Positions 1 through 64,000 of a DNA stretch of 64,000 bases are shown here, one piece after another. The notes beneath the pieces were generated by a model. It saw nothing but the letters and a program-made list of their open reading frames with translations. It was not told the DNA's origin and searched no databases. Numbering within the stretch: the first letter of the stretch is position 1; each line of letters starts with the position of its first letter. Origin of the DNA: an uncultured Hyphomicrobiales bacterium (GTDB lineage: Bacteria > Bacteroidota > Ignavibacteria > Kapaibacteriales > UBA2268); NCBI GenBank assembly GCA_964637845.1, contig CAZWXI010000003.1:27859-91858 (forward strand), written 5' to 3'. The position numbers and the translations under genes are program-made.

Positions 1-493
1 CTTGCCGGGCAACATAATGTCTTTTTGGGGTTAAAATGCTTAAAACATCGGCATATCTTTGCCAAATTATATGTTCAATGTTGTGTAACCTTAAAAATGC
101 TGGAATTCCAAGAATCATTTTGAAATACAATGCTAAAGGCGCTGTACATGAATGTTCAGCTTGAATAAAATCGTAGTTTTTATTCTTAATGATATTTGAT
201 ATAGTAGTCTTTAAAAAATCGTTATAATACTTTCTCAAATAGATTGGATAACCGTCAAAAACAGACTTAAATATTCGCATCGGAGAATTTTGGGTCGAAT
301 AGTTAATAACATGAACTTTGGCGTAGTTTGATAAATGTTCAATGTGCTTCGTGTCAATTTTATTTTTCGAAAAAGTTATAAAATCAATTTCACATCCAAG
401 TTTATGATATTGCTTTACTATATTATAAATGCCTATTTTCCCACCATCATCAGCTGGATATACAAATTGGGGGGACAGGTACAAAATTTTCAT
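1..493 (-). CDS. glycosyltransferase, GT4/GT-B type; N-terminal part only, gene runs off the left edge
   Basis: Absent from the ORF track because it has no stop in the window. Hand translation from ATG 493..491 gives MKILYLSPQFVYPADDGGKIGIYNIVKQYHKLGCEIDFITFSKNKIDTKHIEH..., a typical Glyco_trans_4 N-terminus. I translated only the first ~53 codons and the last ~20 codons (down to position 2) and saw no stop; the middle was not checked. The start overlaps the stop of the upstream GT2 gene (ATGA at 490-493). Confidence 0.6.
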   Translation of the reverse strand, partial: MKILYLSPQFVYPADDGGKIGIYNIVKQYHKLGCEIDFITFSKNKIDTKHIEHLSNYAKVHVINYSTQNSPMRIFKSVFDGYPIYLRKYYNDFLKTTISNIIKNKNYDFIQAEHSCTAPLALYFKMILGIPAFLRLHNIEHIIWQRYADVLSILTPKRHYVARQ

Positions 494-1434
494 TTTTGCG
501 TGAAAAATTTTTTTAATTTAAGTTTAGCAAAGCTTGTTAAATAAATCCATATCTTTTTTAACTCGCCAACGTTCATGGTCACTTCGGCAATTTTGTTTTT
601 GGGGATTGGCATGTATTCATCACGACGAGTGGCAATTGCTACTGGTATTACACTCATGTAACCTTCGATGAAAGCTCCAATGGTAATTTTCATTCTCAGA
701 GCTTCAAATAGTTGTAAAAAGCAAAAAACTTTTGTACGATATACGGCACTTAAAAACGGAAAATATTTCCAAATGTATCTAACGTATTGCTTCGTCATTT
801 TCACCCATCTTGTAGGTTTGAGCCTTCCACCTATTGATGCAAAATGCAATACACGAATGCTTGGAAAGTATCTTATTTTAAAACCGGCGATAATGGAGCG
901 AGTACAGAAATCCAATTCTTCATGCCCCCATTCCCAAAATCCGCCTATTCTATCATAGACCCTACGTCTGATTGCCGCTCCAACTCCTATGAAATAGTTT
1001 GCCTCATAACCGTTAGGAGGTACATTAGTTTTGTCATGTACAAACGGATACCAATTCCAAACACCATAATTGTCTTTTACGTTGATACATTCACAACTAA
1101 TTACATCTATATCTTCAAATTTCTGAAAAACTTCAACAACTTTTGAGAACTCCTCATCGGTTTCTGGACTTGAATCGTCGTCAGTTCGCCATATGATGTC
1201 GCCGTCTGATATTTCAATGCCAATGTTTATACCCCGGATGTCAAGATTATCCGGTAGTCGCAAATACTTGATGTGGGGAAAATTCGAAGTCATCATAGAT
1301 TGGGTATCGTCTTCGGAAGCATTATCTATTACGATGATTTCTTTATTTTCGTACGTCTGCGACAAAAAGCGATTAATCGTAAATTTTAAATCTTCGCTTC
1401 TGTTTCGGGTTACTATGATGACACTAATTTTCAT
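490..1434 (-). CDS. glycosyltransferase family 2
   Basis: N-terminus MKISVIIVTRNRSEDLKFTINRFLSQTYENKEIIVIDNASEDDT plus a later DDD motif (WRTDDDS) is the classic GT-A/GT2 signature. ATG start verified at 1434. Confidence 0.8.
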   Translation of the reverse strand: MKISVIIVTRNRSEDLKFTINRFLSQTYENKEIIVIDNASEDDTQSMMTSNFPHIKYLRLPDNLDIRGINIGIEISDGDIIWRTDDDSSPETDEEFSKVVEVFQKFEDIDVISCECINVKDNYGVWNWYPFVHDKTNVPPNGYEANYFIGVGAAIRRRVYDRIGGFWEWGHEELDFCTRSIIAGFKIRYFPSIRVLHFASIGGRLKPTRWVKMTKQYVRYIWKYFPFLSAVYRTKVFCFLQLFEALRMKITIGAFIEGYMSVIPVAIATRRDEYMPIPKNKIAEVTMNVGELKKIWIYLTSFAKLKLKKFFTQK

Positions 1435-1510
1435 ATTACGTATATTACTTATTTTGACAATTCAAAAATAAGGAAATGTTTTTAACAAAGCCACTGTTTG
1501 GATGAGAATG

Positions 1511-2167
1511 CTATTGATGAGCCGATGGACACAATTTCGCGATTTTACATTCAGTACATCTTGGCCTTCGAGCTATACAAGTGTTTCTACCGTGATTTAT
1601 GAAATAATGGGTAAATGTGGCCCATATATCGCGTGGAATAAGTTTCATTAAAGCATGCTCTATTTTAACGGCATCAGTCGTTGCGACAAAGCCAAGTTTG
1701 TTACTGATTCTTATGACATGTGTATCTACTACGATGGCTGGTGTATCAAAGCAATGCCCGAGAATTACATTTGCGGTTTTTCTCCCTACTCCCGGCAATT
1801 TTACCAAATCATCGAGATGATTGGGTACTTCTCCGTCAAATTCATCAATAATCATTTTGCAAGCCAATCGAATATTTCTAGCTTTCGTCTTATAAAAACC
1901 CGTCGAAAAGATATCTCGTTCGAGTTCTTCGGGATCAACAATCAAGTAGTCTTGAGGTATTTTATACTTCTCAAAAAGCGTTTTAGTGACAATATTAACC
2001 CTATTGTCAGTGCATTGAGCAGAAAGAATTGTAGCAATTAGTAGTTCAAATGGGTTAGTATGTTCCAATTGAATTTTCACATTAGGATATACGCTTGCGA
2101 GAACGTCAATCACTTGAGCCATTCTCTGCTTTTGGTATTTGATGTTCTTGGAAAACTTTTTTGTCAT
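1511..2167 (-). CDS. nth: endonuclease III (DNA-(apurinic or apyrimidinic site) lyase)
   Basis: HhH-GPD signature (LIATILSAQCTDNRVN, LPGVGRKTANVILG) and a C-terminal 4Fe-4S Cys cluster (CIARRPRCTECKIAKLC). The ATG at 2167 overlaps the upstream stop (ATGA). Confidence 0.93.
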   Translation of the reverse strand: MTKKFSKNIKYQKQRMAQVIDVLASVYPNVKIQLEHTNPFELLIATILSAQCTDNRVNIVTKTLFEKYKIPQDYLIVDPEELERDIFSTGFYKTKARNIRLACKMIIDEFDGEVPNHLDDLVKLPGVGRKTANVILGHCFDTPAIVVDTHVIRISNKLGFVATTDAVKIEHALMKLIPRDIWATFTHYFINHGRNTCIARRPRCTECKIAKLCPSAHQ

Positions 2168-2820
2168 TGTTGGTTTTTGATTGAATTACATATTGAATCA
2201 GCAGAGTTTCTATAATAAACGTAGGTGGGTAATTTTGTCTTTGCAATAGTGATGCCGGAACCGACAGCCTTATTGAAAAACAGTGTATCCTCACCATATT
2301 CTACTGCTTCAAAACCGTTTAATTTCGATTCAGGAGAATTTCTGATGAAAAAAGTACCCCCTATGATGCATTCAGTTAAATGAATTCTATTTTCTCTATC
2401 ATGCATGTCGGGAACATATTCGTTACCAATAATTCTAACTCCTCCATGCAGAAGCTCGATGTACGAATTTTGATTAAGAATATCCGCTCTCAGTTCCAAA
2501 TGTTGAGGTTCGTATTCATCATCAGAATCGAGAAATGTTATGTATATTCCAGAAGCGGCAAGTAAACCGGCATTTTTCGAAAGTGCCTGTTTACGATTAG
2601 AATGAAAAAGGTACCTGAACCTATAATCTGAAGTAATATAGTTTTTAATTACATCAAAAGTGCTATCGCTACTGCCATCGTCAACTATTAAGCATTCCCA
2701 GTCTAAAAATGTCTGATTCAACAAAGAAGTGATTGCTCTTTGTAACAGATTAGCTCTATTATACGTCGTAAGGATGACTGAGTAAAAAGGAATCCGATTT
2801 TGATTAACCGATATTAACAT
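2164..2820 (-). CDS. glycosyltransferase family 2
   Basis: FYSVILTTYNRANLLQRAITSLLNQTFLDWECLIVDDGSSDST and a later DSDD motif are GT2 hallmarks. ATG verified at 2820..2818. Confidence 0.8.
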   Translation of the reverse strand: MLISVNQNRIPFYSVILTTYNRANLLQRAITSLLNQTFLDWECLIVDDGSSDSTFDVIKNYITSDYRFRYLFHSNRKQALSKNAGLLAASGIYITFLDSDDEYEPQHLELRADILNQNSYIELLHGGVRIIGNEYVPDMHDRENRIHLTECIIGGTFFIRNSPESKLNGFEAVEYGEDTLFFNKAVGSGITIAKTKLPTYVYYRNSADSICNSIKNQQ

Positions 2821-3523
2821 GGATATTACACAATTTTGGACAATTTGTTCTGCTAATTCAATAGTTCTATCGGTAGAACAACTAAAGAATTTTGAACGTT
2901 ATCACAATGAACTCCTTTATTGGAATTCAAAAGTAAATTTAATTTCACGGAAAGATGAAGCTAATATTTTTGAAAAACATTTTCTACATAGCCTATCGAT
3001 TCTAAAATATATCAAAATACCGGCTAAAGCCGGATGTCTCGATATAGGAACCGGTGGTGGGTTCCCTGGATTGCCCATTAAAATTGCTTGTCCAAATACT
3101 CATATGACATTGGTTGATTCAATCAAAAAGAAAACAACTGTAACAAATATGTTTGCCTCTCATACAGGTTTGAGAAATATCAAAGTTTTAACGAAGAGAG
3201 CCGAGGAGTTAAGAAATTCTAAAGATTTTATCTTCAAATTCGATTTCATTTTTGCTAGAGCTGTTGCAAAATTATCTAATCTTGTTTCTTGGACATACGA
3301 TTGCCTAAGAAACGATGGTCTTTTCGCTTTTTTGAAAGGCGGCAATTTGGATACTGAAATTCAAGAACTACTGATTGAATTTCCAAAATTATCTGTGAAA
3401 ATTGAGCCACTCGATATATTTGGATGCGATTCATTTCTTAAAGATGATAAGAAAATCGTTTTTATAGGTAAGAAGCCGCTTGAAATTAATGATAAACTCT
3501 TACGTCATCACATAAAACATTAG
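2819..3523 (+). CDS. rsmG: 16S rRNA (guanine527-N7)-methyltransferase RsmG/GidB
   Basis: WNSKVNLISRKDEANIFEKHFLHSL plus the SAM-binding motif CLDIGTGGGFPGLPIKI, with a length typical of RsmG. Confidence 0.88.
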   Translation: MDITQFWTICSANSIVLSVEQLKNFERYHNELLYWNSKVNLISRKDEANIFEKHFLHSLSILKYIKIPAKAGCLDIGTGGGFPGLPIKIACPNTHMTLVDSIKKKTTVTNMFASHTGLRNIKVLTKRAEELRNSKDFIFKFDFIFARAVAKLSNLVSWTYDCLRNDGLFAFLKGGNLDTEIQELLIEFPKLSVKIEPLDIFGCDSFLKDDKKIVFIGKKPLEINDKLLRHHIKH

Positions 3524-3527
3524 TTCG

Positions 3528-4202
3528 ATGCATCCTATGATTAAGATATATATAACAGCACTGATACTTGTGATTTTTTGCGGAGAAGCATTTGCTCAAC
3601 AAATTTCCTCAGCGTTTAGAATAGCTCGGGTTAAGTATTCAGGGGGCGGAGATTGGTACAATGACCCCTCAGCCGAAGTTGAGTTATTGAAATTCGTACA
3701 AAGAAATACAAATTTGCACGTCGAACCTATATATGAATTTGTAGATTTGTCCTCGGATAAAATATTCGAGTATCCATTCATGTTTCTAACCGGGCATGGA
3801 AATGTTAATTTGACTGAAAGTGAAGTGCGCAGATTAAGAGCTTACCTTCAAAATGGAGGGTTCCTCTACATTGATGATGATTATGGTCTTGATACCTTTA
3901 TACGCAAGGAAATGAAAAAAGTATTCCCGGAGCAGGAATTTGTTGAGGTGCCTTTTTCTCATGGTTTATTTTCCTCGCATTTTAAATTTCCAAACGGTGT
4001 ACCGAAAATACACGAACATGACGACAAAAAACCTCAGACATTCGGACTTTTCCATAGAGGACGTTTGTGCGTTTTATATACTTATGAAACAAATCCGAGC
4101 GATGGTTGGCCCCCGCCAACTGTACACAATACGCCACCCGAAAAACGTGAACACGCATTGAAATTCGGAACTAATATTATAGTTTGGGCATTATCAAATT
4201 AA
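3528..4202 (+). CDS. DUF4159 domain-containing exported protein
   Basis: Signal peptide (ALILVIFCGEAFAQQ). FRIARVKYSGGGDWYNDPSAE, FMFLTGHGNVNLTESEV, GGFLYIDDDYG and PKIHEHDDKKPQ match my recollection of DUF4159 proteins of Bacteroidota. It starts 4 nt after rsmG. Confidence 0.8.
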   Translation: MHPMIKIYITALILVIFCGEAFAQQISSAFRIARVKYSGGGDWYNDPSAEVELLKFVQRNTNLHVEPIYEFVDLSSDKIFEYPFMFLTGHGNVNLTESEVRRLRAYLQNGGFLYIDDDYGLDTFIRKEMKKVFPEQEFVEVPFSHGLFSSHFKFPNGVPKIHEHDDKKPQTFGLFHRGRLCVLYTYETNPSDGWPPPTVHNTPPEKREHALKFGTNIIVWALSN

Positions 4203-4210
4203 GGAAGCCA

Positions 4211-7200
4211 ATGAGAATCGATAATTTAAATTTTTCAGAATTAGTAAACAAAGTTAAATCAGTAAGACGACTCGAAACTGGGGTTCTGTTGTTGACATCA
4301 CTACTAAACACTTTGGCTTATGGATTTACGATGCTTTTCATATCAGTGTTAATTGAAGCTATTGCACACGGAAGCAGTACATTTCGGACATTCTTAATGG
4401 CTGTAACGGTAGGTTCGTCAGTTGTAATTACTTTTTGGCTGATAAGTCCGCATATACTACGTGCTTTGGGAATAAAATACGAACCCTCAGAATATGATAT
4501 AGCACTTAGGATAGGCCAATATTATCCTAAAATCAAAGATAACCTCTGTAATGCGATGCAACTTGTGCCTTTTATTGATAATCCGCGAGGCTCATCACCA
4601 GAGCTTGCTTTCGCCGCTTACAAAAGTGTTTATGAGAATGTCCGGGATTTGAATTTTAATGTAATTATTGACCGTGAAAAGTTTAAAAGAGCCGGGATAA
4701 TCTTCTTCTCTATTGCCTCCATTACAATTTCAAGCATAGCAATATTCAACTCTACCCTTGGCGAGTCATTATTAAGACTCTCTAAGTATTCGACATCTTT
4801 TTTACCGCCCATTCCTTTTACGATTGATATCGAACCCAAAGATGAAACTATCTTAAGGGGCGAGAATGTAACAATTAAAGTTATTGTAACCGGAGATATA
4901 CCCGATAAGATTTATTTGAATTTTAAAGAAGAACTACAATCAAATTTTGATGAAATCGAACTAAAGCCAAATGAAAACGGTGAATATGCCTATAATTTGA
5001 GTTCATTGAAAAGTACTATTAGCTTTTTTGGTTCAACATCATGGTTCAACGAGGATATTTTGACGCCAGTCGGGACAATCAAAGTAGTTGATAAACCCGT
5101 TATAAGGTCAATTTCTGGAAGATTGATATACCCTTCATACACAAACAACCAACCACGCTATTTTGATGAAAAAAATGGCGATATATCTGCTCTAAAAGGC
5201 AGTAGAGTAGAGTTAACCGCGTACAGCAGTAAAGAGGTTGTGTCTGGCAATATCGTTTTCATATCAGTCTCAAATGAGAATCATGCCGATAACACTTCAA
5301 TCCTTGATACTGTAAGATTTAGTCTGAATACATCCGGCACAGAATTGACTGGTGGATTCAAAGTAAGCAGGTCAGGCTATTATTACATAGAAGTAGTTGA
5401 CAACGATGGTAATTATAACGAAGAGCCTATCAATTATTCCGTAATTTCATCAATAGATGAGTATCCCAGAATTAATCTACTTGAACCTGAATTTGACGTG
5501 CAAATCAATGCCAATGCACTATTGCCCGTTAAAGCAGTCATAAGTGATGATTACGGTATATCCAGACTTAAATTATATTATCGCATGGCTTATTCGCCCT
5601 ATGCGGTGCCTGATGAGAAATTTACATCTACTGAAATCAATTTTGTAAAAGACCAACTCGATTTTGAAATAAATTATCTGTGGGATTTAAACAAATTGGG
5701 TATAATGCCCGAAGACATATTTGAATTTTATCTTGAAGCAGCCGATAACGATATAATAAGCGGTCCAAAAACTTCACGAACTCAAACGCTCAAAGTAAGA
5801 CTACCTTCACTGTTTGAAGTACAAAAGGAAACCGAATTGACACAGGAGTATATTGAAAAAAATCTTGATAAACTGTTGAAAGAGACACTTGAAGTTAAGC
5901 GAGATTTAGAGGAGTTAAACAGGGACATTCTCAAAGACAAGAATCAAGAACCCTCTTGGCAACAAAAGAAAAAAGCCGAAGATTTGGCAAAACGCCAAGA
6001 AGCATTGCGTCGTGAAATGAATAAATTGAGCAATGATTTGCAAGATGCAACGCAAAAAATGGAAGACAATAATCTTATTTCACAAGAAACGTTAGAAAAA
6101 TTTAGAGAACTTCAGAATTTAATGAAGCAAGTTGATTCTCCCGAACTTAGAAGAATGCAACAAAGAATGCAGGAAGCCATTCAAAACATGGACCAAGAAA
6201 CTTTGAAAAAAGCTCTTGAGCAATTTCAATTTAATGAGGAGCAATTCCGCAAGAGTATTGAACGTACGATGAAAATTCTCAAAAGGATCCAAGCTGAACA
6301 AAAAACCGATGCACTTAGGCAAAAAGCAGAAGATTTAGCCCGCAGACAAGAGGAATTACTCAATGATACAAAGAATTCAAATCCTCAAGATAACAAAGCT
6401 CAGAATGAATTATCAAAAAGGCAGGAGAAATTGGTTAATGAATTCGAGCAGTTAGAAAAAGAGCTAGATGCACTCAACGACTTATTGTCTGAAATTGGTG
6501 AAGAACAATTGCGGAATAACGAATTACAATCTGCAAGGAATGACCTTAATCCTCAAGAGACAAAATCTGAAATGTCTCAGTCAGAAAAGTCTCTTAAATC
6601 AGGAGATTTTAACAAATCTCAACCGTCGCAGAAAAAAGCCGCTGAGAATCTGAGAAAGTTCTCTCAAAAAATGGCTCAAATGAAGGAAAACATGAAACGG
6701 CAAGGGATGGAACAAGCAATACGGCAAATGCAAAAATCCCTCGATGATGTACTTGAGCTTTCCAAAAATCAAGAAAATATAAGAAATAAAACTTCGAGAA
6801 GCGATTTTAATTCAACACAATTACCCCGACAAGCGCAACAGCAAGCTGAATTATTCGAATCACTTGCCAATGTGACTAAAGCAATGTCAGAATTATCCGA
6901 GAAAAGCTTTGCAGTAACGCAAGAAATGGGCAATGAAATTATCAATGCACTCAACGAAATGAGAAATGCTGTTGAAAGCATGGCTGACAGAAATGTTCGA
7001 CAAGCTAATCAATCGCAAAGTGGTGCCATGAGTTCACTAAACAGAGCCGCATCGCAGATGCAGGAAATGCTACAAGCAATGAAAGACCAACAAAGCGGTT
7101 CGTGTAATAATCCGGGTGGTGAAGGTGAAGGCGAAGGTCAAGGTATGGGTTCAGGTGGAATGGGAATGTCTCAAAAGATGCAAGAGATCGCCGCTCAGCA

Positions 7201-7723
7201 GCAAGCGATTAATCAAGCGTTACAAGAAATGATGCAAGGCGGTTCCGGGCAAGGTGGTCGTGAGCAAATGCAAAGACAAGCCGAAATGGGACGTTTGGCA
7301 GATAAGCAAGGGCAAGCTCAAAAATCCTTGGAAGAATTAGCCGAAGAACAGAAGCAATTTGCCCCTAATAAGGAAAAGCTCGGCGAATTAAATCGCATTG
7401 CGAAAGAAATGCAGGAAATCATGTCAGACATCAGCAATAATAATGTAACTCCCGAAACGCTAAAAAAGCAAGAAAGAATACTTTCGAGACTTCTTGATGC
7501 CTCAAAATCAATTCATGACAGAGACTACGAAAAAGAACGAAAAGGCGATCGAGGCAGAGACATTTTCGGGAATAATCCGAATGAAATAGATTTGTCAACG
7601 CAAGAGGGCAGAAATGAGTTGATGAAACAATTGCTCGAAAGAAGTAGTAGGTCTTTTTCAAAAGATTACGAAAATCTCATTAGAGCGTATTTCAATAGCT
7701 TAGAAAATACCACTATTCAATAA
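4211..7723 (+). CDS. large membrane-anchored protein: N-terminal TM helices, beta-rich middle, ~600-aa Q/E/K-rich coiled coil (possibly DUF4175-like)
   Basis: Long clean ORF. The track start at 4184 is a TTG overlapping DUF4159. The ATG at 4211 is preceded by AAGGAAG. There are three hydrophobic helices in the first ~190 aa, then beta-rich sequence, then heptad-like E/K/Q/L sequence with a GGEGEGEGQGMGSGGMGM low-complexity patch. The family assignment is from memory and is weak. Confidence 0.7.
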   Translation: MRIDNLNFSELVNKVKSVRRLETGVLLLTSLLNTLAYGFTMLFISVLIEAIAHGSSTFRTFLMAVTVGSSVVITFWLISPHILRALGIKYEPSEYDIALRIGQYYPKIKDNLCNAMQLVPFIDNPRGSSPELAFAAYKSVYENVRDLNFNVIIDREKFKRAGIIFFSIASITISSIAIFNSTLGESLLRLSKYSTSFLPPIPFTIDIEPKDETILRGENVTIKVIVTGDIPDKIYLNFKEELQSNFDEIELKPNENGEYAYNLSSLKSTISFFGSTSWFNEDILTPVGTIKVVDKPVIRSISGRLIYPSYTNNQPRYFDEKNGDISALKGSRVELTAYSSKEVVSGNIVFISVSNENHADNTSILDTVRFSLNTSGTELTGGFKVSRSGYYYIEVVDNDGNYNEEPINYSVISSIDEYPRINLLEPEFDVQINANALLPVKAVISDDYGISRLKLYYRMAYSPYAVPDEKFTSTEINFVKDQLDFEINYLWDLNKLGIMPEDIFEFYLEAADNDIISGPKTSRTQTLKVRLPSLFEVQKETELTQEYIEKNLDKLLKETLEVKRDLEELNRDILKDKNQEPSWQQKKKAEDLAKRQEALRREMNKLSNDLQDATQKMEDNNLISQETLEKFRELQNLMKQVDSPELRRMQQRMQEAIQNMDQETLKKALEQFQFNEEQFRKSIERTMKILKRIQAEQKTDALRQKAEDLARRQEELLNDTKNSNPQDNKAQNELSKRQEKLVNEFEQLEKELDALNDLLSEIGEEQLRNNELQSARNDLNPQETKSEMSQSEKSLKSGDFNKSQPSQKKAAENLRKFSQKMAQMKENMKRQGMEQAIRQMQKSLDDVLELSKNQENIRNKTSRSDFNSTQLPRQAQQQAELFESLANVTKAMSELSEKSFAVTQEMGNEIINALNEMRNAVESMADRNVRQANQSQSGAMSSLNRAASQMQEMLQAMKDQQSGSCNNPGGEGEGEGQGMGSGGMGMSQKMQEIAAQQQAINQALQEMMQGGSGQGGREQMQRQAEMGRLADKQGQAQKSLEELAEEQKQFAPNKEKLGELNRIAKEMQEIMSDISNNNVTPETLKKQERILSRLLDASKSIHDRDYEKERKGDRGRDIFGNNPNEIDLSTQEGRNELMKQLLERSSRSFSKDYENLIRAYFNSLENTTIQ

Positions 7724-7746
7724 ATAATATAGATATTGATTTTATT

Positions 7747-8493
7747 TCAGCCGTTTTTAATTATTGCATCGATTATTTCAAGAATATCAGCCCAATCAGT
7801 TACAATTTCATCTGCAATGGTGCCATTATAGCCGTCACGATGAATTGTTGTAGGATCCCCCGCAAATTTTATGGCATACATCCCAAGCTGCTTTGCCCCC
7901 TTTATATCGGTTTTTTCGATGTCTCCGATATGAAGAGATTGCTCGGGGGTTGCTTCAAGTTCGCTTAGAACTTTCATGAATGCATTTGGATGCGGCTTGG
8001 ATACACCCGTTTCGTCGCTAAAACTAAATGATGTAAAGCAATCTAACAAATCATGTTGGTCAAGTAGCTTTTGTAATGTTACACCGGGTGTGAAGCCTGT
8101 GTCAGAGACAATACCAAGTTTGTAACTACGAGCTAATTCTCTGATTACTGGACCTGCATTACAAATTAGTTTAGGCGGATAATTAATAACTGAATCTGAA
8201 AACACCTGAGTAACTCTATCAATAGATGATTCTGTATAAGGCAAGCTTAAATAATTCCAGAAGAATTCTATTGTATCTTTTGGCTTGGGAGTTCTTTGCT
8301 GATTAATCCAAATGTCATTGAAATATTCCCACGAAGCGGCAAGAGCATTCTCAAAATCTTTAGTAGTTACGCTAACTCCTTGATGAGCAATTTCATTGAC
8401 CAAAGTGTGGTATCTAAGGGCATTTCTTTCTTTGCCTCCTGAAGAATCAAATATTGTATTCCAAAAATCAATTGTTATTACTTTAAGTTTCAT
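7747..8493 (-). CDS. HAD-superfamily hydrolase
   Basis: Motif I region MKLKVITIDFWNTIF, motif II GIVSDTG, motif IV HIGD. The track start at 8523 is a GTG. The ATG at 8493 places motif I at the usual distance from the N-terminus. The start is uncertain. Confidence 0.75.
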   Translation of the reverse strand: MKLKVITIDFWNTIFDSSGGKERNALRYHTLVNEIAHQGVSVTTKDFENALAASWEYFNDIWINQQRTPKPKDTIEFFWNYLSLPYTESSIDRVTQVFSDSVINYPPKLICNAGPVIRELARSYKLGIVSDTGFTPGVTLQKLLDQHDLLDCFTSFSFSDETGVSKPHPNAFMKVLSELEATPEQSLHIGDIEKTDIKGAKQLGMYAIKFAGDPTTIHRDGYNGTIADEIVTDWADILEIIDAIIKNG

Positions 8494-8603
8494 TTTTCGT
8501 AGCATCATTAAATTTATAGCCACGAAGTTGAAAAGGTAAAATTTTATTTATATTTGAAATGTTGCTGTGTAACAATATTGTTTTGCCTGTGTTTTTTAAT
8601 TAT

Positions 8604-11600
8604 ATGTTAAAGTTAAACTTTTTGAATTTTTTTTTATTTATATCTTGTGCTTTTATATTAAAATCTCAGGATGAAAAGCCATTTCTGATAGATTTTGGAG
8701 ATGAACATGTAACAGATGAGCAAATCGGAACTCTAACAAGAGGTATAAATCACTTCCAAATGTATCTTTCTCCAGGTCAGACAATAAACGATAAAAGAAG
8801 TGAATTACTTATTAACACTGTGAATGGCAATGTCTTCTATCGCAGAAATGATATTCTAATACATGGCGCCCCCTTCCCTATTAGCGTATCATTTTCTTAC
8901 AACAGTACAAGCAGTTTTAAAGGAAGATACGGATATAAATGGCAATTTTCTTACAATATTCAATATGTAGCAAACAACTTCAACAGCAATTTGATTATTC
9001 ATCTTAGTGACGGTAAAACCGAACTCTATATAGCACAAGATAGCGTATATATTCCTTTTTATGGAGCAGAAGGTAAACTTAAATTTAAAGATACGGCACT
9101 CTACTATCAGGCGAATTCAATGAAATCACTGCAAATCGAAAAGCCACTTGATTTGAAATTTGGAGGTGTTGGTCATAATTATATAACACGTATTTCAGAT
9201 ATGTTTGGAAATGCCATAGAACTAGAATATATCTCGAAAAGATTGAGCCGAGTTATTTTTCCTAACAATGGCACCCTTGAACTATCATACGAAAAGGAGC
9301 TATTGGCAGAAATTAACTATTCGAACGCATACAAAATTAATTTCAAGTATGACGAAAGTGAAAATTTAATAGAAGTTAATCATCCGTCAGATGAAACTTA
9401 CAAATACGAATATGATACTGAATGCAATTTGCTGACAAAAATCATCTATCCCGATGGGCGGCATGTTAAGATAGATTATGATAATAATCTTGCAGTTTCC
9501 GGGCTTCTAATAAACGATTCACTTCAGTACACATTTGATTTAAACTTGCAATCTGACAGCTTTGATGCAAAATTACCAAATGATTGGACATATAGTTTTT
9601 TGAGTGATAGTTTGTTTAGAACCATTGCAAAATCTGACCCGGCAGGCAATATAACTGAATATCAATATGATTTGAACAATAGATTGATTGCCATTGAACG
9701 TCCCGGCGAAGCAACTACACGCTATTTCTACAATGATGACGGCTTAATGATAATTAAGATAGACCCTCTTAATAGGCAATCATCATACTCATATTCAAAA
9801 TTGGGGTTGATAGAAAGTTATACCGATGCCGAGAATAATACATGGAATATTTTGAGGGACTTTTATGGAAAAATCAAAGAAATAGCATCAGTTAGTTATT
9901 CTTATCGTTATTCATTTGACGAATCCAATCGCTTGACAACTTTTTCTTTCGGTGATTCGAAGTTTCATTTTGAAAATGACAAACAAAGAAACTTGCTTCG
10001 GATCAGCTTTGATAGGGACATCATTTATGACTTTAGATTCGATAAATTTTCAAAATTAACATCACTCACCAAACCGGATAGAAGTTTATATCTATTTGAT
10101 TACGACAAAACTGGAAATATGATTGCAATATCATATCCAAACGGAAGCATAAGGAAATTTGAGTATGACAAATCAGGAAGAATTTTAACCTTGACCGAGC
10201 GTGACAATACAAAATTTACTTTCGGATACGATTACGCAGGGCGCTTTAACTCATATACATTAGCTAATACTTTATATTTCTCTATTAAATATGGTTCCTT
10301 TGGAAACTTTTCGATTTTTAGAGGCACGCAAGTTTTAGGAGATTATCATTACGGAAAAAATTTCAAGCTGACTGGGCTGTTAAGTGCTTACCATCAATCT
10401 TTTGACTACGATGAAAGAGATAATTTGATAGTTCATAAAATTGAAAACGATATATTCAAACAGCAGAGATTTAATCTGAATGATGAACTTATCGAACGTA
10501 ATCAAGGAGGTTCTGTACAAACATTTAGGTATGATAAAATGTCGCGACCGGTTAGCATTGCTTCTGCTATTGGAAGATATGAATACACTTGGGACGAGCT
10601 GTCAAATTTAAAGCAAGTTCTTGCGCCCCATAATTTGGGGTTCTATATCAAATATAATCTTTTTTCGCAGCCGGAGAGTATTTTACGACAAAACTCAAGT
10701 TTTATAACTTATGGTTATGACAAAATTGGTAATCTGATATTAATCAACAAAAGTGGCGGTGACAATATCACCCAAAATTATGACATATCTGGTAATCTTA
10801 TAAGAACGACAAAAAATAATTTAGTACCTGTTAATTATACTTACGATTTAGGGGGACTAATAAAAACTATTAATAATGGTCTAATGAGTTTAGAATATGA
10901 CTATGATAATTGCGACCGAATAACGACTATAGTCCGAAATGGCAAGAGTTTTAAGCAATATAGTTACAATAATATTGGAAAAGTTAGCGACATCATTTCT
11001 TACAATGCAAAAACCAGTTATACTTACGATAATCTTGGTAAACTAAACTCAGTCACTAATAATGGATTAACTCACCGATTTAATCATTTCCCTCGTTCAC
11101 TTGTTGTTTCATATTTCAATGCTTTCAACTATCAGTATTCATATAATGAACGTGGTTTGTTATCAACTATAACAAATCCTGATAACGACGAACTGCGATT
11201 AATCTATAATTCCAATTTCAGGTTAAATGAAATTTTTCTTGATAACGATAACAGATTTAAAATCGAATATACGGGTGGAAGTTTATTAAGTTCAATGATT
11301 GATGGAACTGATAGAAGATTCAATTTTTACTATACAAACTCAGGAAGGCTATTAAGCATTACTGACCCAAACTTCAACTCAACCGGTATCATTCATGATA
11401 TTTACGGCAATATAACATCCTATTCATTACCGGGTAATGCTACTATCTCGTTATCCTATGATAAAGACCGTATTGAAAAAATCATTTTTCCGGGGAATGA
11501 TTCGCTTAAATACTCCTACAATCAATATGGAGATTTAATTAGCATAACTAACGAAAAGAACAATACAACTTACTATCAGTACAATACATTCGGTAAATTA

Positions 11601-14600
11601 TCTAAAGTTGGTGATAATTCACTTTCACAGTATTTCTATTACGATGATAATTTAAGAACGTCAAAAATAGTACTAAATTATGATTCTTTAAAATTTTTAT
11701 ATGATGATAACAAAGTTATCGGGATCACACTAAACGATTTGAAATTCGACTTACAATATACCAACGATAGATTAAATAGCATTTCCATTAATTCCAAACC
11801 CATTGTTACCATAACTTATGATGATTTCGGTTTACTTGCTTCTTTTACTAATAATTTCGGTTTCAAAGAAACTTATCAAAATTCCCACATAGGTTTAATA
11901 AATAAAGTTACTGATTTTATCAACAATGATATTGATAAGTTCTATGATAAATTGGGTAGAATTTTAACTATCAGGTATTCTCATGGCTCATTAGAGAGGT
12001 TTGGATATACCAAAAATGGTCTATTAGAAAGTTTCAGAAATAGAGATTTTTCGGAGTTCTTTGTTAGGTATAATAAAAGCAATTTACCCATTAAGTTCAT
12101 TATCAACAGATTCGATTCATTGACTTTTAATTACAACTCCTCGGGAGATATTGTTGAAATAATCAATCCATCGGGGACAGCAAACAAATTTCTTTACAAT
12201 ACTTTGGGTCAGTTGTCAGCATACATTGCCCCAAATAGCTCTTCAATCAATTTCCTTTATTCAAAATCTGCTAACGAGATTAAAGTTTTCACAACAATCG
12301 GTGACACCACTTCTTATGGTTTGGATAGATACAATCGAATAGTTTACATGAGAGACAAATCTGGAAGAACTTTCTTAAATAATCGTGGTCATACAGGTAC
12401 ATTATTCAGTAAAACAATTAATTCCGATACAACATACTCAATCAACTACGATAAGAATTTCAGAACAACTGAAATCAAAAAACATGACTTGATACACAGC
12501 TTTGAGTATGATTTAACCAATTTTGCGCCGAAATCAATATTGTTAAATGGCACGAAATATACCTTTAGTTTATCGGGTAATTCCATTAATTTATATCAAC
12601 AAAATCATCTTAATTCAACAATTAACTTTGACGGTAAATTATTACCTCGTAAGCTGGATTTTCCGCGAATTGGCAATTATTATTACACATATGATGAAAA
12701 CTTTAATTTAAGTCAGCAGATTGACGATATAATACACCCGAACACTTTTCAATTTTCTCCGTACGGTAATATTCTCGGGTTCATGAGAAACACAATTTTG
12801 TTCCCATTTGAATATGACATTAAATCAAATCTCGTCAAGTCAACCAGCCCAATGATAGATTATTCATTCTTCTATGACAATAATAATAATTTGATTATCG
12901 CAGGATTGCCTACTTCATTCGAGTTGAATTTCGATTATAATACGGCTGACCGCCTCAAAACAAGAACTGACCAGTCCGGAAGCATAAACTATTATGAATA
13001 TAATAAGATGGGCAAAACAGAGCGATACTCAAATCCATCTCTGTTTGTAAATGAAATAACTCTTGAATATGATTTAGCCGATAGAGTTAAAACTCAAAAC
13101 ACGAAATATGAGCAATCTGTAAATAAAGCAATCTTTTCTTATGAACCATTGAACAGGTTAGACCAAATCATTTATAAAGACAAAATATATCTTGAGGTAA
13201 AGCGAAACAAGTTTCAAAGAATCGATACATCGTATTCTGCAAGCGGGATTAAAATTATTTCCAAATATGATGAATTCCATAGACTAGTGAGTTTAGAGTA
13301 TCCCAACAATATAAGTATATCATATGAATACGGTATTTTTAATAAAGTCTCAAAGATTACTGTTAAGCAAGCTTCTATTATTCAAGAAGTCTATAACTAC
13401 GAATATGATAATTTAGGGCGGCTTATAACAGTCAAGTCCAACAATGACTCAATAGTATTTAAAGCAACTTACACGAGCCGCCATCAATATAAATCTTTTG
13501 AATCGGAAAATGGGAAAATGAATTTCACCTATAACTCAGGGGCCCGTTTAGTTTCACTAACAGAAAATGAAATTAGTAGAAGTATAGGTTATGGGGCTTA
13601 TTCAATTTTTCCAATTCGTATCGGTAGCCACAAAATCACTTCAACAAGCAAAGGAAACGTAACCTCGATTTCTAAAGATAACAATGAAACACTATACTAT
13701 TACGATAACGAGAGTAAATTAATCGGGATGATAGATACAACAGGCGTTTATACTTCTTTTCATTATAATCCACTTGGCAAATTGGTTAGAATAATATCAA
13801 CAGATACCATCGATTTAGAATATGTAAAATTTAGGGATAATGACCTTTTTTATCCCCAAATAAATGTCAATGGCTTAAAAAAAGCTACATATTACTACCA
13901 AGAATTGTTTGATGCTATGATACCGCTTAGTGCAAAAATAGACGGCACAACTTTCACCTTCATTGAAGATGAATTCGGTAATCGGTTGGGATATATTGCA
14001 AGCGATTCATTAATTTTAGAACCTCGATTTGATTATTTCGACTTTAGTTCGCCAAACGAATTTATACCAACCCGCCGATTTATACCAATTGTAGGAACAA
14101 ATTTAAAGTATGACGGCGATAATTTTTATAATGCTGATTTAGGAATGTACATAACAAATAACAACAATAAGTTCGGCTATTCATCACCTTTCTTGGAACC
14201 AATCTGTACAAGTGACAAAGATGAAAAATTTACAAATCAAGTTTCATATCAAATAGATTCGAAACTAATAATTGGTGGTTCTGAACGACATTCTAAACAC
14301 ATCGACAAGATACTTGATGGTAACATACTTTCAAATTTGGTTAAGAACGAAATAAATACTCAATTTAATAATTTTTTAACTTTCAAAGTATCAGCCGATG
14401 TCAAAGAGCCAAAAGCCAAGTACCCCTTGCTTATGCCCAACGATATTCTTCAAGTTCTTTATCTTGATATAATCAATGCCCCATGTAATCGAAATATTGA
14501 ATTGATGCCCGAAGGAATATCTTATCTTTCTGATACCGTATTCCAAAAAGCCTATCAGGGAATTAATATTGACAAGCTCATTAACCTACCTAAGCAAAAT

Positions 14601-15203
14601 TCTTCTAATCTTGAAAATATTCTTGAAATACTTAAATATTTAGATTATTCTGGTGATGACCAGTTGGTAAGAGTTTTGAATTTAATAAGAAGAATTTTAA
14701 ACATAGGAGAAATCATCTTACCCTCGAACGTAATTGACATATCCCCTATTAATGCATCTTTAGGATTTGTGGATTCTGTTTTAAAAGCAGAAGATTATGT
14801 CCACAAAATTATCACAAGTAGCCAAGAAATTTCACCGGTCCAGCAATCAATTGATAATGTTATCAAGGTTTTAGAGCAATACAAAAATTCACTCAAGCCG
14901 CCCACGAAACAAGATAATTGTATTGCGGTTGATATTTTATCACCAACAATTAAGAGTTATAAGCCAAATTATATTTATACTGATTACACACCCTCGATAT
15001 ATTATGATTTCATGGATGTTCAGTACTCCAATTTCAGTAGGATTTTTAGTGTAATTTCTAACTACAATAAACCTTTCAGATTACTGCCTTCATTGAATTA
15101 CGACAGCAATATTGTATTGCCCATTTATTTTGATACACTTGACGATATAAACTTGAAATATCTCAGACCTGTGTTCAAAAATTATTTTGACTTTTTACGT
15201 TAA
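8604..15203 (+). CDS. Rhs/YD-repeat protein with signal peptide and an uncharacterised C-terminal domain
   Basis: Dozens of YD repeats, for example YKYEYDTECNLLTKIIYPDGRHVKIDYD, YQYDLNNRLIAIERPGEATTRYFYNDDGLMI and YSYNNIGKVSDII. An N-terminal plug-like segment (LINTVNGNVFYRRNDILIHGAPFPISVSFSYNS...YGYKWQFSY) resembles DUF6531. A signal-peptide-like MLKLNFLNFFLFISCAFILKSQ begins at ATG 8604; an alternative ATG lies at 8559. Confidence 0.9.
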   Translation: MLKLNFLNFFLFISCAFILKSQDEKPFLIDFGDEHVTDEQIGTLTRGINHFQMYLSPGQTINDKRSELLINTVNGNVFYRRNDILIHGAPFPISVSFSYNSTSSFKGRYGYKWQFSYNIQYVANNFNSNLIIHLSDGKTELYIAQDSVYIPFYGAEGKLKFKDTALYYQANSMKSLQIEKPLDLKFGGVGHNYITRISDMFGNAIELEYISKRLSRVIFPNNGTLELSYEKELLAEINYSNAYKINFKYDESENLIEVNHPSDETYKYEYDTECNLLTKIIYPDGRHVKIDYDNNLAVSGLLINDSLQYTFDLNLQSDSFDAKLPNDWTYSFLSDSLFRTIAKSDPAGNITEYQYDLNNRLIAIERPGEATTRYFYNDDGLMIIKIDPLNRQSSYSYSKLGLIESYTDAENNTWNILRDFYGKIKEIASVSYSYRYSFDESNRLTTFSFGDSKFHFENDKQRNLLRISFDRDIIYDFRFDKFSKLTSLTKPDRSLYLFDYDKTGNMIAISYPNGSIRKFEYDKSGRILTLTERDNTKFTFGYDYAGRFNSYTLANTLYFSIKYGSFGNFSIFRGTQVLGDYHYGKNFKLTGLLSAYHQSFDYDERDNLIVHKIENDIFKQQRFNLNDELIERNQGGSVQTFRYDKMSRPVSIASAIGRYEYTWDELSNLKQVLAPHNLGFYIKYNLFSQPESILRQNSSFITYGYDKIGNLILINKSGGDNITQNYDISGNLIRTTKNNLVPVNYTYDLGGLIKTINNGLMSLEYDYDNCDRITTIVRNGKSFKQYSYNNIGKVSDIISYNAKTSYTYDNLGKLNSVTNNGLTHRFNHFPRSLVVSYFNAFNYQYSYNERGLLSTITNPDNDELRLIYNSNFRLNEIFLDNDNRFKIEYTGGSLLSSMIDGTDRRFNFYYTNSGRLLSITDPNFNSTGIIHDIYGNITSYSLPGNATISLSYDKDRIEKIIFPGNDSLKYSYNQYGDLISITNEKNNTTYYQYNTFGKLSKVGDNSLSQYFYYDDNLRTSKIVLNYDSLKFLYDDNKVIGITLNDLKFDLQYTNDRLNSISINSKPIVTITYDDFGLLASFTNNFGFKETYQNSHIGLINKVTDFINNDIDKFYDKLGRILTIRYSHGSLERFGYTKNGLLESFRNRDFSEFFVRYNKSNLPIKFIINRFDSLTFNYNSSGDIVEIINPSGTANKFLYNTLGQLSAYIAPNSSSINFLYSKSANEIKVFTTIGDTTSYGLDRYNRIVYMRDKSGRTFLNNRGHTGTLFSKTINSDTTYSINYDKNFRTTEIKKHDLIHSFEYDLTNFAPKSILLNGTKYTFSLSGNSINLYQQNHLNSTINFDGKLLPRKLDFPRIGNYYYTYDENFNLSQQIDDIIHPNTFQFSPYGNILGFMRNTILFPFEYDIKSNLVKSTSPMIDYSFFYDNNNNLIIAGLPTSFELNFDYNTADRLKTRTDQSGSINYYEYNKMGKTERYSNPSLFVNEITLEYDLADRVKTQNTKYEQSVNKAIFSYEPLNRLDQIIYKDKIYLEVKRNKFQRIDTSYSASGIKIISKYDEFHRLVSLEYPNNISISYEYGIFNKVSKITVKQASIIQEVYNYEYDNLGRLITVKSNNDSIVFKATYTSRHQYKSFESENGKMNFTYNSGARLVSLTENEISRSIGYGAYSIFPIRIGSHKITSTSKGNVTSISKDNNETLYYYDNESKLIGMIDTTGVYTSFHYNPLGKLVRIISTDTIDLEYVKFRDNDLFYPQINVNGLKKATYYYQELFDAMIPLSAKIDGTTFTFIEDEFGNRLGYIASDSLILEPRFDYFDFSSPNEFIPTRRFIPIVGTNLKYDGDNFYNADLGMYITNNNNKFGYSSPFLEPICTSDKDEKFTNQVSYQIDSKLIIGGSERHSKHIDKILDGNILSNLVKNEINTQFNNFLTFKVSADVKEPKAKYPLLMPNDILQVLYLDIINAPCNRNIELMPEGISYLSDTVFQKAYQGINIDKLINLPKQNSSNLENILEILKYLDYSGDDQLVRVLNLIRRILNIGEIILPSNVIDISPINASLGFVDSVLKAEDYVHKIITSSQEISPVQQSIDNVIKVLEQYKNSLKPPTKQDNCIAVDILSPTIKSYKPNYIYTDYTPSIYYDFMDVQYSNFSRIFSVISNYNKPFRLLPSLNYDSNIVLPIYFDTLDDINLKYLRPVFKNYFDFLR

Positions 15204-15239
15204 TATATAGTATTTAGGATTAGAACTAAACCAACTTTC

Positions 15240-16871
15240 ATGAAAATTATCAAAAAACTACAAATTTCAGCAGTTGTCATTCTGATTTCCATCCATTGCA
15301 GTGGATGCTCAAGCAGTTTACCAAAAGCAAAGTATGATATCGAATATATACTTGCAAAAGATTTCATTGTACCAATCGATACTAGCTATTTAAAGAAAGT
15401 GGCTATCAGTCATGTTGTTCGTGGCTCATCACTTCAAAATAAAGACGAACACGCATTGGCGGCTCTTGAGTTTTTAGATGCCTTACGGCACGATGAAAGC
15501 GCAGGTATTTACTTTGCTCTCGCCAATTCGTATCGAAAGACATATAAATTCGAATTAGCCATAGATGCATTAAAGAAAGCTCTTACTTTGAATAATGATT
15601 TTGAACCCGCCTATATTTTATTAGCTGAAATACTACTTCCGTTAAAGCAATACCAAGAAGCAATACGCATTCTTGAATTATGTTATGAAAAATTCAAACG
15701 CGAGGAAATGCTGCTTTACATTGCAAGTGTATATGAGTACTTCGATGCAAAGAAAGCTCTTGAATACTACGACAGAATACCTAAGGATAAACTTGATTTA
15801 TATACACTACACAAAATCGGAGAGCTTGCTCGCTCGATTGAGGATTTTGAACGCTTTACCAATGCATTAAATCTAATGATAGAAAAAGCTCCCGATAATT
15901 ATGCCCCACATTCCGGATTGGTGGAATATTATTTAATGATTGATTCACTAAAATCAGCTTTGGATATGGTTATTTCAACTGAAAAACGGTGGACTTTCGA
16001 GCAACAAAGAGCATTATACTCACAAATAGGCATATATTTTTTAAATCGCCTGTTCCCTATTGATACAACTCAAGCAATACGATTCATAAACAAAATTGAC
16101 AATAGATTCGAATTTGAAGATTTTTTGCGATTTACTGCAGGTACCGTTGCACAACAAATTGGTGATACAACAAAAGCAGACAAACATCTAGGGCATTTGC
16201 TGCGTAATTCCGATAACGAAGCATTTAGTCCTGTCGAAATTGCACGTGTTTACTTATTTGGAAATCGTTACGATAAAGTACTCTCTACATTACTTAATTA
16301 CGATAATATTGAACAAGATGCAAGGGTCCCTCATTTCATTGGAATAGCGAAAATGCAGACCAATCGCTATGCCGACGCTGAACCTTATATGCTTGAAGCT
16401 CTAAAGCTGGAGCCAAATAATGCCGATATTATTGGCAGTCTAGGTTACATTTATCATGAACTCAATGAAATTGAAAAATCTGATGAGTATTTTAAAAGAG
16501 CTTTGGTCTTAATGCCCGAAAGCGCTATGCTGAACAACAATTACGCTTATACTATGGCAGAACAAGGAAGAGACTTGCAAAAAGCTAAAAAAATGTCTGA
16601 GTTTTCAATTCTGAAAGAACCAGACAACGCATCCTATTTGGATACTTACGGATGGATTTTATATAAGCTGGGAGATTTAGAAAAAGCGTTAAAATACTTA
16701 CAGAAAGCTTATAATAACAAGACTGAAGCTTCTGTTGAGATATATTTGCATTTGATTGAAGTTTATGTTAAATTAAATGATACACGAAATGCCCAAAAAA
16801 TCTATTCTGAGGCATTAGATTTGTTTCCAACTAATAAAAAATTATTAGATTTGTCTAATGAAATTAAGTAA
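15240..16871 (+). CDS. TPR-repeat protein, probable lipoprotein or exported protein
   Basis: N-terminal hydrophobic segment ending in Cys residues (VVILISIHCSGCSS). Repeated 34-aa TPR-like units follow, for example YFALANSYRKTYKFELAIDALKKALTLNNDFEPAY and LGYIYHELNEIEKSDEYFKRALVLMPE. Confidence 0.75.
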   Translation: MKIIKKLQISAVVILISIHCSGCSSSLPKAKYDIEYILAKDFIVPIDTSYLKKVAISHVVRGSSLQNKDEHALAALEFLDALRHDESAGIYFALANSYRKTYKFELAIDALKKALTLNNDFEPAYILLAEILLPLKQYQEAIRILELCYEKFKREEMLLYIASVYEYFDAKKALEYYDRIPKDKLDLYTLHKIGELARSIEDFERFTNALNLMIEKAPDNYAPHSGLVEYYLMIDSLKSALDMVISTEKRWTFEQQRALYSQIGIYFLNRLFPIDTTQAIRFINKIDNRFEFEDFLRFTAGTVAQQIGDTTKADKHLGHLLRNSDNEAFSPVEIARVYLFGNRYDKVLSTLLNYDNIEQDARVPHFIGIAKMQTNRYADAEPYMLEALKLEPNNADIIGSLGYIYHELNEIEKSDEYFKRALVLMPESAMLNNNYAYTMAEQGRDLQKAKKMSEFSILKEPDNASYLDTYGWILYKLGDLEKALKYLQKAYNNKTEASVEIYLHLIEVYVKLNDTRNAQKIYSEALDLFPTNKKLLDLSNEIK

Positions 16872-16904
16872 ATAATCCAAATCCTTAATCAAATAGGATA
16901 AATA

Positions 16905-17765
16905 ATGTTTGTAATTATAGGTATCATCATAGTTTTTGTTTGTGTATTCGGAGGATTTTTCTGGGCAGCTGAATTTAATCCCGATGCAGTCGCATTCTTC
17001 CTGCACCCATATGAATACATCATTATTGGTGGAGCGGCAATTGGTTCAATGTTGATTGCTAACTCCAAAGAACTAAACACACGTATCATAAAGGGCGCCA
17101 TCGGGACAATGAAAGGAGCGGGAGTCAACAAACAGGCATTTATTGAGTTGTTGAAAATGCTCTATGAGTTGTTCCAGTTTGCAAAACGAGAGGGTTTAAT
17201 TGCATTAGAACAACACATCGAAAACCCTGAATCAAGCTCCATTATTTCCAAATACCCTTCATTTTTGGCAAATCATCATGCTGTTGATTTTCTTTGCGAC
17301 ACACTAAAGGTAGTTTTGTCTGGTGGTGTGCCCGCTCATGAATTAGAGGAATTGATGGATATTGATTTGGAAAACATTCATCAGGAAGAGCATCATCCAC
17401 CTGCCGCCTTAACAGTTGTATCCGATGCCTTACCCGGATTAGGCATTGTAGCTGCCGTTTTGGGTATCATAGTAACGATGTTATCAATTACAGAAGGCGC
17501 TGAAACAGTTGGCAAAAAAGTTGGCGGGGCGCTTGTTGGTACATTTATGGGAGTGCTGTTGGCTTACGGTTTTGTTGGTCCCATTGCGCGAAATATGGAA
17601 AGAGCCGTCGAGCAGGAAGCAAAGTACTTAGAATGTATCAAAGCCGCTCTACTTGCATTCGCTAAAAGCATGCCTCCGACGGTTGCAATTGAATATGGAC
17701 GCAGAGCAATTGACCCGCATCATAGACCAAGTTTCAAGGAAACAGAAGAAGCTATAAAAGGTTAA
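16905..17765 (+). CDS. motA: flagellar motor stator protein MotA
   Basis: Colinear with E. coli MotA as I recall it: N-terminal TM hairpin, SDALPGLGIVAAVLGIIVTM, GTFMGVLLAYGFVGP, AIEYGRR and HRPSFKETEE. AGGA lies 8 nt upstream of the ATG. Confidence 0.92.
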   Translation: MFVIIGIIIVFVCVFGGFFWAAEFNPDAVAFFLHPYEYIIIGGAAIGSMLIANSKELNTRIIKGAIGTMKGAGVNKQAFIELLKMLYELFQFAKREGLIALEQHIENPESSSIISKYPSFLANHHAVDFLCDTLKVVLSGGVPAHELEELMDIDLENIHQEEHHPPAALTVVSDALPGLGIVAAVLGIIVTMLSITEGAETVGKKVGGALVGTFMGVLLAYGFVGPIARNMERAVEQEAKYLECIKAALLAFAKSMPPTVAIEYGRRAIDPHHRPSFKETEEAIKG

Positions 17766-17772
17766 ACCCCAA

Positions 17773-18675
17773 ATGTCTGAGCAAAAAAGTCAAAAAGAAC
17801 AACCTATTATCATTAAAAAGATAAAAAAGGGCGGACATGCACACCACGGAGGTGCATGGAAAGTCGCGTATGCTGACTTCGTGACCGCTATGATGGCATT
17901 TTTTATCGTTATGTGGATTTTAGCTTCATCCGAAGAAGTCAAAATGAAAGTTGCCGAGTATTTCCAACATCCCGATAGATTTGAACTATTTTCAGGAAAG
18001 AAAAAATCTGGCCCGGTACCGATTGAACTCGATTTTGAATCATCACGCAGAAGAATGGAAGGCGATGACCAGGGTGCGGGTGAATCGTTTATCAAATTTG
18101 ACCAAGCAACTACTGATACATTATATCAACGATTACTTAATAAGGCAGTCCAAGATTCTATATTAGCTCAAGAACGAGTAGAGCAAATAGGCGATGAACT
18201 GAAAAAGAGATTTGCTCAGATAATGACTCAAAAACCCGAATTGGAGGAAATACTATCATCCATAAAAATTGAGATGACTAAAGAGGGCCTCAGAATTGAA
18301 TTAATCGAAAGTACCGAATCACTATTTTTTGAGGTTGGTAGTAGTAAACTCAGTCCTGCAGCATTAGATATTTTGCGAACTCTCGGGAGGGAAATCGGGA
18401 AATTACCCAATTTTGTTGACATTGAAGGTCATACAGACAGTCGCGGGTACCGAACTCCGAGCGATTATGGTAACTGGGAATTATCATCCGACAGAGCAAA
18501 TGCCGCAAGAAGAGTTTTGGAGAGAGAAGGTTTCTGGGATGGGCAGATTGCTCAAGTAAAAGGGTTCGCAGACAAAAAATTGCGCAATCCAGAAAATCCT
18601 TTTGACATGAGTAATCGCAGAATTAGCATACTAATCAAACATATGAATGTTGACCAATTCCTCCCACAATTATAG
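17773..18675 (+). CDS. motB: flagellar motor stator protein MotB (OmpA-like C-terminal domain)
   Basis: GGAWKVAYADFVTAMMAFFIVMWIL contains the conserved plug/TM segment and proton-binding Asp. The C-terminal peptidoglycan-binding domain is recognisable (IEGHTDSRGY...NWELSSDRANAARRVL). Confidence 0.9.
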   Translation: MSEQKSQKEQPIIIKKIKKGGHAHHGGAWKVAYADFVTAMMAFFIVMWILASSEEVKMKVAEYFQHPDRFELFSGKKKSGPVPIELDFESSRRRMEGDDQGAGESFIKFDQATTDTLYQRLLNKAVQDSILAQERVEQIGDELKKRFAQIMTQKPELEEILSSIKIEMTKEGLRIELIESTESLFFEVGSSKLSPAALDILRTLGREIGKLPNFVDIEGHTDSRGYRTPSDYGNWELSSDRANAARRVLEREGFWDGQIAQVKGFADKKLRNPENPFDMSNRRISILIKHMNVDQFLPQL

Positions 18676-18683
18676 GTGTTGAC

Positions 18684-19895
18684 ATGGCAAACAACCAAAT
18701 TAAGATATTAATCGCCGATGATGAACAAACCAGTAATATTGCAATTGAAACATTAATCAGAATCCACTTCACTGAGATTAAAACAATTGTTGTTACTGAT
18801 GGAATTTCGGCATTTAATCAAGCAAAAGCGGAATTACCAGATATTATTATTTCTGACATATCGATGCCCGGGTTGGATGGCTTTGAGCTTTTAAGTAAAA
18901 TTCGAAGCACTCCCCAACTTAGTGATTGTTTCTTTTTATTTCTGACCGCCGCATTTGACACAGCAAAGTACGACAATGCAATAAATCTCGGAGCTGATGA
19001 TTTCATCACAAAACCAATTGAAAACAATCGTTTGATTGTTAGGTTACGTTCATCTTTGAGATTCATCAATTTGAAGAAACAAGTAAAAGAAGAAAACAGA
19101 CTGCTTGTCGAATTAGCAGAAGCACTTGAAAATGATGTCCAGGATATGATAAAACTTGCCGTTAAATTTCTTGAAGCACGAATACCTGCATCTATTGATA
19201 TGTTAAGAAGAGTATCACAATCCTCTGTTTGGATTTTACGAAATATTAGCGATTCAGACGATGATAAACTAGAAGATAGATTACGAGATATTGAAATCGC
19301 ATCATTTTTATGCCAAGCCGGAAGAATTTTTCTCCCGGATTCTATGCTAAAAATGCCCGTACTTATAGATGGCGCTCCATCTGACCCACTGATGTGTCAG
19401 GTACCTCAATCAGGCAAGGAAATTATTCAAAGCATAAGCAGATTCGAACATGTCGCAAAAATAATCGGTTATATTTACGAAAATTTTGACGGTAGTGGAA
19501 TACCCGAAAGATTGAAATCTTGGCAAATACCTATGGAGGCTAGAATAATTAGAGCCGCTCTGGATTTTGAAGAACTTCGAACGCTTAGAAATAAAACTTC
19601 AAAAGATGCCGTCGAAATCATAAAACGAGAATCACAAAGATTATATGACCACAGGGTAGTAATTCTACTCGAGCAGTATCTCAAATCCCATGATAGAGAA
19701 CTATACAATCCTGACGAAATTGCTGTCCAATTAGCAGAACTTGAGGATGGAATGATAATAGCGAGAGATGTATATACGAATAAAGGTTTAAAACTTATCC
19801 CACAAGGCGCATCGTTGACAGTTAAAACCATTGAGCGCCTGATAGCACATAATTCCACAGACCCGATACTTGGAAATGTATATGTCAAGAAGTGA
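18684..19895 (+). CDS. response regulator: intact receiver domain plus degenerate (probably non-catalytic) HD-GYP-like domain
   Basis: Receiver residues are present: ILIADDE, IIISDISMPGLDG, FLFLTAA, DFITKP. The output domain aligns to HD-GYP, but LHDIGK reads LCQAGR, HHE..DGSGYP reads IYENFDGSGIP, and the first His motif reads MLRRV. Confidence 0.8.
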   Translation: MANNQIKILIADDEQTSNIAIETLIRIHFTEIKTIVVTDGISAFNQAKAELPDIIISDISMPGLDGFELLSKIRSTPQLSDCFFLFLTAAFDTAKYDNAINLGADDFITKPIENNRLIVRLRSSLRFINLKKQVKEENRLLVELAEALENDVQDMIKLAVKFLEARIPASIDMLRRVSQSSVWILRNISDSDDDKLEDRLRDIEIASFLCQAGRIFLPDSMLKMPVLIDGAPSDPLMCQVPQSGKEIIQSISRFEHVAKIIGYIYENFDGSGIPERLKSWQIPMEARIIRAALDFEELRTLRNKTSKDAVEIIKRESQRLYDHRVVILLEQYLKSHDRELYNPDEIAVQLAELEDGMIIARDVYTNKGLKLIPQGASLTVKTIERLIAHNSTDPILGNVYVKK

Positions 19896-19902
19896 GTATA
19901 GC

Positions 19903-22900
19903 TTAGAAATCAAGACCTAAAGAAAATAAATAATTCGGTTCTGACCAGCCATGATATTGGTTCCGCCATGCAATATCAATTTTCCATGGTAATCCCAAAA
20001 AATAGCTCCTTATACCAATACCTGTACTCATTAATAGATTTTGAGGATGCTTATTACCGTTTTCATCCTTATAGTAAGCACTAAAGCTCTTATCCCACGC
20101 ACCACCGATATCCAAGAAAAATGCACCGTTGATACCTGATATCAATATCGGTAATGGTCCGGCTACTAATGCCGTCAGAAGAGGAAACCTCAATTCTACG
20201 TTGGACATAAAATACCTGCTGCCCGAAATTTCGGCGACTTGCCACCCTCTCATTGGAGTAAGAAAATTCATAAATGCGAAATCTTTGGGTTGGTCAAACG
20301 GCAAGCGGTTGTTCTTGAAACGCCTGTTTATCCAATTGTCTGTACCTCCGACAAAGAAATTGATTGGGTCAGGACCGAAACTCACCGCTCCTGCCGTTCT
20401 TGCCGCAATGCTGATAAAATCGCCAAGCGGAAAATAAATACGGTAATCACCTGAGAAAGTCAAAAATCCTGCGCCATCATCTCCAAATATTTTTGGTGAG
20501 GCGGTAACATCAATGAAAAATCTGGAACCTTCACGGGGGCCATAATAACCCCATAGCGTATTATCATGAACATAGCGAACATTCGGCACCAGCAAAAAGT
20601 TCTCAATGGAAGGAAGCTGCGGCACCTCAACATTTTCACGGGTCAAGTACATGAAATTAGTGCCACACTCAAATCTCTGGAATAATGTTACAGGATAAGA
20701 TGCCTTCAGTCCAAGACCAAAGTTTCTGAATCTATGATAAAAATTATCCGAATGTAATACAAATGCTGATGTATGATATGCACTAATTTGATAGTCTATA
20801 ATTTGGGGCAAATAATTATATGCTAAAAAAAATTGACTGTTTCTTAAGTCCATCAATAAATTTGCTTGGACGAAAATCTGATGGTCCCCCAGTACATCAC
20901 TAAACAGCATTTGGGTTACTCCCTGAATGCCGTAAAAAGTGCTATATCCGGGATTTCCAAGTATTAAGTCTGGGGAAAACGACACCCTATAATCATACTC
21001 TTGAAATTCAGAAACAGTCATGACAGATTCATCTTGAACTGTTAAGGTTTTACGTTGAATCGCATCAATATTAGGTGATACGAGTTTTTGTTGAGCAAAA
21101 TCAATTTCAAAATCACCGTATCCGACTAACTTTTCCGATTTAGTGGGTTTATCTTGAGTAGCAATTCCTTCTATCATTTGCTTTTTATCAACAAGACTTT
21201 GTTTAAACTTGGTAAGCGGCAACTCATCATATTCGAGTCTTTTTTCAAGTGGAAATCGCATCATGTATATATCATATCCGCCATTAACCTGAGATGTAAA
21301 CAACAGCTTTGTAGCATCATTTGATAATGCTATTTGTGTTATACCGTTAATTGAATTCGTGATTGGACGTGATTGTAATGTATTTAGGTCTAATAGATAT
21401 ACATTGCTGATACCATTTTTATCTGAGCTATAAATCAACTTGTCTTGTCCTGCAACAGTAGCTAATGATGTTTTATTATTTTCGGAGTCAAACGTAAGCC
21501 TTCTGACTGCACCTGTTTCAACTGAAATTTCGTATAAATCGGATTGATAAACGTTGTAGTCCCACATCTTGAATCTCTCGAATAAAGGAGTTGTGAATTC
21601 AGACCTATCAGAAATGAAATAAATTTTCTTATCGTCACCCGACCATTTCAGCATTTTATCGGAAAATATGTCGTTAGTTAAGTTAGTTAATTTTTTATTT
21701 TTGAAGTCGTATATATATATATCACTGCGGTTAATTTCAGTTCCTATGAAAGCAATATAATTACCGCTATGGGACCAGTCAACGGATGAAATTGATAATA
21801 AGCCCAGGGACAATTTTTCGTATCTACCGGTTCTTGCATCAACTAAAAAGATAGCGTCCTCTCCACCGGATTTAGCTGATATTGCAATTCTTGTCCCGGT
21901 CGGGTCCCAAGATATACCAGGGGTAAGCATATTCAAATCTTCGAAATCTTGTTTTCTGAAACTACTAACCAGTTGGCGAGTTGTGTTCTTGTCGTTTATA
22001 TCTCTGACAAAGACGCCAAAAGTACCTCTTGGAGCGGAAATGAAAGCCATTCTTTCTCCATCGGGAGATATAGCGGGCGATGAATTGTAGTATGTTCTAT
22101 CTTTAAAATGGTCAGTTAATTGCGTAGCAAAATCCTTCAAATCAGTAAATACTTCAAGGTCGGGCCAATAATGCTTCTTAAGGTCACGCTCCCATCTTTC
22201 CGAAAAAGTTTCCAAATCCATTTGAAAGGCACTCTGAAAAGCAGCATTTACGTTTCTGTGAATATTTAATTTATTAATAAAGTCACCAACTTTCTCTTTT
22301 CCGTATTTGTTAGCTACATACCAGTAAAAAGTTTGTCCACCTCTATATGCCAAATAACCGTTTAATCGGTCCAACGAGGGTAGCTTTTCGCTTAGTAATA
22401 AATCACGCATGAACATATCGGTTTCGGTATTCATGCCTCCTAAACTTTCCCACTCACACAACCCTTCATTCAGCCATAATGGTATCATAAAACCGGAACT
22501 TGATGTTATGGCTGATTGAAAAGTACCACCGTAAAACATGTCATTCAGAACTGCATGAACAAGTTCGTGATGAATTACATGGTAAAATTGTGCGTAATTG
22601 CCCTGAAATGGCACAACAACTCTGTTTTTGAATAATTCGGTCACACCTCCAACACCTTCGGGCATGAAACTACTTATGATATTGGTTTGCTGGAATTCAT
22701 TATGTGCGGCATAAACTATTACGCCTACTCTGCTTGTCAGTCTGTAATTTACAGTCCTTTGGATTGATGACAGGGCTCGCTCTGCCGCATTGGCAGTGAA
22801 TTCTGCGATGTACTTATGTCCTTCGTCATAGTAAACATCAAAATTCGTTGACTGAATGTATTTCCAATTAAAATTTCTGTATTGTACTTTGTTTTTACCA

Positions 22901-22995
22901 AACTGTGCAGTAGTCATTACTTGCGAATGTAATGAAATACCAGCACAGAAAAGCGCTAATATTAATAAACTCAAGAATGATGATTTTCGTTTCAT
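19903..22995 (-). CDS. multidomain outer-membrane protein: MA-clan metallopeptidase-like domain, TolB-like beta-propeller repeats and an Omp85/surface-antigen beta-barrel
   Basis: HExxH in FYHVIHHELVHAVLND plus a downstream WLNEGLCEW. PD40-like repeats (SPAISPDGERMAFIS, ISWDPTGTRIAISA, SVDWSHSGNYIAFIG, LKWSGDDKKIYFISDR). The C-terminal barrel ends ...YLFSLGLDF. The ATG at 22995 has GGAGA 5-6 nt upstream; the track start at 23028 is a GTG. Confidence 0.7.
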   Translation of the reverse strand: MKRKSSFLSLLILALFCAGISLHSQVMTTAQFGKNKVQYRNFNWKYIQSTNFDVYYDEGHKYIAEFTANAAERALSSIQRTVNYRLTSRVGVIVYAAHNEFQQTNIISSFMPEGVGGVTELFKNRVVVPFQGNYAQFYHVIHHELVHAVLNDMFYGGTFQSAITSSSGFMIPLWLNEGLCEWESLGGMNTETDMFMRDLLLSEKLPSLDRLNGYLAYRGGQTFYWYVANKYGKEKVGDFINKLNIHRNVNAAFQSAFQMDLETFSERWERDLKKHYWPDLEVFTDLKDFATQLTDHFKDRTYYNSSPAISPDGERMAFISAPRGTFGVFVRDINDKNTTRQLVSSFRKQDFEDLNMLTPGISWDPTGTRIAISAKSGGEDAIFLVDARTGRYEKLSLGLLSISSVDWSHSGNYIAFIGTEINRSDIYIYDFKNKKLTNLTNDIFSDKMLKWSGDDKKIYFISDRSEFTTPLFERFKMWDYNVYQSDLYEISVETGAVRRLTFDSENNKTSLATVAGQDKLIYSSDKNGISNVYLLDLNTLQSRPITNSINGITQIALSNDATKLLFTSQVNGGYDIYMMRFPLEKRLEYDELPLTKFKQSLVDKKQMIEGIATQDKPTKSEKLVGYGDFEIDFAQQKLVSPNIDAIQRKTLTVQDESVMTVSEFQEYDYRVSFSPDLILGNPGYSTFYGIQGVTQMLFSDVLGDHQIFVQANLLMDLRNSQFFLAYNYLPQIIDYQISAYHTSAFVLHSDNFYHRFRNFGLGLKASYPVTLFQRFECGTNFMYLTRENVEVPQLPSIENFLLVPNVRYVHDNTLWGYYGPREGSRFFIDVTASPKIFGDDGAGFLTFSGDYRIYFPLGDFISIAARTAGAVSFGPDPINFFVGGTDNWINRRFKNNRLPFDQPKDFAFMNFLTPMRGWQVAEISGSRYFMSNVELRFPLLTALVAGPLPILISGINGAFFLDIGGAWDKSFSAYYKDENGNKHPQNLLMSTGIGIRSYFLGLPWKIDIAWRNQYHGWSEPNYLFSLGLDF

Positions 22996-23084
22996 TTTAT
23001 CTCCGAATATATAGTCTTTAATAGACACACAAAAGTCTAAAAGGTTTCATTCAAGGACGGAAAAAAAGCTCATTTAAGTTAAAT

Positions 23085-23114
23085 AAAAAAAGCGTCAAGA
23101 GACGCTTTTTTTTA
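23085..23114 (-). terminator. rho-independent terminator downstream of gcvPB (potentially bidirectional)
   Basis: Perfect hairpin agcgtc-aaga-gacgct (23091-23106), flanked by an A-run on one side and a T-run on the other. Confidence 0.7.
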
Positions 23115-23135
23115 ATTAGGTAAAATAGACTACTT

Positions 23136-24581
23136 TTATGACCATTTTACGTTCAACTTTCTTGCCGCTAAAGCATCATCAACTCGTTTAACGGGAGTTG
23201 TTAACGGTGCGGAGTTTACTAAATCCGGATTTGTACGTGCTTCCTCGGCTATTTTGTTCATTGCATTCGCAAATAATTCTATGTTCTCTTTGGATTCAGT
23301 TTCCGTTGGTTCAATCAGCATACATTCATGAACTATTAACGGGAAATAGATTGTTGGAGCATGAAATCCATAATCAAGTAATCGTTTTGCAATATCTTTT
23401 GCACTCACACCAAATTCCTTTTGGTAGTCTGCTGAAACCACAAATTCGTGCATAGCAAATTCATCAAAGGGTACTCTATAATTATCTTTAATAAGTGTTC
23501 TTAAGTAATTTGCATTAATTATCGCATTTTCAGATACTTGCCTTAATCCTTCATTTCCATGCATGCGAATGTAAGTATATGCTCGGACGTGCATACCGAA
23601 ATTTCCGAAAAATGTATGAACGCGACCTATAGAGTGTTCCAAATCATATTTAGTTCTGTAAAAACCTTTGTCATTTATAATTTGAGGGACAGGCAGATAA
23701 GGCAAGAGCCTATTACTAACGCATATTGGACCTGAACCAGGTCCGCCACCACCATGAGGAGTTGAAAATGTCTTATGCAAGTTGATGTGAACGCAATCAA
23801 ACCCCATATCACCGGGACGTGCTATCCCGAGTAAGGCATTCAAATTAGCGCCGTCCATGTACATTAAACCGCCACATTCGCGAATTAATTCGGCAATCGT
23901 TTCGATTTCGCTCTCGAAAATTCCGACAGTATTTGGATTGGTCAACATAAAGCCGGCTACATCGTCACCGACTTTCGAACGCAAATCATCAATATCAACC
24001 ATGCCTGCTTCATTTGAATTAAGCTCAACTATCTCAAAACCGGCAATAGCAGCCGATGCGGGATTTGTACCATGTGCCGCATTGGGTATCAATATTTTAT
24101 TACGCTTTGTATCACCTCGGTGCTGATGATAAGCTCTAAACATCAAAATACCCGTTAATTCACCCTGAGAGCCGGCGGCGGGTTGCAAAGAAACACCGCT
24201 CATGCCGGATATTTCTTTGAGTTGCTCACCTAACTCATACATCAAACGGAGTGCACCTTGCGACATTTCGTCAGTTGCATTTGGGTGTAAATCTGCATAA
24301 CCCGTCATTGATGCAACAGTCTCGTTTATTTTCGGATTATATTTCATTGTGCAGGAACCCAAAGGATAGAACCCTTTTTCTATGTTATAGTTGAGGTGAC
24401 TGAGACGTACATAGTGACGTGAAACGTCAATTTCAGCAATTTCAGGTAATTCAGCATCTTTTTCTCTTAAAAATTCGTTAGGGATTGTATTATAAGCCGA
24501 TTTAGAATAATCAATGTCTAATTTTGGTAGAGAATAGCCTTTACGCCCCGGTCTGCTTTTTTCAAAAATGATTTTTTCCAT
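23136..24581 (-). CDS. gcvPB: glycine dehydrogenase (aminomethyl-transferring) subunit 2
   Basis: N-terminus IFEKSRPGRKGYSLP, a PLP-lysine region (NLHKTFSTPHGGGGPG), and a length typical of the P-protein beta subunit. Confidence 0.93.
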   Translation of the reverse strand: MEKIIFEKSRPGRKGYSLPKLDIDYSKSAYNTIPNEFLREKDAELPEIAEIDVSRHYVRLSHLNYNIEKGFYPLGSCTMKYNPKINETVASMTGYADLHPNATDEMSQGALRLMYELGEQLKEISGMSGVSLQPAAGSQGELTGILMFRAYHQHRGDTKRNKILIPNAAHGTNPASAAIAGFEIVELNSNEAGMVDIDDLRSKVGDDVAGFMLTNPNTVGIFESEIETIAELIRECGGLMYMDGANLNALLGIARPGDMGFDCVHINLHKTFSTPHGGGGPGSGPICVSNRLLPYLPVPQIINDKGFYRTKYDLEHSIGRVHTFFGNFGMHVRAYTYIRMHGNEGLRQVSENAIINANYLRTLIKDNYRVPFDEFAMHEFVVSADYQKEFGVSAKDIAKRLLDYGFHAPTIYFPLIVHECMLIEPTETESKENIELFANAMNKIAEEARTNPDLVNSAPLTTPVKRVDDALAARKLNVKWS

Positions 24582-24602
24582 GTTTATTGAATAATTTAAA
24601 AT

Positions 24603-25400
24603 TTATAAAAAATGTGTGTCTAATGCATTTTTAGCCGCAAATTGTTCGGCATCTTTTTTATTTTTTCCCTGTCCTATCCCCATGATGGTCCCGTCAACGA
24701 ATACGCCTATTGTAAAAAATTTGTCATGTGGCTGACCTTCCTCTGACAAAACTGAATATTCTGGTGTTTTCTTTCCTTGTGACTGAACCAATTCCATTAA
24801 TCGGCTTTTATAATTGTTGTCGTCCAGCAAACTTTCAGTAATCATTAGAGGCAACATTTTCTTCAAGATAAACTCTCGTACTTTATTCAATCCTGAATCA
24901 ATGAATATTGCCGCAATTACTGCTTCCATCGCATCCGCTAGAATAGTTTCGTTCCCACTTTTTATAGTCTTGGCGGCATTATGACTTATTCTAAGAAATT
25001 GCTCGATGTTTAGCTTTTGTCCACAAAGTGCTAGCGAATGTTTGTTTACAAGGCGTGATCTTAATTTAGTCAATGTACCCTCACTACCGGCATATTTGTT
25101 AAAAAACAAATATTCGGCAATTATCAAATCAAGTATTGCATCGCCAAGAAACTCCAGCCTTTCGTTGGAATTCATTCCAATACTATCAGCTACACTTGTG
25201 TATGATCTATGAGTAAGAGCTTCTTCAAATACACCTTTGTGCACAATGCTAAAACCTAATAATTTCTCGAACTGTTTCAACACCTCACCTGATAAAAATC
25301 CGACCTCAGGAAAACGTTTCTCGATATCGGATTTTGATATATTCAGTCCTCCCGAAATATATGAGACATATGGAGCAATAATTCGAGAACTTTGACTCAT
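24603..25400 (-). CDS. rnc: ribonuclease III
   Basis: RNase III signature ERLEFLGDAILDLIIAEYLF and a C-terminal dsRBD (GQGKNKKDAEQFAAKNAL). Confidence 0.93.
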   Translation of the reverse strand: MSQSSRIIAPYVSYISGGLNISKSDIEKRFPEVGFLSGEVLKQFEKLLGFSIVHKGVFEEALTHRSYTSVADSIGMNSNERLEFLGDAILDLIIAEYLFFNKYAGSEGTLTKLRSRLVNKHSLALCGQKLNIEQFLRISHNAAKTIKSGNETILADAMEAVIAAIFIDSGLNKVREFILKKMLPLMITESLLDDNNYKSRLMELVQSQGKKTPEYSVLSEEGQPHDKFFTIGVFVDGTIMGIGQGKNKKDAEQFAAKNALDTHFL

Positions 25401-25409
25401 AAGAATTAA

Positions 25410-26669
25410 CTATTGCTCGAATGCTTTGAAACAAATAGAAGCATTGTGTCCACCAAAACCGAAAGTGTTGCTAATTGCTGCTTTGATATTTTTTTCGACA
25501 AATTTATTAGGTGCATAATTCAAATCACATTCCGGGTCTGGTGTAAAATGATTTATCGTCGGTGGTATTTTAGAATTTTTAATAGCCATTACCGTAGCAA
25601 TGGCTTCAATAGCTCCTGCGGCGCCTAATAGATGTCCTGTCATGGATTTAGTAGAACTCACAACCATGTCGTAAGCATGTTCACCAAAAACCGTTTTGAT
25701 GGCAGTTGTTTCAGTTTTGTCATTGAATGGAGTTGAAGTGCCATGAGCATTGATATAATCAATGTCATTGGGAGTCAAATCTGCATCTTGAATACATAAA
25801 GACATAGAACGAACAGCGCCTTCTCCTCCGGGTGCCGGTTGAGTGATATGGAAAGCGTCGTCAGTTAAGCCAATTCCTGCTACCTCGCAATAAATATCGG
25901 CACCTCTATTCATGGCATGTTCTAATGTTTCCATAATTAACACACCTGCGCCTTCGCCGATGACAAATCCATCTCTGTCCTTATCAAAGGGTCTGCTAGC
26001 AGTCGAAGGGTCATCATTACGAGTTGAAAGAGCCTTCATGGCATTAAATCCGCCGACACCCATTGGACAAACTACTGCCTCACTACCTCCAACGACTATC
26101 ATATCGGCATCACCACGCTGTAAAAGCATAAGAGCGTCGGCGATAGAGTGCGAAGAAGTAGCACAGGCAGATACAGTAGCATAGTTTGGCCCTTTTAGTC
26201 CCCATCTAATTGCAACATGACCTGCCGCAATATCCGCGATCAACATTGGGACGAAAAATGGTGAAATCCTGTCGGGTTTGCCATCACGTTCGTACAGATT
26301 TTGTTGTTGGTAGTGATATGTCCACATACCACCTATTCCGGAGCCAATGATAACGCCAATGCGGTTTTTATCGAGGTTATCAAAATTGATTTTAGCATCT
26401 TCGACAGCCATCACTGTTGAAGAAATCGCATATTGGGTAAACAAGTCCATCCGCTGTGCTTCTTTTGCAGAAATATGCACAGTGGGGTCATAGTTCTTAA
26501 CTTCACAAGCGAACTGTGTTTTATAGTCGGTAGCATCAAATTTGGTTATAGGTGCTGCACCGCTTCTGCCTTCCAGCAAACCGCTCCAATATTCCTGGAG
26601 ATTATTGCCGATTGGAGTAACAGCACCCATCCCGGTTACTACTACCTTCGGAAAATTATATTTAGGCAT
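25410..26669 (-). CDS. fabF: beta-ketoacyl-ACP synthase II
   Basis: Active-site region VSACATSSHSI, His motifs (NAHGTSTP, KSMTGHLLGAAG) and the C-terminal FGFGGHNAS. GGGAGG SD upstream. Confidence 0.95.
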   Translation of the reverse strand: MPKYNFPKVVVTGMGAVTPIGNNLQEYWSGLLEGRSGAAPITKFDATDYKTQFACEVKNYDPTVHISAKEAQRMDLFTQYAISSTVMAVEDAKINFDNLDKNRIGVIIGSGIGGMWTYHYQQQNLYERDGKPDRISPFFVPMLIADIAAGHVAIRWGLKGPNYATVSACATSSHSIADALMLLQRGDADMIVVGGSEAVVCPMGVGGFNAMKALSTRNDDPSTASRPFDKDRDGFVIGEGAGVLIMETLEHAMNRGADIYCEVAGIGLTDDAFHITQPAPGGEGAVRSMSLCIQDADLTPNDIDYINAHGTSTPFNDKTETTAIKTVFGEHAYDMVVSSTKSMTGHLLGAAGAIEAIATVMAIKNSKIPPTINHFTPDPECDLNYAPNKFVEKNIKAAISNTFGFGGHNASICFKAFEQ

Positions 26670-26691
26670 ATGCCTCCCGATTAATTTTTAA

Positions 26692-26928
26692 TTAATTGCG
26701 TTCTGAAAGATAGTTGATAACATTGCCTACAGTTTGAATTTTTTCGGCATCGCTATCTTCGATTGTAATGTCGAATTCTTTCTCGAATTCCATGATTAAT
26801 TCGACCGTATCCAATGAATCTGCTCCAAGGTCTTTAGTGAATGACGCATCTTCGGTGACTTGTGAGCGTTCTACTCCAAGTTTTTTAACGATGATATCAA
26901 TTACTTTTGATTTTAAATCCTCTGACAT
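26692..26928 (-). CDS. acpP: acyl carrier protein
   Basis: Phosphopantetheine site [16 protein letters not shown]. The ATG at 26928 (MSEDLK...) has GAGG 8 nt upstream; the track start at 26940 is a GTG. Confidence 0.95.
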
Positions 26929-26968
26929 TTTGTACCTCACAATATATTTAAAAAATTTTACAAAAAAA

Positions 26969-27706
26969 TTAAATAGCTAATCCTCCATCAACGTGCAATA
27001 CTTGCCCGGTGATGTATTTCGAATCCTCGTGTGCAAAAAAGGCAACCACATCGGCAATTTCACCGGGTTGTGCCCACCTTTTTAAAGGAATATTTTCAAG
27101 TAGTTTTGCTCTCTGCTCTTCATTTAAAGCATCTGTCATATTGGTTTCTACATAACCCGGAGCTATCAAATTAACCAAAATATTCCTGGAAGCTAATTCC
27201 TTGGCAAGCGACTTTGTCAATCCTATCAATCCGGATTTCGATGCTGAATAATTTGCCTGCCCGGGATTGCCGATTGTTCCGACAATTGAACCGATATTTA
27301 TTATTCTGCCGTTTCTTTGGCTCATCATAGTTCTAATTACGGCTTTAATGCAATTGAATGCACCTTTGAGATTTATATTCATTACAAAATCCCAGTCTTC
27401 AGGCGGCATCCGCACAAGCAGATTATCCTTAGTAACTCCTGCGTTATTAACTAAGACATCAATCTTTCCCTCTGATTTTACAATTACATTAACCGCTTCG
27501 GTAACTTTGTCGTAATCAGAGACATCTACTGCAAAAAACTCAAGTTGATTATAAAATTCATCACTATTGTCGATAAACTGTTTCAAATCGCCGGGAATGG
27601 TTCTTGAAAAAATCTTTACCTTGGCGCCGGACCGAGCAAATTTAAATGATATTGCCTTACCGATGCCTTTATTACCGCCTGTTACAATAATAATTTTATC
27701 TTTCAT
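26969..27706 (-). CDS. fabG: 3-oxoacyl-ACP reductase
   Basis: SDR motifs [15 protein letters not shown] and YSASKSG, in a FAS II context. Confidence 0.93.
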
Positions 27707-27753
27707 AGACTTTGTATTTTTTCAAAATATAAATTTAGTAAAAACTTGGCTAA

Positions 27754-28677
27754 TTATAAAAATTTTTGCAAATCTTGATAATGATCAATGCCTTCAATAT
27801 CAAACTCATCTACTGTTCTTTTCGCTAAACCTTGTAAAACATTACCCGGGCCAATCTCGATAACTTTGGTGATTCCATTGGATTTCATATTCTTCATGGT
27901 ATCTGTCCAAAGTACAGGGGAAATCAATTGCTCAATTAAATATTTCTTAATTAAATTTGAATCAGTAATAGGTTCGCCTGTAACATTGACATAAATGGGG
28001 ACATGAGATTCGGCAAAATCGATTGACTGTATTTCAGCTTCGAGTTCAAGTTTAGCGGGTTCCATCAATGGAGAGTGAAATGCACCGCTGACCACGAGTT
28101 CTTTTACCAAACGCGCTCCCGCTTTTTTGAACTCTTCAACATTTGCACGTAAATATTCTGCTGAACCGGAAACAACTATTTGGCCGGGAGAATTGAAATT
28201 AGCCACAACAATAACATTACCATTACCTGTATCCGTTAGTTGCCGGCAAACTTCTTTGAGTTTATCATCATCAAGATTGATGACCGCAAACATTGTTCCA
28301 GGAATTTGAGTTCCTGCTTCAAACATAAGTTTACCTCTTTTTGCGACTAATTTTAAAGTATCCTCGAATTTAAGCACCCCAGCTGCAAAAAGCGCGGCAT
28401 ATTCTCCCACTGAATGTCCCGCCACTGCATGATAATCAAGTTTATTCTTGAGTAATGAGAAAATAACTGCTGAATGCAAGAATATTGCAGGTTGAGTATA
28501 GCGAGTTTCTTTTAACGTCTCAATTGGTCCATTGAAACAAATTTCGGCTAAATCAAATCCTAAGACTTCATTAGCTTCTGCAATTAAGTTTCTTGCAGGT
28601 TCGGAATTACTGTAAATATCTTTTAACATACCAACATATTGCGAACCTTGTCCAGAGAATAGTAATGCTGTTTTCAT
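27754..28677 (-). CDS. fabD: malonyl CoA-ACP transacylase
   Basis: FSGQGSQYVGM and the active-site GHSVGEYAAL. Confidence 0.93.
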   Translation of the reverse strand: MKTALLFSGQGSQYVGMLKDIYSNSEPARNLIAEANEVLGFDLAEICFNGPIETLKETRYTQPAIFLHSAVIFSLLKNKLDYHAVAGHSVGEYAALFAAGVLKFEDTLKLVAKRGKLMFEAGTQIPGTMFAVINLDDDKLKEVCRQLTDTGNGNVIVVANFNSPGQIVVSGSAEYLRANVEEFKKAGARLVKELVVSGAFHSPLMEPAKLELEAEIQSIDFAESHVPIYVNVTGEPITDSNLIKKYLIEQLISPVLWTDTMKNMKSNGITKVIEIGPGNVLQGLAKRTVDEFDIEGIDHYQDLQKFL

Positions 28678-28678
28678 A

Positions 28679-29668
28679 TTAATCGTTCATATTCCATTTT
28701 AAATATATAGAACCCCAAGTGAATCCTGCACCAAAACTTGATAAAATAAGATTGTCGCCCTTTTTCACTTTACCGTTTTGATACCATTCAGAGACGCAAA
28801 TCGGTATAGTTGCAGCGGTTGTATTTCCGAATTTTTCAATGTTTATCATGACTTTTGATGGGTCAATTTCCATACGATTTGCCGTGGCGGCTATAATACG
28901 CATATTTGCTTGATGAGGTACGAGCCAAGCAATGTCATCGCTTGTTAAATTGTTCTTTTTCATAATTTCAACTGATACATCAGCCATACCAACGACTGCA
29001 TGTTTGAAAACCGCTTGCCCGTCTTGATAAATATAATGTTCTTGGTTTTCAACTGTTTCAACCGATGCCGGTTTGATACTACCGCCGGCTTTTTGATGAA
29101 GGTATTGCCCGCCGTTACCGTCTATATACAAAATTTGGTCAATTAATCCGTAGTTATCATCATTTGATTTTTCTACAATACATACTCCTGCTCCGTCACC
29201 GAATAAGACTGCTTGGGCTCGGTCGTTGAAATTAACAATAGAACTCATCTTATCTGCACCGCATAAAAGCACTTTTTTTGCCATTCCTGATTCCACTAAG
29301 CTTTTCGCAGTAGCAATTGCGAATACAAATCCGGAACATGCGGCTGAAATATCAAATCCCCAGCAGTTTTTGATACCAAGTTTGTGTTGGACTAAAGCCG
29401 CAGTAGATGGGAATAAATGGTCGGGTGTAACGGTAGCCACCAAAATACAATCAATTTCTTCCTTGTCAATATCGCGTTTTTCAATGCATTCAACTGCGGC
29501 AGGTATAATTAAGTCTGATGTTCCTCCCGACTTTGCAAAACGACGTTCGGCAATCCCTGTCCGAGCCATAATCCATTCATGCGATGTTTCAAGATAATTA
29601 GCAAAATAGTCGTTGGTATAAATATCTGGGGGTAAATAATGTGCTATAGATGTAATTGTTGCTCTCAT
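28679..29668 (-). CDS. fabH: beta-ketoacyl-ACP synthase III
   Basis: Active-site Cys region DISAACSGFVFAI, VPHQANMRI, and GNTTAATIP with a C-terminal GAGFTWGS. Confidence 0.93.
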   Translation of the reverse strand: MRATITSIAHYLPPDIYTNDYFANYLETSHEWIMARTGIAERRFAKSGGTSDLIIPAAVECIEKRDIDKEEIDCILVATVTPDHLFPSTAALVQHKLGIKNCWGFDISAACSGFVFAIATAKSLVESGMAKKVLLCGADKMSSIVNFNDRAQAVLFGDGAGVCIVEKSNDDNYGLIDQILYIDGNGGQYLHQKAGGSIKPASVETVENQEHYIYQDGQAVFKHAVVGMADVSVEIMKKNNLTSDDIAWLVPHQANMRIIAATANRMEIDPSKVMINIEKFGNTTAATIPICVSEWYQNGKVKKGDNLILSSFGAGFTWGSIYLKWNMND

Positions 29669-29677
29669 TCCATTTCT

Positions 29678-30700
29678 TTAGTTTGTTAATATTTGTTTTA
29701 AAGTATGTTCAATTCTTTTGTTGACATCTTTCTGAATCATTTCTTTGGCTCTTACAAGCATATTTTTAATAGCTTCAGGAGAAGATTTTCCATGTCCTAT
29801 TATTACAACACCATTAACTCCCAAAAGTGGTACTCCGCCGTATTTCTGGTAGTCAAATTGCCGGAGTATGTCTCGCAGGGTTGGTAAAATCATTCCTACT
29901 TTGATTTTATTCATCAAACTTTTTTCTGAATATGATTTAATCTTAGATTTTAAAATTCCGATGAAACTTTCGGCAAATTTCAAAACAATATTTCCTATAA
30001 AGCCATCGCAGACTACAACGTCGGCTTTTGCGGCAAAAATGTCTCGGCCCTCGACATTGCCAATGAAATTAAGTGGACCGTTTTGCAATAATTTATGGGC
30101 TTCTCGGACATCGATTGTTCCTTTTGTCACTTCTTCACCAACATTCAAAAGTCCGATTTTGGGTTCGTTAATTCCCAGTATCATTGACGAATAAATACTT
30201 CCCATTATGGCAAATTCAAAAATGTATGACGGTTTGGCATCCACATTTGCTCCAACATCCAACAACAAGACGGGTTGTTCAGTAATTGACGGGAAAAATG
30301 AGCCGATTGTTGGTCTGCTTACTCCTTCTATTCTTCCAAGTACCAAAGTTGATGTGGACATTACCGCTCCGGTATTTCCGGAAGAAACGAAAGCATGTGC
30401 GGACCCATCTTTTACAAGCTCAACTCCGCGATATAGAGATGAATGGCGTTTCTTTTTAACTATTTCAGTCGGTTCGTCATGCATTGATACAACATCGGGA
30501 CAATCTATGATTTCTATAGATGAAGTAACATCACGGAATGCCGCGGCAGATTCAATGGTTGATTTTTTACCCGTCAAAATGATTTTAGTGCCTCGATTCA
30601 TTGGGTCTGCGAGAAATTCATTTACACCTGATAATTCATTTTCAGGTGCAAAGTCACCCCCCATAGCATCAAGTACTATTCTAATCTCTTTGACGAACAT
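29678..30700 (-). CDS. plsX: phosphate acyltransferase PlsX
   Basis: VLDAMGGDFAP N-terminal motif, VSSGNTGA, and a conserved position between rpmF and fabH. Confidence 0.93.
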   Translation of the reverse strand: MFVKEIRIVLDAMGGDFAPENELSGVNEFLADPMNRGTKIILTGKKSTIESAAAFRDVTSSIEIIDCPDVVSMHDEPTEIVKKKRHSSLYRGVELVKDGSAHAFVSSGNTGAVMSTSTLVLGRIEGVSRPTIGSFFPSITEQPVLLLDVGANVDAKPSYIFEFAIMGSIYSSMILGINEPKIGLLNVGEEVTKGTIDVREAHKLLQNGPLNFIGNVEGRDIFAAKADVVVCDGFIGNIVLKFAESFIGILKSKIKSYSEKSLMNKIKVGMILPTLRDILRQFDYQKYGGVPLLGVNGVVIIGHGKSSPEAIKNMLVRAKEMIQKDVNKRIEHTLKQILTN

Positions 30701-30719
30701 ATGCTATATTTCAAGTTGA

Positions 30720-30896
30720 TTATAACGCTGTCAAGGCTTTTCTGCCATTGTAATAACCACATTCGGGACAAGCCGCATGTGACAGTTTGACTGAGCCACA
30801 TTGAGGACATGAGGTAGTCTGCATCGAACTTGCTTTATAATGTGTTCTTCTTTTGTCTCTTCTTGATTTCGAGTGTTTTCTTTTTGGATTTGGCAT
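30720..30896 (-). CDS. rpmF: 50S ribosomal protein L32
   Basis: Missed by the ORF track (58 aa). Hand translation gives MPNPKRKHSKSRRDKRRTHYKASSMQTTSCPQCGSVKLSHAACPECGYYNGRKALTAL, with the L32 N-terminus and a CxxC...CxxC zinc ribbon. It lies between yceD and plsX as in most bacteria. Confidence 0.85.
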   Translation of the reverse strand: MPNPKRKHSKSRRDKRRTHYKASSMQTTSCPQCGSVKLSHAACPECGYYNGRKALTAL

Positions 30897-30914
30897 TTTA
30901 TTACTCCCAAAAAA

Positions 30915-31430
30915 TTAGTTTATCTTTAAATTTTTTAATTTCGACCATCTTTCATCTAAGTCTTTATGCTTTTCGCTGCTGATTTTGTCCGCAACATCAG
31001 GATAAATTTCATCTAATTGTTTATCTCTGAACTGCGGGGCGATCCTTTTCATAGGTAATTCGAGAGCAAGACTTTCCATAACATATGTAGTTATGTCTAT
31101 ATATTTTATATCCTCGCGAATGATAACCTCATGATACTTTGGTTCTTTACCATTCATAGACAAAAACGCCTTAGTATCGGCTATAAAAGACATATCAATG
31201 TGCGATTTGATTTGCTCTTCGTATTCTTGTAAAGAACGGTCGCAAATCATTTTTGCAGTAGCTTTAATGTCGGCTTTCAAATTGTATCTATTGCCAAGTT
31301 TATTCATTATGGCATCCAAAACCACGTCGCCAATGAATTCCTCAAAATCGGAATTGAGCAATGATACAGGTTCAACTATGTTGAACTCGTACTCTCCGTC
31401 TGCCATTCCCGATATGTCTAATTTTAACAT
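30915..31430 (-). CDS. yceD: YceD/DUF177 family protein (23S rRNA accumulation protein)
   Basis: Conserved position immediately upstream of rpmF, with an acidic ~170-aa protein containing a CDRSL motif. The track start at 31490 is a TTG lying inside the upstream terminator, so the ATG at 31430 (MLKLDISG...) is preferred. Confidence 0.75.
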   Translation of the reverse strand: MLKLDISGMADGEYEFNIVEPVSLLNSDFEEFIGDVVLDAIMNKLGNRYNLKADIKATAKMICDRSLQEYEEQIKSHIDMSFIADTKAFLSMNGKEPKYHEVIIREDIKYIDITTYVMESLALELPMKRIAPQFRDKQLDEIYPDVADKISSEKHKDLDERWSKLKNLKIN

Positions 31431-31489
31431 TTTTTTAATTTTGTTCCAAAATAATCTTACAAAGATACGTACTATTCCGTGTTTTTCCA

Positions 31490-31520
31490 AAACGAAAAAG
31501 AGACTGTTAGGAACAGCCTC
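31490..31520 (-). terminator. putative rho-independent terminator after the 572-aa TPR gene
   Basis: Hairpin gagactgtt-agg-aacagcctc (8 of 9 bp paired), followed on the minus strand by tttttcgtttt. Confidence 0.55.
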
Positions 31521-31543
31521 TTTTCAAAAAATTAACAATTTAA

Positions 31544-33262
31544 TTAATTATCGCATGAACCCGCATCTTGCAATATTTTCAGGTTTTTCGATGCCGTTTG
31601 ATTTTTAGGGTCAATTTTTAAGACACGACGATAATTATTACAGGCAGACTTTCCATTTCCTAAATTGTGATATGCGATAGCAAGATACAAGTACGGGAAC
31701 GGCTCGTTTTCAGTAACAGTAGCCCACCTTTCAGCCACTTTTATTACGTCATTGAATTTTTTCTGTTCCATGTACATTCCGGAAAGTTTGTTGAATGCTT
31801 GTACAAGAACAAAACCGTTTTTTTCCGAATCTCGGCTCCCAAGTTCAATAACAGCATCAAACTCATTAACAGCATTCGTAAAATCTTGTGTAGAAGATAA
31901 TGCATCTGCTAGACTCAATCTTGCGAATAAGAATGTAGAATCCATTGAAATTGATTTTTTCAATGGCTCAATTGCCTCTGAGGGTCTGTTGGAGAGTAAA
32001 TAACTTTGCCCTATCAGATAATGAACAATGTTCTCTCTGCCGTCGTTGCAAACATCAAGCGAGGCACGAAGTTTGAGTATATCAATTGCTTTTTGATATT
32101 GTTGGACGCGTTGATAAATAAATCCCATTTGGTCCATTATTTTGCAATTTGATTCGGGTGAGAGTTTGACCGATTTTTCCCAGACATTTAAGGCACCAAG
32201 AGTATCTTGTGTCAAGAATTTTGCCTGTCCCCACCTTTGATAATCAACTATTTCAAGAGTTGTATCCTTGTCTAATATTGCGAAAGTTTTGATTGCTTTG
32301 TCGTATTCGCTAAGGTCGAAATAACAGCGTGCCAACAGTATTTGTGCCTTTATTTTCACGGAATCTATTTCATTTACAACAATTTCAAGGTGGTGCAAAG
32401 CAGAGTCATATCTTGCTATCTTTTCAAATGATTGAGCCAACATCCAACGTGCTTCCGAAGCTGATGGTCGAAGTTGAATGTAACGACTCAAGGAAGGCGC
32501 GGCTTTATCAAATTGTGAAGCCCAGAAAAATATTCTGCCCTGCTCGTAAAATGCTCTTGCGTTATTAGGGTCTTGACGTGTAACTTTGTTCCATTCTTCA
32601 AGGGAGCGAGTGAAAAGGACTGATGCCAATTCGTTATCTGCTTCACGATTTGCTAACCAAAAGTATGATGTTGCCAATTTCTCACGTGCATCAAGGTTGT
32701 TTTGATCTATATTTAAAGCTTCTTCATAATTGACGCGAGCTAATTCAAAGATTCTTTGCCTATAATAAAGGTCGCCTAATGCAATGTACGGTAAAGGACT
32801 TTTTCTATCCATTTCTCGGGCACGAGTAATAACAAGTTCTGCTTGTGACAATGAATCGGCTCGCAAATAAATATTTGCCAACTCCAAAGTCAAAGCTAAA
32901 TTCTTCTCATCCCTTTTAATGGCATCATTTATCGTTTCTAAGGCTTTTCTAACATCACCTGATAGAGATAGAGCTTTAGCATACTTCAATCTTGCATCGG
33001 AACTACGACGGTTTTCGCGGATTGCTCTATCATACATGTTTGCCGCTTCGTTGAATCGCTCGTATTCCATGTAAACATCACCGGCAAGCATCAATACTTC
33101 AAAATCATCGGGATGTTGTGCCAAAACTTGCGGCAATTCACTTAATGCAGCTTCGTAATTCTTAGTGCTGACATTAAGTCTCAACGTTTCTTTTGAAACT
33201 TGTGCTTTGCTTATAACGGCAATGAATAAGAGCATCAGGGTTATGTTTATTATTAATCTCAT
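31544..33262 (-). CDS. TPR-repeat protein with signal peptide
   Basis: Signal peptide MRLIINITLMLLFIAVISKAQ, followed by many 34-aa TPR-like units (YMEYERFNEAANMYDRAIRENRRS, LGDLYYRQRIFELARVNYEEALNIDQNN, and so on). Confidence 0.75.
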   Translation of the reverse strand: MRLIINITLMLLFIAVISKAQVSKETLRLNVSTKNYEAALSELPQVLAQHPDDFEVLMLAGDVYMEYERFNEAANMYDRAIRENRRSSDARLKYAKALSLSGDVRKALETINDAIKRDEKNLALTLELANIYLRADSLSQAELVITRAREMDRKSPLPYIALGDLYYRQRIFELARVNYEEALNIDQNNLDAREKLATSYFWLANREADNELASVLFTRSLEEWNKVTRQDPNNARAFYEQGRIFFWASQFDKAAPSLSRYIQLRPSASEARWMLAQSFEKIARYDSALHHLEIVVNEIDSVKIKAQILLARCYFDLSEYDKAIKTFAILDKDTTLEIVDYQRWGQAKFLTQDTLGALNVWEKSVKLSPESNCKIMDQMGFIYQRVQQYQKAIDILKLRASLDVCNDGRENIVHYLIGQSYLLSNRPSEAIEPLKKSISMDSTFLFARLSLADALSSTQDFTNAVNEFDAVIELGSRDSEKNGFVLVQAFNKLSGMYMEQKKFNDVIKVAERWATVTENEPFPYLYLAIAYHNLGNGKSACNNYRRVLKIDPKNQTASKNLKILQDAGSCDN

Positions 33263-33287
33263 TTGAAAAAGTCCTATATGTTTATTT

Positions 33288-34202
33288 TTAATCTTGCTTT
33301 ATCAATTTGATTTTGGCAAATCCCGGTACGATACCGAATTCATTGAAATAATTCTGGACTATTGACTCTTTAGATAAAAATGATGCAAACCAAAAAGCAC
33401 GGCTCATAGTTCCCTCAGATATCAGTACTCTATACTTGACGATATAAGGGTAGCGCCGTTGCACTATAAATGCTTGATGTACTACTTGAGGTGGTTCGCG
33501 TTTGCCATTTTCAGATAAAAACGATATTCTCAAAGGCTTCCAGTCTATTTGTCTGATAATTTGCGATAAGTATCCAATACCTATTGCATTAGGATTATCT
33601 TTGACATAATTTTTTACAGAATCATATCCGGTCAAAAACTTTACGGGTTTGGAAAGCTGTCTGTCGCCAAGCACTAGTTGCAAGAAATTTGCGTATTCAG
33701 ACGACCTTCGGGTATTGCTAACTAACTCGGGCTCGAATGTAAGTTGTGGATAGAAATCACGGAATCTTTTATTTGTGCTTAATATCTCAATTATTTGCTC
33801 ATGATTTAAAGTGTCAAGCGGAAAATTTCTATCAACATAGAATACAAGTGCGTCTTCGGCAGCTATCATTTCGGTGCGTTCAACATCGAATTCTATCATT
33901 AATGAATCTTCATCAGGGAGGTAATTTCGGGCTACTATTACGGCATTTGCTTGACCGGAAAGTATCATATTCATACACTCGCGGGAATCTGCCTTAACTA
34001 GTGTAAATTTGATATTTGGATAACTGTTTTGATACATTTTGAATGTAGTATCAAGAACTTCAAATATTGACTTATCACAATATACAGTCAATTCACCTGC
34101 ATTTATTGAATCGGTATGGGATTTTTCGTACTTGCTGTCGCAGGAATTTAAAGTGATTAGAGCAATTATTATTGCTAAATTTAAATTTTTGATTTTATTC
34201 AT
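33288..34202 (-). CDS. PstS-like (PBP type 2) substrate-binding lipoprotein
   Basis: Lipobox LITLNSC. The size and alternating pattern fit a periplasmic binding fold. The position after tonB matches the exbB-exbD-exbD-tonB-PstS-like-TPR arrangement I recall from Bacteroidota. The domain call is from memory only. Confidence 0.55.
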   Translation of the reverse strand: MNKIKNLNLAIIIALITLNSCDSKYEKSHTDSINAGELTVYCDKSIFEVLDTTFKMYQNSYPNIKFTLVKADSRECMNMILSGQANAVIVARNYLPDEDSLMIEFDVERTEMIAAEDALVFYVDRNFPLDTLNHEQIIEILSTNKRFRDFYPQLTFEPELVSNTRRSSEYANFLQLVLGDRQLSKPVKFLTGYDSVKNYVKDNPNAIGIGYLSQIIRQIDWKPLRISFLSENGKREPPQVVHQAFIVQRRYPYIVKYRVLISEGTMSRAFWFASFLSKESIVQNYFNEFGIVPGFAKIKLIKQD

Positions 34203-34401
34203 CTGAATCCTCCTCGAATTGATATCTTTTAATTTGACTGTGATATATAATCAATCTGTATAAGCCGAAGAAGATAAAAATAACACCAAATACAATGCGT
34301 AAGTGAGAATCAAATTCAGATAAAACAATACCGCTCAGGATCAGTATTCCAATTATTACTATCAGCGACCTGACAGAGTAATTTAAAATTTTCAGAAACA
34401 A
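34195..34401 (-). CDS. hypothetical small membrane protein (2 TM helices)
   Basis: 68-aa ORF with two clear hydrophobic helices. It overlaps the downstream start by 8 nt. The only possible start is a TTG and I recognise no homology. Confidence 0.3.
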   Translation of the reverse strand: MFLKILNYSVRSLIVIIGILILSGIVLSEFDSHLRIVFGVIFIFFGLYRLIIYHSQIKRYQFEEDSDE

Positions 34402-34443
34402 TTTATTACTACTTATTACTGAACATCTGAGCGGTTGTATATA

Positions 34444-35235
34444 TCATCTTAGTCTGAACTGAATTGGAATGCTTACCCAGCACATTATCGGTTGATTATT
34501 TTGAATAGCTGGGGTAAACAAACCATAATTGCTGATAGCTTCCATGGCGGCTTCATTGAGCATTTCATGTTCACTATATTCAATCATTTGTCTGCGAACT
34601 TTACCTTTGTCGTCAACGAGTACTCTTACAATCACTTTCCCCTCTATTCCGGCTCTGCGAGCCAAATCGGGATATTTAATACTACGTTGTAATTTGACTA
34701 AGTCAACGCCAGGTTCCTTTTCTACCGGTATAAACTGGTCGTGAGCAGGTTCTTCAATACGTTGCTCAATGACGACCCTATTACGAGGGTTAAATTCAAT
34801 ATCTGGTGCGAATCCACCAAGGTCAACTCCATCACCTCCGGTAGCAGATGCACGATTCATAACATCTATTGTAGCAAAATCCTTCATTTCTGCTGTGATT
34901 TGAGCATCCGGTACAGGAATGGGATTGCCGGCACGAGCCGCAGGTCCTGTGTTGATGATTTGTTGTACGGGTGGAGGAGCTTCCATTGCCTCATTTGATT
35001 GCGGCGGAAGGTCATCCAATCTCACTTTTGCTAATGGGGCAAGTTTAGGTGCCGCTTTTGAAGCACCTGATGATTGAACGAAGAATACATACAATAACAG
35101 TAATAAAATTGTAAGTCCTAGAGTAATAAGGAACCCACGAATTGTATTCTTATTGATGAAATCTTTGAGTTCAATTGCACCGTAACCTGATGGTTTCGGC
35201 ATTTCGATGGGTAATCTTGCAGTTACTTCCGACAT
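34444..35235 (-). CDS. tonB: energy transducer TonB
   Basis: N-terminal TM anchor, Pro-rich linker (DLPPQSNEAMEAPPPVQ) and a TonB C-terminal domain (YPDLARRAGIEGKVIVRVLVDDKGKV...WVSIPIQFRL). Confidence 0.8.
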   Translation of the reverse strand: MSEVTARLPIEMPKPSGYGAIELKDFINKNTIRGFLITLGLTILLLLLYVFFVQSSGASKAAPKLAPLAKVRLDDLPPQSNEAMEAPPPVQQIINTGPAARAGNPIPVPDAQITAEMKDFATIDVMNRASATGGDGVDLGGFAPDIEFNPRNRVVIEQRIEEPAHDQFIPVEKEPGVDLVKLQRSIKYPDLARRAGIEGKVIVRVLVDDKGKVRRQMIEYSEHEMLNEAAMEAISNYGLFTPAIQNNQPIMCWVSIPIQFRLR

Positions 35236-35236
35236 T

Positions 35237-35806
35237 TTACAACTCCTTGATTTTTTCTATTTCTTCTTCACTAATTTGCGCTATTGTAAATCTGCGTTCG
35301 CGTTTCTTGGGGTTTCCGTCTTCGTCAAGTTCTTTTGAAATCTCGGCAGTTATAAAGAGTTCTGCCATATTTAGTTCGTCAAGTATGCTCACGATGATTC
35401 CGTAATCTGCATCATTCGAAGGTTTTACTGCTGTAATAAGTCTGTTTCGTTTGCCTTCCCTAAGATTTTCAATTTCTGCTAATGCTTTTATCTTATTCAG
35501 TTCAATTTCTTGCGGGTCTTCATTGCCTATGGCATAAAATACTTTGTTGTCTTCCCTGACGAATAGTTGAAGAAGTTCTGATTCCTTTACTTCAACTTGG
35601 TCAATTACTTCGGGTGGTATGGACATTTCCATAACCTGTGGAGCTGCCATGGTCGTAGTAAACATGAAAAACGTTAACAATAAGAATGTAATATCAACAA
35701 GCGGAGTCATATCTAAATGATAACTGACTCGTTTCATTTTTTTTCGTTTAGAAGCTTTGCCTCTTTTTGATCTTTCAACTTTTAATTCACCGCCACCGCC
35801 GGCCAT
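35237..35806 (-). CDS. exbD: biopolymer transporter ExbD/TolR
   Basis: Basic N-terminus followed by LDMTPLVDITFLLLTFFMFT, the ExbD TM motif with the conserved Asp. Confidence 0.85.
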   Translation of the reverse strand: MAGGGGELKVERSKRGKASKRKKMKRVSYHLDMTPLVDITFLLLTFFMFTTTMAAPQVMEMSIPPEVIDQVEVKESELLQLFVREDNKVFYAIGNEDPQEIELNKIKALAEIENLREGKRNRLITAVKPSNDADYGIIVSILDELNMAELFITAEISKELDEDGNPKKRERRFTIAQISEEEIEKIKEL

Positions 35807-35871
35807 TTTTTTATCCTTTTATTAGTTTCTATATATAAAACGTTATTAATAGAAAAAAAGTTACAAATTAA

Positions 35872-36384
35872 TTAGGCACCTTTTTTCTCGGTTACGTAGT
35901 TGAATACGGTTGCGCGATTTCTACGTAAAACATCCATAGCATCCCATACCCATTGGAAACGAAGACGCTTGTCGGCATCTATAGCAAATACAGTCTCGGG
36001 GCGTATCACCCTCGTATTACGAACTAATTCATCTAATGACTCGAGTGACACGCTTAGTTGAGCTTGCTCTTTTAGTTCATTTGGAACTGATTGTGACAAA
36101 GCCCATACCTGATTACGGTCAGCTTCATTGAGCAATTCGTAGTAGTAAGTGGTATCGGCAGTCAACGAGTCAACGGCTATTTTGATTATTGCTAAGTCTT
36201 TATCGGGTACTTTTGATGTGTCAGCTGTAACTTTGGGTCGCTCGATTACAAATTTTTGTTCGGCTTCAGCTTCGGTTTTAAACTTGGCTGTAAACATAAA
36301 AAACGTGAGTAACAAAAATGTTATATCAACAAGCGGTGTCATGTCAATTACGAACCCCATTCTTTTTTTCTTTACTTTAGGCAC
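35872..36384 (-). CDS. exbD: biopolymer transporter ExbD/TolR (second paralogue)
   Basis: IDMTPLVDITFLLLTFFMFT motif. The GTG start at 36384 is preceded by AAGGAG with a 6-nt spacer. Confidence 0.85.
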   Translation of the reverse strand: MPKVKKKRMGFVIDMTPLVDITFLLLTFFMFTAKFKTEAEAEQKFVIERPKVTADTSKVPDKDLAIIKIAVDSLTADTTYYYELLNEADRNQVWALSQSVPNELKEQAQLSVSLESLDELVRNTRVIRPETVFAIDADKRLRFQWVWDAMDVLRRNRATVFNYVTEKKGA

Positions 36385-36410
36385 TGGTTACTCCTTGGTA
36401 CGTTTATGAA

Positions 36411-37193
36411 TTAATTTTTTAGACGTACTGTGAATATTTGTGTGATGTTCAAAATAGCTTCATCAATCATATAAACGAAATTATCAACTTTTGTTGTAAA
36501 GTAGTTGTAACCAACAATTGCAATGATAGCGCCGACAAGGCCACCGGCTGTATTATAGAGGGCTTCAGAAATACCTATTGAGAGTTGAATAGCCGATACG
36601 GTACCTGTAAGAGCCAAGGCTTGGAATGCTCTAATCATACCGATTGTAGTTCCGAGAAGGCCAACCAATACAGCGATAGAAGCAATTGTAGAAAGGATTA
36701 CAAGGTTCTTTTCAAGTAATGGAGTTTCAAGGTTCATTGATTCGTCAATAGCCCTTTGAACTTCTGCAACTTTTTTTTCGCCCGGAAATTCAGGGTCATT
36801 TTCAATTTCTTTGAACCTAACAATCGCGGCTCGCAAGACATTGGCCATACTGCCGCGCTGTTTATCGCATTCTTCTATGGCACCTTCTAAATCTCCTTGC
36901 GTAAGTTTGTTAATTACAGCTTTAATAAATATGGCAGGGTTCCCCTTTCCTCTTGCTTTTCTTATTGAGAATGAACGCTCAAATACAAAAGTAATCGCAA
37001 TCAATACAAATGACATAAGCAAACCTACGAGTGGTCCGCCTGTGTAAATCATACCGGGTACATTGCCGGGTTTAGGTTCGTGCTTGATATCAGGATCATT
37101 GAAATTATTGGGGTTGCCCATGTAGAAATAGAAGACAACATAAGCCACAGCTAATGATAATGCGATTACAATCACATTGAATAAGTTCTTCAT
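36411..37193 (-). CDS. exbB: MotA/TolQ/ExbB proton-channel family protein
   Basis: Three TM helices with the C-terminal channel signature (LLGTTIGMIRAFQAL...ISEALYNTAGGLVGAI). It lies directly upstream of two exbD genes and tonB. Confidence 0.88.
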   Translation of the reverse strand: MKNLFNVIVIALSLAVAYVVFYFYMGNPNNFNDPDIKHEPKPGNVPGMIYTGGPLVGLLMSFVLIAITFVFERSFSIRKARGKGNPAIFIKAVINKLTQGDLEGAIEECDKQRGSMANVLRAAIVRFKEIENDPEFPGEKKVAEVQRAIDESMNLETPLLEKNLVILSTIASIAVLVGLLGTTIGMIRAFQALALTGTVSAIQLSIGISEALYNTAGGLVGAIIAIVGYNYFTTKVDNFVYMIDEAILNITQIFTVRLKN

Positions 37194-37228
37194 AAAAATC
37201 TCCGTTTAATTTTAATAAAATAATTGTA

Positions 37229-37573
37229 TTACTTGTTTAATAGTTTTCTGGCATCTTCTACCGTTTCAGCAATAGCAAAAACTAATGTCAATTTAGTTAT
37301 GACGAAAATGTTTTCGAGTGATTTACTTACGTTGCAAAGCACTATTTTGCCGGCTCGCTTCACAAAATTTGCATGAGTGGATATAAGTACACCAAGTGCA
37401 GTTGAGTTAAGGTACGTTACGTTGTTTAAGTCTATAATCAAATTCGTTGTGCCTTTCTCGCCCAAGTCAGCAAGTGTAGTTTTCAACTCATCTGTTTCAG
37501 GTCCTCCGATGAACTGACCTCTTAGCGAAAGAACAATACCGCCGATTTCCTCGTCAATTTTTATCTGTGACAT
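37229..37573 (-). CDS. STAS-domain anti-sigma-factor antagonist (SpoIIAA-like)
   Basis: 114 aa, with LIIDLNNVTYLNSTALGVLIS carrying the phosphorylatable Ser context typical of SpoIIAA/RsbV. Confidence 0.8.
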   Translation of the reverse strand: MSQIKIDEEIGGIVLSLRGQFIGGPETDELKTTLADLGEKGTTNLIIDLNNVTYLNSTALGVLISTHANFVKRAGKIVLCNVSKSLENIFVITKLTLVFAIAETVEDARKLLNK

Positions 37574-37734
37574 ATAAACCTCTCATGATTTTTATAAAAT
37601 TTGAAAACAAACAAGTTCAAAACTAATAAATTTTTGCGTAATATCAGTAGCAAAATTATGATTTATATCAAAGTAAGGCAAAATTTTTTTGTTGAAAAGC
37701 TAAAATACATTATGGTTTAACGGAAACTTAACAA

Positions 37735-38571
37735 TTAATTCGTTACACAAATTATTCGCGGAAAATTTTGAAAATCTTTTGAAATTTTTAATTTATATTC
37801 TCTAAACAGCATAGAAACGTCATCTGATTGGTTGCTACCTATTTCAAAATAAAACTTGCCACCTTGCTTAAGATTATTATGTATAATGCTTTGAAATCTA
37901 CGATAATGTGTTAATCCGTCGAATTTATCGGTATAGGCAATTTCAGGCTCATGCAATAAGATTTCTTTTTGTAAATCATGAAGGCCGGATTGTGGAATAT
38001 ATGGGGGGTTTGATACCATATAATCAAAGATATTATTTGTATTGAATGAAAGGATGTCTGCTTCGAGAAATTCAATATTTACTCCATGATATTCTGCATT
38101 CTTTTTAGCGATTTCAATGGCATTCGCAGATATATCTATTGCCGTAATTTTAGCGTCGGGATAAAACTTAGCCAAAGTTATAGCAATACAACCTGAACCC
38201 GTTCCAATATCAAGCAAAGTGAACTCGCCTTGTTTGACTTCGCGAGTAAATTGTTCAATCAAGAGTTCGGTTTCAGGTCTTGGAATAAATACATTTTTGT
38301 TGCATAAAAAACGTAAGCCATAGAAATATGCCTCGCCTATAATATATTGTAAAGGTTCAAATGCAATACGCCTTTTGAGCATGGTTTTGAGTACGGTGAG
38401 TTCGTCTTTTGTTAGTGGTTTCTCAAAATTTGAATATAATTGGATACGGTTCATGTTCAATACATGGCAAAGCATCAATTCAATGTTTAATCGTGCATCT
38501 TCAATACCTTTTTCGTTCAGAAAATTTGCACCCCAATTAATAATTTTTAGGATTGTCCAAACCTGCTCCAA
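37735..38571 (-). CDS. prmC: peptide chain release factor N5-glutamine methyltransferase
   Basis: SAM motif LLDIGTGSGCIAI and catalytic NPPYIP. The track start (TTG at 38652) would overlap pyrB by 79 nt. The TTG at 38571 follows AAGGA by 8-9 nt and sits 2 nt after the pyrB stop. Confidence 0.85.
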   Translation of the reverse strand: MEQVWTILKIINWGANFLNEKGIEDARLNIELMLCHVLNMNRIQLYSNFEKPLTKDELTVLKTMLKRRIAFEPLQYIIGEAYFYGLRFLCNKNVFIPRPETELLIEQFTREVKQGEFTLLDIGTGSGCIAITLAKFYPDAKITAIDISANAIEIAKKNAEYHGVNIEFLEADILSFNTNNIFDYMVSNPPYIPQSGLHDLQKEILLHEPEIAYTDKFDGLTHYRRFQSIIHNNLKQGGKFYFEIGSNQSDDVSMLFREYKLKISKDFQNFPRIICVTN

Positions 38572-38573
38572 AA

Positions 38574-39497
38574 TTACAATTCCTTGCCTAATAATGAAAG
38601 TAGTGCCATTCGGATAAATACCCCATGCGTGACTTGAGTCTGAATCAGACAATTCGGATACGAACTCAGACGATAGTCAAGCTCAATACCAAAATTGACG
38701 GGCCCCGGATGCATAAGCACTAATTCCGGTTTGCTAACAAAATGCTCGTATTTTACTCCAAAGTATTTTGAGAACTCCTGAATCGATGGTAAAATCCCCG
38801 ATTCCATTCTCTCTCTCTGCAAACGTAAAACTAACAGTACATCAGCCCATTTGACAGCATCATTTATCGAATCAATTATGTCGCAGTTCCAAATCTCGAA
38901 GCTCCTCGGCAATAATGTACCTGGGGAACATAGTTTGACTTCTGCACCGAGTGTTTTCAATAATGCTATATTAGAACGGGCGACTCGGCTATGTATGATA
39001 TCGCCTATGATGCAAACTTTCAGACTTTTGACACTGCCAAAATGACGATAAAGTGTGTAGGAATCCAAAAGAGCTTGAGTGGGATGAGCATGCTTCCCAT
39101 CACCGGCATTCAATATAACTCCTTTTGTATTTTTCTGAAGAAATTGCGGTACACCGGACCTAGCATGCCTGACTACATACATTTGAACACCCATTGCTTC
39201 AATTGTATGAAGTGTATCGATAAGAGATTCCCCTTTTGTCAGGCTGCTTGTAGCAGATTGGAAGCTGATAGAATCAGCCGATAACCTTTTAGCGGCAATA
39301 TCGAAAGAGATTTTTGTGCGAGTTGAAGGTTCAAAAAACACCATCGCTACGGTTACACCCTTCAAATCATTAAATTTTTCCCCTTTACGATAGTTGGTCA
39401 GAAAAAAATCAGCTTTATCGAAAATTAGTTTAACATCCTCAGTAGTGAGGTCAGAAGCTTGCAGTAAATAAGGTTTTGATAGTTTTTGAATGTTCAT
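38574..39497 (-). CDS. pyrB: aspartate carbamoyltransferase catalytic subunit
   Basis: FFEPSTRTKISFDIAAKRL, HPTQALLD and HPGPVN motifs. Confidence 0.93.
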   Translation of the reverse strand: MNIQKLSKPYLLQASDLTTEDVKLIFDKADFFLTNYRKGEKFNDLKGVTVAMVFFEPSTRTKISFDIAAKRLSADSISFQSATSSLTKGESLIDTLHTIEAMGVQMYVVRHARSGVPQFLQKNTKGVILNAGDGKHAHPTQALLDSYTLYRHFGSVKSLKVCIIGDIIHSRVARSNIALLKTLGAEVKLCSPGTLLPRSFEIWNCDIIDSINDAVKWADVLLVLRLQRERMESGILPSIQEFSKYFGVKYEHFVSKPELVLMHPGPVNFGIELDYRLSSYPNCLIQTQVTHGVFIRMALLSLLGKEL

Positions 39498-39532
39498 TTT
39501 AAAAATATTTTTTTATAAAATTAAGCAAAAGT

Positions 39533-39561
39533 ACAAAAAAAAGCCGTTCAAAAGAACGGCT
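39533..39561 (-). terminator. rho-independent terminator downstream of hup
   Basis: Perfect 8-bp hairpin agccgttc-aaaa-gaacggct (39542-39561), followed on the minus strand by a run of 8-9 T. Confidence 0.7.
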
Positions 39562-39592
39562 AAAAATTACATGTGAAAAAGAAAAAGAAAGG

Positions 39593-39904
39593 TTATTTCT
39601 TTTTCTTTTTCGGGGCTTTAGCAACCGGATTTACCATTTCTGATAAAGCTTTTCCGGGTTTGAATTTGGCAACTTTTTTAGACGGAATATTGATAGATTG
39701 ACCAGTCTGTGGGTTCTTACCCATACGAGCTTGTCTTTCCATTACCGAAAAAGTACCAAATCCGATTAAAGTAACACTACCGCCGCTTGATAATTCGTTC
39801 GAAATAGCTTCGATAGTACTTTTTATTGCCTTTTCAGATTGAACTTTGTTCAAACCCGAACCTGCGGCAACTGCATTGATGAGATCAGTTTTGTTCATGC
39901 CCAT
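39593..39904 (-). CDS. hup: HU family DNA-binding protein with a Lys-rich C-terminal tail
   Basis: MNKTDLINAV...GFGTFSVMERQARMGKNPQTGQSINIPSKKVAKFKPGKAL is canonical HU. The ATG at 39904 has GGGAG 5 nt upstream; the track start at 39922 is a TTG. The tail reads NPVAKAPKKKKK. Confidence 0.9.
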   Translation of the reverse strand: MGMNKTDLINAVAAGSGLNKVQSEKAIKSTIEAISNELSSGGSVTLIGFGTFSVMERQARMGKNPQTGQSINIPSKKVAKFKPGKALSEMVNPVAKAPKKKKK

Positions 39905-40126
39905 TAGCACTCCCTTAAACAATTATGAATAAAACGTTAATTAAAAAGTATAAATACAAAGAAAAATTTCCATACATCTTCAAATCGCATATGAATACTA
40001 ATGTTTTGAGCAATGTCATAAATTAACAATACCAAGATAATAAAAAATATTATTCAATGCAATAAAAAAATTACATTTCAGCTTGATTCTATCTATATTT
40101 TTTCATTTTTTTTCGGATTTTATGCC

Positions 40127-40603
40127 TCATAGTAGAATAATAGCCAAAATTTGGGTACTTGTATAAGTTAAATAGACGACTATTATGGATAATAGAGCCG
40201 CAACAACATCATCGGCAAAAACATAAAAGGCACCCTTTTTGGAATTGAATAAATTGATAGGAAATGGTTTGACAATATCAAAAAAACGAAAAATGACAAA
40301 TGAAAGAAAAATCCAAAAAACGCTTTTGGGTATAAAAGGCATCAATATGATAAGCGACATCCCATGAAATTCATCAACCACTACAAATGATGGGTCAATT
40401 TTACTTTCTGATTCAATCATGTTAATCTCGCTATAAGATTTTAAAACCAAAGTCAAATTGATAAATATTGTTGCAACATAAAATAAATACCCCTCTAAAA
40501 GCAGAAATAGCAAAGGTAGAAGACTTGCCATTGTTCCCGGAGCATATTTTAAATAGCCCAAACCAAAAAGCGTCGCTGAATTAATGTATTTCTTTCTTTT
40601 CAC
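40127..40603 (-). CDS. pgpA: phosphatidylglycerophosphatase A
   Basis: ATLFGLGYLKYAPGTMASL, VVVDEFHGM and FRFFDIVKPFPI motifs. The GTG start overlaps the pgsA stop (GTGA). Confidence 0.8.
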   Translation of the reverse strand: MKRKKYINSATLFGLGYLKYAPGTMASLLPLLFLLLEGYLFYVATIFINLTLVLKSYSEINMIESESKIDPSFVVVDEFHGMSLIILMPFIPKSVFWIFLSFVIFRFFDIVKPFPINLFNSKKGAFYVFADDVVAALLSIIVVYLTYTSTQILAIILL

Positions 40604-41184
40604 TTTTTATTCCTTAGGTAGAAAAATATTTTCATTAGGTAATCTATAAGTGTATAAACAGTAAGAATGACGATTAACAGCATGATAATATCAATCCAAT
40701 CCGATTTGAGAAAATCTTCATAGTCGGTAGCTGAAATTTCAAGCAAATTTGCGTGATATAGAAACATTATGAATAAGATACCCGATATAAAAAACATTTG
40801 AAGGAAAGTCTTAATTCGAGCCGGTTCAGATGTTTTGAAATTCAAATTAACTGAACCGTCTAACATCCTTATTGCAGTGGTAAAAATGTCTCTGAAAAGC
40901 ACAATCAAGACCATCCAAAGCGGGATGATGGTCAAAAAATAAAATGCCAAAAGAGCAAACCCCGTCAGAACTTTGTCTGCTAAAGGGTCTAATGACTTCC
41001 CTACCGAGGAAACTGCCTGATATTTTCGTGCCAACAATCCATCCAAATAATCGCTGATTGCTCCCAGTATAAACAGACTTACACCGAGAACTACTGTTGA
41101 GCCATTATCGGAGATAATTGTAAAGAAAAAAATCGGAGCTATAATCAACCGAAAAACGCTAAGGATATTAGGCAGATAATTCAT
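40600..41184 (-). CDS. pgsA: CDP-diacylglycerol--glycerol-3-phosphate 3-phosphatidyltransferase
   Basis: CDP-alcohol phosphatidyltransferase motif SDYLDGLLARKYQAVSSVGKSLDPLADKV, after the N-terminal PNILSVFRLIIAP. Confidence 0.85.
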   Translation of the reverse strand: MNYLPNILSVFRLIIAPIFFFTIISDNGSTVVLGVSLFILGAISDYLDGLLARKYQAVSSVGKSLDPLADKVLTGFALLAFYFLTIIPLWMVLIVLFRDIFTTAIRMLDGSVNLNFKTSEPARIKTFLQMFFISGILFIMFLYHANLLEISATDYEDFLKSDWIDIIMLLIVILTVYTLIDYLMKIFFYLRNKK

Positions 41185-41951
41185 GACTTGCTGATTTCTT
41201 CTGCAATTCTTATGATTTTCGTAAATGATTCTGCATCTATGGAAGAGGCACCAACCAAGCCACCATCTACATCCGGTAGCAATAAAAGCTCTTTGCTATT
41301 AGAGGCATTCATGCTGCCGCCATAAAGTACGGTTAGTTCGTTTCGATTAGCCGAGAATTTTTCAACCAGAAAATCCTTTATCCAACGGTGAGCTTCGTCT
41401 GCCTGCTCAGGAGATGCCGATATGCCTGTCCCAATCGCCCAAACGGGTTCATAAGCAATTACAACATTGTGAATTTCGCCTAAAGAAAGTGACTCCAATA
41501 CTCTGGTCAGTTGAATATCCAACACCTCGTAGGTTCTGTTGCTCATTCTCTCATAATAAGTTTCGCCAATACAAAGTATCGGGATAAGATTTATATCGAT
41601 AACAGCCTTCAGCTTTTTTGCAATCAATTCATCGTCCTCTTTGAAATGAGTTCTCCGTTCTGAATGCCCCAATATAATATATTCGCATCCAATATATTGC
41701 AGCATTTGAGGCGAAACCTCTCCTGTATATGCTCCTCTTTCGGCATAGTGACAATTCTGGGCACCTAATCTAATCGGTGTATCCTTGACTAATTTTGCTA
41801 AACTGCACAAACTTGTAAATGGGGGACACACCAAAAGCTCCACAGTTAATTCTGTCTTCCACAATGCGGCTAAAATAGTTTCGACAAGGATTTTTGACTC
41901 AAATACGTTGGTATTCATCTTCCAGTTGCCTGCAATCAAAAGCTTCTTCAT
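41181..41951 (-). CDS. tpiA: triose-phosphate isomerase
   Basis: AGNWKMN, GHSERR, AYEPVWAIGTG and the YGGS loop motif. Confidence 0.95.
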   Translation of the reverse strand: MKKLLIAGNWKMNTNVFESKILVETILAALWKTELTVELLVCPPFTSLCSLAKLVKDTPIRLGAQNCHYAERGAYTGEVSPQMLQYIGCEYIILGHSERRTHFKEDDELIAKKLKAVIDINLIPILCIGETYYERMSNRTYEVLDIQLTRVLESLSLGEIHNVVIAYEPVWAIGTGISASPEQADEAHRWIKDFLVEKFSANRNELTVLYGGSMNASNSKELLLLPDVDGGLVGASSIDAESFTKIIRIAEEISKS

Positions 41952-42511
41952 TATAAATTTCTCCTCGGTATTCCACTTACTTTTGTAATTCTGTATTCGT
42001 TCAGATTTGGGTCTGATTCAAATCCGTATCCGTTAATAATCTCGTTTGGTGTTGTTATCGTGACAAATTCAGTTGAATAAATCTTTTGTCGGAGATTATC
42101 CCATTCAAGCAATTGAGTCTCTAATCTTCTGCCCTTCGATTCAGAGTGTACAAGGACATTTCCCATAGCAAGCATATTTTTGGTTCTATCGTCAATACGG
42201 GCGCTATCGGCAACTAATGTTGATGTTTCAGATGAATTTTTGTTATAAAATGTCACTTTCAATCCACTATCCAAAAATGTTTCGTACCTGTCACTGTAAA
42301 CTCGTGCTTTTCTTGCTTGAAGGACGGCTTTTGTGAAACTTGAGTCCACAAACAAAACTTCGATATTGTATGCTAATTGGTCCGGTTTGTCTTCAATATT
42401 GGAGGATACATTTCTTTTGCGTGTACTTTCAACGGCATCAAAATCAAATTCGCAGGATACTACAAATATTGATAAAAACAATAATATGATAATAAGATTA
42501 GTGTTAAGCAT
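41951..42511 (-). CDS. LptC-like LPS export periplasmic protein
   Basis: N-terminal anchor plus a ~170-aa beta-rich domain, with the size expected for LptC. It lies immediately after kdsA. I have no strong motif, so this is a context-based call. Confidence 0.5.
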
Positions 42512-43283
42512 TCTTCACAAATTTAAATTGTCGAAATAAAATGCCGATGAAGCTCGCAAAATCATCGAGTTTAAGTTGGGTAGCAGAATCACTTTTAGCA
42601 TTTACGGGGTCGGGGTGCGTTTCACAAAAGATACCATCCACACCGCATGCTATGGCAGATTTAGCGAGAGGTAATATATATTCTCGCCTCCCCCCAGATT
42701 GTTCCCCTATTGATGGTTGTTGTACTGAATGTGTTGCATCATAAATCACTGGATAGCCGGTGTTTTTCATTATGATAATGTTTCTAAAATCCACTACCAA
42801 ATCGTGATATCCAAAAAAAGTTCCTCGCTCGGTAAGTAAAATATTTGTATTCCCAGTTGATGCTACCTTCTCCGCCGCATTTGACATGTCTTTTGCTGCC
42901 AAAAATTGTCCTTTTTTTATATTCACTGCTTTCCCAGTACTACCTGCGGCTGTCAAAAGCTCAGTCTGTCGGCATAAAAAGGCGGGAATTTGCAAAACAT
43001 CAACAAATTTGGAAGCCAACTCGCAATCATTAACTGAATGTATATCAGTCAAAGTTTTTACACTAAACTCTTTGCCGATTTCATTTATCCAATTTAAAGC
43101 AGTTTCATCTCCCACGCCGGCAAAAGACTTAGCGCTTGTGCGATTTGCTTTTCGGAATGATGCCTTAAAATAAAATTCCAAATCATAGTTTTGTATTGTC
43201 TCGAGGATGCTTTCAACTGTCTGAATAAGCATAGCTTTCGATTCAGCTAGGCATGGCCCTGCTATTAATATAAATTTTTGCAA
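42504..43283 (-). CDS. kdsA: 3-deoxy-8-phosphooctulonate synthase
   Basis: [13 protein letters not shown]-terminus, [12 protein letters not shown], and DATHSVQQP with [13 protein letters not shown]. The start codon at 43283 is a TTG and no nearby ATG is available. Confidence 0.9.
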
Positions 43284-43468
43284 AATATTAGTCCTATTTA
43301 TAATTAGGTAATACCAAATATAGTAATTTTTTGTTAAACTCTAATAAGCAAAGTTACTCAGAATGTGCTTGGGAAAGTAAAAAGTTGGAAATGAAATTTT
43401 TCTCGATTAGCAATCATAAAGCAAAACTGATTATCTTTGCGTTTATGTTTGAGAAAATTATCTGAATT

Positions 43469-44221
43469 ATGTTTATTGATGCTTTTTTAACACCGTATTT
43501 CCCGGAAACTGAGAACCAATTTGATGGTTCAATCGTTGTGATGATAGATGTTCTTAGGGCAAGTTCAACCGTATGTGCGGCTTTGAATGCCGGCGCCAAG
43601 GAAGTCATACCGAGTGATTCCCTTGATAGAGCAGTCAAGATATATAACAGTTTGAGCAAAGAGGTTAGATTTTTGGGGGGCGAAAGAAACGGCTTAAAAC
43701 CTCCGGGATTTGATGCGGGTAATTCACCGATGGAATATATTGAGAGCAGAGTTAAAGGTAAAAGTATAATTCTATCCACAACGAATGGGACAAAGACTTT
43801 CCAAAAAGCTAAAAATGCAAAGTACAAAATCATAGCTTCCTTTATCAATCTGACAACAGTTGTTGAATACATCAAAGCTTTAATAGACAGAGATGAAGCG
43901 CCTTCAAAGTTGTTCACATTATGTGCGGGAACAAATGGTAGATTAAGTTACGAAGATGTTCTTTGTGCCGGTGCGATACTAAATGAGATTTGTTTAACTT
44001 TTAAAATTGATGTAATAACAGATACAGCTGATGTTGCAAGAAATTTATTTAACCTGCACGCAAATGATTTGATATCATTCCTCTATACTCGTGACCATGC
44101 AAGAAACTTGATTTCCTTAGGTTTCGAAAGTGATTTGGAATATTGTTTCAATATTGACGCTGTAAATGTTTTGCCTGTGGTTGCATCTGATACAATAAAA
44201 GCATTGCAAAACGATTTATAA
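43469..44221 (+). CDS. 2-phosphosulfolactate phosphatase family protein (ComB-like)
   Basis: VVMIDVLRASSTVCAAL, GGERNG and GFDAGNSP motifs typical of the ComB family. Confidence 0.8.
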   Translation: MFIDAFLTPYFPETENQFDGSIVVMIDVLRASSTVCAALNAGAKEVIPSDSLDRAVKIYNSLSKEVRFLGGERNGLKPPGFDAGNSPMEYIESRVKGKSIILSTTNGTKTFQKAKNAKYKIIASFINLTTVVEYIKALIDRDEAPSKLFTLCAGTNGRLSYEDVLCAGAILNEICLTFKIDVITDTADVARNLFNLHANDLISFLYTRDHARNLISLGFESDLEYCFNIDAVNVLPVVASDTIKALQNDL

Positions 44222-44248
44222 TTTGTTTAAGAGTATGAAGAGGTAGTT

Positions 44249-47029
44249 TTGGGGAAGACAAAAAGAACATACAATAAGCATTATAAGCTCATAGCCGTGC
44301 TTTTGGCATTTTTTTCGATTTTGTTATTGATGGCTTTGATTTCTTATACGCCCGATGATGAATCTAATATCAACATCAAATTTTCCGATTTATTCAAATT
44401 ATTCGGTAACGATGAAATTATTGCGGCAAAAGCATCAACAACACAGAATTGGCTTGGACTTACTGGAGCGTACTTGTCCAACTTCCTTTATAACGGTACT
44501 TTCGGTTACGTAATCATATTGCTGCCTGTTCTTATAGTTGCTTGGTCCGAAAGACTGTTTACGGGTGGAGAAATCTACAAGAGACTTATACAATATACCA
44601 TCATTTACTTTGTAATCGGAATAGCTTTTGCCTCGCTGATAGGTTCGCTTCAACACTTCCAATTATTGGGATCAATCCCAAAGGAATGGAGTGGTAACAT
44701 CGGCAAATACTTATCCTCGGTAACGGTAGGTTTTATCGGAACAATCGGAGCTACGTCACTGTTTGGTTTAATCATCTTAGTCACGATTTACTATGGTACA
44801 GATATTAACTTTAATAAATATTTTTCGGAATTCATAAAAGTATTTATGAATACAGCTAGATTCGCGTGGAAGTATGTCAAAAAACTCTTCGATATCCTCA
44901 ACGAAAAATCTTATGAAAGTGTTGAAAAGACCAAAAAGACAGTGAAAGAGCAATTTGCTGAAGAATCGAAGAAAAATACCGGAGATGATAAAATCCAAGA
45001 ACAATCATATATAGCTCAAACAGACGAGGAATATGTTGAAACATCAGGCGAGGACTCGCTTATGAAGTTAAGAAGTAAAGCAAATATTCGAATCAACATA
45101 AGCGATACAGAACCTAAGTCAATTCCGACAGATACTCTCAACCCTTTTAACAAACTAGGTTTGGGAGCTAAGGAAACTCAGATTAAACCTAAAATCACCG
45201 AGATTTCCAAACCTAAACAGGAAAGAGCTTACGTGCCGGATTTCTCTGAAAAACAACAAATAGAAATTCCTAATATAAAAATTGACGATAATATCGAAGA
45301 AATTGATTTTACGACGCAGGTACGGACAAAGGAAGAGAAGATTTACACAAGTATCGATGATGAGTTAGATAGATTCGAACCAAGCGAAAATTCTTCTGAT
45401 GATTATGCCGAAACTGCTTCTCTGGCTGAAACGGTTAATCGGTCAAATATTCCGGCACAAATTTATACAGAAAAAAAGCCATCAGGCATAAATTTATCTT
45501 TTTTTGAAGATGATGCAGATGTCGGTGAACTCATCAGTACGGCCATTCATGATGAGAAAATAAGTTATTCTCCACCCGGGATTGAATTATTAAATGATAC
45601 CGTTGTCGTCTCGAATGTTTCAGAAGACGAACTCAGAATGAATGCCCAAATACTACAGGAAAAACTTGAAACATTTAAAATATACATTGAAAACCTTACA
45701 GTAACTCCGGGTCCTGTCGTAACTCAGTACGAGTTTGTCCCTGCCCCGGGCATAAAAATCAGCAAAATCGAAAGTTATGCCGATGACTTGGCAATGGCAT
45801 TAAAGGCAAAAGGTATAAGGATAATCGCACCAATTCCGGGGAAAGGAACTGTAGGTGTGGAAATTCCCAACTCAAATCCTTCCATGGTGACATTTTGCGA
45901 TACCCTTAAGAATTCAAAATTCCACTCCACGAATTTTCCATTACCTCTTGTGCTTGGTAAGACGATTTCAGGCGAAGTCTTTATTGTTGATTTGGCGAAA
46001 ATGCCTCACTTATTGATTGCGGGTTCAACCGGTTCTGGTAAATCTGTCGGTATCAATACAATTATTACATCACTTTTATATAAAAAGCATCCCTCAGAGC
46101 TAAAATTTGTTATCATTGACCCCAAAAAAGTAGAATTGCAACAATATACAAGGTTAAAGAAACATTTTTTGGCGATGTCACCTGACATACAAGACTTGAT
46201 TATCACAAAACCTGAAGATGCGGTAAGTGTTTTAAAATCAACTGTACTGGAAATGGAAATCAGATATGATATTTTAGCTTCAGTCGGACAAAAAAATATT
46301 GTTGACTATAACCAGAAAATCAAAGAGCAAAAGATAAAAAGTACAAACGAAATCAAGCATAGGCCCATGCCATACATTGTTGTTATTATTGACGAGTTGG
46401 CCGACTTAATGCTAACTGCCTCTAAGGAGATAGAAGAACCAATAACTCGACTTGCACAAATGGCAAGAGCCGTAGGGATTCACTTAGTTTTGGCTACGCA
46501 AAGACCATCAGTTGACGTTATCACGGGGCTTATAAAGGCAAATTTTCCAGCACGAATAGCATACCTTGTGGCAAGTAGAATCGACTCTCGCACTATATTG
46601 GACATACAAGGAGCGGAAAAATTACTCGGTATGGGAGATATGCTTTGCCTACAACCCGGGAAATCGCAACCTATAAGAGTGCAGAACTCATTCATCACAA
46701 CTGATGAGGTAGAAAGCATATGCGATTTTATTTTCGCGCAAAAGGGCTATTCATCACCGTATATGTTACCGAGTATTCTCGAAAAAACTGAGAAAAAAGT
46801 TATTGACCCGAGTGACCGTGACCCATTATTTGAAGAAGCGGCAAGACTTATTGTACGACACCAACAAGGTTCTGTATCGTTGATACAAAGAAGACTTAAA
46901 GTAGGTTATGCCCGGGCAGGTAGGATTGTGGATGAATTAGAGGCGGCAGGTATCGTTGGACCCTTTGACGGCAGCAAAGCCAGACAAGTATTAATTGAAT
47001 CCGAAAGCGACTTGGAAGCTATTTTATAA
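44249..47029 (+). CDS. ftsK: DNA translocase FtsK/SpoIIIE
   Basis: N-terminal TM helices, an acidic linker, Walker A (LIAGSTGSGKSVGINT), Walker B (VVIIDELADLM) and a gamma winged-helix (SVSLIQRRLKVGYARAGRIVDELEAAGIVGP). The TTG start has AAGAGG 5 nt upstream. Confidence 0.93.
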   Translation: MGKTKRTYNKHYKLIAVLLAFFSILLLMALISYTPDDESNINIKFSDLFKLFGNDEIIAAKASTTQNWLGLTGAYLSNFLYNGTFGYVIILLPVLIVAWSERLFTGGEIYKRLIQYTIIYFVIGIAFASLIGSLQHFQLLGSIPKEWSGNIGKYLSSVTVGFIGTIGATSLFGLIILVTIYYGTDINFNKYFSEFIKVFMNTARFAWKYVKKLFDILNEKSYESVEKTKKTVKEQFAEESKKNTGDDKIQEQSYIAQTDEEYVETSGEDSLMKLRSKANIRINISDTEPKSIPTDTLNPFNKLGLGAKETQIKPKITEISKPKQERAYVPDFSEKQQIEIPNIKIDDNIEEIDFTTQVRTKEEKIYTSIDDELDRFEPSENSSDDYAETASLAETVNRSNIPAQIYTEKKPSGINLSFFEDDADVGELISTAIHDEKISYSPPGIELLNDTVVVSNVSEDELRMNAQILQEKLETFKIYIENLTVTPGPVVTQYEFVPAPGIKISKIESYADDLAMALKAKGIRIIAPIPGKGTVGVEIPNSNPSMVTFCDTLKNSKFHSTNFPLPLVLGKTISGEVFIVDLAKMPHLLIAGSTGSGKSVGINTIITSLLYKKHPSELKFVIIDPKKVELQQYTRLKKHFLAMSPDIQDLIITKPEDAVSVLKSTVLEMEIRYDILASVGQKNIVDYNQKIKEQKIKSTNEIKHRPMPYIVVIIDELADLMLTASKEIEEPITRLAQMARAVGIHLVLATQRPSVDVITGLIKANFPARIAYLVASRIDSRTILDIQGAEKLLGMGDMLCLQPGKSQPIRVQNSFITTDEVESICDFIFAQKGYSSPYMLPSILEKTEKKVIDPSDRDPLFEEAARLIVRHQQGSVSLIQRRLKVGYARAGRIVDELEAAGIVGPFDGSKARQVLIESESDLEAIL

Positions 47030-47041
47030 TTATATTGCGAA

Positions 47042-48754
47042 ATGATTAATACTCTTAGAATTCAAAATTTCGTCCTGATTGATGAACTTGAAATTGATTT
47101 TTCGTCGGGTTTAAATGTTATTATTGGCGAAACGGGGTCAGGTAAATCCATGCTGGCGGATTCTTTGATATTGTTGTTTGGAGGTAGGTCATCGGCTGAA
47201 TATGTACGTGATGGCTCGAGCAAAGCTATTTTAGAAGTCGAATTGAACTATGTTAGAATTCCATTAATTCATAAAATTTTACAAGAAAATGGTATCGAAA
47301 ACTATAATGAGAACACGTTAATAATCAGACGCGAGATAAATCCAAAAGGAGTAAGCCGAAATTTTCTTAACGACAGCCCTGTAAATTTAACAGTTTTGAA
47401 ATCAGTAGGTAGTTTAATCATAGATTTTCACGGACAACACGACCACCAATCACTGTTAGACCTAAATAAACACATTGACATTTTTGATTCAATTTATCAT
47501 CAATATGACTCAATGGCTAAGTATCAATATTGCAGAAAAGAGTTAATAAGTCTGATTGATGAATATACAAGCTTACAAAGGCGTGAACATGATTTAAAAA
47601 GTAAACGCGATATCCTATCATACCAACTCAAAGAAATATTACAGATTGATCCAAAACCTTGTGAGGACTTGCTTCTTGAGGCAGAACTAAGCGTAGTCGA
47701 AAATGCTGAGCAAATTATATTGCAGTGTAATGAATGTTACGAATTACTTTTCAACTCGGAGGACTCATCGCAATCAACTTTAAGCAAGGCATCCAAAATT
47801 CTTGATAATTTATCCAAATTTGATAACCAATTCAAGCAATACTCGGAAGAAATTCTATCAGCTGAAATCATAGTCAAAGAAACTTCTGCTTATCTGAATG
47901 ATTATTTAAGCAAGTTTGACTATAACGCCGAAAAAGTTGATGAAATAAGAAATAAGCTCTCAGGAATTAACCATTTGAAGCGAAAGTATGGAACAATTGA
48001 AGAAATCATTAAATTGAAAGAAAAAATCTCCGCCCAATTAGATGAATCGAATAATTTCCAATTTTTGCTCAATGAGATAAGTAATAAAATTGAAGCATTA
48101 AAGCACGAGATTAACACTATTGCAATTGAAATATCTTGTCATCGCAAATCAAATGCTGAAAAATTTGAAAAAATTGTGGGAGAGAAATTGCAGTTGATGG
48201 GCATCCCAAACGCCATATTCAAAGTTGCCATGAGTCGCATCCAAGCTGAACCAACTGATTTATTATCGATTAATATTGATGGGAAGGCGATTAGACTTTT
48301 AGAACAAGGCATAGATGAAATTGAATTCCATATTTCCACGAATATAGGCGAGAAACCAACTCCACTTACGGATGTGGCTTCCGGTGGTGAGGTATCACGT
48401 ATCATGTTAGCCATAAAAAGTATCTTAGCGGATAATGATGTTATTCCAATATTGGTCTTTGATGAAATTGATACGGGTATTAGTGGAAGAATAGCCCAAA
48501 AAGTTGGCATTGTCATGAAGGAATTGGCAAAATATCACCAAATTATTGCTATAACACATTTACCTCAAATTGCCGCTTTGGGAGACAGATTGATTTTAGT
48601 GAAGAAATTCGAAAATAATATTAGAACATGGGTTGAATCTCAAACCTTAGATGAGCATGAAAAGGTCAACGAAATTGCGAAAATGCTTAGTGGCGAATCT
48701 GTTTCCGAAGCGGCTTTAGAAAGCGCTAAAGTACTAATTAATTCTACTGTATAA
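47042..48754 (+). CDS. recN: DNA repair protein RecN
   Basis: Walker A (GETGSGKSML), a long central coiled coil, a C-terminal signature (ASGGEVSRIMLA) and Walker B (VFDEIDTGISG). Confidence 0.93.
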   Translation: MINTLRIQNFVLIDELEIDFSSGLNVIIGETGSGKSMLADSLILLFGGRSSAEYVRDGSSKAILEVELNYVRIPLIHKILQENGIENYNENTLIIRREINPKGVSRNFLNDSPVNLTVLKSVGSLIIDFHGQHDHQSLLDLNKHIDIFDSIYHQYDSMAKYQYCRKELISLIDEYTSLQRREHDLKSKRDILSYQLKEILQIDPKPCEDLLLEAELSVVENAEQIILQCNECYELLFNSEDSSQSTLSKASKILDNLSKFDNQFKQYSEEILSAEIIVKETSAYLNDYLSKFDYNAEKVDEIRNKLSGINHLKRKYGTIEEIIKLKEKISAQLDESNNFQFLLNEISNKIEALKHEINTIAIEISCHRKSNAEKFEKIVGEKLQLMGIPNAIFKVAMSRIQAEPTDLLSINIDGKAIRLLEQGIDEIEFHISTNIGEKPTPLTDVASGGEVSRIMLAIKSILADNDVIPILVFDEIDTGISGRIAQKVGIVMKELAKYHQIIAITHLPQIAALGDRLILVKKFENNIRTWVESQTLDEHEKVNEIAKMLSGESVSEAALESAKVLINSTV

Positions 48755-48756
48755 CG

Positions 48757-49350
48757 ATGTATAGTCAAACTTTTTTATCAAAAGATGAACTGGAGCAGGT
48801 TTTACATAATAAAGTAAATCTGCTTGAAATCAACCGAATAATGAGCGCTTACGATATGGCTGATCGGGCTTATGCCGATAAAAAAGCTATGGATGGCTCA
48901 TTTTATTTTTTCCATGTAACAAGAGTATGCAAAATACTGATATATGAATTGAACATATTCGAACCAGAAATGATTATTTCGGCTTTGCTTCATGATGTTT
49001 ATAAGAAAGTTGATGATATAGGCCCCGAAATAATTATTTACAATTTTGGTCCTTATGTTGCTTATTTGATGGATTTGTTACAAAAAGACTTTGACTTTGT
49101 CAAAAATCATACTGTAAGTAATATCACGGCAGACACACTTAGAATCCCGGAAGACGACTATATAATATTGATGCTAAGTGAGCATTTAGATAATTTCAGA
49201 TGCTTGGATGTAAACATTAGTTTCAATCCCGTCAATTATATTTTGAATGTCACTCAATCATTAATAAGTAAAGCCAATGAAACTGACAATCAACATGTAA
49301 ATTATCTCCTATCAGAACTAAAGCGAGAGCGAAATAAAATCTTAGGATGA
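48757..49350 (+). CDS. HD-domain phosphohydrolase-like protein
   Basis: An H...HD pattern (FFHVTRV ... SALLHDVYK). I cannot assign a finer family. Confidence 0.6.
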   Translation: MYSQTFLSKDELEQVLHNKVNLLEINRIMSAYDMADRAYADKKAMDGSFYFFHVTRVCKILIYELNIFEPEMIISALLHDVYKKVDDIGPEIIIYNFGPYVAYLMDLLQKDFDFVKNHTVSNITADTLRIPEDDYIILMLSEHLDNFRCLDVNISFNPVNYILNVTQSLISKANETDNQHVNYLLSELKRERNKILG

Positions 49351-50538
49351 GGATTCGGCACCGCTTAACAGATAAAGATTACCTTTACGATAAGCCTCAA
49401 TGACTATCAAAAGCGATGCAAACAGCGTAGATAGAAAAATAGATAAAACCAACATCAAAGACCTTCGTGGTGATGTCTTTTTCTCTGAGGGGATTGCTTT
49501 ATCCAAAACTTCAATTACCGGAACATCTCGATTTTCCTGTATTGCTTCTTGATGCTTTTGGGTTTCCAAGTACATTATAACTTGTTCGAGTATCTTTCTC
49601 TCGCGGAAAAGTTCGGCATATTCTCTAAAAAGTGTTGGTACTTTATCAAGTGAAATCGAAAATGCGTCGGTCGGCGTCAATCCACCGTATTGAATTTTTG
49701 AATATTGTTCTTTAAGTAAATTGACTTGGTTTTCATAATACGAAATTTGTGGAGAAGCAGGATTAAACTGTAGTTTAGCAAGATTTAATTCCAGTTCGGC
49801 TTGTACAAGTAAACTACCAACTTCGACTGCTTGAGCTACTATGGCTTGAGTCTGTTCATCAATAGCAAGCACTTTATTCTTCAATTGGAATTGCTCTATT
49901 GCCGTTGCAACGGAATCTAGCTTAGATTTATAGCCGATTAGCTCGGATTGAATATATTCTCTTGATTTCCTTGCATTAGTCATCGTACGACTTTTGATGA
50001 TGTTATCCAAACCCTCAACGGCAAGATTTGCCATTGCGGCAGAAATTTCCGCAGCTTTACGTTTATCATCTTCAGACGGGAAAAAACTTGTTCTATAGAT
50101 AGTATAAATGTAAATTATACCTGTTTTATCAACATTTATATCTATGGAACTTCGAACAAAATTCTCTATATCTTCTCTTTTCATTTTCGCAAATTGTGGA
50201 AATGAACGCAAATTTAAGCCTTCAATTATATGCTCGATTATGCTTCTACTATATAAAATTTCGCCAAAAAGCTTTGATTGGTCTGATTGAGAAACCCCAG
50301 GAATACTCAAACCGCCCGTGAAATTTTGTATAAAACTGGATAGACCTCCTGCCGGGCTGTCTTTTGTTGGTGGAAGTAAACTTGATTGTGCTGAATAAGA
50401 ATTAGGCATAATAAAAGAATAAGCTACAACTATGGCACTTATGCCTAATATCCATGCCAATAGTCTAACTATATTAAGTCTTAAAATTTTGAAGATAGCA
50501 AAGAATGATATTTCTTCTTTTTCGGGCAATAATTTCAT
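49342..50538 (-). CDS. polysaccharide chain-length determinant (Wzz/GumC-type PCP) without a kinase domain
   Basis: TM helices at both ends (VRLLAWILGISAIVVAYSFI and LMLVLSIFLSTLFASLLIVI). The periplasmic coiled-coil region lies between them. It sits directly downstream of a Wza-like gene. Confidence 0.65.
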   Translation of the reverse strand: MKLLPEKEEISFFAIFKILRLNIVRLLAWILGISAIVVAYSFIMPNSYSAQSSLLPPTKDSPAGGLSSFIQNFTGGLSIPGVSQSDQSKLFGEILYSRSIIEHIIEGLNLRSFPQFAKMKREDIENFVRSSIDINVDKTGIIYIYTIYRTSFFPSEDDKRKAAEISAAMANLAVEGLDNIIKSRTMTNARKSREYIQSELIGYKSKLDSVATAIEQFQLKNKVLAIDEQTQAIVAQAVEVGSLLVQAELELNLAKLQFNPASPQISYYENQVNLLKEQYSKIQYGGLTPTDAFSISLDKVPTLFREYAELFRERKILEQVIMYLETQKHQEAIQENRDVPVIEVLDKAIPSEKKTSPRRSLMLVLSIFLSTLFASLLIVIEAYRKGNLYLLSGAESSS

Positions 50539-50540
50539 AT

Positions 50541-52184
50541 TTACCTATTTATATTTGTTATCGCAATCACAACGCCAGCAATAGTCACAAGTTGAGTCAC
50601 AATGGTGAGCGTCATTGTAAATACTTCCATGAATGTAATTTCAGTTTCTGTCGGTACAAGAATAACGTCACCTGGTTCGAGTTGATACAATTTGGCGCGA
50701 CTTGCAAGAAATTGACCACCTCTTGGTTTATTGACTAAAGTTTCATCTACGTCAGCTCGATAGGCAAATCCCCCAGCCAGCGCAATATAATCCATATAGC
50801 CGTACCTTGAGTCATATTTCACTTTGCCCGGATTATTAACTCTACCTTGGACATTAATGAATTCATTCTTCTTGGGCACAACGATGGAATCTCTTGATAC
50901 AACTAGTACATTTTCCTGTGAATCGGGATTATCCATGATGGCATTAAAATTAATTGATATGACCCCGCGTTTTTCGTTGATTTTTGCTTGAAAATATCTC
51001 AATTCGGTTTTAGACATTTCGGAAGGCAAAACTCTCTTCAATCGCTCTAATTCAGGGTCTAATATTTCCAAATCCCGTTGGCGTATAAATTCGGTATTTT
51101 CAATCGAGGCGTCCTCAGTAAATCCGCCTGCACGATTAATAACATCAAGAACCTTGTCAGTGTCATCATTTATTGCGTATTTACCGGGATATTTGATCTC
51201 ACCTTCAATCACTACGTAGTCCAATTCACGCAAGCCATGCTTCTTGCGAATATAGACCCTATCGCCCGGATATAATTGAAAATCATTAGGCAATAGCTGA
51301 CTACTAAACAGTATATCCCGCCAACTCGTGAGATTTAAAATTTTCTTATCAAGTTTATCACCATCAATTATCCGAACGAACTCGACCGAATCTAATAATG
51401 AAAAGTTATTGAAGCCCTGACCGAATTTCATAAGGGTAGATAAGGAATCGCCTTCGACATATTCAAATTTGCCTGGCGCATGAACTTCGCCGTGAATTTC
51501 TATCATATCACGCTGATTTTTGGGAGGTATTCTAATCAAGTCTCCCCCAAGTACAGTAGGATTTGAATTTTGGTCCCCAAACATGAAGTACTTCATTAAG
51601 TCAACATTGATTACTTCATCACTATCGTATCTATGTAGCTTAATCAAACGTTCAGAAGACTCAAACTGAAGACCTTGCGCCTTGTCAATAACCTCTGAAA
51701 CTCTATCTACAGCTGTTGCAGGAACCGAAACGGGTTTAGGAACTGTACCACTGACAATAACTTTAAATTCTCTGAGCTTGGTCAAAGCCACATCAATTTT
51801 CGACGTGCGAATATATTTTCGGATTTGCTCTTGTATTGCATTTGTAGCTTGAGTCAAGGTTTTGTTTTTAACATCGACCGTGCCGGCTCCTTTGATAATT
51901 ATCTTGCCTTCGGGTGTTATCTTCGCTTTGTCTTCAAGGATTTCATTTGTAATGATTGAAATCGTAAACTCATCACCGGGGCCAACAACATATATATCGG
52001 GATTAATTTCTCTTTCAAGTAGCCCTCTACTCTCTTTTAGTAAGTTTTGGACGTTTTGAACTGCTAAGGTATCAATTGAAGTCTTAGTAGCCCCGGATAA
52101 GCGTCCTTTTTCAATTTGTTGAGCACTTCCGTAATATAGATTGGTGATAATTGTAACAATTATCGCAAAAACCGTTATTCTCAT
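50541..52184 (-). CDS. polysaccharide export protein (Wza-like; Poly_export plus repeated SLBB domains)
   Basis: Signal peptide, YVVGPGDEFTISI (Poly_export motif) and several repeats of the type GEVHAPGKFEY / GEIKYPGKYAI / GRVNNPGKVKY (SLBB). There is a C-terminal hydrophobic helix. Confidence 0.75.
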   Translation of the reverse strand: MRITVFAIIVTIITNLYYGSAQQIEKGRLSGATKTSIDTLAVQNVQNLLKESRGLLEREINPDIYVVGPGDEFTISIITNEILEDKAKITPEGKIIIKGAGTVDVKNKTLTQATNAIQEQIRKYIRTSKIDVALTKLREFKVIVSGTVPKPVSVPATAVDRVSEVIDKAQGLQFESSERLIKLHRYDSDEVINVDLMKYFMFGDQNSNPTVLGGDLIRIPPKNQRDMIEIHGEVHAPGKFEYVEGDSLSTLMKFGQGFNNFSLLDSVEFVRIIDGDKLDKKILNLTSWRDILFSSQLLPNDFQLYPGDRVYIRKKHGLRELDYVVIEGEIKYPGKYAINDDTDKVLDVINRAGGFTEDASIENTEFIRQRDLEILDPELERLKRVLPSEMSKTELRYFQAKINEKRGVISINFNAIMDNPDSQENVLVVSRDSIVVPKKNEFINVQGRVNNPGKVKYDSRYGYMDYIALAGGFAYRADVDETLVNKPRGGQFLASRAKLYQLEPGDVILVPTETEITFMEVFTMTLTIVTQLVTIAGVVIAITNINR

Positions 52185-52354
52185 TATCGCATGCGAAAAA
52201 AAATAAAATCAAATATAGAAAAAAAAATGTACTTGGCAAAGACATTTTACTTTTCCACGCTAAATAATTCGTAATACGATGTTGTATATTTTAAAAAAAA
52301 TTCTTACTTTAATTTTTTGCCGAATTAATTAAATAAAAATTAATAATTAAGAAC

Positions 52355-53887
52355 ATGGGTTACAAAATAATCGAGTTAAAAATGAGGACTGATTACACAA
52401 CTGAAGAGTTGGAAGATGTAATTCGTAAAGTCCTTAAAGTTAGAGAATTTTCTTACAGCATCGAAAAGCAAAGCTTAGATGGCAGGAATGTTAAGGAAAT
52501 TCATTGGGTAGTCAGGGTCGGAGTTCAATCTCACGAAATAGACAATAACTTAGAACCTCATATCGAAAAACTTGACATTCCGTACAAAAAAAGAAACAAG
52601 CACGTTGTGGTTGTAGGCAATGGTCCGGGTGGTTTTTTTGCATCATATGTATTGATTCAGGCTGGGTTTAAGGTTACTATGATTGACCAAGGCCCAGAAG
52701 TATTTTCCAGGACCAAAGACATCAAAAATTTCGAAAAAACCGGGATACTTAACCCTCGCAGTAATTACGCATTCGGAGAAGGTGGTGCCGGTACTTTTTC
52801 CGACGGCAAACTTACTTCAAGAACTAAATCAATCTTAAAAGAGAAGAAATTCATCTTTGATTGCTATATTCAGGCTGGTGCACCCGAGGAAATCAGATAT
52901 CTTTCAAAACCACATCTTGGAAGCAACTTATTGATAAAAATTGTTCGTCACCTGAGAGAGGATTTTATTGCCCGCGGCGGTAAGATGATTTTTGAAAACA
53001 AAATGACTGATATAAAAACAAAGGGACCAAAGGTATTATCTATAGAAACTGAACAAGGTGTAATCAATGGAGATTATTACATTTTTGCGATTGGTCACTC
53101 ATGCTATGAATCCTATCGGTTGTTGATGTCGAAAGGTGTAATGTTCCAGCTGAAGAACTTTGCCATTGGCACACGAGTTGAACATCCGCAGGAACTCATC
53201 AACAAAGCAAAATGGCAGGTACCTATTTTACCAGGTGTGAAAGCGGCTGACTACTCTCTCACTTATAATTTTCGTGATGCAATGACTGTTTACTCGTTTT
53301 GCATGTGCCCGGGAGGTATGGTAGTACCTGCTCCACCGGAACCGGGACTCAACATAGTAAACGGCAGAAGTAATTATAAAAGAAATTATCCTTTCGCAAA
53401 TTCAGCTATAGTTGCAGGACTTAATTTAGAAAGTCTTTTAGGGAGAGAAGTAAGTCCCGAAGAAGCATTAGCATGGGTGCTGGCAATTGAAAGAAAGTTT
53501 TATGACTTTACCAACAGCTACAATGCGCCTGCAGTGAATGTCAAAGATTTCTTAAGATTCAAAACAACTTCTGTTTTTGGGCCTACAAGCTATCCATTTG
53601 ATTTGGTTACTGCTGAATTTCGAGAATTATTCCCGAAAGAGGTAACAAACTCAATGATGTATGCGTTGAAAGACTTCACACGTAAAATTAAAGGCTTCGA
53701 AGAAGGAACGTTAATGGGACTTGAAAGTCGAACTTCTTCACCAATTCAACTAATTCGTGACGGAATGAAATGCGCGGGGTTTGATAATTTATATGTCGGT
53801 GGTGAGGGCTCGGGTTTAGCGGGCGGTATAGTCAGTTCAGGCGCTGATGGTATTAGATGCGCTATGGATATAATTGCAAACAACTAA
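52355..53887 (+). CDS. FAD-dependent oxidoreductase (COG2509-like)
   Basis: Dinucleotide-binding motif VVVVGNGPGGFFASYVLIQAGFKVTMIDQG and GAGTFSDGKL. The size and C-terminal GGEGSGLAGGIVSSGADG match the uncharacterised FAD-dependent dehydrogenase group. Confidence 0.7.
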   Translation: MGYKIIELKMRTDYTTEELEDVIRKVLKVREFSYSIEKQSLDGRNVKEIHWVVRVGVQSHEIDNNLEPHIEKLDIPYKKRNKHVVVVGNGPGGFFASYVLIQAGFKVTMIDQGPEVFSRTKDIKNFEKTGILNPRSNYAFGEGGAGTFSDGKLTSRTKSILKEKKFIFDCYIQAGAPEEIRYLSKPHLGSNLLIKIVRHLREDFIARGGKMIFENKMTDIKTKGPKVLSIETEQGVINGDYYIFAIGHSCYESYRLLMSKGVMFQLKNFAIGTRVEHPQELINKAKWQVPILPGVKAADYSLTYNFRDAMTVYSFCMCPGGMVVPAPPEPGLNIVNGRSNYKRNYPFANSAIVAGLNLESLLGREVSPEEALAWVLAIERKFYDFTNSYNAPAVNVKDFLRFKTTSVFGPTSYPFDLVTAEFRELFPKEVTNSMMYALKDFTRKIKGFEEGTLMGLESRTSSPIQLIRDGMKCAGFDNLYVGGEGSGLAGGIVSSGADGIRCAMDIIANN

Positions 53888-53889
53888 AA

Positions 53890-54591
53890 TTATTTTCTTT
53901 TCGAGAACAGGTGCCATTTGTTCTTTCGTATCGAAGGGTCGGTAAGTTGTGGTGAAACTCCACCACTTACGAACCGAACATCTTCTATTGAATAAAAAGC
54001 GTTTGGATTATATTCTTTAATGTATTCTATTATATCGTTAGTTAAAGACCTCTGAATAACAAGGAATAGTACGCTCACCTTACCATTGATTCCTTCGGCA
54101 TCTAAAACAGTCACGGGGTAATTATTCTCTCTGAAATCTGCGACAAGTTTAGTTGCGTCTTTGTGTGTTATAACTCTTACAATGACATACCCTAAGGAGA
54201 ATTTCTCATCCAAAACCATGCCTAAATATGTGCCGGTAGCAAATCCACCCGCATAAGCGATATAGTAATATAAATTGTTTAGATTCTGCATTATTTGGCT
54301 TACTGCTAATATCCAAACTAAAGATTCTATAAACCCAAGCATCGGAGCCAGCTTTTTGTATCCTTTGCCAAGAAGAATGATTCTTAATGTACCTATACTA
54401 ACGTCCATCACTCTAGCAAGAAGAATGAGTAAAGGTATAATAACCCAAGCAGTAAAAGACTCGCCAAATATATCAGATAAATTCATTGACACTTTGTATC
54501 TAATTGAAGATGCAAAAGTACTATGTTTAATATCATCAGACAAATAATCATAAAATTTATCCAATATTATTGTATTAAATGATAATGGCAT
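53890..54591 (-). CDS. UPF0316/DUF2179 family membrane protein
   Basis: MDVSIGTLRIILLGKGYKKLAPMLGFIESLVWILAVSQIM plus a C-terminal DUF2179-like soluble domain (VTVLDAEGINGKVSVLFLV). The first ~35 aa lie outside the conserved region. An alternative ATG lies at 54486. Confidence 0.7.
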   Translation of the reverse strand: MPLSFNTIILDKFYDYLSDDIKHSTFASSIRYKVSMNLSDIFGESFTAWVIIPLLILLARVMDVSIGTLRIILLGKGYKKLAPMLGFIESLVWILAVSQIMQNLNNLYYYIAYAGGFATGTYLGMVLDEKFSLGYVIVRVITHKDATKLVADFRENNYPVTVLDAEGINGKVSVLFLVIQRSLTNDIIEYIKEYNPNAFYSIEDVRFVSGGVSPQLTDPSIRKNKWHLFSKRK

Positions 54592-54636
54592 ATATTTGTA
54601 TATGGTAAATTCCCAAAATGATTAAGATTTTGATTT

Positions 54637-55971
54637 ATGTTGAATGAATACCCAAAATTGTTATTACCGAACATTCCGGAACTGCATAGAATAGAAGTTT
54701 ATACAGCTAATAACGGCTATAAAGCCGCAGCAAAAGCATTCAAAATGACTTCTGACGAGGTAATCAGCGAAGTTAAAGCTTCCAAGCTTAGAGGCAGAGG
54801 TGGAGCTTGTTTCCCGACAGGGCTTAAATGGAGTTTTATGCCAAAATCAAACGACAAACCAAAATATTTGGCAGTAAACGGAGATGAATCAGAACCGGGA
54901 TCTTTTAAAGATCGCCAAATTTTTGAATACAATCCCCACCAGTTGATTGAAGGTATATTGATTGCTGGCTATGCAATGAATTTGAAAGCCGCATATGTAT
55001 ATATTAGAGGTGAGTATCATAAGTGGGTTCGATTATTTCAAGCCGCGGTTGATGAAGCATACCGTAAAGGTTACGTAGGCGAAAGAATGAAAACTACATT
55101 CGGTATCGATTATCAAATGGAGATATTTGTCCACAAAGGAGCAGGTGCATACATTTGTGGTGAGGAAACATCGCTCATGAACTCTTTGGAAGGTGACCGA
55201 GGTTATCCGAGGTTTAAACCACCATTTCCCGCTCAAGTCGGTTTATGGAAAATGCCCACAACTGTTAACAACGTAGAAACGATAGCCACAATCCCCCCTA
55301 TTATCAATATGGGCGGCGAGATATATTCAAAAATCGGTGCTGAGGGTCATACAGGCACCTTACTTTTTGGCGTAAGTGGTCATGTGAACAAACCCGGAGT
55401 TTATGAACTCCCAACTGGTATTCCATTGAAAACACTCATTTACGATATTTGTGGAGGTGTCCTCGGCAATAAGAAAATCAAGGCAATCATTCCCGGTGGC
55501 TCATCTATGCCACCTTTAAGAGGTGATGAAATTGATAATGTGCTGATGGATGAAGAATCGCTAAAAAAATACGGTACCCATATTGGTACAGCAGGTGTTA
55601 TTGTAATGGATGAGGACACTGATATAGTTGATGTTACTTTACGTATTGCTCATTTCTATCACCATGAATCTTGTGGTCAATGTACGCCTTGCCGTGAAGG
55701 TTGCGGATGGATGGAAAAAGTATTAAAACGCTTAGTGAGTGGTGATGGTACAAGAAAAGATATTGATTTATTGTTATCAATTTGCGATAATATCGAAGGA
55801 AATACAATTTGTGCTCTAGGTGATGCCGCCGCTTGGCCCGTGCGTGGTTTTATCAAGAAATTTCGTGAAGAATTTGAAAACAAAGTGAATGCCACGCGAA
55901 CTTTTGTCGCTCCAAATGTTGTCCACGGCAGAAGACCAACAAGCGAAACATTAATCTTCGAAACCTCATAA
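54637..55971 (+). CDS. nuoF: NADH-quinone oxidoreductase subunit F homologue (51-kDa NADH/FMN/4Fe-4S subunit)
   Basis: LRGRGGACFPTGLKWSF, NGDESEPGSFKDR, GAGAYICGEETSLMNSLEG and ESCGQCTPCREG...ICALGD motifs. Confidence 0.88.
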   Translation: MLNEYPKLLLPNIPELHRIEVYTANNGYKAAAKAFKMTSDEVISEVKASKLRGRGGACFPTGLKWSFMPKSNDKPKYLAVNGDESEPGSFKDRQIFEYNPHQLIEGILIAGYAMNLKAAYVYIRGEYHKWVRLFQAAVDEAYRKGYVGERMKTTFGIDYQMEIFVHKGAGAYICGEETSLMNSLEGDRGYPRFKPPFPAQVGLWKMPTTVNNVETIATIPPIINMGGEIYSKIGAEGHTGTLLFGVSGHVNKPGVYELPTGIPLKTLIYDICGGVLGNKKIKAIIPGGSSMPPLRGDEIDNVLMDEESLKKYGTHIGTAGVIVMDEDTDIVDVTLRIAHFYHHESCGQCTPCREGCGWMEKVLKRLVSGDGTRKDIDLLLSICDNIEGNTICALGDAAAWPVRGFIKKFREEFENKVNATRTFVAPNVVHGRRPTSETLIFETS

Positions 55972-55974
55972 ATC

Positions 55975-56547
55975 ATGAACATCGGAATTTTCGGCGGAAG
56001 TTTCAACCCGATACACATCGGTCACATGATAATTGCCGAAAATTTCTATTCTCAGCTCGAACTCGATAAAGTATTATTTGTACCAACTTGTATATCGCCC
56101 TTTAAAACTATCCAAAATAAAGAAATATCTGATGATATAAGACTTGATATGGTCAAAAATATCGTTAATAATGACGCAAGATTCGACGTCGATGATTATG
56201 AAATTAAAAGCGGTGATATATCATACACCTACAACACGATTTCGTATTTAAAATATAAGTATCCTGAATCGAAGTTTTTCCTATTAATCGGCAAGGACAA
56301 TTTAAAAGATATGGATAAATGGCATAATTTTGAAAAGTTACGTGAAATGGTTTCATTTTGTGTGTCGGGAAGACTTGTTGATTCAATATATGAGCTAACA
56401 AAAATTAGTTATGTACAAATTAATTCTCCATTGATCGAAATTTCCTCATCCGACATAAGGGATAGGATAAAAACAGGGAAAAGTTTTCGGTATATGCTGC
56501 TACCGAAAACTTATGAAACAATAATTTCGGAGAATCTTTATAAGTAG
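55975..56547 (+). CDS. nadD: nicotinate-nucleotide adenylyltransferase
   Basis: IGIFGGSFNPIHIGHM (the HxGH nucleotidyltransferase motif) and a C-terminal ISSSDIR motif. Confidence 0.9.
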   Translation: MNIGIFGGSFNPIHIGHMIIAENFYSQLELDKVLFVPTCISPFKTIQNKEISDDIRLDMVKNIVNNDARFDVDDYEIKSGDISYTYNTISYLKYKYPESKFFLLIGKDNLKDMDKWHNFEKLREMVSFCVSGRLVDSIYELTKISYVQINSPLIEISSSDIRDRIKTGKSFRYMLLPKTYETIISENLYK

Positions 56548-56548
56548 T

Positions 56549-57445
56549 TTAGTACTTTTTCACATCAAAATTTGATAAAGCTCCATCTATTGTAATGGTG
56601 ATTTTCTGTTTCCAGTCATCATAATCTTCTGTATAGAACACGCCTTGTTCAGTACTGATGAAATCTTTGAATTGAGTTGATGATAGAGTTGTTCTGGTGA
56701 TTATTTTACATCCTGCGTCTCGTGGGATCCATATTTCGAAATTTGCCGCCCCCGAGTTTATTTCGATATTTGAATCGGAAAGGTTGCCCAATGTTATATT
56801 AAAATCAGATGCCCCTGCATTAATATTAAGATTTTTCAATAAAACATCTTTAAAGTCTAATTTGACATTCGACGCACCTGTTTTAAGATGTAAGTCCCAT
56901 ACATATACCTGCCCAAGTAAAATTTCCATGGTTTTAGAATCTCCAGACTTTGTATCAGTGCCACTAAAACTGTAATAGATGGTTGAATCACGAATTTCTT
57001 TGTGAACATCTGAAGAAGCATGATAAGATACAATTTTAAATCCCGTGTTGCCAACTGATGTAAACTGAAATTGACCAACGCCGCCTGAGAAATCAAGTTC
57101 AGCAAATTTGATTGAATCAATAAAGCTATCTTCGTAGCTTTTCAAGAATGACTTGTTTTTCGTGATATTTATGGTTTTGTCAATATTTATGTCCATAAAT
57201 TTGTTGCTTATAGATATATATATTGAACCTAACAAAAAAGCCAGCATTATACCTGAGAGCGTCGCCAAAACAAGTTTGGCAATATTGTTTATTTTTAATA
57301 GTGCAACACCCCAAACAATAAGCAAAATTGGCCAGTAAGTAATAACTCCTGAAAACTCAGGAATGGGAAACCCAAAATTAATAGCGAGGAAAAACAATCC
57401 TAAAAAAATCAGGAAAGAACCTATGAATAATGCTCCTGCCTTCAT
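56549..57445 (-). CDS. LiaF-like membrane protein with a C-terminal beta-rich 'toastrack' (DUF2154/DUF4097-like) domain
   Basis: The N-terminal TM region (LFIGSFLIFLGLFFLAINFG...WPILLIVWGVALL) resembles the LiaI/LiaF TM module. The C-terminus has repetitive beta-strand units (LNINAGASDFNITLG, IEINSGAANFEIWIP). It overlaps the upstream PspC gene by 4 nt (ATGA). Confidence 0.55.
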   Translation of the reverse strand: MKAGALFIGSFLIFLGLFFLAINFGFPIPEFSGVITYWPILLIVWGVALLKINNIAKLVLATLSGIMLAFLLGSIYISISNKFMDINIDKTINITKNKSFLKSYEDSFIDSIKFAELDFSGGVGQFQFTSVGNTGFKIVSYHASSDVHKEIRDSTIYYSFSGTDTKSGDSKTMEILLGQVYVWDLHLKTGASNVKLDFKDVLLKNLNINAGASDFNITLGNLSDSNIEINSGAANFEIWIPRDAGCKIITRTTLSSTQFKDFISTEQGVFYTEDYDDWKQKITITIDGALSNFDVKKY

Positions 57446-57888
57446 AAGAAGTTTCCCTCACTCCGACGTTTATATGAACCGTAGAGCAATGACGCACCTA
57501 TAACAATCAATATCAGTGGCCATACATATTTGAATTGAATCCAATCGGTCACTTTATCTGTAAAAATTATTACTCCTAAGCCAATAAGAAAGATTCCTGC
57601 TATTATCTTTCGGTCGGCTTTCTTTTTGGTGGTATGCAAATCAGCATCTTCACTTAAATTATCGTGTTTATCATTATTGAAGTCGTAGTAATATTCTAAC
57701 TCGTCTGGATTCTCCGGTAAAATTATCCAAAGTAGTATATATACTATTATGCTGACTCCCCAAGCAAACGCAGTTATTATAAACAGCACTCTCACGATAA
57801 CAGGGTCAATGTCGAAATAGTCTCCAAGACCACCTGCGACGCCGCCTATCATTTTACTTTTTCGTGATTTATATAATCTTTGTGCCAT
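57442..57888 (-). CDS. PspC-domain membrane protein
   Basis: RLYKSRKSKMIGGVAGGLGDYFDIDPVIVRVLFIITAFAWGVSIIVYILLWIILP is a canonical PspC domain. Confidence 0.8.
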   Translation of the reverse strand: MAQRLYKSRKSKMIGGVAGGLGDYFDIDPVIVRVLFIITAFAWGVSIIVYILLWIILPENPDELEYYYDFNNDKHDNLSEDADLHTTKKKADRKIIAGIFLIGLGVIIFTDKVTDWIQFKYVWPLILIVIGASLLYGSYKRRSEGNFL

Positions 57889-58178
57889 TTGTTACATTAA
57901 CTAAATCATTAATTAAAACTTTATACACTACACAATACGTTAGCAACAAATATAATGTTTCGTTTATAACACAAAATACTAATTTGATTTTGAGATATAA
58001 TGATTTTTAATTAAATTGGAATATGTTACATATTACAAATATTTTAATTAGATATGACAAACACTTTGAGACAACAAATTGGGCAAATCGGGGCTTTTAA
58101 TTTGATGAAAATTCGTTAATTTGTATCTCAGTAATGTGTTAATAAAAATAAGTTTTTTCAATTTTATCGGTAGGGAAT

Positions 58179-59519
58179 ATGAGCTTCTTTTCAATCAATA
58201 AATCATTTAAGGGTGGTGTTCATCCCGATGAACACAAAGATCTTACCGAGCACTTGGTATTTGAAACAATGCCGATCCCGAATGAAGTAATTATACCTTT
58301 AGCACAACATTTGGGCAAACCTTCGAAATTGCTCGTAAAAAAGCGTGACATGGTGAAATCAGGTCAGATAATTGCTGAACCCGATGGGTTTATCTCATCT
58401 CTGATTCACAGCCCCATTACAGGTAAAGTAAAAGATATTGGTAAAAATGCAAGCGTTGGAGGCAAACCGTTAGAATCAGTTACTATTGCTGCCGAAGGAA
58501 ATGATGAAGTCCTTTATCTGGAAGCATTAGACCCGGAAACTGTAAGCTCCGAAACTATTATCCAAAGAGTCAAAGATGCAGGTATTGTAGGACAAGGGGG
58601 AGCGGCATTTCCGACGTATGTGAAATTAATGCCTCCCAAAGACAAGAATATTGAACGCCTTATCATAAACGGAGCTGAGTGCGAACCATATTTGACACGT
58701 GATTATCGTTACATGGTCGAAAGAACTGAAGCACTAATAATAGGTATTAAACTCATCATGCGTGCTTTGGGAGTTAAAAAAGGTATCATTGGTATTGAAG
58801 ATAATAAACCCGAAGCTATCGCCAAACTTAAGGAAACATTGACTAAGCATCCTGAAATCAAACTTGAGGTCCTTAGAACAAAATATCCTCAGGGAGCGGA
58901 AAAAATGTTAATCAAAGTTGCAGTGAATCGCGAAGTTCCCCCGGGCAAGTTACCATTGGATATTGGTGTTGTTATCCAAAACATTCGTACTGCTGTTTCA
59001 GTTTATGATGCAGTAGTCAAAGGGGAACCACAGATAACAGCCGCTTTAACCGTTTCAGGTTTTGGCATAGTAAATCCCAAAAATTTGATTGTTAGAGTCG
59101 GTACTACGATACAAGAGGTCTTGGATTTTTGTGGCGGAGTGAACGATGATGCAAAAAAAGTCATTGTCGGTGGTCCCATGATGGGCGTTGCTCAATACGA
59201 TTTAAGCGCTCCCGTTCAAAAAGCAACTTCTGGACTATTGGTACTTACTGAACCCGAAATGCAACATAATCAGGAAACTAACTGCCTAAGGTGTGGCGCT
59301 TGCGTTGATGTTTGTGCATTAAATCTTATCCCAAAAGATTTGGCAAGATTATCTAAAGCAGGTAGATTAGACGAAGCCGAAGCATTAGGAGTTACAGTTT
59401 GCATGGAATGCGGGACATGTTCTTATAATTGCCCTGCAAATATTCCGCTTGTTCAATGGATTAGATTAGGAAAACAGAGAGTAATTAATATACAAAGAAA
59501 CAGACAAAAAGTTGGTTGA
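58179..59519 (+). CDS. rnfC: Rnf electron transport complex subunit C
   Basis: GGVHP N-terminus, GQGGAAFPTYVKL, INGAECEPYLT and two ferredoxin motifs (CLRCGACVDVC, CMECGTCSYNCP). Confidence 0.92.
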   Translation: MSFFSINKSFKGGVHPDEHKDLTEHLVFETMPIPNEVIIPLAQHLGKPSKLLVKKRDMVKSGQIIAEPDGFISSLIHSPITGKVKDIGKNASVGGKPLESVTIAAEGNDEVLYLEALDPETVSSETIIQRVKDAGIVGQGGAAFPTYVKLMPPKDKNIERLIINGAECEPYLTRDYRYMVERTEALIIGIKLIMRALGVKKGIIGIEDNKPEAIAKLKETLTKHPEIKLEVLRTKYPQGAEKMLIKVAVNREVPPGKLPLDIGVVIQNIRTAVSVYDAVVKGEPQITAALTVSGFGIVNPKNLIVRVGTTIQEVLDFCGGVNDDAKKVIVGGPMMGVAQYDLSAPVQKATSGLLVLTEPEMQHNQETNCLRCGACVDVCALNLIPKDLARLSKAGRLDEAEALGVTVCMECGTCSYNCPANIPLVQWIRLGKQRVINIQRNRQKVG

Positions 59520-59531
59520 TTTTTTTTTTTT
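59520..59531. repeat. T12 homopolymer in the rnfC-rnfD spacer
   Basis: Twelve consecutive T immediately after the rnfC TGA (59517-59519). A C/A-only leader (gcaaaaacacaaacaaacaac) follows, up to the rnfD ATG at 59553. Confidence 0.95.
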
Positions 59532-59552
59532 GCAAAAACACAAACAAACAAC

Positions 59553-60518
59553 ATGACAGAAGTCAGACAAATAGTAAAGACAAAGTTAGAACTGGCAAGT
59601 TCACCACATGTACACACAAAAATGTCAACAGGGCGAGCCATGCAAATGGTAATTTTAGCCTTGTTACCAAGCACATTATCGGCTGTGATTTATTTCGGAT
59701 TGCATCAACTACTGATTTTTTTAGTCAGTATAGCTGTTGCAATGGTCACGGAATATGCAATCAAAAAAATTCGTAAGCAAGCCAATACTTTATATGACGG
59801 AAGTGCCTTTCTCACGGGAATGCTTCTGGCATTGATTTTACCACCGAGTTTCAGTTTAGTCTTTACGGGATTAGGTGCATTTGTTTCGATTGCTTTAGGG
59901 AAGGAAATATTCGGCGGAATCGGTTACAATATCTTTAATCCGGCATTAGTAGGCAGGGCATTCCTGCAAGCCGCATTTCCCGTTCCGATGACAACATGGA
60001 CTCAAACAAATTTTAATGTTGATGCTGTTACAGCCGCAACGCCCTTAGGTGGATATAAATTTGACGGAGTAGCCGCAGATTTAAGTCAAATGTTCATCGG
60101 CAATACCAGTGGCTCTCTTGGAGAAACTTCAGCTATAGCGATCCTTATTGGAGGTATTTTTTTAATAGCTGTTGGCATCGTAAATTGGAGAATCCCTGTA
60201 TCAATGATATTAACCTTGCTTGTTTTTGGAGGCATTATATGGTTAGCATCTCCTAAAATCTACATCAACCCAATTTATCACTTAATAGGCGGCGGATTTT
60301 TATTCGGTGCCTTTTTTATGGCAACAGACTGGGTATCATCACCAATAACAGCAAAGGGAATGTGGATTTTCGGTATTGGTATTTCATTGATAATAATAGT
60401 AATAAGAGTTTTCGGTGGAATACCCGAAGGCGTCATGTATGCAATTTTATTCATGAATGCTTGGGTACCACTAATTAATAGATATACAAAACCAACTATT
60501 TTCGGAGCAAAGAAATGA
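59553..60518 (+). CDS. rnfD: Rnf complex subunit D
   Basis: LASSPHVHTKMSTGRAMQMVILALLP N-terminus and a polytopic membrane protein. A candidate flavinylation site is DAVTAATPLGG. Confidence 0.92.
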   Translation: MTEVRQIVKTKLELASSPHVHTKMSTGRAMQMVILALLPSTLSAVIYFGLHQLLIFLVSIAVAMVTEYAIKKIRKQANTLYDGSAFLTGMLLALILPPSFSLVFTGLGAFVSIALGKEIFGGIGYNIFNPALVGRAFLQAAFPVPMTTWTQTNFNVDAVTAATPLGGYKFDGVAADLSQMFIGNTSGSLGETSAIAILIGGIFLIAVGIVNWRIPVSMILTLLVFGGIIWLASPKIYINPIYHLIGGGFLFGAFFMATDWVSSPITAKGMWIFGIGISLIIIVIRVFGGIPEGVMYAILFMNAWVPLINRYTKPTIFGAKK

Positions 60519-61093
60519 ATACGGCAGTAAAAATGCTAATAACTCTCGCCGCAGTTGGCGTAATTTCCGGAGCTTCGCTATCGCGAATAAGTAATTGGGC
60601 TGAACCCAAAATAGCTGAGCATAGAAAACGCGATACTGAAAAGGCAATATTCATGGTTCAAAAAGATGCAAAGTCATATCGCAAAGTCGAAGATGCACCA
60701 TTCGAACTCTATGAAGTATTCGATATGGACACTAATAAAATCGGATACGCTCTTCCCTATTCCGGAAACGGGTTCCAGGGTAAGGTAAGAATAATGATTG
60801 GAGTTGACCTTGAAATTACAAGGATCCTTGCCATTGAAATATTAGAACAGGTTGAAACTCCTGGTTTAGGTACAAAAATTACAGAAGAACCTTTTACAAA
60901 TCAATTTGTAAATTTAAATTGTAATCCCAAAATCGAATCGGTCAAAGGCTCTCCTCCTTCAAAGGACAACCAAATACAAGCCATAACGGGAGCAACTATT
61001 TCGTCGGTTGCAGTTGTAGACATTATGAATAACGGATTAAACGAATTGCGTAAATTCAAACAATCAGGGGCTTTGACATGGCAAAACAACTAA
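60515..61093 (+). CDS. rnfG: Rnf complex subunit G (FMN-binding)
   Basis: N-terminal anchor, an FMN_bind domain with ITGATISS, and an ATGA overlap with rnfD. Confidence 0.88.
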   Translation: MNTAVKMLITLAAVGVISGASLSRISNWAEPKIAEHRKRDTEKAIFMVQKDAKSYRKVEDAPFELYEVFDMDTNKIGYALPYSGNGFQGKVRIMIGVDLEITRILAIEILEQVETPGLGTKITEEPFTNQFVNLNCNPKIESVKGSPPSKDNQIQAITGATISSVAVVDIMNNGLNELRKFKQSGALTWQNN

Positions 61094-61839
61094 GTTTATC
61101 CCAAGAATACATGAAAGGTGTATGGGACCAAAATCCCGTACTCAAACAAGCGTTAGGCCTGTGCCCAGTGTTGGCAGTAACTGTTTCGGCTATAAATGGT
61201 ATTGCTATGGCATTGGCTACGACATTCGTTTTGGTGTTTTCAAGCATCATAATTTCAGCAATACGAAAATTAATACCAACTCAAGTACGCATTGCTTCAT
61301 TCATACTAATTATTGCAACTTTTGTTACAATTGTGGATTTAGTTATGAAGGCACAGTTCCCCGATTTGAGTAAATCCTTAGGTCCTTATATCCCGCTGAT
61401 CATCGTGAATTGCTTAATTCTTGGACGTCAAGAAGCTTTTTCTTCAAAAAATCCTCTTCAAAGAACTTTGATGGATTCACTGGGAATGGGAACGGGATTT
61501 CTGATTGTTCTTTTCGTTTTGGGTGGCATAAGAGAAATTTTAGGCGAACGTACTTTGTTGGGCATTCAAGTTTTACCTGACATATACGAACCTTGGCTTG
61601 TAATGATTTTACCCGCAGGAGCATTTATTACTCTCGGTTTCATGCTTGGTTTTTCGAATTATTATACTATGAACAAAAAGGAGAAAACTCATAAGGCAAT
61701 AGTTGAAACCTATCTAAAGAGCAAGTCTGAACGCCTTGCACAGCATAGAGCCGAAGTCTTGGCTCAAGAAAAGGCGGCAATGGAAGCAAAAGCCAAAGCC
61801 AAACAAGATGATAAGTCTGAAGACAAAAACAAATCATAG
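61078..61839 (+). CDS. rnfE: Rnf complex subunit E, with a ~55-aa charged C-terminal extension
   Basis: GVWDQNPVLKQALGLCPVLAVT is the RnfE/NqrD N-terminal signature. The tail reads NKKEKTHK...AQEKAAMEAKAKAKQDDKSEDKNKS. Confidence 0.9.
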   Translation: MAKQLSLSQEYMKGVWDQNPVLKQALGLCPVLAVTVSAINGIAMALATTFVLVFSSIIISAIRKLIPTQVRIASFILIIATFVTIVDLVMKAQFPDLSKSLGPYIPLIIVNCLILGRQEAFSSKNPLQRTLMDSLGMGTGFLIVLFVLGGIREILGERTLLGIQVLPDIYEPWLVMILPAGAFITLGFMLGFSNYYTMNKKEKTHKAIVETYLKSKSERLAQHRAEVLAQEKAAMEAKAKAKQDDKSEDKNKS

Positions 61840-61848
61840 GATATAACA

Positions 61849-62427
61849 ATGGAAATAATATTAATATTTTTATCTTCGGCAGTTGTTAATAACTTCGTAT
61901 TAGCATACTTTTTGGGTATTTGCCCATTTGTTGGTGTATCAAGTAAGCTTTCATCAGCTTTTTCGATGGGAATGGCAACTACCTTTGTTATGACAATTAC
62001 GGCAATAGTTTCGTGGTTAATATATAATTTAGTCCTAATCCCAAATAGTCTTGAATTCCTTCAATACGTCTCGTTTATATTGGTAATTGCGTCACTAGTA
62101 CAGTTCGTAGAAATGTTCGTTAAAAAAATAAGCCAACCATTATATAGGGCACTTGGTATATTTTTGCCATTGATAACCACAAATTGCGCCATTTTGGGTC
62201 TTGCATTATTCATAGTTCTTAAAGAGTATAATTTCATTGAAAGCATTTTCTATGGACTAGGTGCAGGTATTGGTTTTACGATGGCAATTGTAATTATGGC
62301 TGGTATTCGTGAGGAACTTGAACTTGCCGACGTACCCAAAGCATTTCGCGGTGCACCGATAACAATGATTGTAGCAGGTATACTGGCATTGGCGTTCATG
62401 GGATTTGCAGGTATGATTTCAGTATAA
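61849..62427 (+). CDS. rnfA: Rnf complex subunit A
   Basis: SSAVVNNFVLAYFLGICPFVGVS and ITTNCAILG motifs (RnfA/NqrE). Confidence 0.93.
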   Translation: MEIILIFLSSAVVNNFVLAYFLGICPFVGVSSKLSSAFSMGMATTFVMTITAIVSWLIYNLVLIPNSLEFLQYVSFILVIASLVQFVEMFVKKISQPLYRALGIFLPLITTNCAILGLALFIVLKEYNFIESIFYGLGAGIGFTMAIVIMAGIREELELADVPKAFRGAPITMIVAGILALAFMGFAGMISV

Positions 62428-62428
62428 T

Positions 62429-63403
62429 ATGATGAAAATAACTTTTATATTGTTACTTGCCGTTATATTGCTTGGATGCGAAAATCAAAGCAAGAGAGAG
62501 CCTTTTACGCGCTCGACTATTTCCATGGGCACTTCGCTGGAGATAAAAATTCATGACATTGATGAGAAAACCGGAATTGAGCTAACAAATCTCGTAGTAG
62601 AAGAAGCTCAAAGATTAAATGATAAATACTCCACTTATAAAAACGATAATTTTATGGCTTGGCTGAATAATTCAACCGATGATATTATTGAAGTGGACTC
62701 CGAAACTTACTTTTTGCTGGAAAAATGTGATGAAATCCATAGACTTACTAAAGGTGGATTCGACCCTGCCGTCGGTAATATTATTGACTTACTCGGATTT
62801 GAAAAAGGTACACCCAATCTCCCGCCAAAAGAACAAATTGATAGCGTTTTAAAAGAAGTCGGATGGAAGCATATACAACTCATAGGCGATAAGAAATTCC
62901 GGAAACATGCTCATATTAAGCTGAATTTTGGCGGTATCGTAAAAGGATATGCAGTTGACAGGATGTATGATATTTTAGATTCTACAGGAATTAAAGAGTT
63001 TTTAATAAATTTCGGCGGTGAAGTCAAAGCAAAAGGTGATAATTGGTCGATAGGGATACAACATCCACGAGTAAAGGAAGAATTACTGGGAATTTTAAAG
63101 CTTAATCGCTACGGTTCAGCTACTTCTGGCGATTACGAACGATTTTTTAAAAAAGGTAATAAAAGATATCATCATATAATTAATCCTGTAACGGGCTACC
63201 CATCTGACGAATGTATGAGCGTCACAATTATTTGTGAAAGTATGACTGACGCTGATGGTTACGCGACAGGTGTGTTCGTTATGGGTACTCGAACCGGACT
63301 TGAGATTATTGAATCAATTCCCGAAATAGAAGGTATGATAGTAGATACGGCTGGAAATGTATTTAAATCAACAGGATTTGATAAATATTTTAGGAGTAAA
63401 TAA
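62429..63403 (+). CDS. apbE: FAD:protein FMN transferase ApbE (lipoprotein)
   Basis: Lipobox LLGC. Also MGTSLEI, GGIVKGYAVDR, ATSGDYERFF and YHHIINPVTGYP motifs. Confidence 0.9.
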   Translation: MMKITFILLLAVILLGCENQSKREPFTRSTISMGTSLEIKIHDIDEKTGIELTNLVVEEAQRLNDKYSTYKNDNFMAWLNNSTDDIIEVDSETYFLLEKCDEIHRLTKGGFDPAVGNIIDLLGFEKGTPNLPPKEQIDSVLKEVGWKHIQLIGDKKFRKHAHIKLNFGGIVKGYAVDRMYDILDSTGIKEFLINFGGEVKAKGDNWSIGIQHPRVKEELLGILKLNRYGSATSGDYERFFKKGNKRYHHIINPVTGYPSDECMSVTIICESMTDADGYATGVFVMGTRTGLEIIESIPEIEGMIVDTAGNVFKSTGFDKYFRSK

Positions 63404-64000
63404 ATGGAACCAACATTAATTTTAGCGATTGCCACAATGGGCGGCTTAGGATTATTTTTTGCCGCCGGTTTAGCTTTCGCCGATAAAAAACTACGCGTTG
63501 AGGATAATCCCTTTGTTATTAAAATAAACGATGTGCTGCCCGGAGTAAATTGTGGCGCCTGCGGTAAAGCTGGTTGTTATGATTTTGCGGTTAATGTTGC
63601 TGATGGTAAAGCATCCGTAACAGGGTGCCCCGTTGGTGGCTCGGAAACAGCCAAAGAAATCGCAATGATTATGGGGGTCGAAGCATCTGATTCCGAAGTT
63701 AAAAAGATCCCACGCATACTTTGCAAAGGTGGCAACAGTGAAGCTGTAAATAAAATGGTAGAGTATTACGGTCCGCTCAGCTGTGCAGCTATGGATATTG
63801 TCTCAGGCGGTGAAAAGCAATGTTTATACGGCTGTCTTGGAGCTGGCGATTGTGTCGAAGCATGCCCATTTGACGCTCTGGTAATGAATGAAAATGGTAT
63901 TCCCGAAGTAGTTCCCGATTTATGCACAAGTTGTAGTATTTGCGTTAAGTCTTGCCCAAGAGACATTATTGAAATGCACCCGATTGACCAGACTGTTTTC
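63404..64000 (+). CDS. rnfB: Rnf complex subunit B; N-terminal 199 codons, gene runs off the right edge
   Basis: Absent from the ORF track. Hand translation from ATG 63404 gives MEPTLILAIATMGGLGLFFAAGLAFADKKLRVEDNPFVIKINDVLPGVNCGACGKAGCYDFAVNVADGK...CLYGCLGAGDCVEACPFDAL...CTSCSICVKSCP. This is an RnfB N-terminal anchor with Fe-S motifs. Confidence 0.88.
   Translation, partial: MEPTLILAIATMGGLGLFFAAGLAFADKKLRVEDNPFVIKINDVLPGVNCGACGKAGCYDFAVNVADGKASVTGCPVGGSETAKEIAMIMGVEASDSEVKKIPRILCKGGNSEAVNKMVEYYGPLSCAAMDIVSGGEKQCLYGCLGAGDCVEACPFDALVMNENGIPEVVPDLCTSCSICVKSCPRDIIEMHPIDQTVF

Follow-up and report, generated by a model that had tools for sequence, protein, structure and literature searches.

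Rhs and other YD-repeat cocoons are seen almost wholly as vessels for interchangeable toxins, which they cleave off and deliver, and Rhs proteins typically carry a DUF6531 domain at the N-terminus. To our knowledge, the animal teneurins are the only well-studied YD versions that are uncleaved and are not toxins. The canonical autoprotease combines the arginine of an RYYDP motif with a DPxG-X18-24-DPxG[LWF] dyad, and the cut falls after the second motif. C-terminal autocleavage needs this arginine plus two aspartates (PMC9935623; PMC13018210), and a D-to-N change at either catalytic aspartate of RhsA abolishes it (PMC8765631). Bacterial teneurin-like proteins (TLPs; BiTLP, PDB 9IFO/9PT5) are rare, scattered giants of ~2100-2200 aa with a signal peptide. 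They combine an FN-plug, an NHL domain and a YD-shell by definition, keep a DPxG-X18-DPxG dyad and the arginine, and cleave off polymorphic C-terminal domains (CTDs) of ~15 kDa that have adjacent immunity genes (PMC13018210). In Tc toxin BC, a four-turn TcB-TcC cocoon holds ~30 kDa (PMC8765631), and in mosquito SGS1 a helical C-terminal moiety can sit inside the YD shell; both retain the Arg/Asp/Asp protease and undergo cleavage (PMC9935623). Metazoan teneurins have an inactivated autoprotease, lacking the last aspartate only (PMC9935623), and an attached C-terminal region, and the whole protein is conserved as one unit (PMC8765631; PMC9935623).

The gene described here lies in a stretch of 64,000 nucleotides (the window). 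It is a giant YD-repeat (Rhs-superfamily) gene at 8559..15203 on the + strand, recognized from the ORF list, its translation, Pfam and NCBIfam. The ORF is real: it comprises 2214 codons plus a stop, encoding 2214 aa, and stays free of stops over that length despite the 32 % GC of the DNA. The likely true start, going by orthologue P0003, which begins at the same position, is the ATG at 8604 (M16). It opens a predicted Sec signal peptide (aa 16-37, MLKLNFLNFFLFISCAFILKSQ; 8604..8669, +) with a putative cleavage site. This peptide aligns with the N-terminus of P0003 and is the sole hydrophobic segment in the protein (Kyte-Doolittle maximum 1.92 at residue 16). A DUF6531 domain follows (aa 85-155; 8811..9023, +; Pfam PF20148, E=1.1e-9) and is the region best conserved relative to P0003 and L003, at 55 % identity. 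The YD/RHS repeat shell (aa ~262-1760; 9342..13838, +) was delimited by Pfam, NCBIfam and PDB matches and by motif positions. It holds about 70 repeats of ~21 aa, or ~1500 aa of YD repeats in a shell of ~1700 aa overall, and is matched by Pfam RHS_repeat (PF05593, 9.1e-57) and NCBIfam YD_repeat_2x (TIGR01643, 6.7e-49). RHS_repeat and DUF6531 are the only Pfam matches of the protein, and NCBIfam adds a partial RHS_core match to YD_repeat_2x. Among PDB sequences, the shell matches the Rhs cocoons 8h8a, 8qja, 8cp6 and 7q97 at 4e-29 to 1e-15. With both RHS/YD repeats and a preceding DUF6531-type domain, the protein belongs to the Rhs/YD-repeat superfamily.

With the canonical Rhs toxins (E. coli RhsA, P. 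protegens RhsA 7Q97, V. parahaemolyticus RhsP 8H8A, and Tse5 8CP6) the protein shares a DUF6531-type N-terminus, a long YD run, and a collinear core followed by a non-repeat domain; even the G-x-Y-I-T at the end of the core recalls the GRYITQDP of E. coli RhsA. It differs from them in that the core model finds no match, the arginine and both aspartates are gone, and the tail is not hypervariable. No immunity-sized gene was found beside the Rhs gene in the ORF list, and there is no PAAR, VgrG or T6SS link. Pfam detected no PAAR, VgrG, Tc, NHL or FN-plug domain in the protein, and a search for signs of a T6SS (PAAR, prePAAR, a VgrG-binding domain, or T6SS genes nearby) found none, the N-terminus being a Sec-type signal followed by DUF6531. 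The proportions differ from those of RhsA as well, with a shell of ~1700 aa rather than ~1000 and a tail of 38 kDa rather than a cargo of ~15 kDa (PMC8765631).

Behind the repeats, aa 1761-1881 (13839..14201, +) form a decayed Rhs core, or shell-closing region, that lines up collinearly with the canonical core (FIEDEFGNRLGYIA...RFDYFDF...GTNLKYDGDNFYNADLGMYITNNN) and carries no autoprotease residues. Within it, aa 1846-1869 (14094..14165, +) are the positional homologue of ETGLxYNxxRYYDPxxGRFIxxDP. Two independent alignments, neither significant alone, place GTNLKYDGDNFYNADLGMYITNNN on the canonical ETxLxYNxxRYYDPxxGR(F/Y)IxxDP: HMMER against residues 1102-1125 of PDB 8h8a (DQETNLHYNLARYYDPKLGRFIQQ; score -0.8 bits) and hhalign against E. 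coli RhsA, which gave the same register (P=0.07). They back the degenerate core-end outline noticed in an earlier sequence-only reading of this DNA, which is real. The peptide quoted in that reading is present too, but its start was put one codon too late, at nt 14121; its first residue is a D at nt 14118, and nt 14121 belongs to N1855. In this register N1855 occupies the position of the catalytic arginine and N1868 that of the first aspartate, the four orthologues having N/N/D/D and N/Y/N/N at these positions, and no conserved aspartate is found among them near +22-24. By these weak motif alignments, all three catalytic positions of the autoprotease (Arg, two Asp) are substituted. A regex search of the four orthologues found no DP.G...DP.G dyad, no P....DP.G and no R[YF]YDP, in agreement with the earlier statement that a DPxGL-type cleavage motif is missing. 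The RHS repeat-associated core model (TIGR03696-type) of NCBIfam matched neither the whole protein nor, even at E<=10, the 225-aa core region of the four orthologues. Judging from these residues, the Rhs protein is probably not self-cleaved, and because the arginine and both aspartates are replaced, the tail most likely stays attached. The other suggestion of that reading, an Rhs variant that is not cleaved and does not serve as a toxin, is supported by sequence for its first half, given the substituted positions and the absent dyad, and context favors the second. RhsA-type N-terminal cleavage proceeds by an unknown mechanism, so another protease site in the protein is possible. About 30 aa past the motif, the orthologue alignment reveals an invariant Y-x-[IV]-D-S-x-L-[ILV]-I-G block.

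The tail proper consists of 333 aa (I1882-R2214), or 360 aa with the motif included, and forms an orphan C-terminal domain of 38 kDa and pI 5.4 (aa 1882-2214; 14202..15200, +). The 360-aa tail had no match in Pfam, NCBIfam or PDB sequences, consistent with the earlier impression that it has no recognizable family. In PADLOC, and in Pfam at E<=10, it returned sub-threshold noise only; neither ABD nor Tox-GHH was found after the shell, and the Pfam noise of the four tails at E<=10 was inconsistent. The tail is also not YD-like, as had been noted: hhalign gave a probability of <1 % for tail against shell (98 % for a shell-shell control), and no strict YD motif occurs past aa 1745. No internal repeat was found in it and no transmembrane segment was predicted. 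A low-confidence prediction makes it soluble and mostly helical, and two AlphaFold2 predictions gave models with a pLDDT of about 30. The orthologue alignment contains no invariant His or Cys in the tail, which counts against HNH/GHH nucleases, deaminases, Zn-peptidases and Cys-proteases. On these comparisons, the tail is a real domain without recognizable relatives beyond the Rhs orthologues.

The most conserved stretch of the tail is its extreme C-terminus (LPxYFDTLDDxNL...RPxFKNYFDFLR; 15114..15200, +), which the orthologue alignment shows to be 57-71 % identical over the last 14 aa and which is retained also in the fragment P0004 / L006. This conservation would suit a module for sorting, secretion or anchoring to the outer membrane, analogous to a T9SS CTD, made up of the tail or its last ~30 residues and leaving the shell as the functional part. 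Apart from its Sec signal the protein carries no known export domain, and the organism belongs to the FCB group, where T9SS CTDs occur. We nevertheless regard a sorting role as improbable: the tail matched no T9SS CTD (Por-secretion-tail) or other sorting-signal model in NCBIfam or Pfam, its 333 aa are far above the size of known sorting domains, it has no hydrophobic anchor, and its predicted fold is helical (low confidence), unlike the beta-sandwich of T9SS CTDs.

A profile run exhaustively against 1.84 billion representatives returned four matches, the protein itself and three others, and a synteny search yielded one further relative. Among about 15 billion proteins, the tail is known from five lineages, which in effect amount to two or three clades of an uncultivated group, and all relatives are in Kapabacteria/Ignavibacteriota or on unassigned metagenome contigs. 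The intact collinear orthologues have 2205 and 2232 aa, and the orthologue alignment is collinear and nearly gap-free across 2200 aa. Tail and shell identities were 56/53, 33/36, 35/36 and 83/85 % in four pairs, and both regions are under purifying selection (dN/dS 0.177 in the tail, 0.149 in the shell). Shell and tail have a GC3 of 0.30 and 0.29, inside the range of the neighboring genes, and therefore show no sign of recent transfer.

These values bear directly on the idea, raised by the sequence-only reading, of a hypervariable effector tip on a conserved shell. That reading had itself proposed an alignment of homologous Rhs genes, with a tail as conserved as the shell counting against such a tip, and this is what the alignment gave, at three divergence levels, with purifying selection the same on both. 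The Rhs architecture and the unrecognizable C-terminus would suit a classical polymorphic Rhs toxin tip whose immunity gene escaped recognition. This reading is already contradicted by the equal conservation in every pair and by the single conserved chromosomal neighborhood, the same tail standing at the same locus in all relatives; as neither a small downstream ORF nor orphan tips nor a DPxG cleavage motif were found, we judge it very improbable. The conclusion that the tail is not polymorphic rests on few genomes, as only five lineages are known, and low tail diversity could also stem from sparse sampling of the uncultivated group. Even less credible is an artefact, in which the tail would be the decaying end of a pseudogene or a mis-fused ORF. 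An in-frame TAA within the shell of L001 and frameshifts in L006 would speak for it, but these defects are confined to a contig end or a low-quality 1-kb Logan contig, where the TPR gene is frameshifted too. ORFs of 2205-2232 codons are unbroken in three assemblies of AT-rich DNA, and these together with the selection data (dN/dS 0.15-0.18) already contradict a pseudogene or mis-fusion.

Following the Rhs-like gene in all five lineages is a gene for a TPR lipoprotein (15240..16871, +; 543 aa; Pfam TPR families), which in the window starts 36 nt downstream and has a conserved Cys23 after its signal sequence. No ORF of at least 60 aa lies between the tail and the TPR gene or overlaps the tail on either strand, and no terminator-like site was found in 7600-17000. 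The TPR protein is 76 and 56 % identical where the Rhs protein is ~55 and ~36 % identical, and its gene thus evolves more slowly. Upstream is a divergent gene for a HAD-family hydrolase (7747..8523, -; Pfam PF00702, PF13419), conserved in L002 and L003; the neighbors also include MotA/B, a response regulator and a tricorn-like protease. Both L002 and L003 retain the order HAD / Rhs / TPR, L003 despite an upstream inversion and the downstream loss of MotA/MotB/RR, while L001 and L006 retain Rhs / TPR.

The TPR lipoprotein is a possible partner of the Rhs protein and could in principle be an immunity protein against an effector acting in the periplasm. The latter role belongs to a rather unlikely reading in which the tail is a fixed, non-polymorphic toxin, a new-family effector in an oversized cocoon, with the lipoprotein as immunity protein, chaperone or export partner. 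Release would be non-canonical and would rely on a protease of the host or target, or else on a new autoprocessing site, for which the invariant Y-x-[IV]-D-S-x-L-[ILV]-I-G block is one candidate. The tail begins exactly where toxins begin in Rhs proteins, right behind the core, and is an orphan sequence like many toxin domains; the invariant D-S-x-L-x-I-G lies behind the motif, and a conserved envelope lipoprotein gene follows with no terminator between. The ~1700-aa shell matches the TcB-TcC cocoon in size, which holds a cargo of ~30 kDa, and bacterial teneurin-like and Rhs proteins almost always bear toxins (PMC13018210). Against a fixed toxin stand the lack of diversification (tail identity equal to shell identity, dN/dS 0.18) and the slower evolution of the TPR gene relative to the Rhs gene, a pattern that does not resemble toxin-immunity pairs. 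The protease residues, a delivery module and any invariant His or Cys are absent, and there are no transmembrane or strongly hydrophobic helices to point to a pore-former.

In the best reading, to which we give about an even chance, the protein is a YD cocoon that is inherited vertically, exported by Sec and not cleaved, and its C-terminal domain is fixed. The gene would be a resident chromosomal one, passed on vertically in a small Kapabacteria (Ignavibacteriota) clade and encoding a cocoon of ~2200 aa. The decayed core would close the shell C-terminally, its arginine and both aspartates replaced, and the acidic, soluble, mainly helical 333-aa domain would remain covalently attached rather than be released. 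The tail appears to co-evolve with the shell at an equal pace while purifying selection acts on it, which points to a fixed functional part and not an exchangeable toxin tip. It may be a tethered cargo or plug within the cocoon, or a domain outside on the shell as in metazoan teneurins; encapsulation is uncertain, since a tail of 38-41 kDa exceeds the ~30 kDa cargo of four-turn Tc cocoons. We suggest that the protein acts in the cell envelope, possibly with the TPR lipoprotein.

A further step, possible but on balance doubtful, is that bacteria independently 'domesticated' an Rhs toxin cocoon, in which the autoprotease was lost, a lineage-specific helical domain of unseen fold became permanent, and an envelope machine with the TPR lipoprotein resulted. 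By analogy, this would be a prokaryotic counterpart to the teneurins of animals. If true, these proteins make up a bacterial family that has lost the protease residues and conserves its C-terminal domain as it would a housekeeping part. Cocoons could then be repurposed inside bacteria, giving a tractable system for the role of an 'empty or permanently loaded' cocoon, and the structure of the tail could add a new fold.

The parallel with metazoan teneurins is a loose one. All three catalytic residues are gone here, not the last aspartate alone; no FN-plug, NHL, ABD or Tox-GHH was detected, and this is a bacterial protein exported by Sec. It does not belong to the teneurin family, and the likeness is at most one of independent parallel loss. 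TLPs are alike in giant size, signal peptide, YD shell and rare, scattered occurrence, but the FN-plug and NHL that define them were not found here by Pfam, the dyad and arginine are absent, and neither a polymorphic CTD nor an adjacent immunity gene was found; Ignavibacteriota is also outside the six phyla listed for TLPs (PMC13018210). The amount of YD-shell is comparable to that of the Tc BC cocoon, and SGS1 offers a precedent for an enclosed helical moiety. Their protease residues are gone here, though, and Pfam revealed neither a TcB beta-propeller nor SpvB or receptor domains. Nor did the protein or its neighbors show a TcB beta-propeller gate, SpvB / TcdB mid-N domains or a TcA partner, and the tail, unlike SGS1, has no predicted transmembrane helices. 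Among the PDB matches, chiefly solved Rhs cocoons, the TLP structures 9ifo and 9pt5 appear as weaker matches in the repeats (5e-13), and PF25023 TEN_YD-shell is recorded for orthologue P0003 only.

We suggest that the Rhs-like gene (8559..15203, + strand; 2214 codons) encodes a Sec-exported, vertically inherited YD cocoon whose autoprotease may have decayed, such that the C-terminal domain would have become a permanent and selected part of the protein. Of the readings considered, a non-cleaving, vertically inherited, Sec-exported YD cocoon with a fixed C-terminal domain is the best supported. The protein matches RHS repeats (9e-57) and DUF6531 (aa 85-155) in Pfam, and has a YD_repeat_2x match and a partial RHS element core protein match in NCBIfam. 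Sequence similarity to solved structures in the PDB is limited to Rhs cocoons and two bacterial teneurin-like proteins, in every case within the repeat region. YD motifs recur every ~21 aa between about aa 262 and aa 1745, beyond which there are no more. The sole hydrophobic segment is N-terminal. The first 15 codons (8559-8603, MLLCNNIVLPVFFNY) have no counterpart in the orthologue P0003, a 2205-aa protein from a Candidatus Kapabacteria MAG, and this comparison suggests that the true start is probably M16, an ATG at nt 8604 opening a typical Sec signal peptide. A start at 8559 leaves a gap of 35 nt to the start of the divergent HAD gene (8523).

An earlier, sequence-only reading considered the tail (I1882-R2214, or 360 residues when counted from N1855) as a possible hypervariable tip of the kind carried by Rhs toxins, and held that conservation equal to that of the shell would mean the tail is not polymorphic. 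Such equal conservation is what we found. The full-length proteins give a near-gapless alignment over 2200 residues, and tail and shell identities are equal in each of four pairs: 56 and 53% between the window protein and P0001 (a metagenomic orthologue), 33 and 36% between the window protein and P0003, 35 and 36% between the window protein and its orthologue at L003 (HGW-Ignavibacteriae-1), and 83 and 85% between P0003 and the L003 protein. The closest pair gives dN/dS values of 0.177 for the tail and 0.149 for the shell. The conclusion that this is no polymorphic tip is thus well supported.

The region preceding the tail is collinear with the canonical Rhs core by two alignments, each individually non-significant. 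A family profile (window G1846-N1867) aligns with DQETNLHYNLARYYDPKLGRFIQQ of 8h8a (HMMER; -0.8 bits, non-significant alone), and GTNLKYDGDNFYNADLGMYITNNN aligns with a 24-residue segment of E. coli RhsA (hhalign; P=0.07, non-significant alone); the two agree on the register, at the expected place. The peptide on which the sequence-only reading had based a degenerate core is present, with its first residue, D, at nt 14118 and N1855 at nt 14121, and the reported lack of a DPxGL-type motif held up. The protease motif has in fact been lost more completely than was supposed. The curated RHS repeat-associated core model matches neither the whole protein nor, at E<=10, the 225-aa core region of the four orthologues, and a regex search found the DPxG...DPxG dyad, PxxxxDPxG and RYYDP to be absent from every orthologue. 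In the shared register, the position of the catalytic Arg is N/N/D/D across the four orthologues and that of the first catalytic Asp is N/Y/N/N, with no conserved Asp at the place expected for the second. Cleavage requires the Arg and both Asp residues (PMC9935623; PMC13018210), and in RhsA a D-to-N change at either Asp abolishes it (PMC8765631). From these substitutions, we strongly infer that the tail would remain uncleaved. The protein would resemble teneurins in keeping a C-terminal domain as a permanent part of a YD-shell protein, but is not a member of the teneurin family.

The tail itself is unrecognizable, as had been noted by eye: the 360-residue segment starting at N1855 matches nothing in Pfam, in NCBIfam or among PDB sequences, and PADLOC, and Pfam at E<=10, returned only inconsistent sub-threshold noise. 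This noise includes matches to IML1, SPECT1 and restriction enzymes, all sub-threshold and in only one or two members. Nor does the tail consist of degenerate YD repeats, again as first described, since hhalign gives a probability of <1% for tail against shell and 98% for a shell-shell control. Internal repeats were not found in the tail. Membrane insertion or pore formation was rejected, as there is no membrane-spanning segment and no segment above a Kyte-Doolittle value of 1.34. Judged from sequence, the tail is acidic (pI 5.4) and soluble; it is predicted to be mostly helical up to about residue 2110, beyond which it is rich in Tyr, Pro, Asn and Asp. Conservation within the tail is highest at the very C-terminal end, LPxYFDTLDDxNL...RPxFKNYFDFLR. 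The tail lacks any invariant His or Cys, which speaks against its being an HNH/GHH nuclease, a deaminase, a zinc peptidase or a cysteine protease. AlphaFold2 models built from 2- and 3-sequence alignments reached pLDDT values of only 30 and 31, too low for use, and Foldseek values for the second (E>=1, TM<0.1) are meaningless with such a low-pLDDT query. At about 1700 aa, the shell is close in size to the TcB-TcC cocoon, which makes four turns and houses ~30 kDa, and by this analogy the 38-kDa tail might therefore just barely fit inside.

The gene neighbourhood bears on whether the tail is a toxin. In every lineage, the same TPR lipoprotein gene (543-544 aa; 15240..16871, + strand, in the window) follows 33-50 nt after the Rhs-like gene, and a divergent HAD hydrolase gene (7747..8523, - strand) lies upstream in the window, in the Kapabacteria MAG locus L002 and in L003. 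This HAD-Rhs-TPR trio is intact despite inversion of an upstream block between the window and L002 and the absence of downstream MotA, MotB and response-regulator genes from L003. In the main rival reading, the tail would be a fixed toxin belonging to a new family and released in a non-canonical way, with the TPR lipoprotein perhaps a partner or an immunity factor. The TPR protein is, however, the better conserved of the two (76 and 56% identity compared to about 55 and 36% for the Rhs-like protein), a poor fit to a fast-evolving immunity partner. There is no ORF of at least 60 aa in the gap separating the tail from the TPR gene, nor one that overlaps the tail, and no PAAR, VgrG, Tc or NHL domain was found in the Rhs-like protein or its neighbours. 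Beyond the repeats, most of the features that define Rhs toxins are missing here, namely the core model, the protease, the hypervariable tip, the immunity gene and the delivery domain. Of the two readings, we consider it more likely that the tail is not a toxin.

The inverted block (490-7723 in the window, 1-6948 in L002) carries GT2, HhH-GPD glycosylase, GT2, GidB and DUF4159 genes and the gene for a DUF4175 protein of 1175-1179 aa, and has opposite orientations in the two loci with respect to the HAD-Rhs-TPR unit, from which it is separated in L002 by additional GT4, L28 and flavodoxin genes. In the window, the last of these genes (4184-7723) is a 1179-aa ORF that begins at a TTG, shares 19 nt with the DUF4159 gene before it, and has only a partial DUF4175 match (E=6.5e-22), the remainder being unannotated. 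Downstream of the TPR gene, the window, L001 (the JGI 3300006065 contig encoding P0001) and L002 carry the MotA, MotB and response-regulator-HD genes; in L003 (11636-14790), a tricorn-like protease gene directly follows instead. No terminator-like sites were found in 7600-17000, where promoter-like sites occur at chance frequency, and scans of the whole 64-kb window gave neither tRNA nor tmRNA genes, nor any Rfam family at gathering threshold.

GC content in the region of the Rhs-like gene (8001-16000) is 0.31-0.33, about 5 points below the 0.35-0.39 found elsewhere in the window. Recent horizontal transfer was rejected as the cause, since GC3 (0.30 in the shell, 0.29 in the tail) matches that of the neighbours. 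The low GC arises at first codon positions (GC1 of 0.34 compared to 0.43-0.54), reflecting a composition rich in Asn, Ile, Tyr, Lys and Ser rather than codon usage.

Word-indexed searches, whether queried with the tail or the shell end, returned P0001 as the sole relative, a 633-aa fragment with 58% identity (1.5e-151 with a single tail sequence). When 1.84 billion representatives were searched exhaustively with HMMER, four sequences emerged, the window protein, P0001, P0003 and P0004, a 62-aa fragment. The fifth, a 2232-aa protein of Ignavibacteriae bacterium HGW-Ignavibacteriae-1, was reached by a genome-collection scan with the TPR neighbour as query; one genome-collection scan and both metagenome scans gave no further relatives of the tail. 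The family is thus very rare and restricted to a single uncultivated lineage of the FCB group, and the orphan C-terminal domain is known from five lineages only. Database names of the relatives are ‘DUF6531 domain-containing protein’ or ‘hypothetical protein’. As an unusual bacterial member of the Rhs superfamily, the protein could inform how cocoons get repurposed.

P0001 was called as a fragment because of an in-frame TAA in L001 (1-152), about 100 nt from the contig end, where the window protein has a Glu codon (KDKIYLEVKRNK in the window, NDKDYL*VKRNK in L001); an error in assembly and a genuine nonsense mutation are the two explanations. In a fifth lineage, represented by a Logan contig (L006, SRR2626152; 1-1045), the end of the tail adjoins the start of the TPR lipoprotein gene, and both genes are frameshifted, which probably reflects a low-quality contig rather than a pseudogene pair. 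A distant TPR homologue (31% identity) in L004 (1-315; Candidatus Kapaibacterium sp. JBDNHS010000307.1) has upstream of it the end of an apparent outer-membrane beta-barrel protein (...SLSFEMKF) and no Rhs-like gene. The TPR family therefore also occurs without an Rhs partner, although this homologue may be a paralogue.
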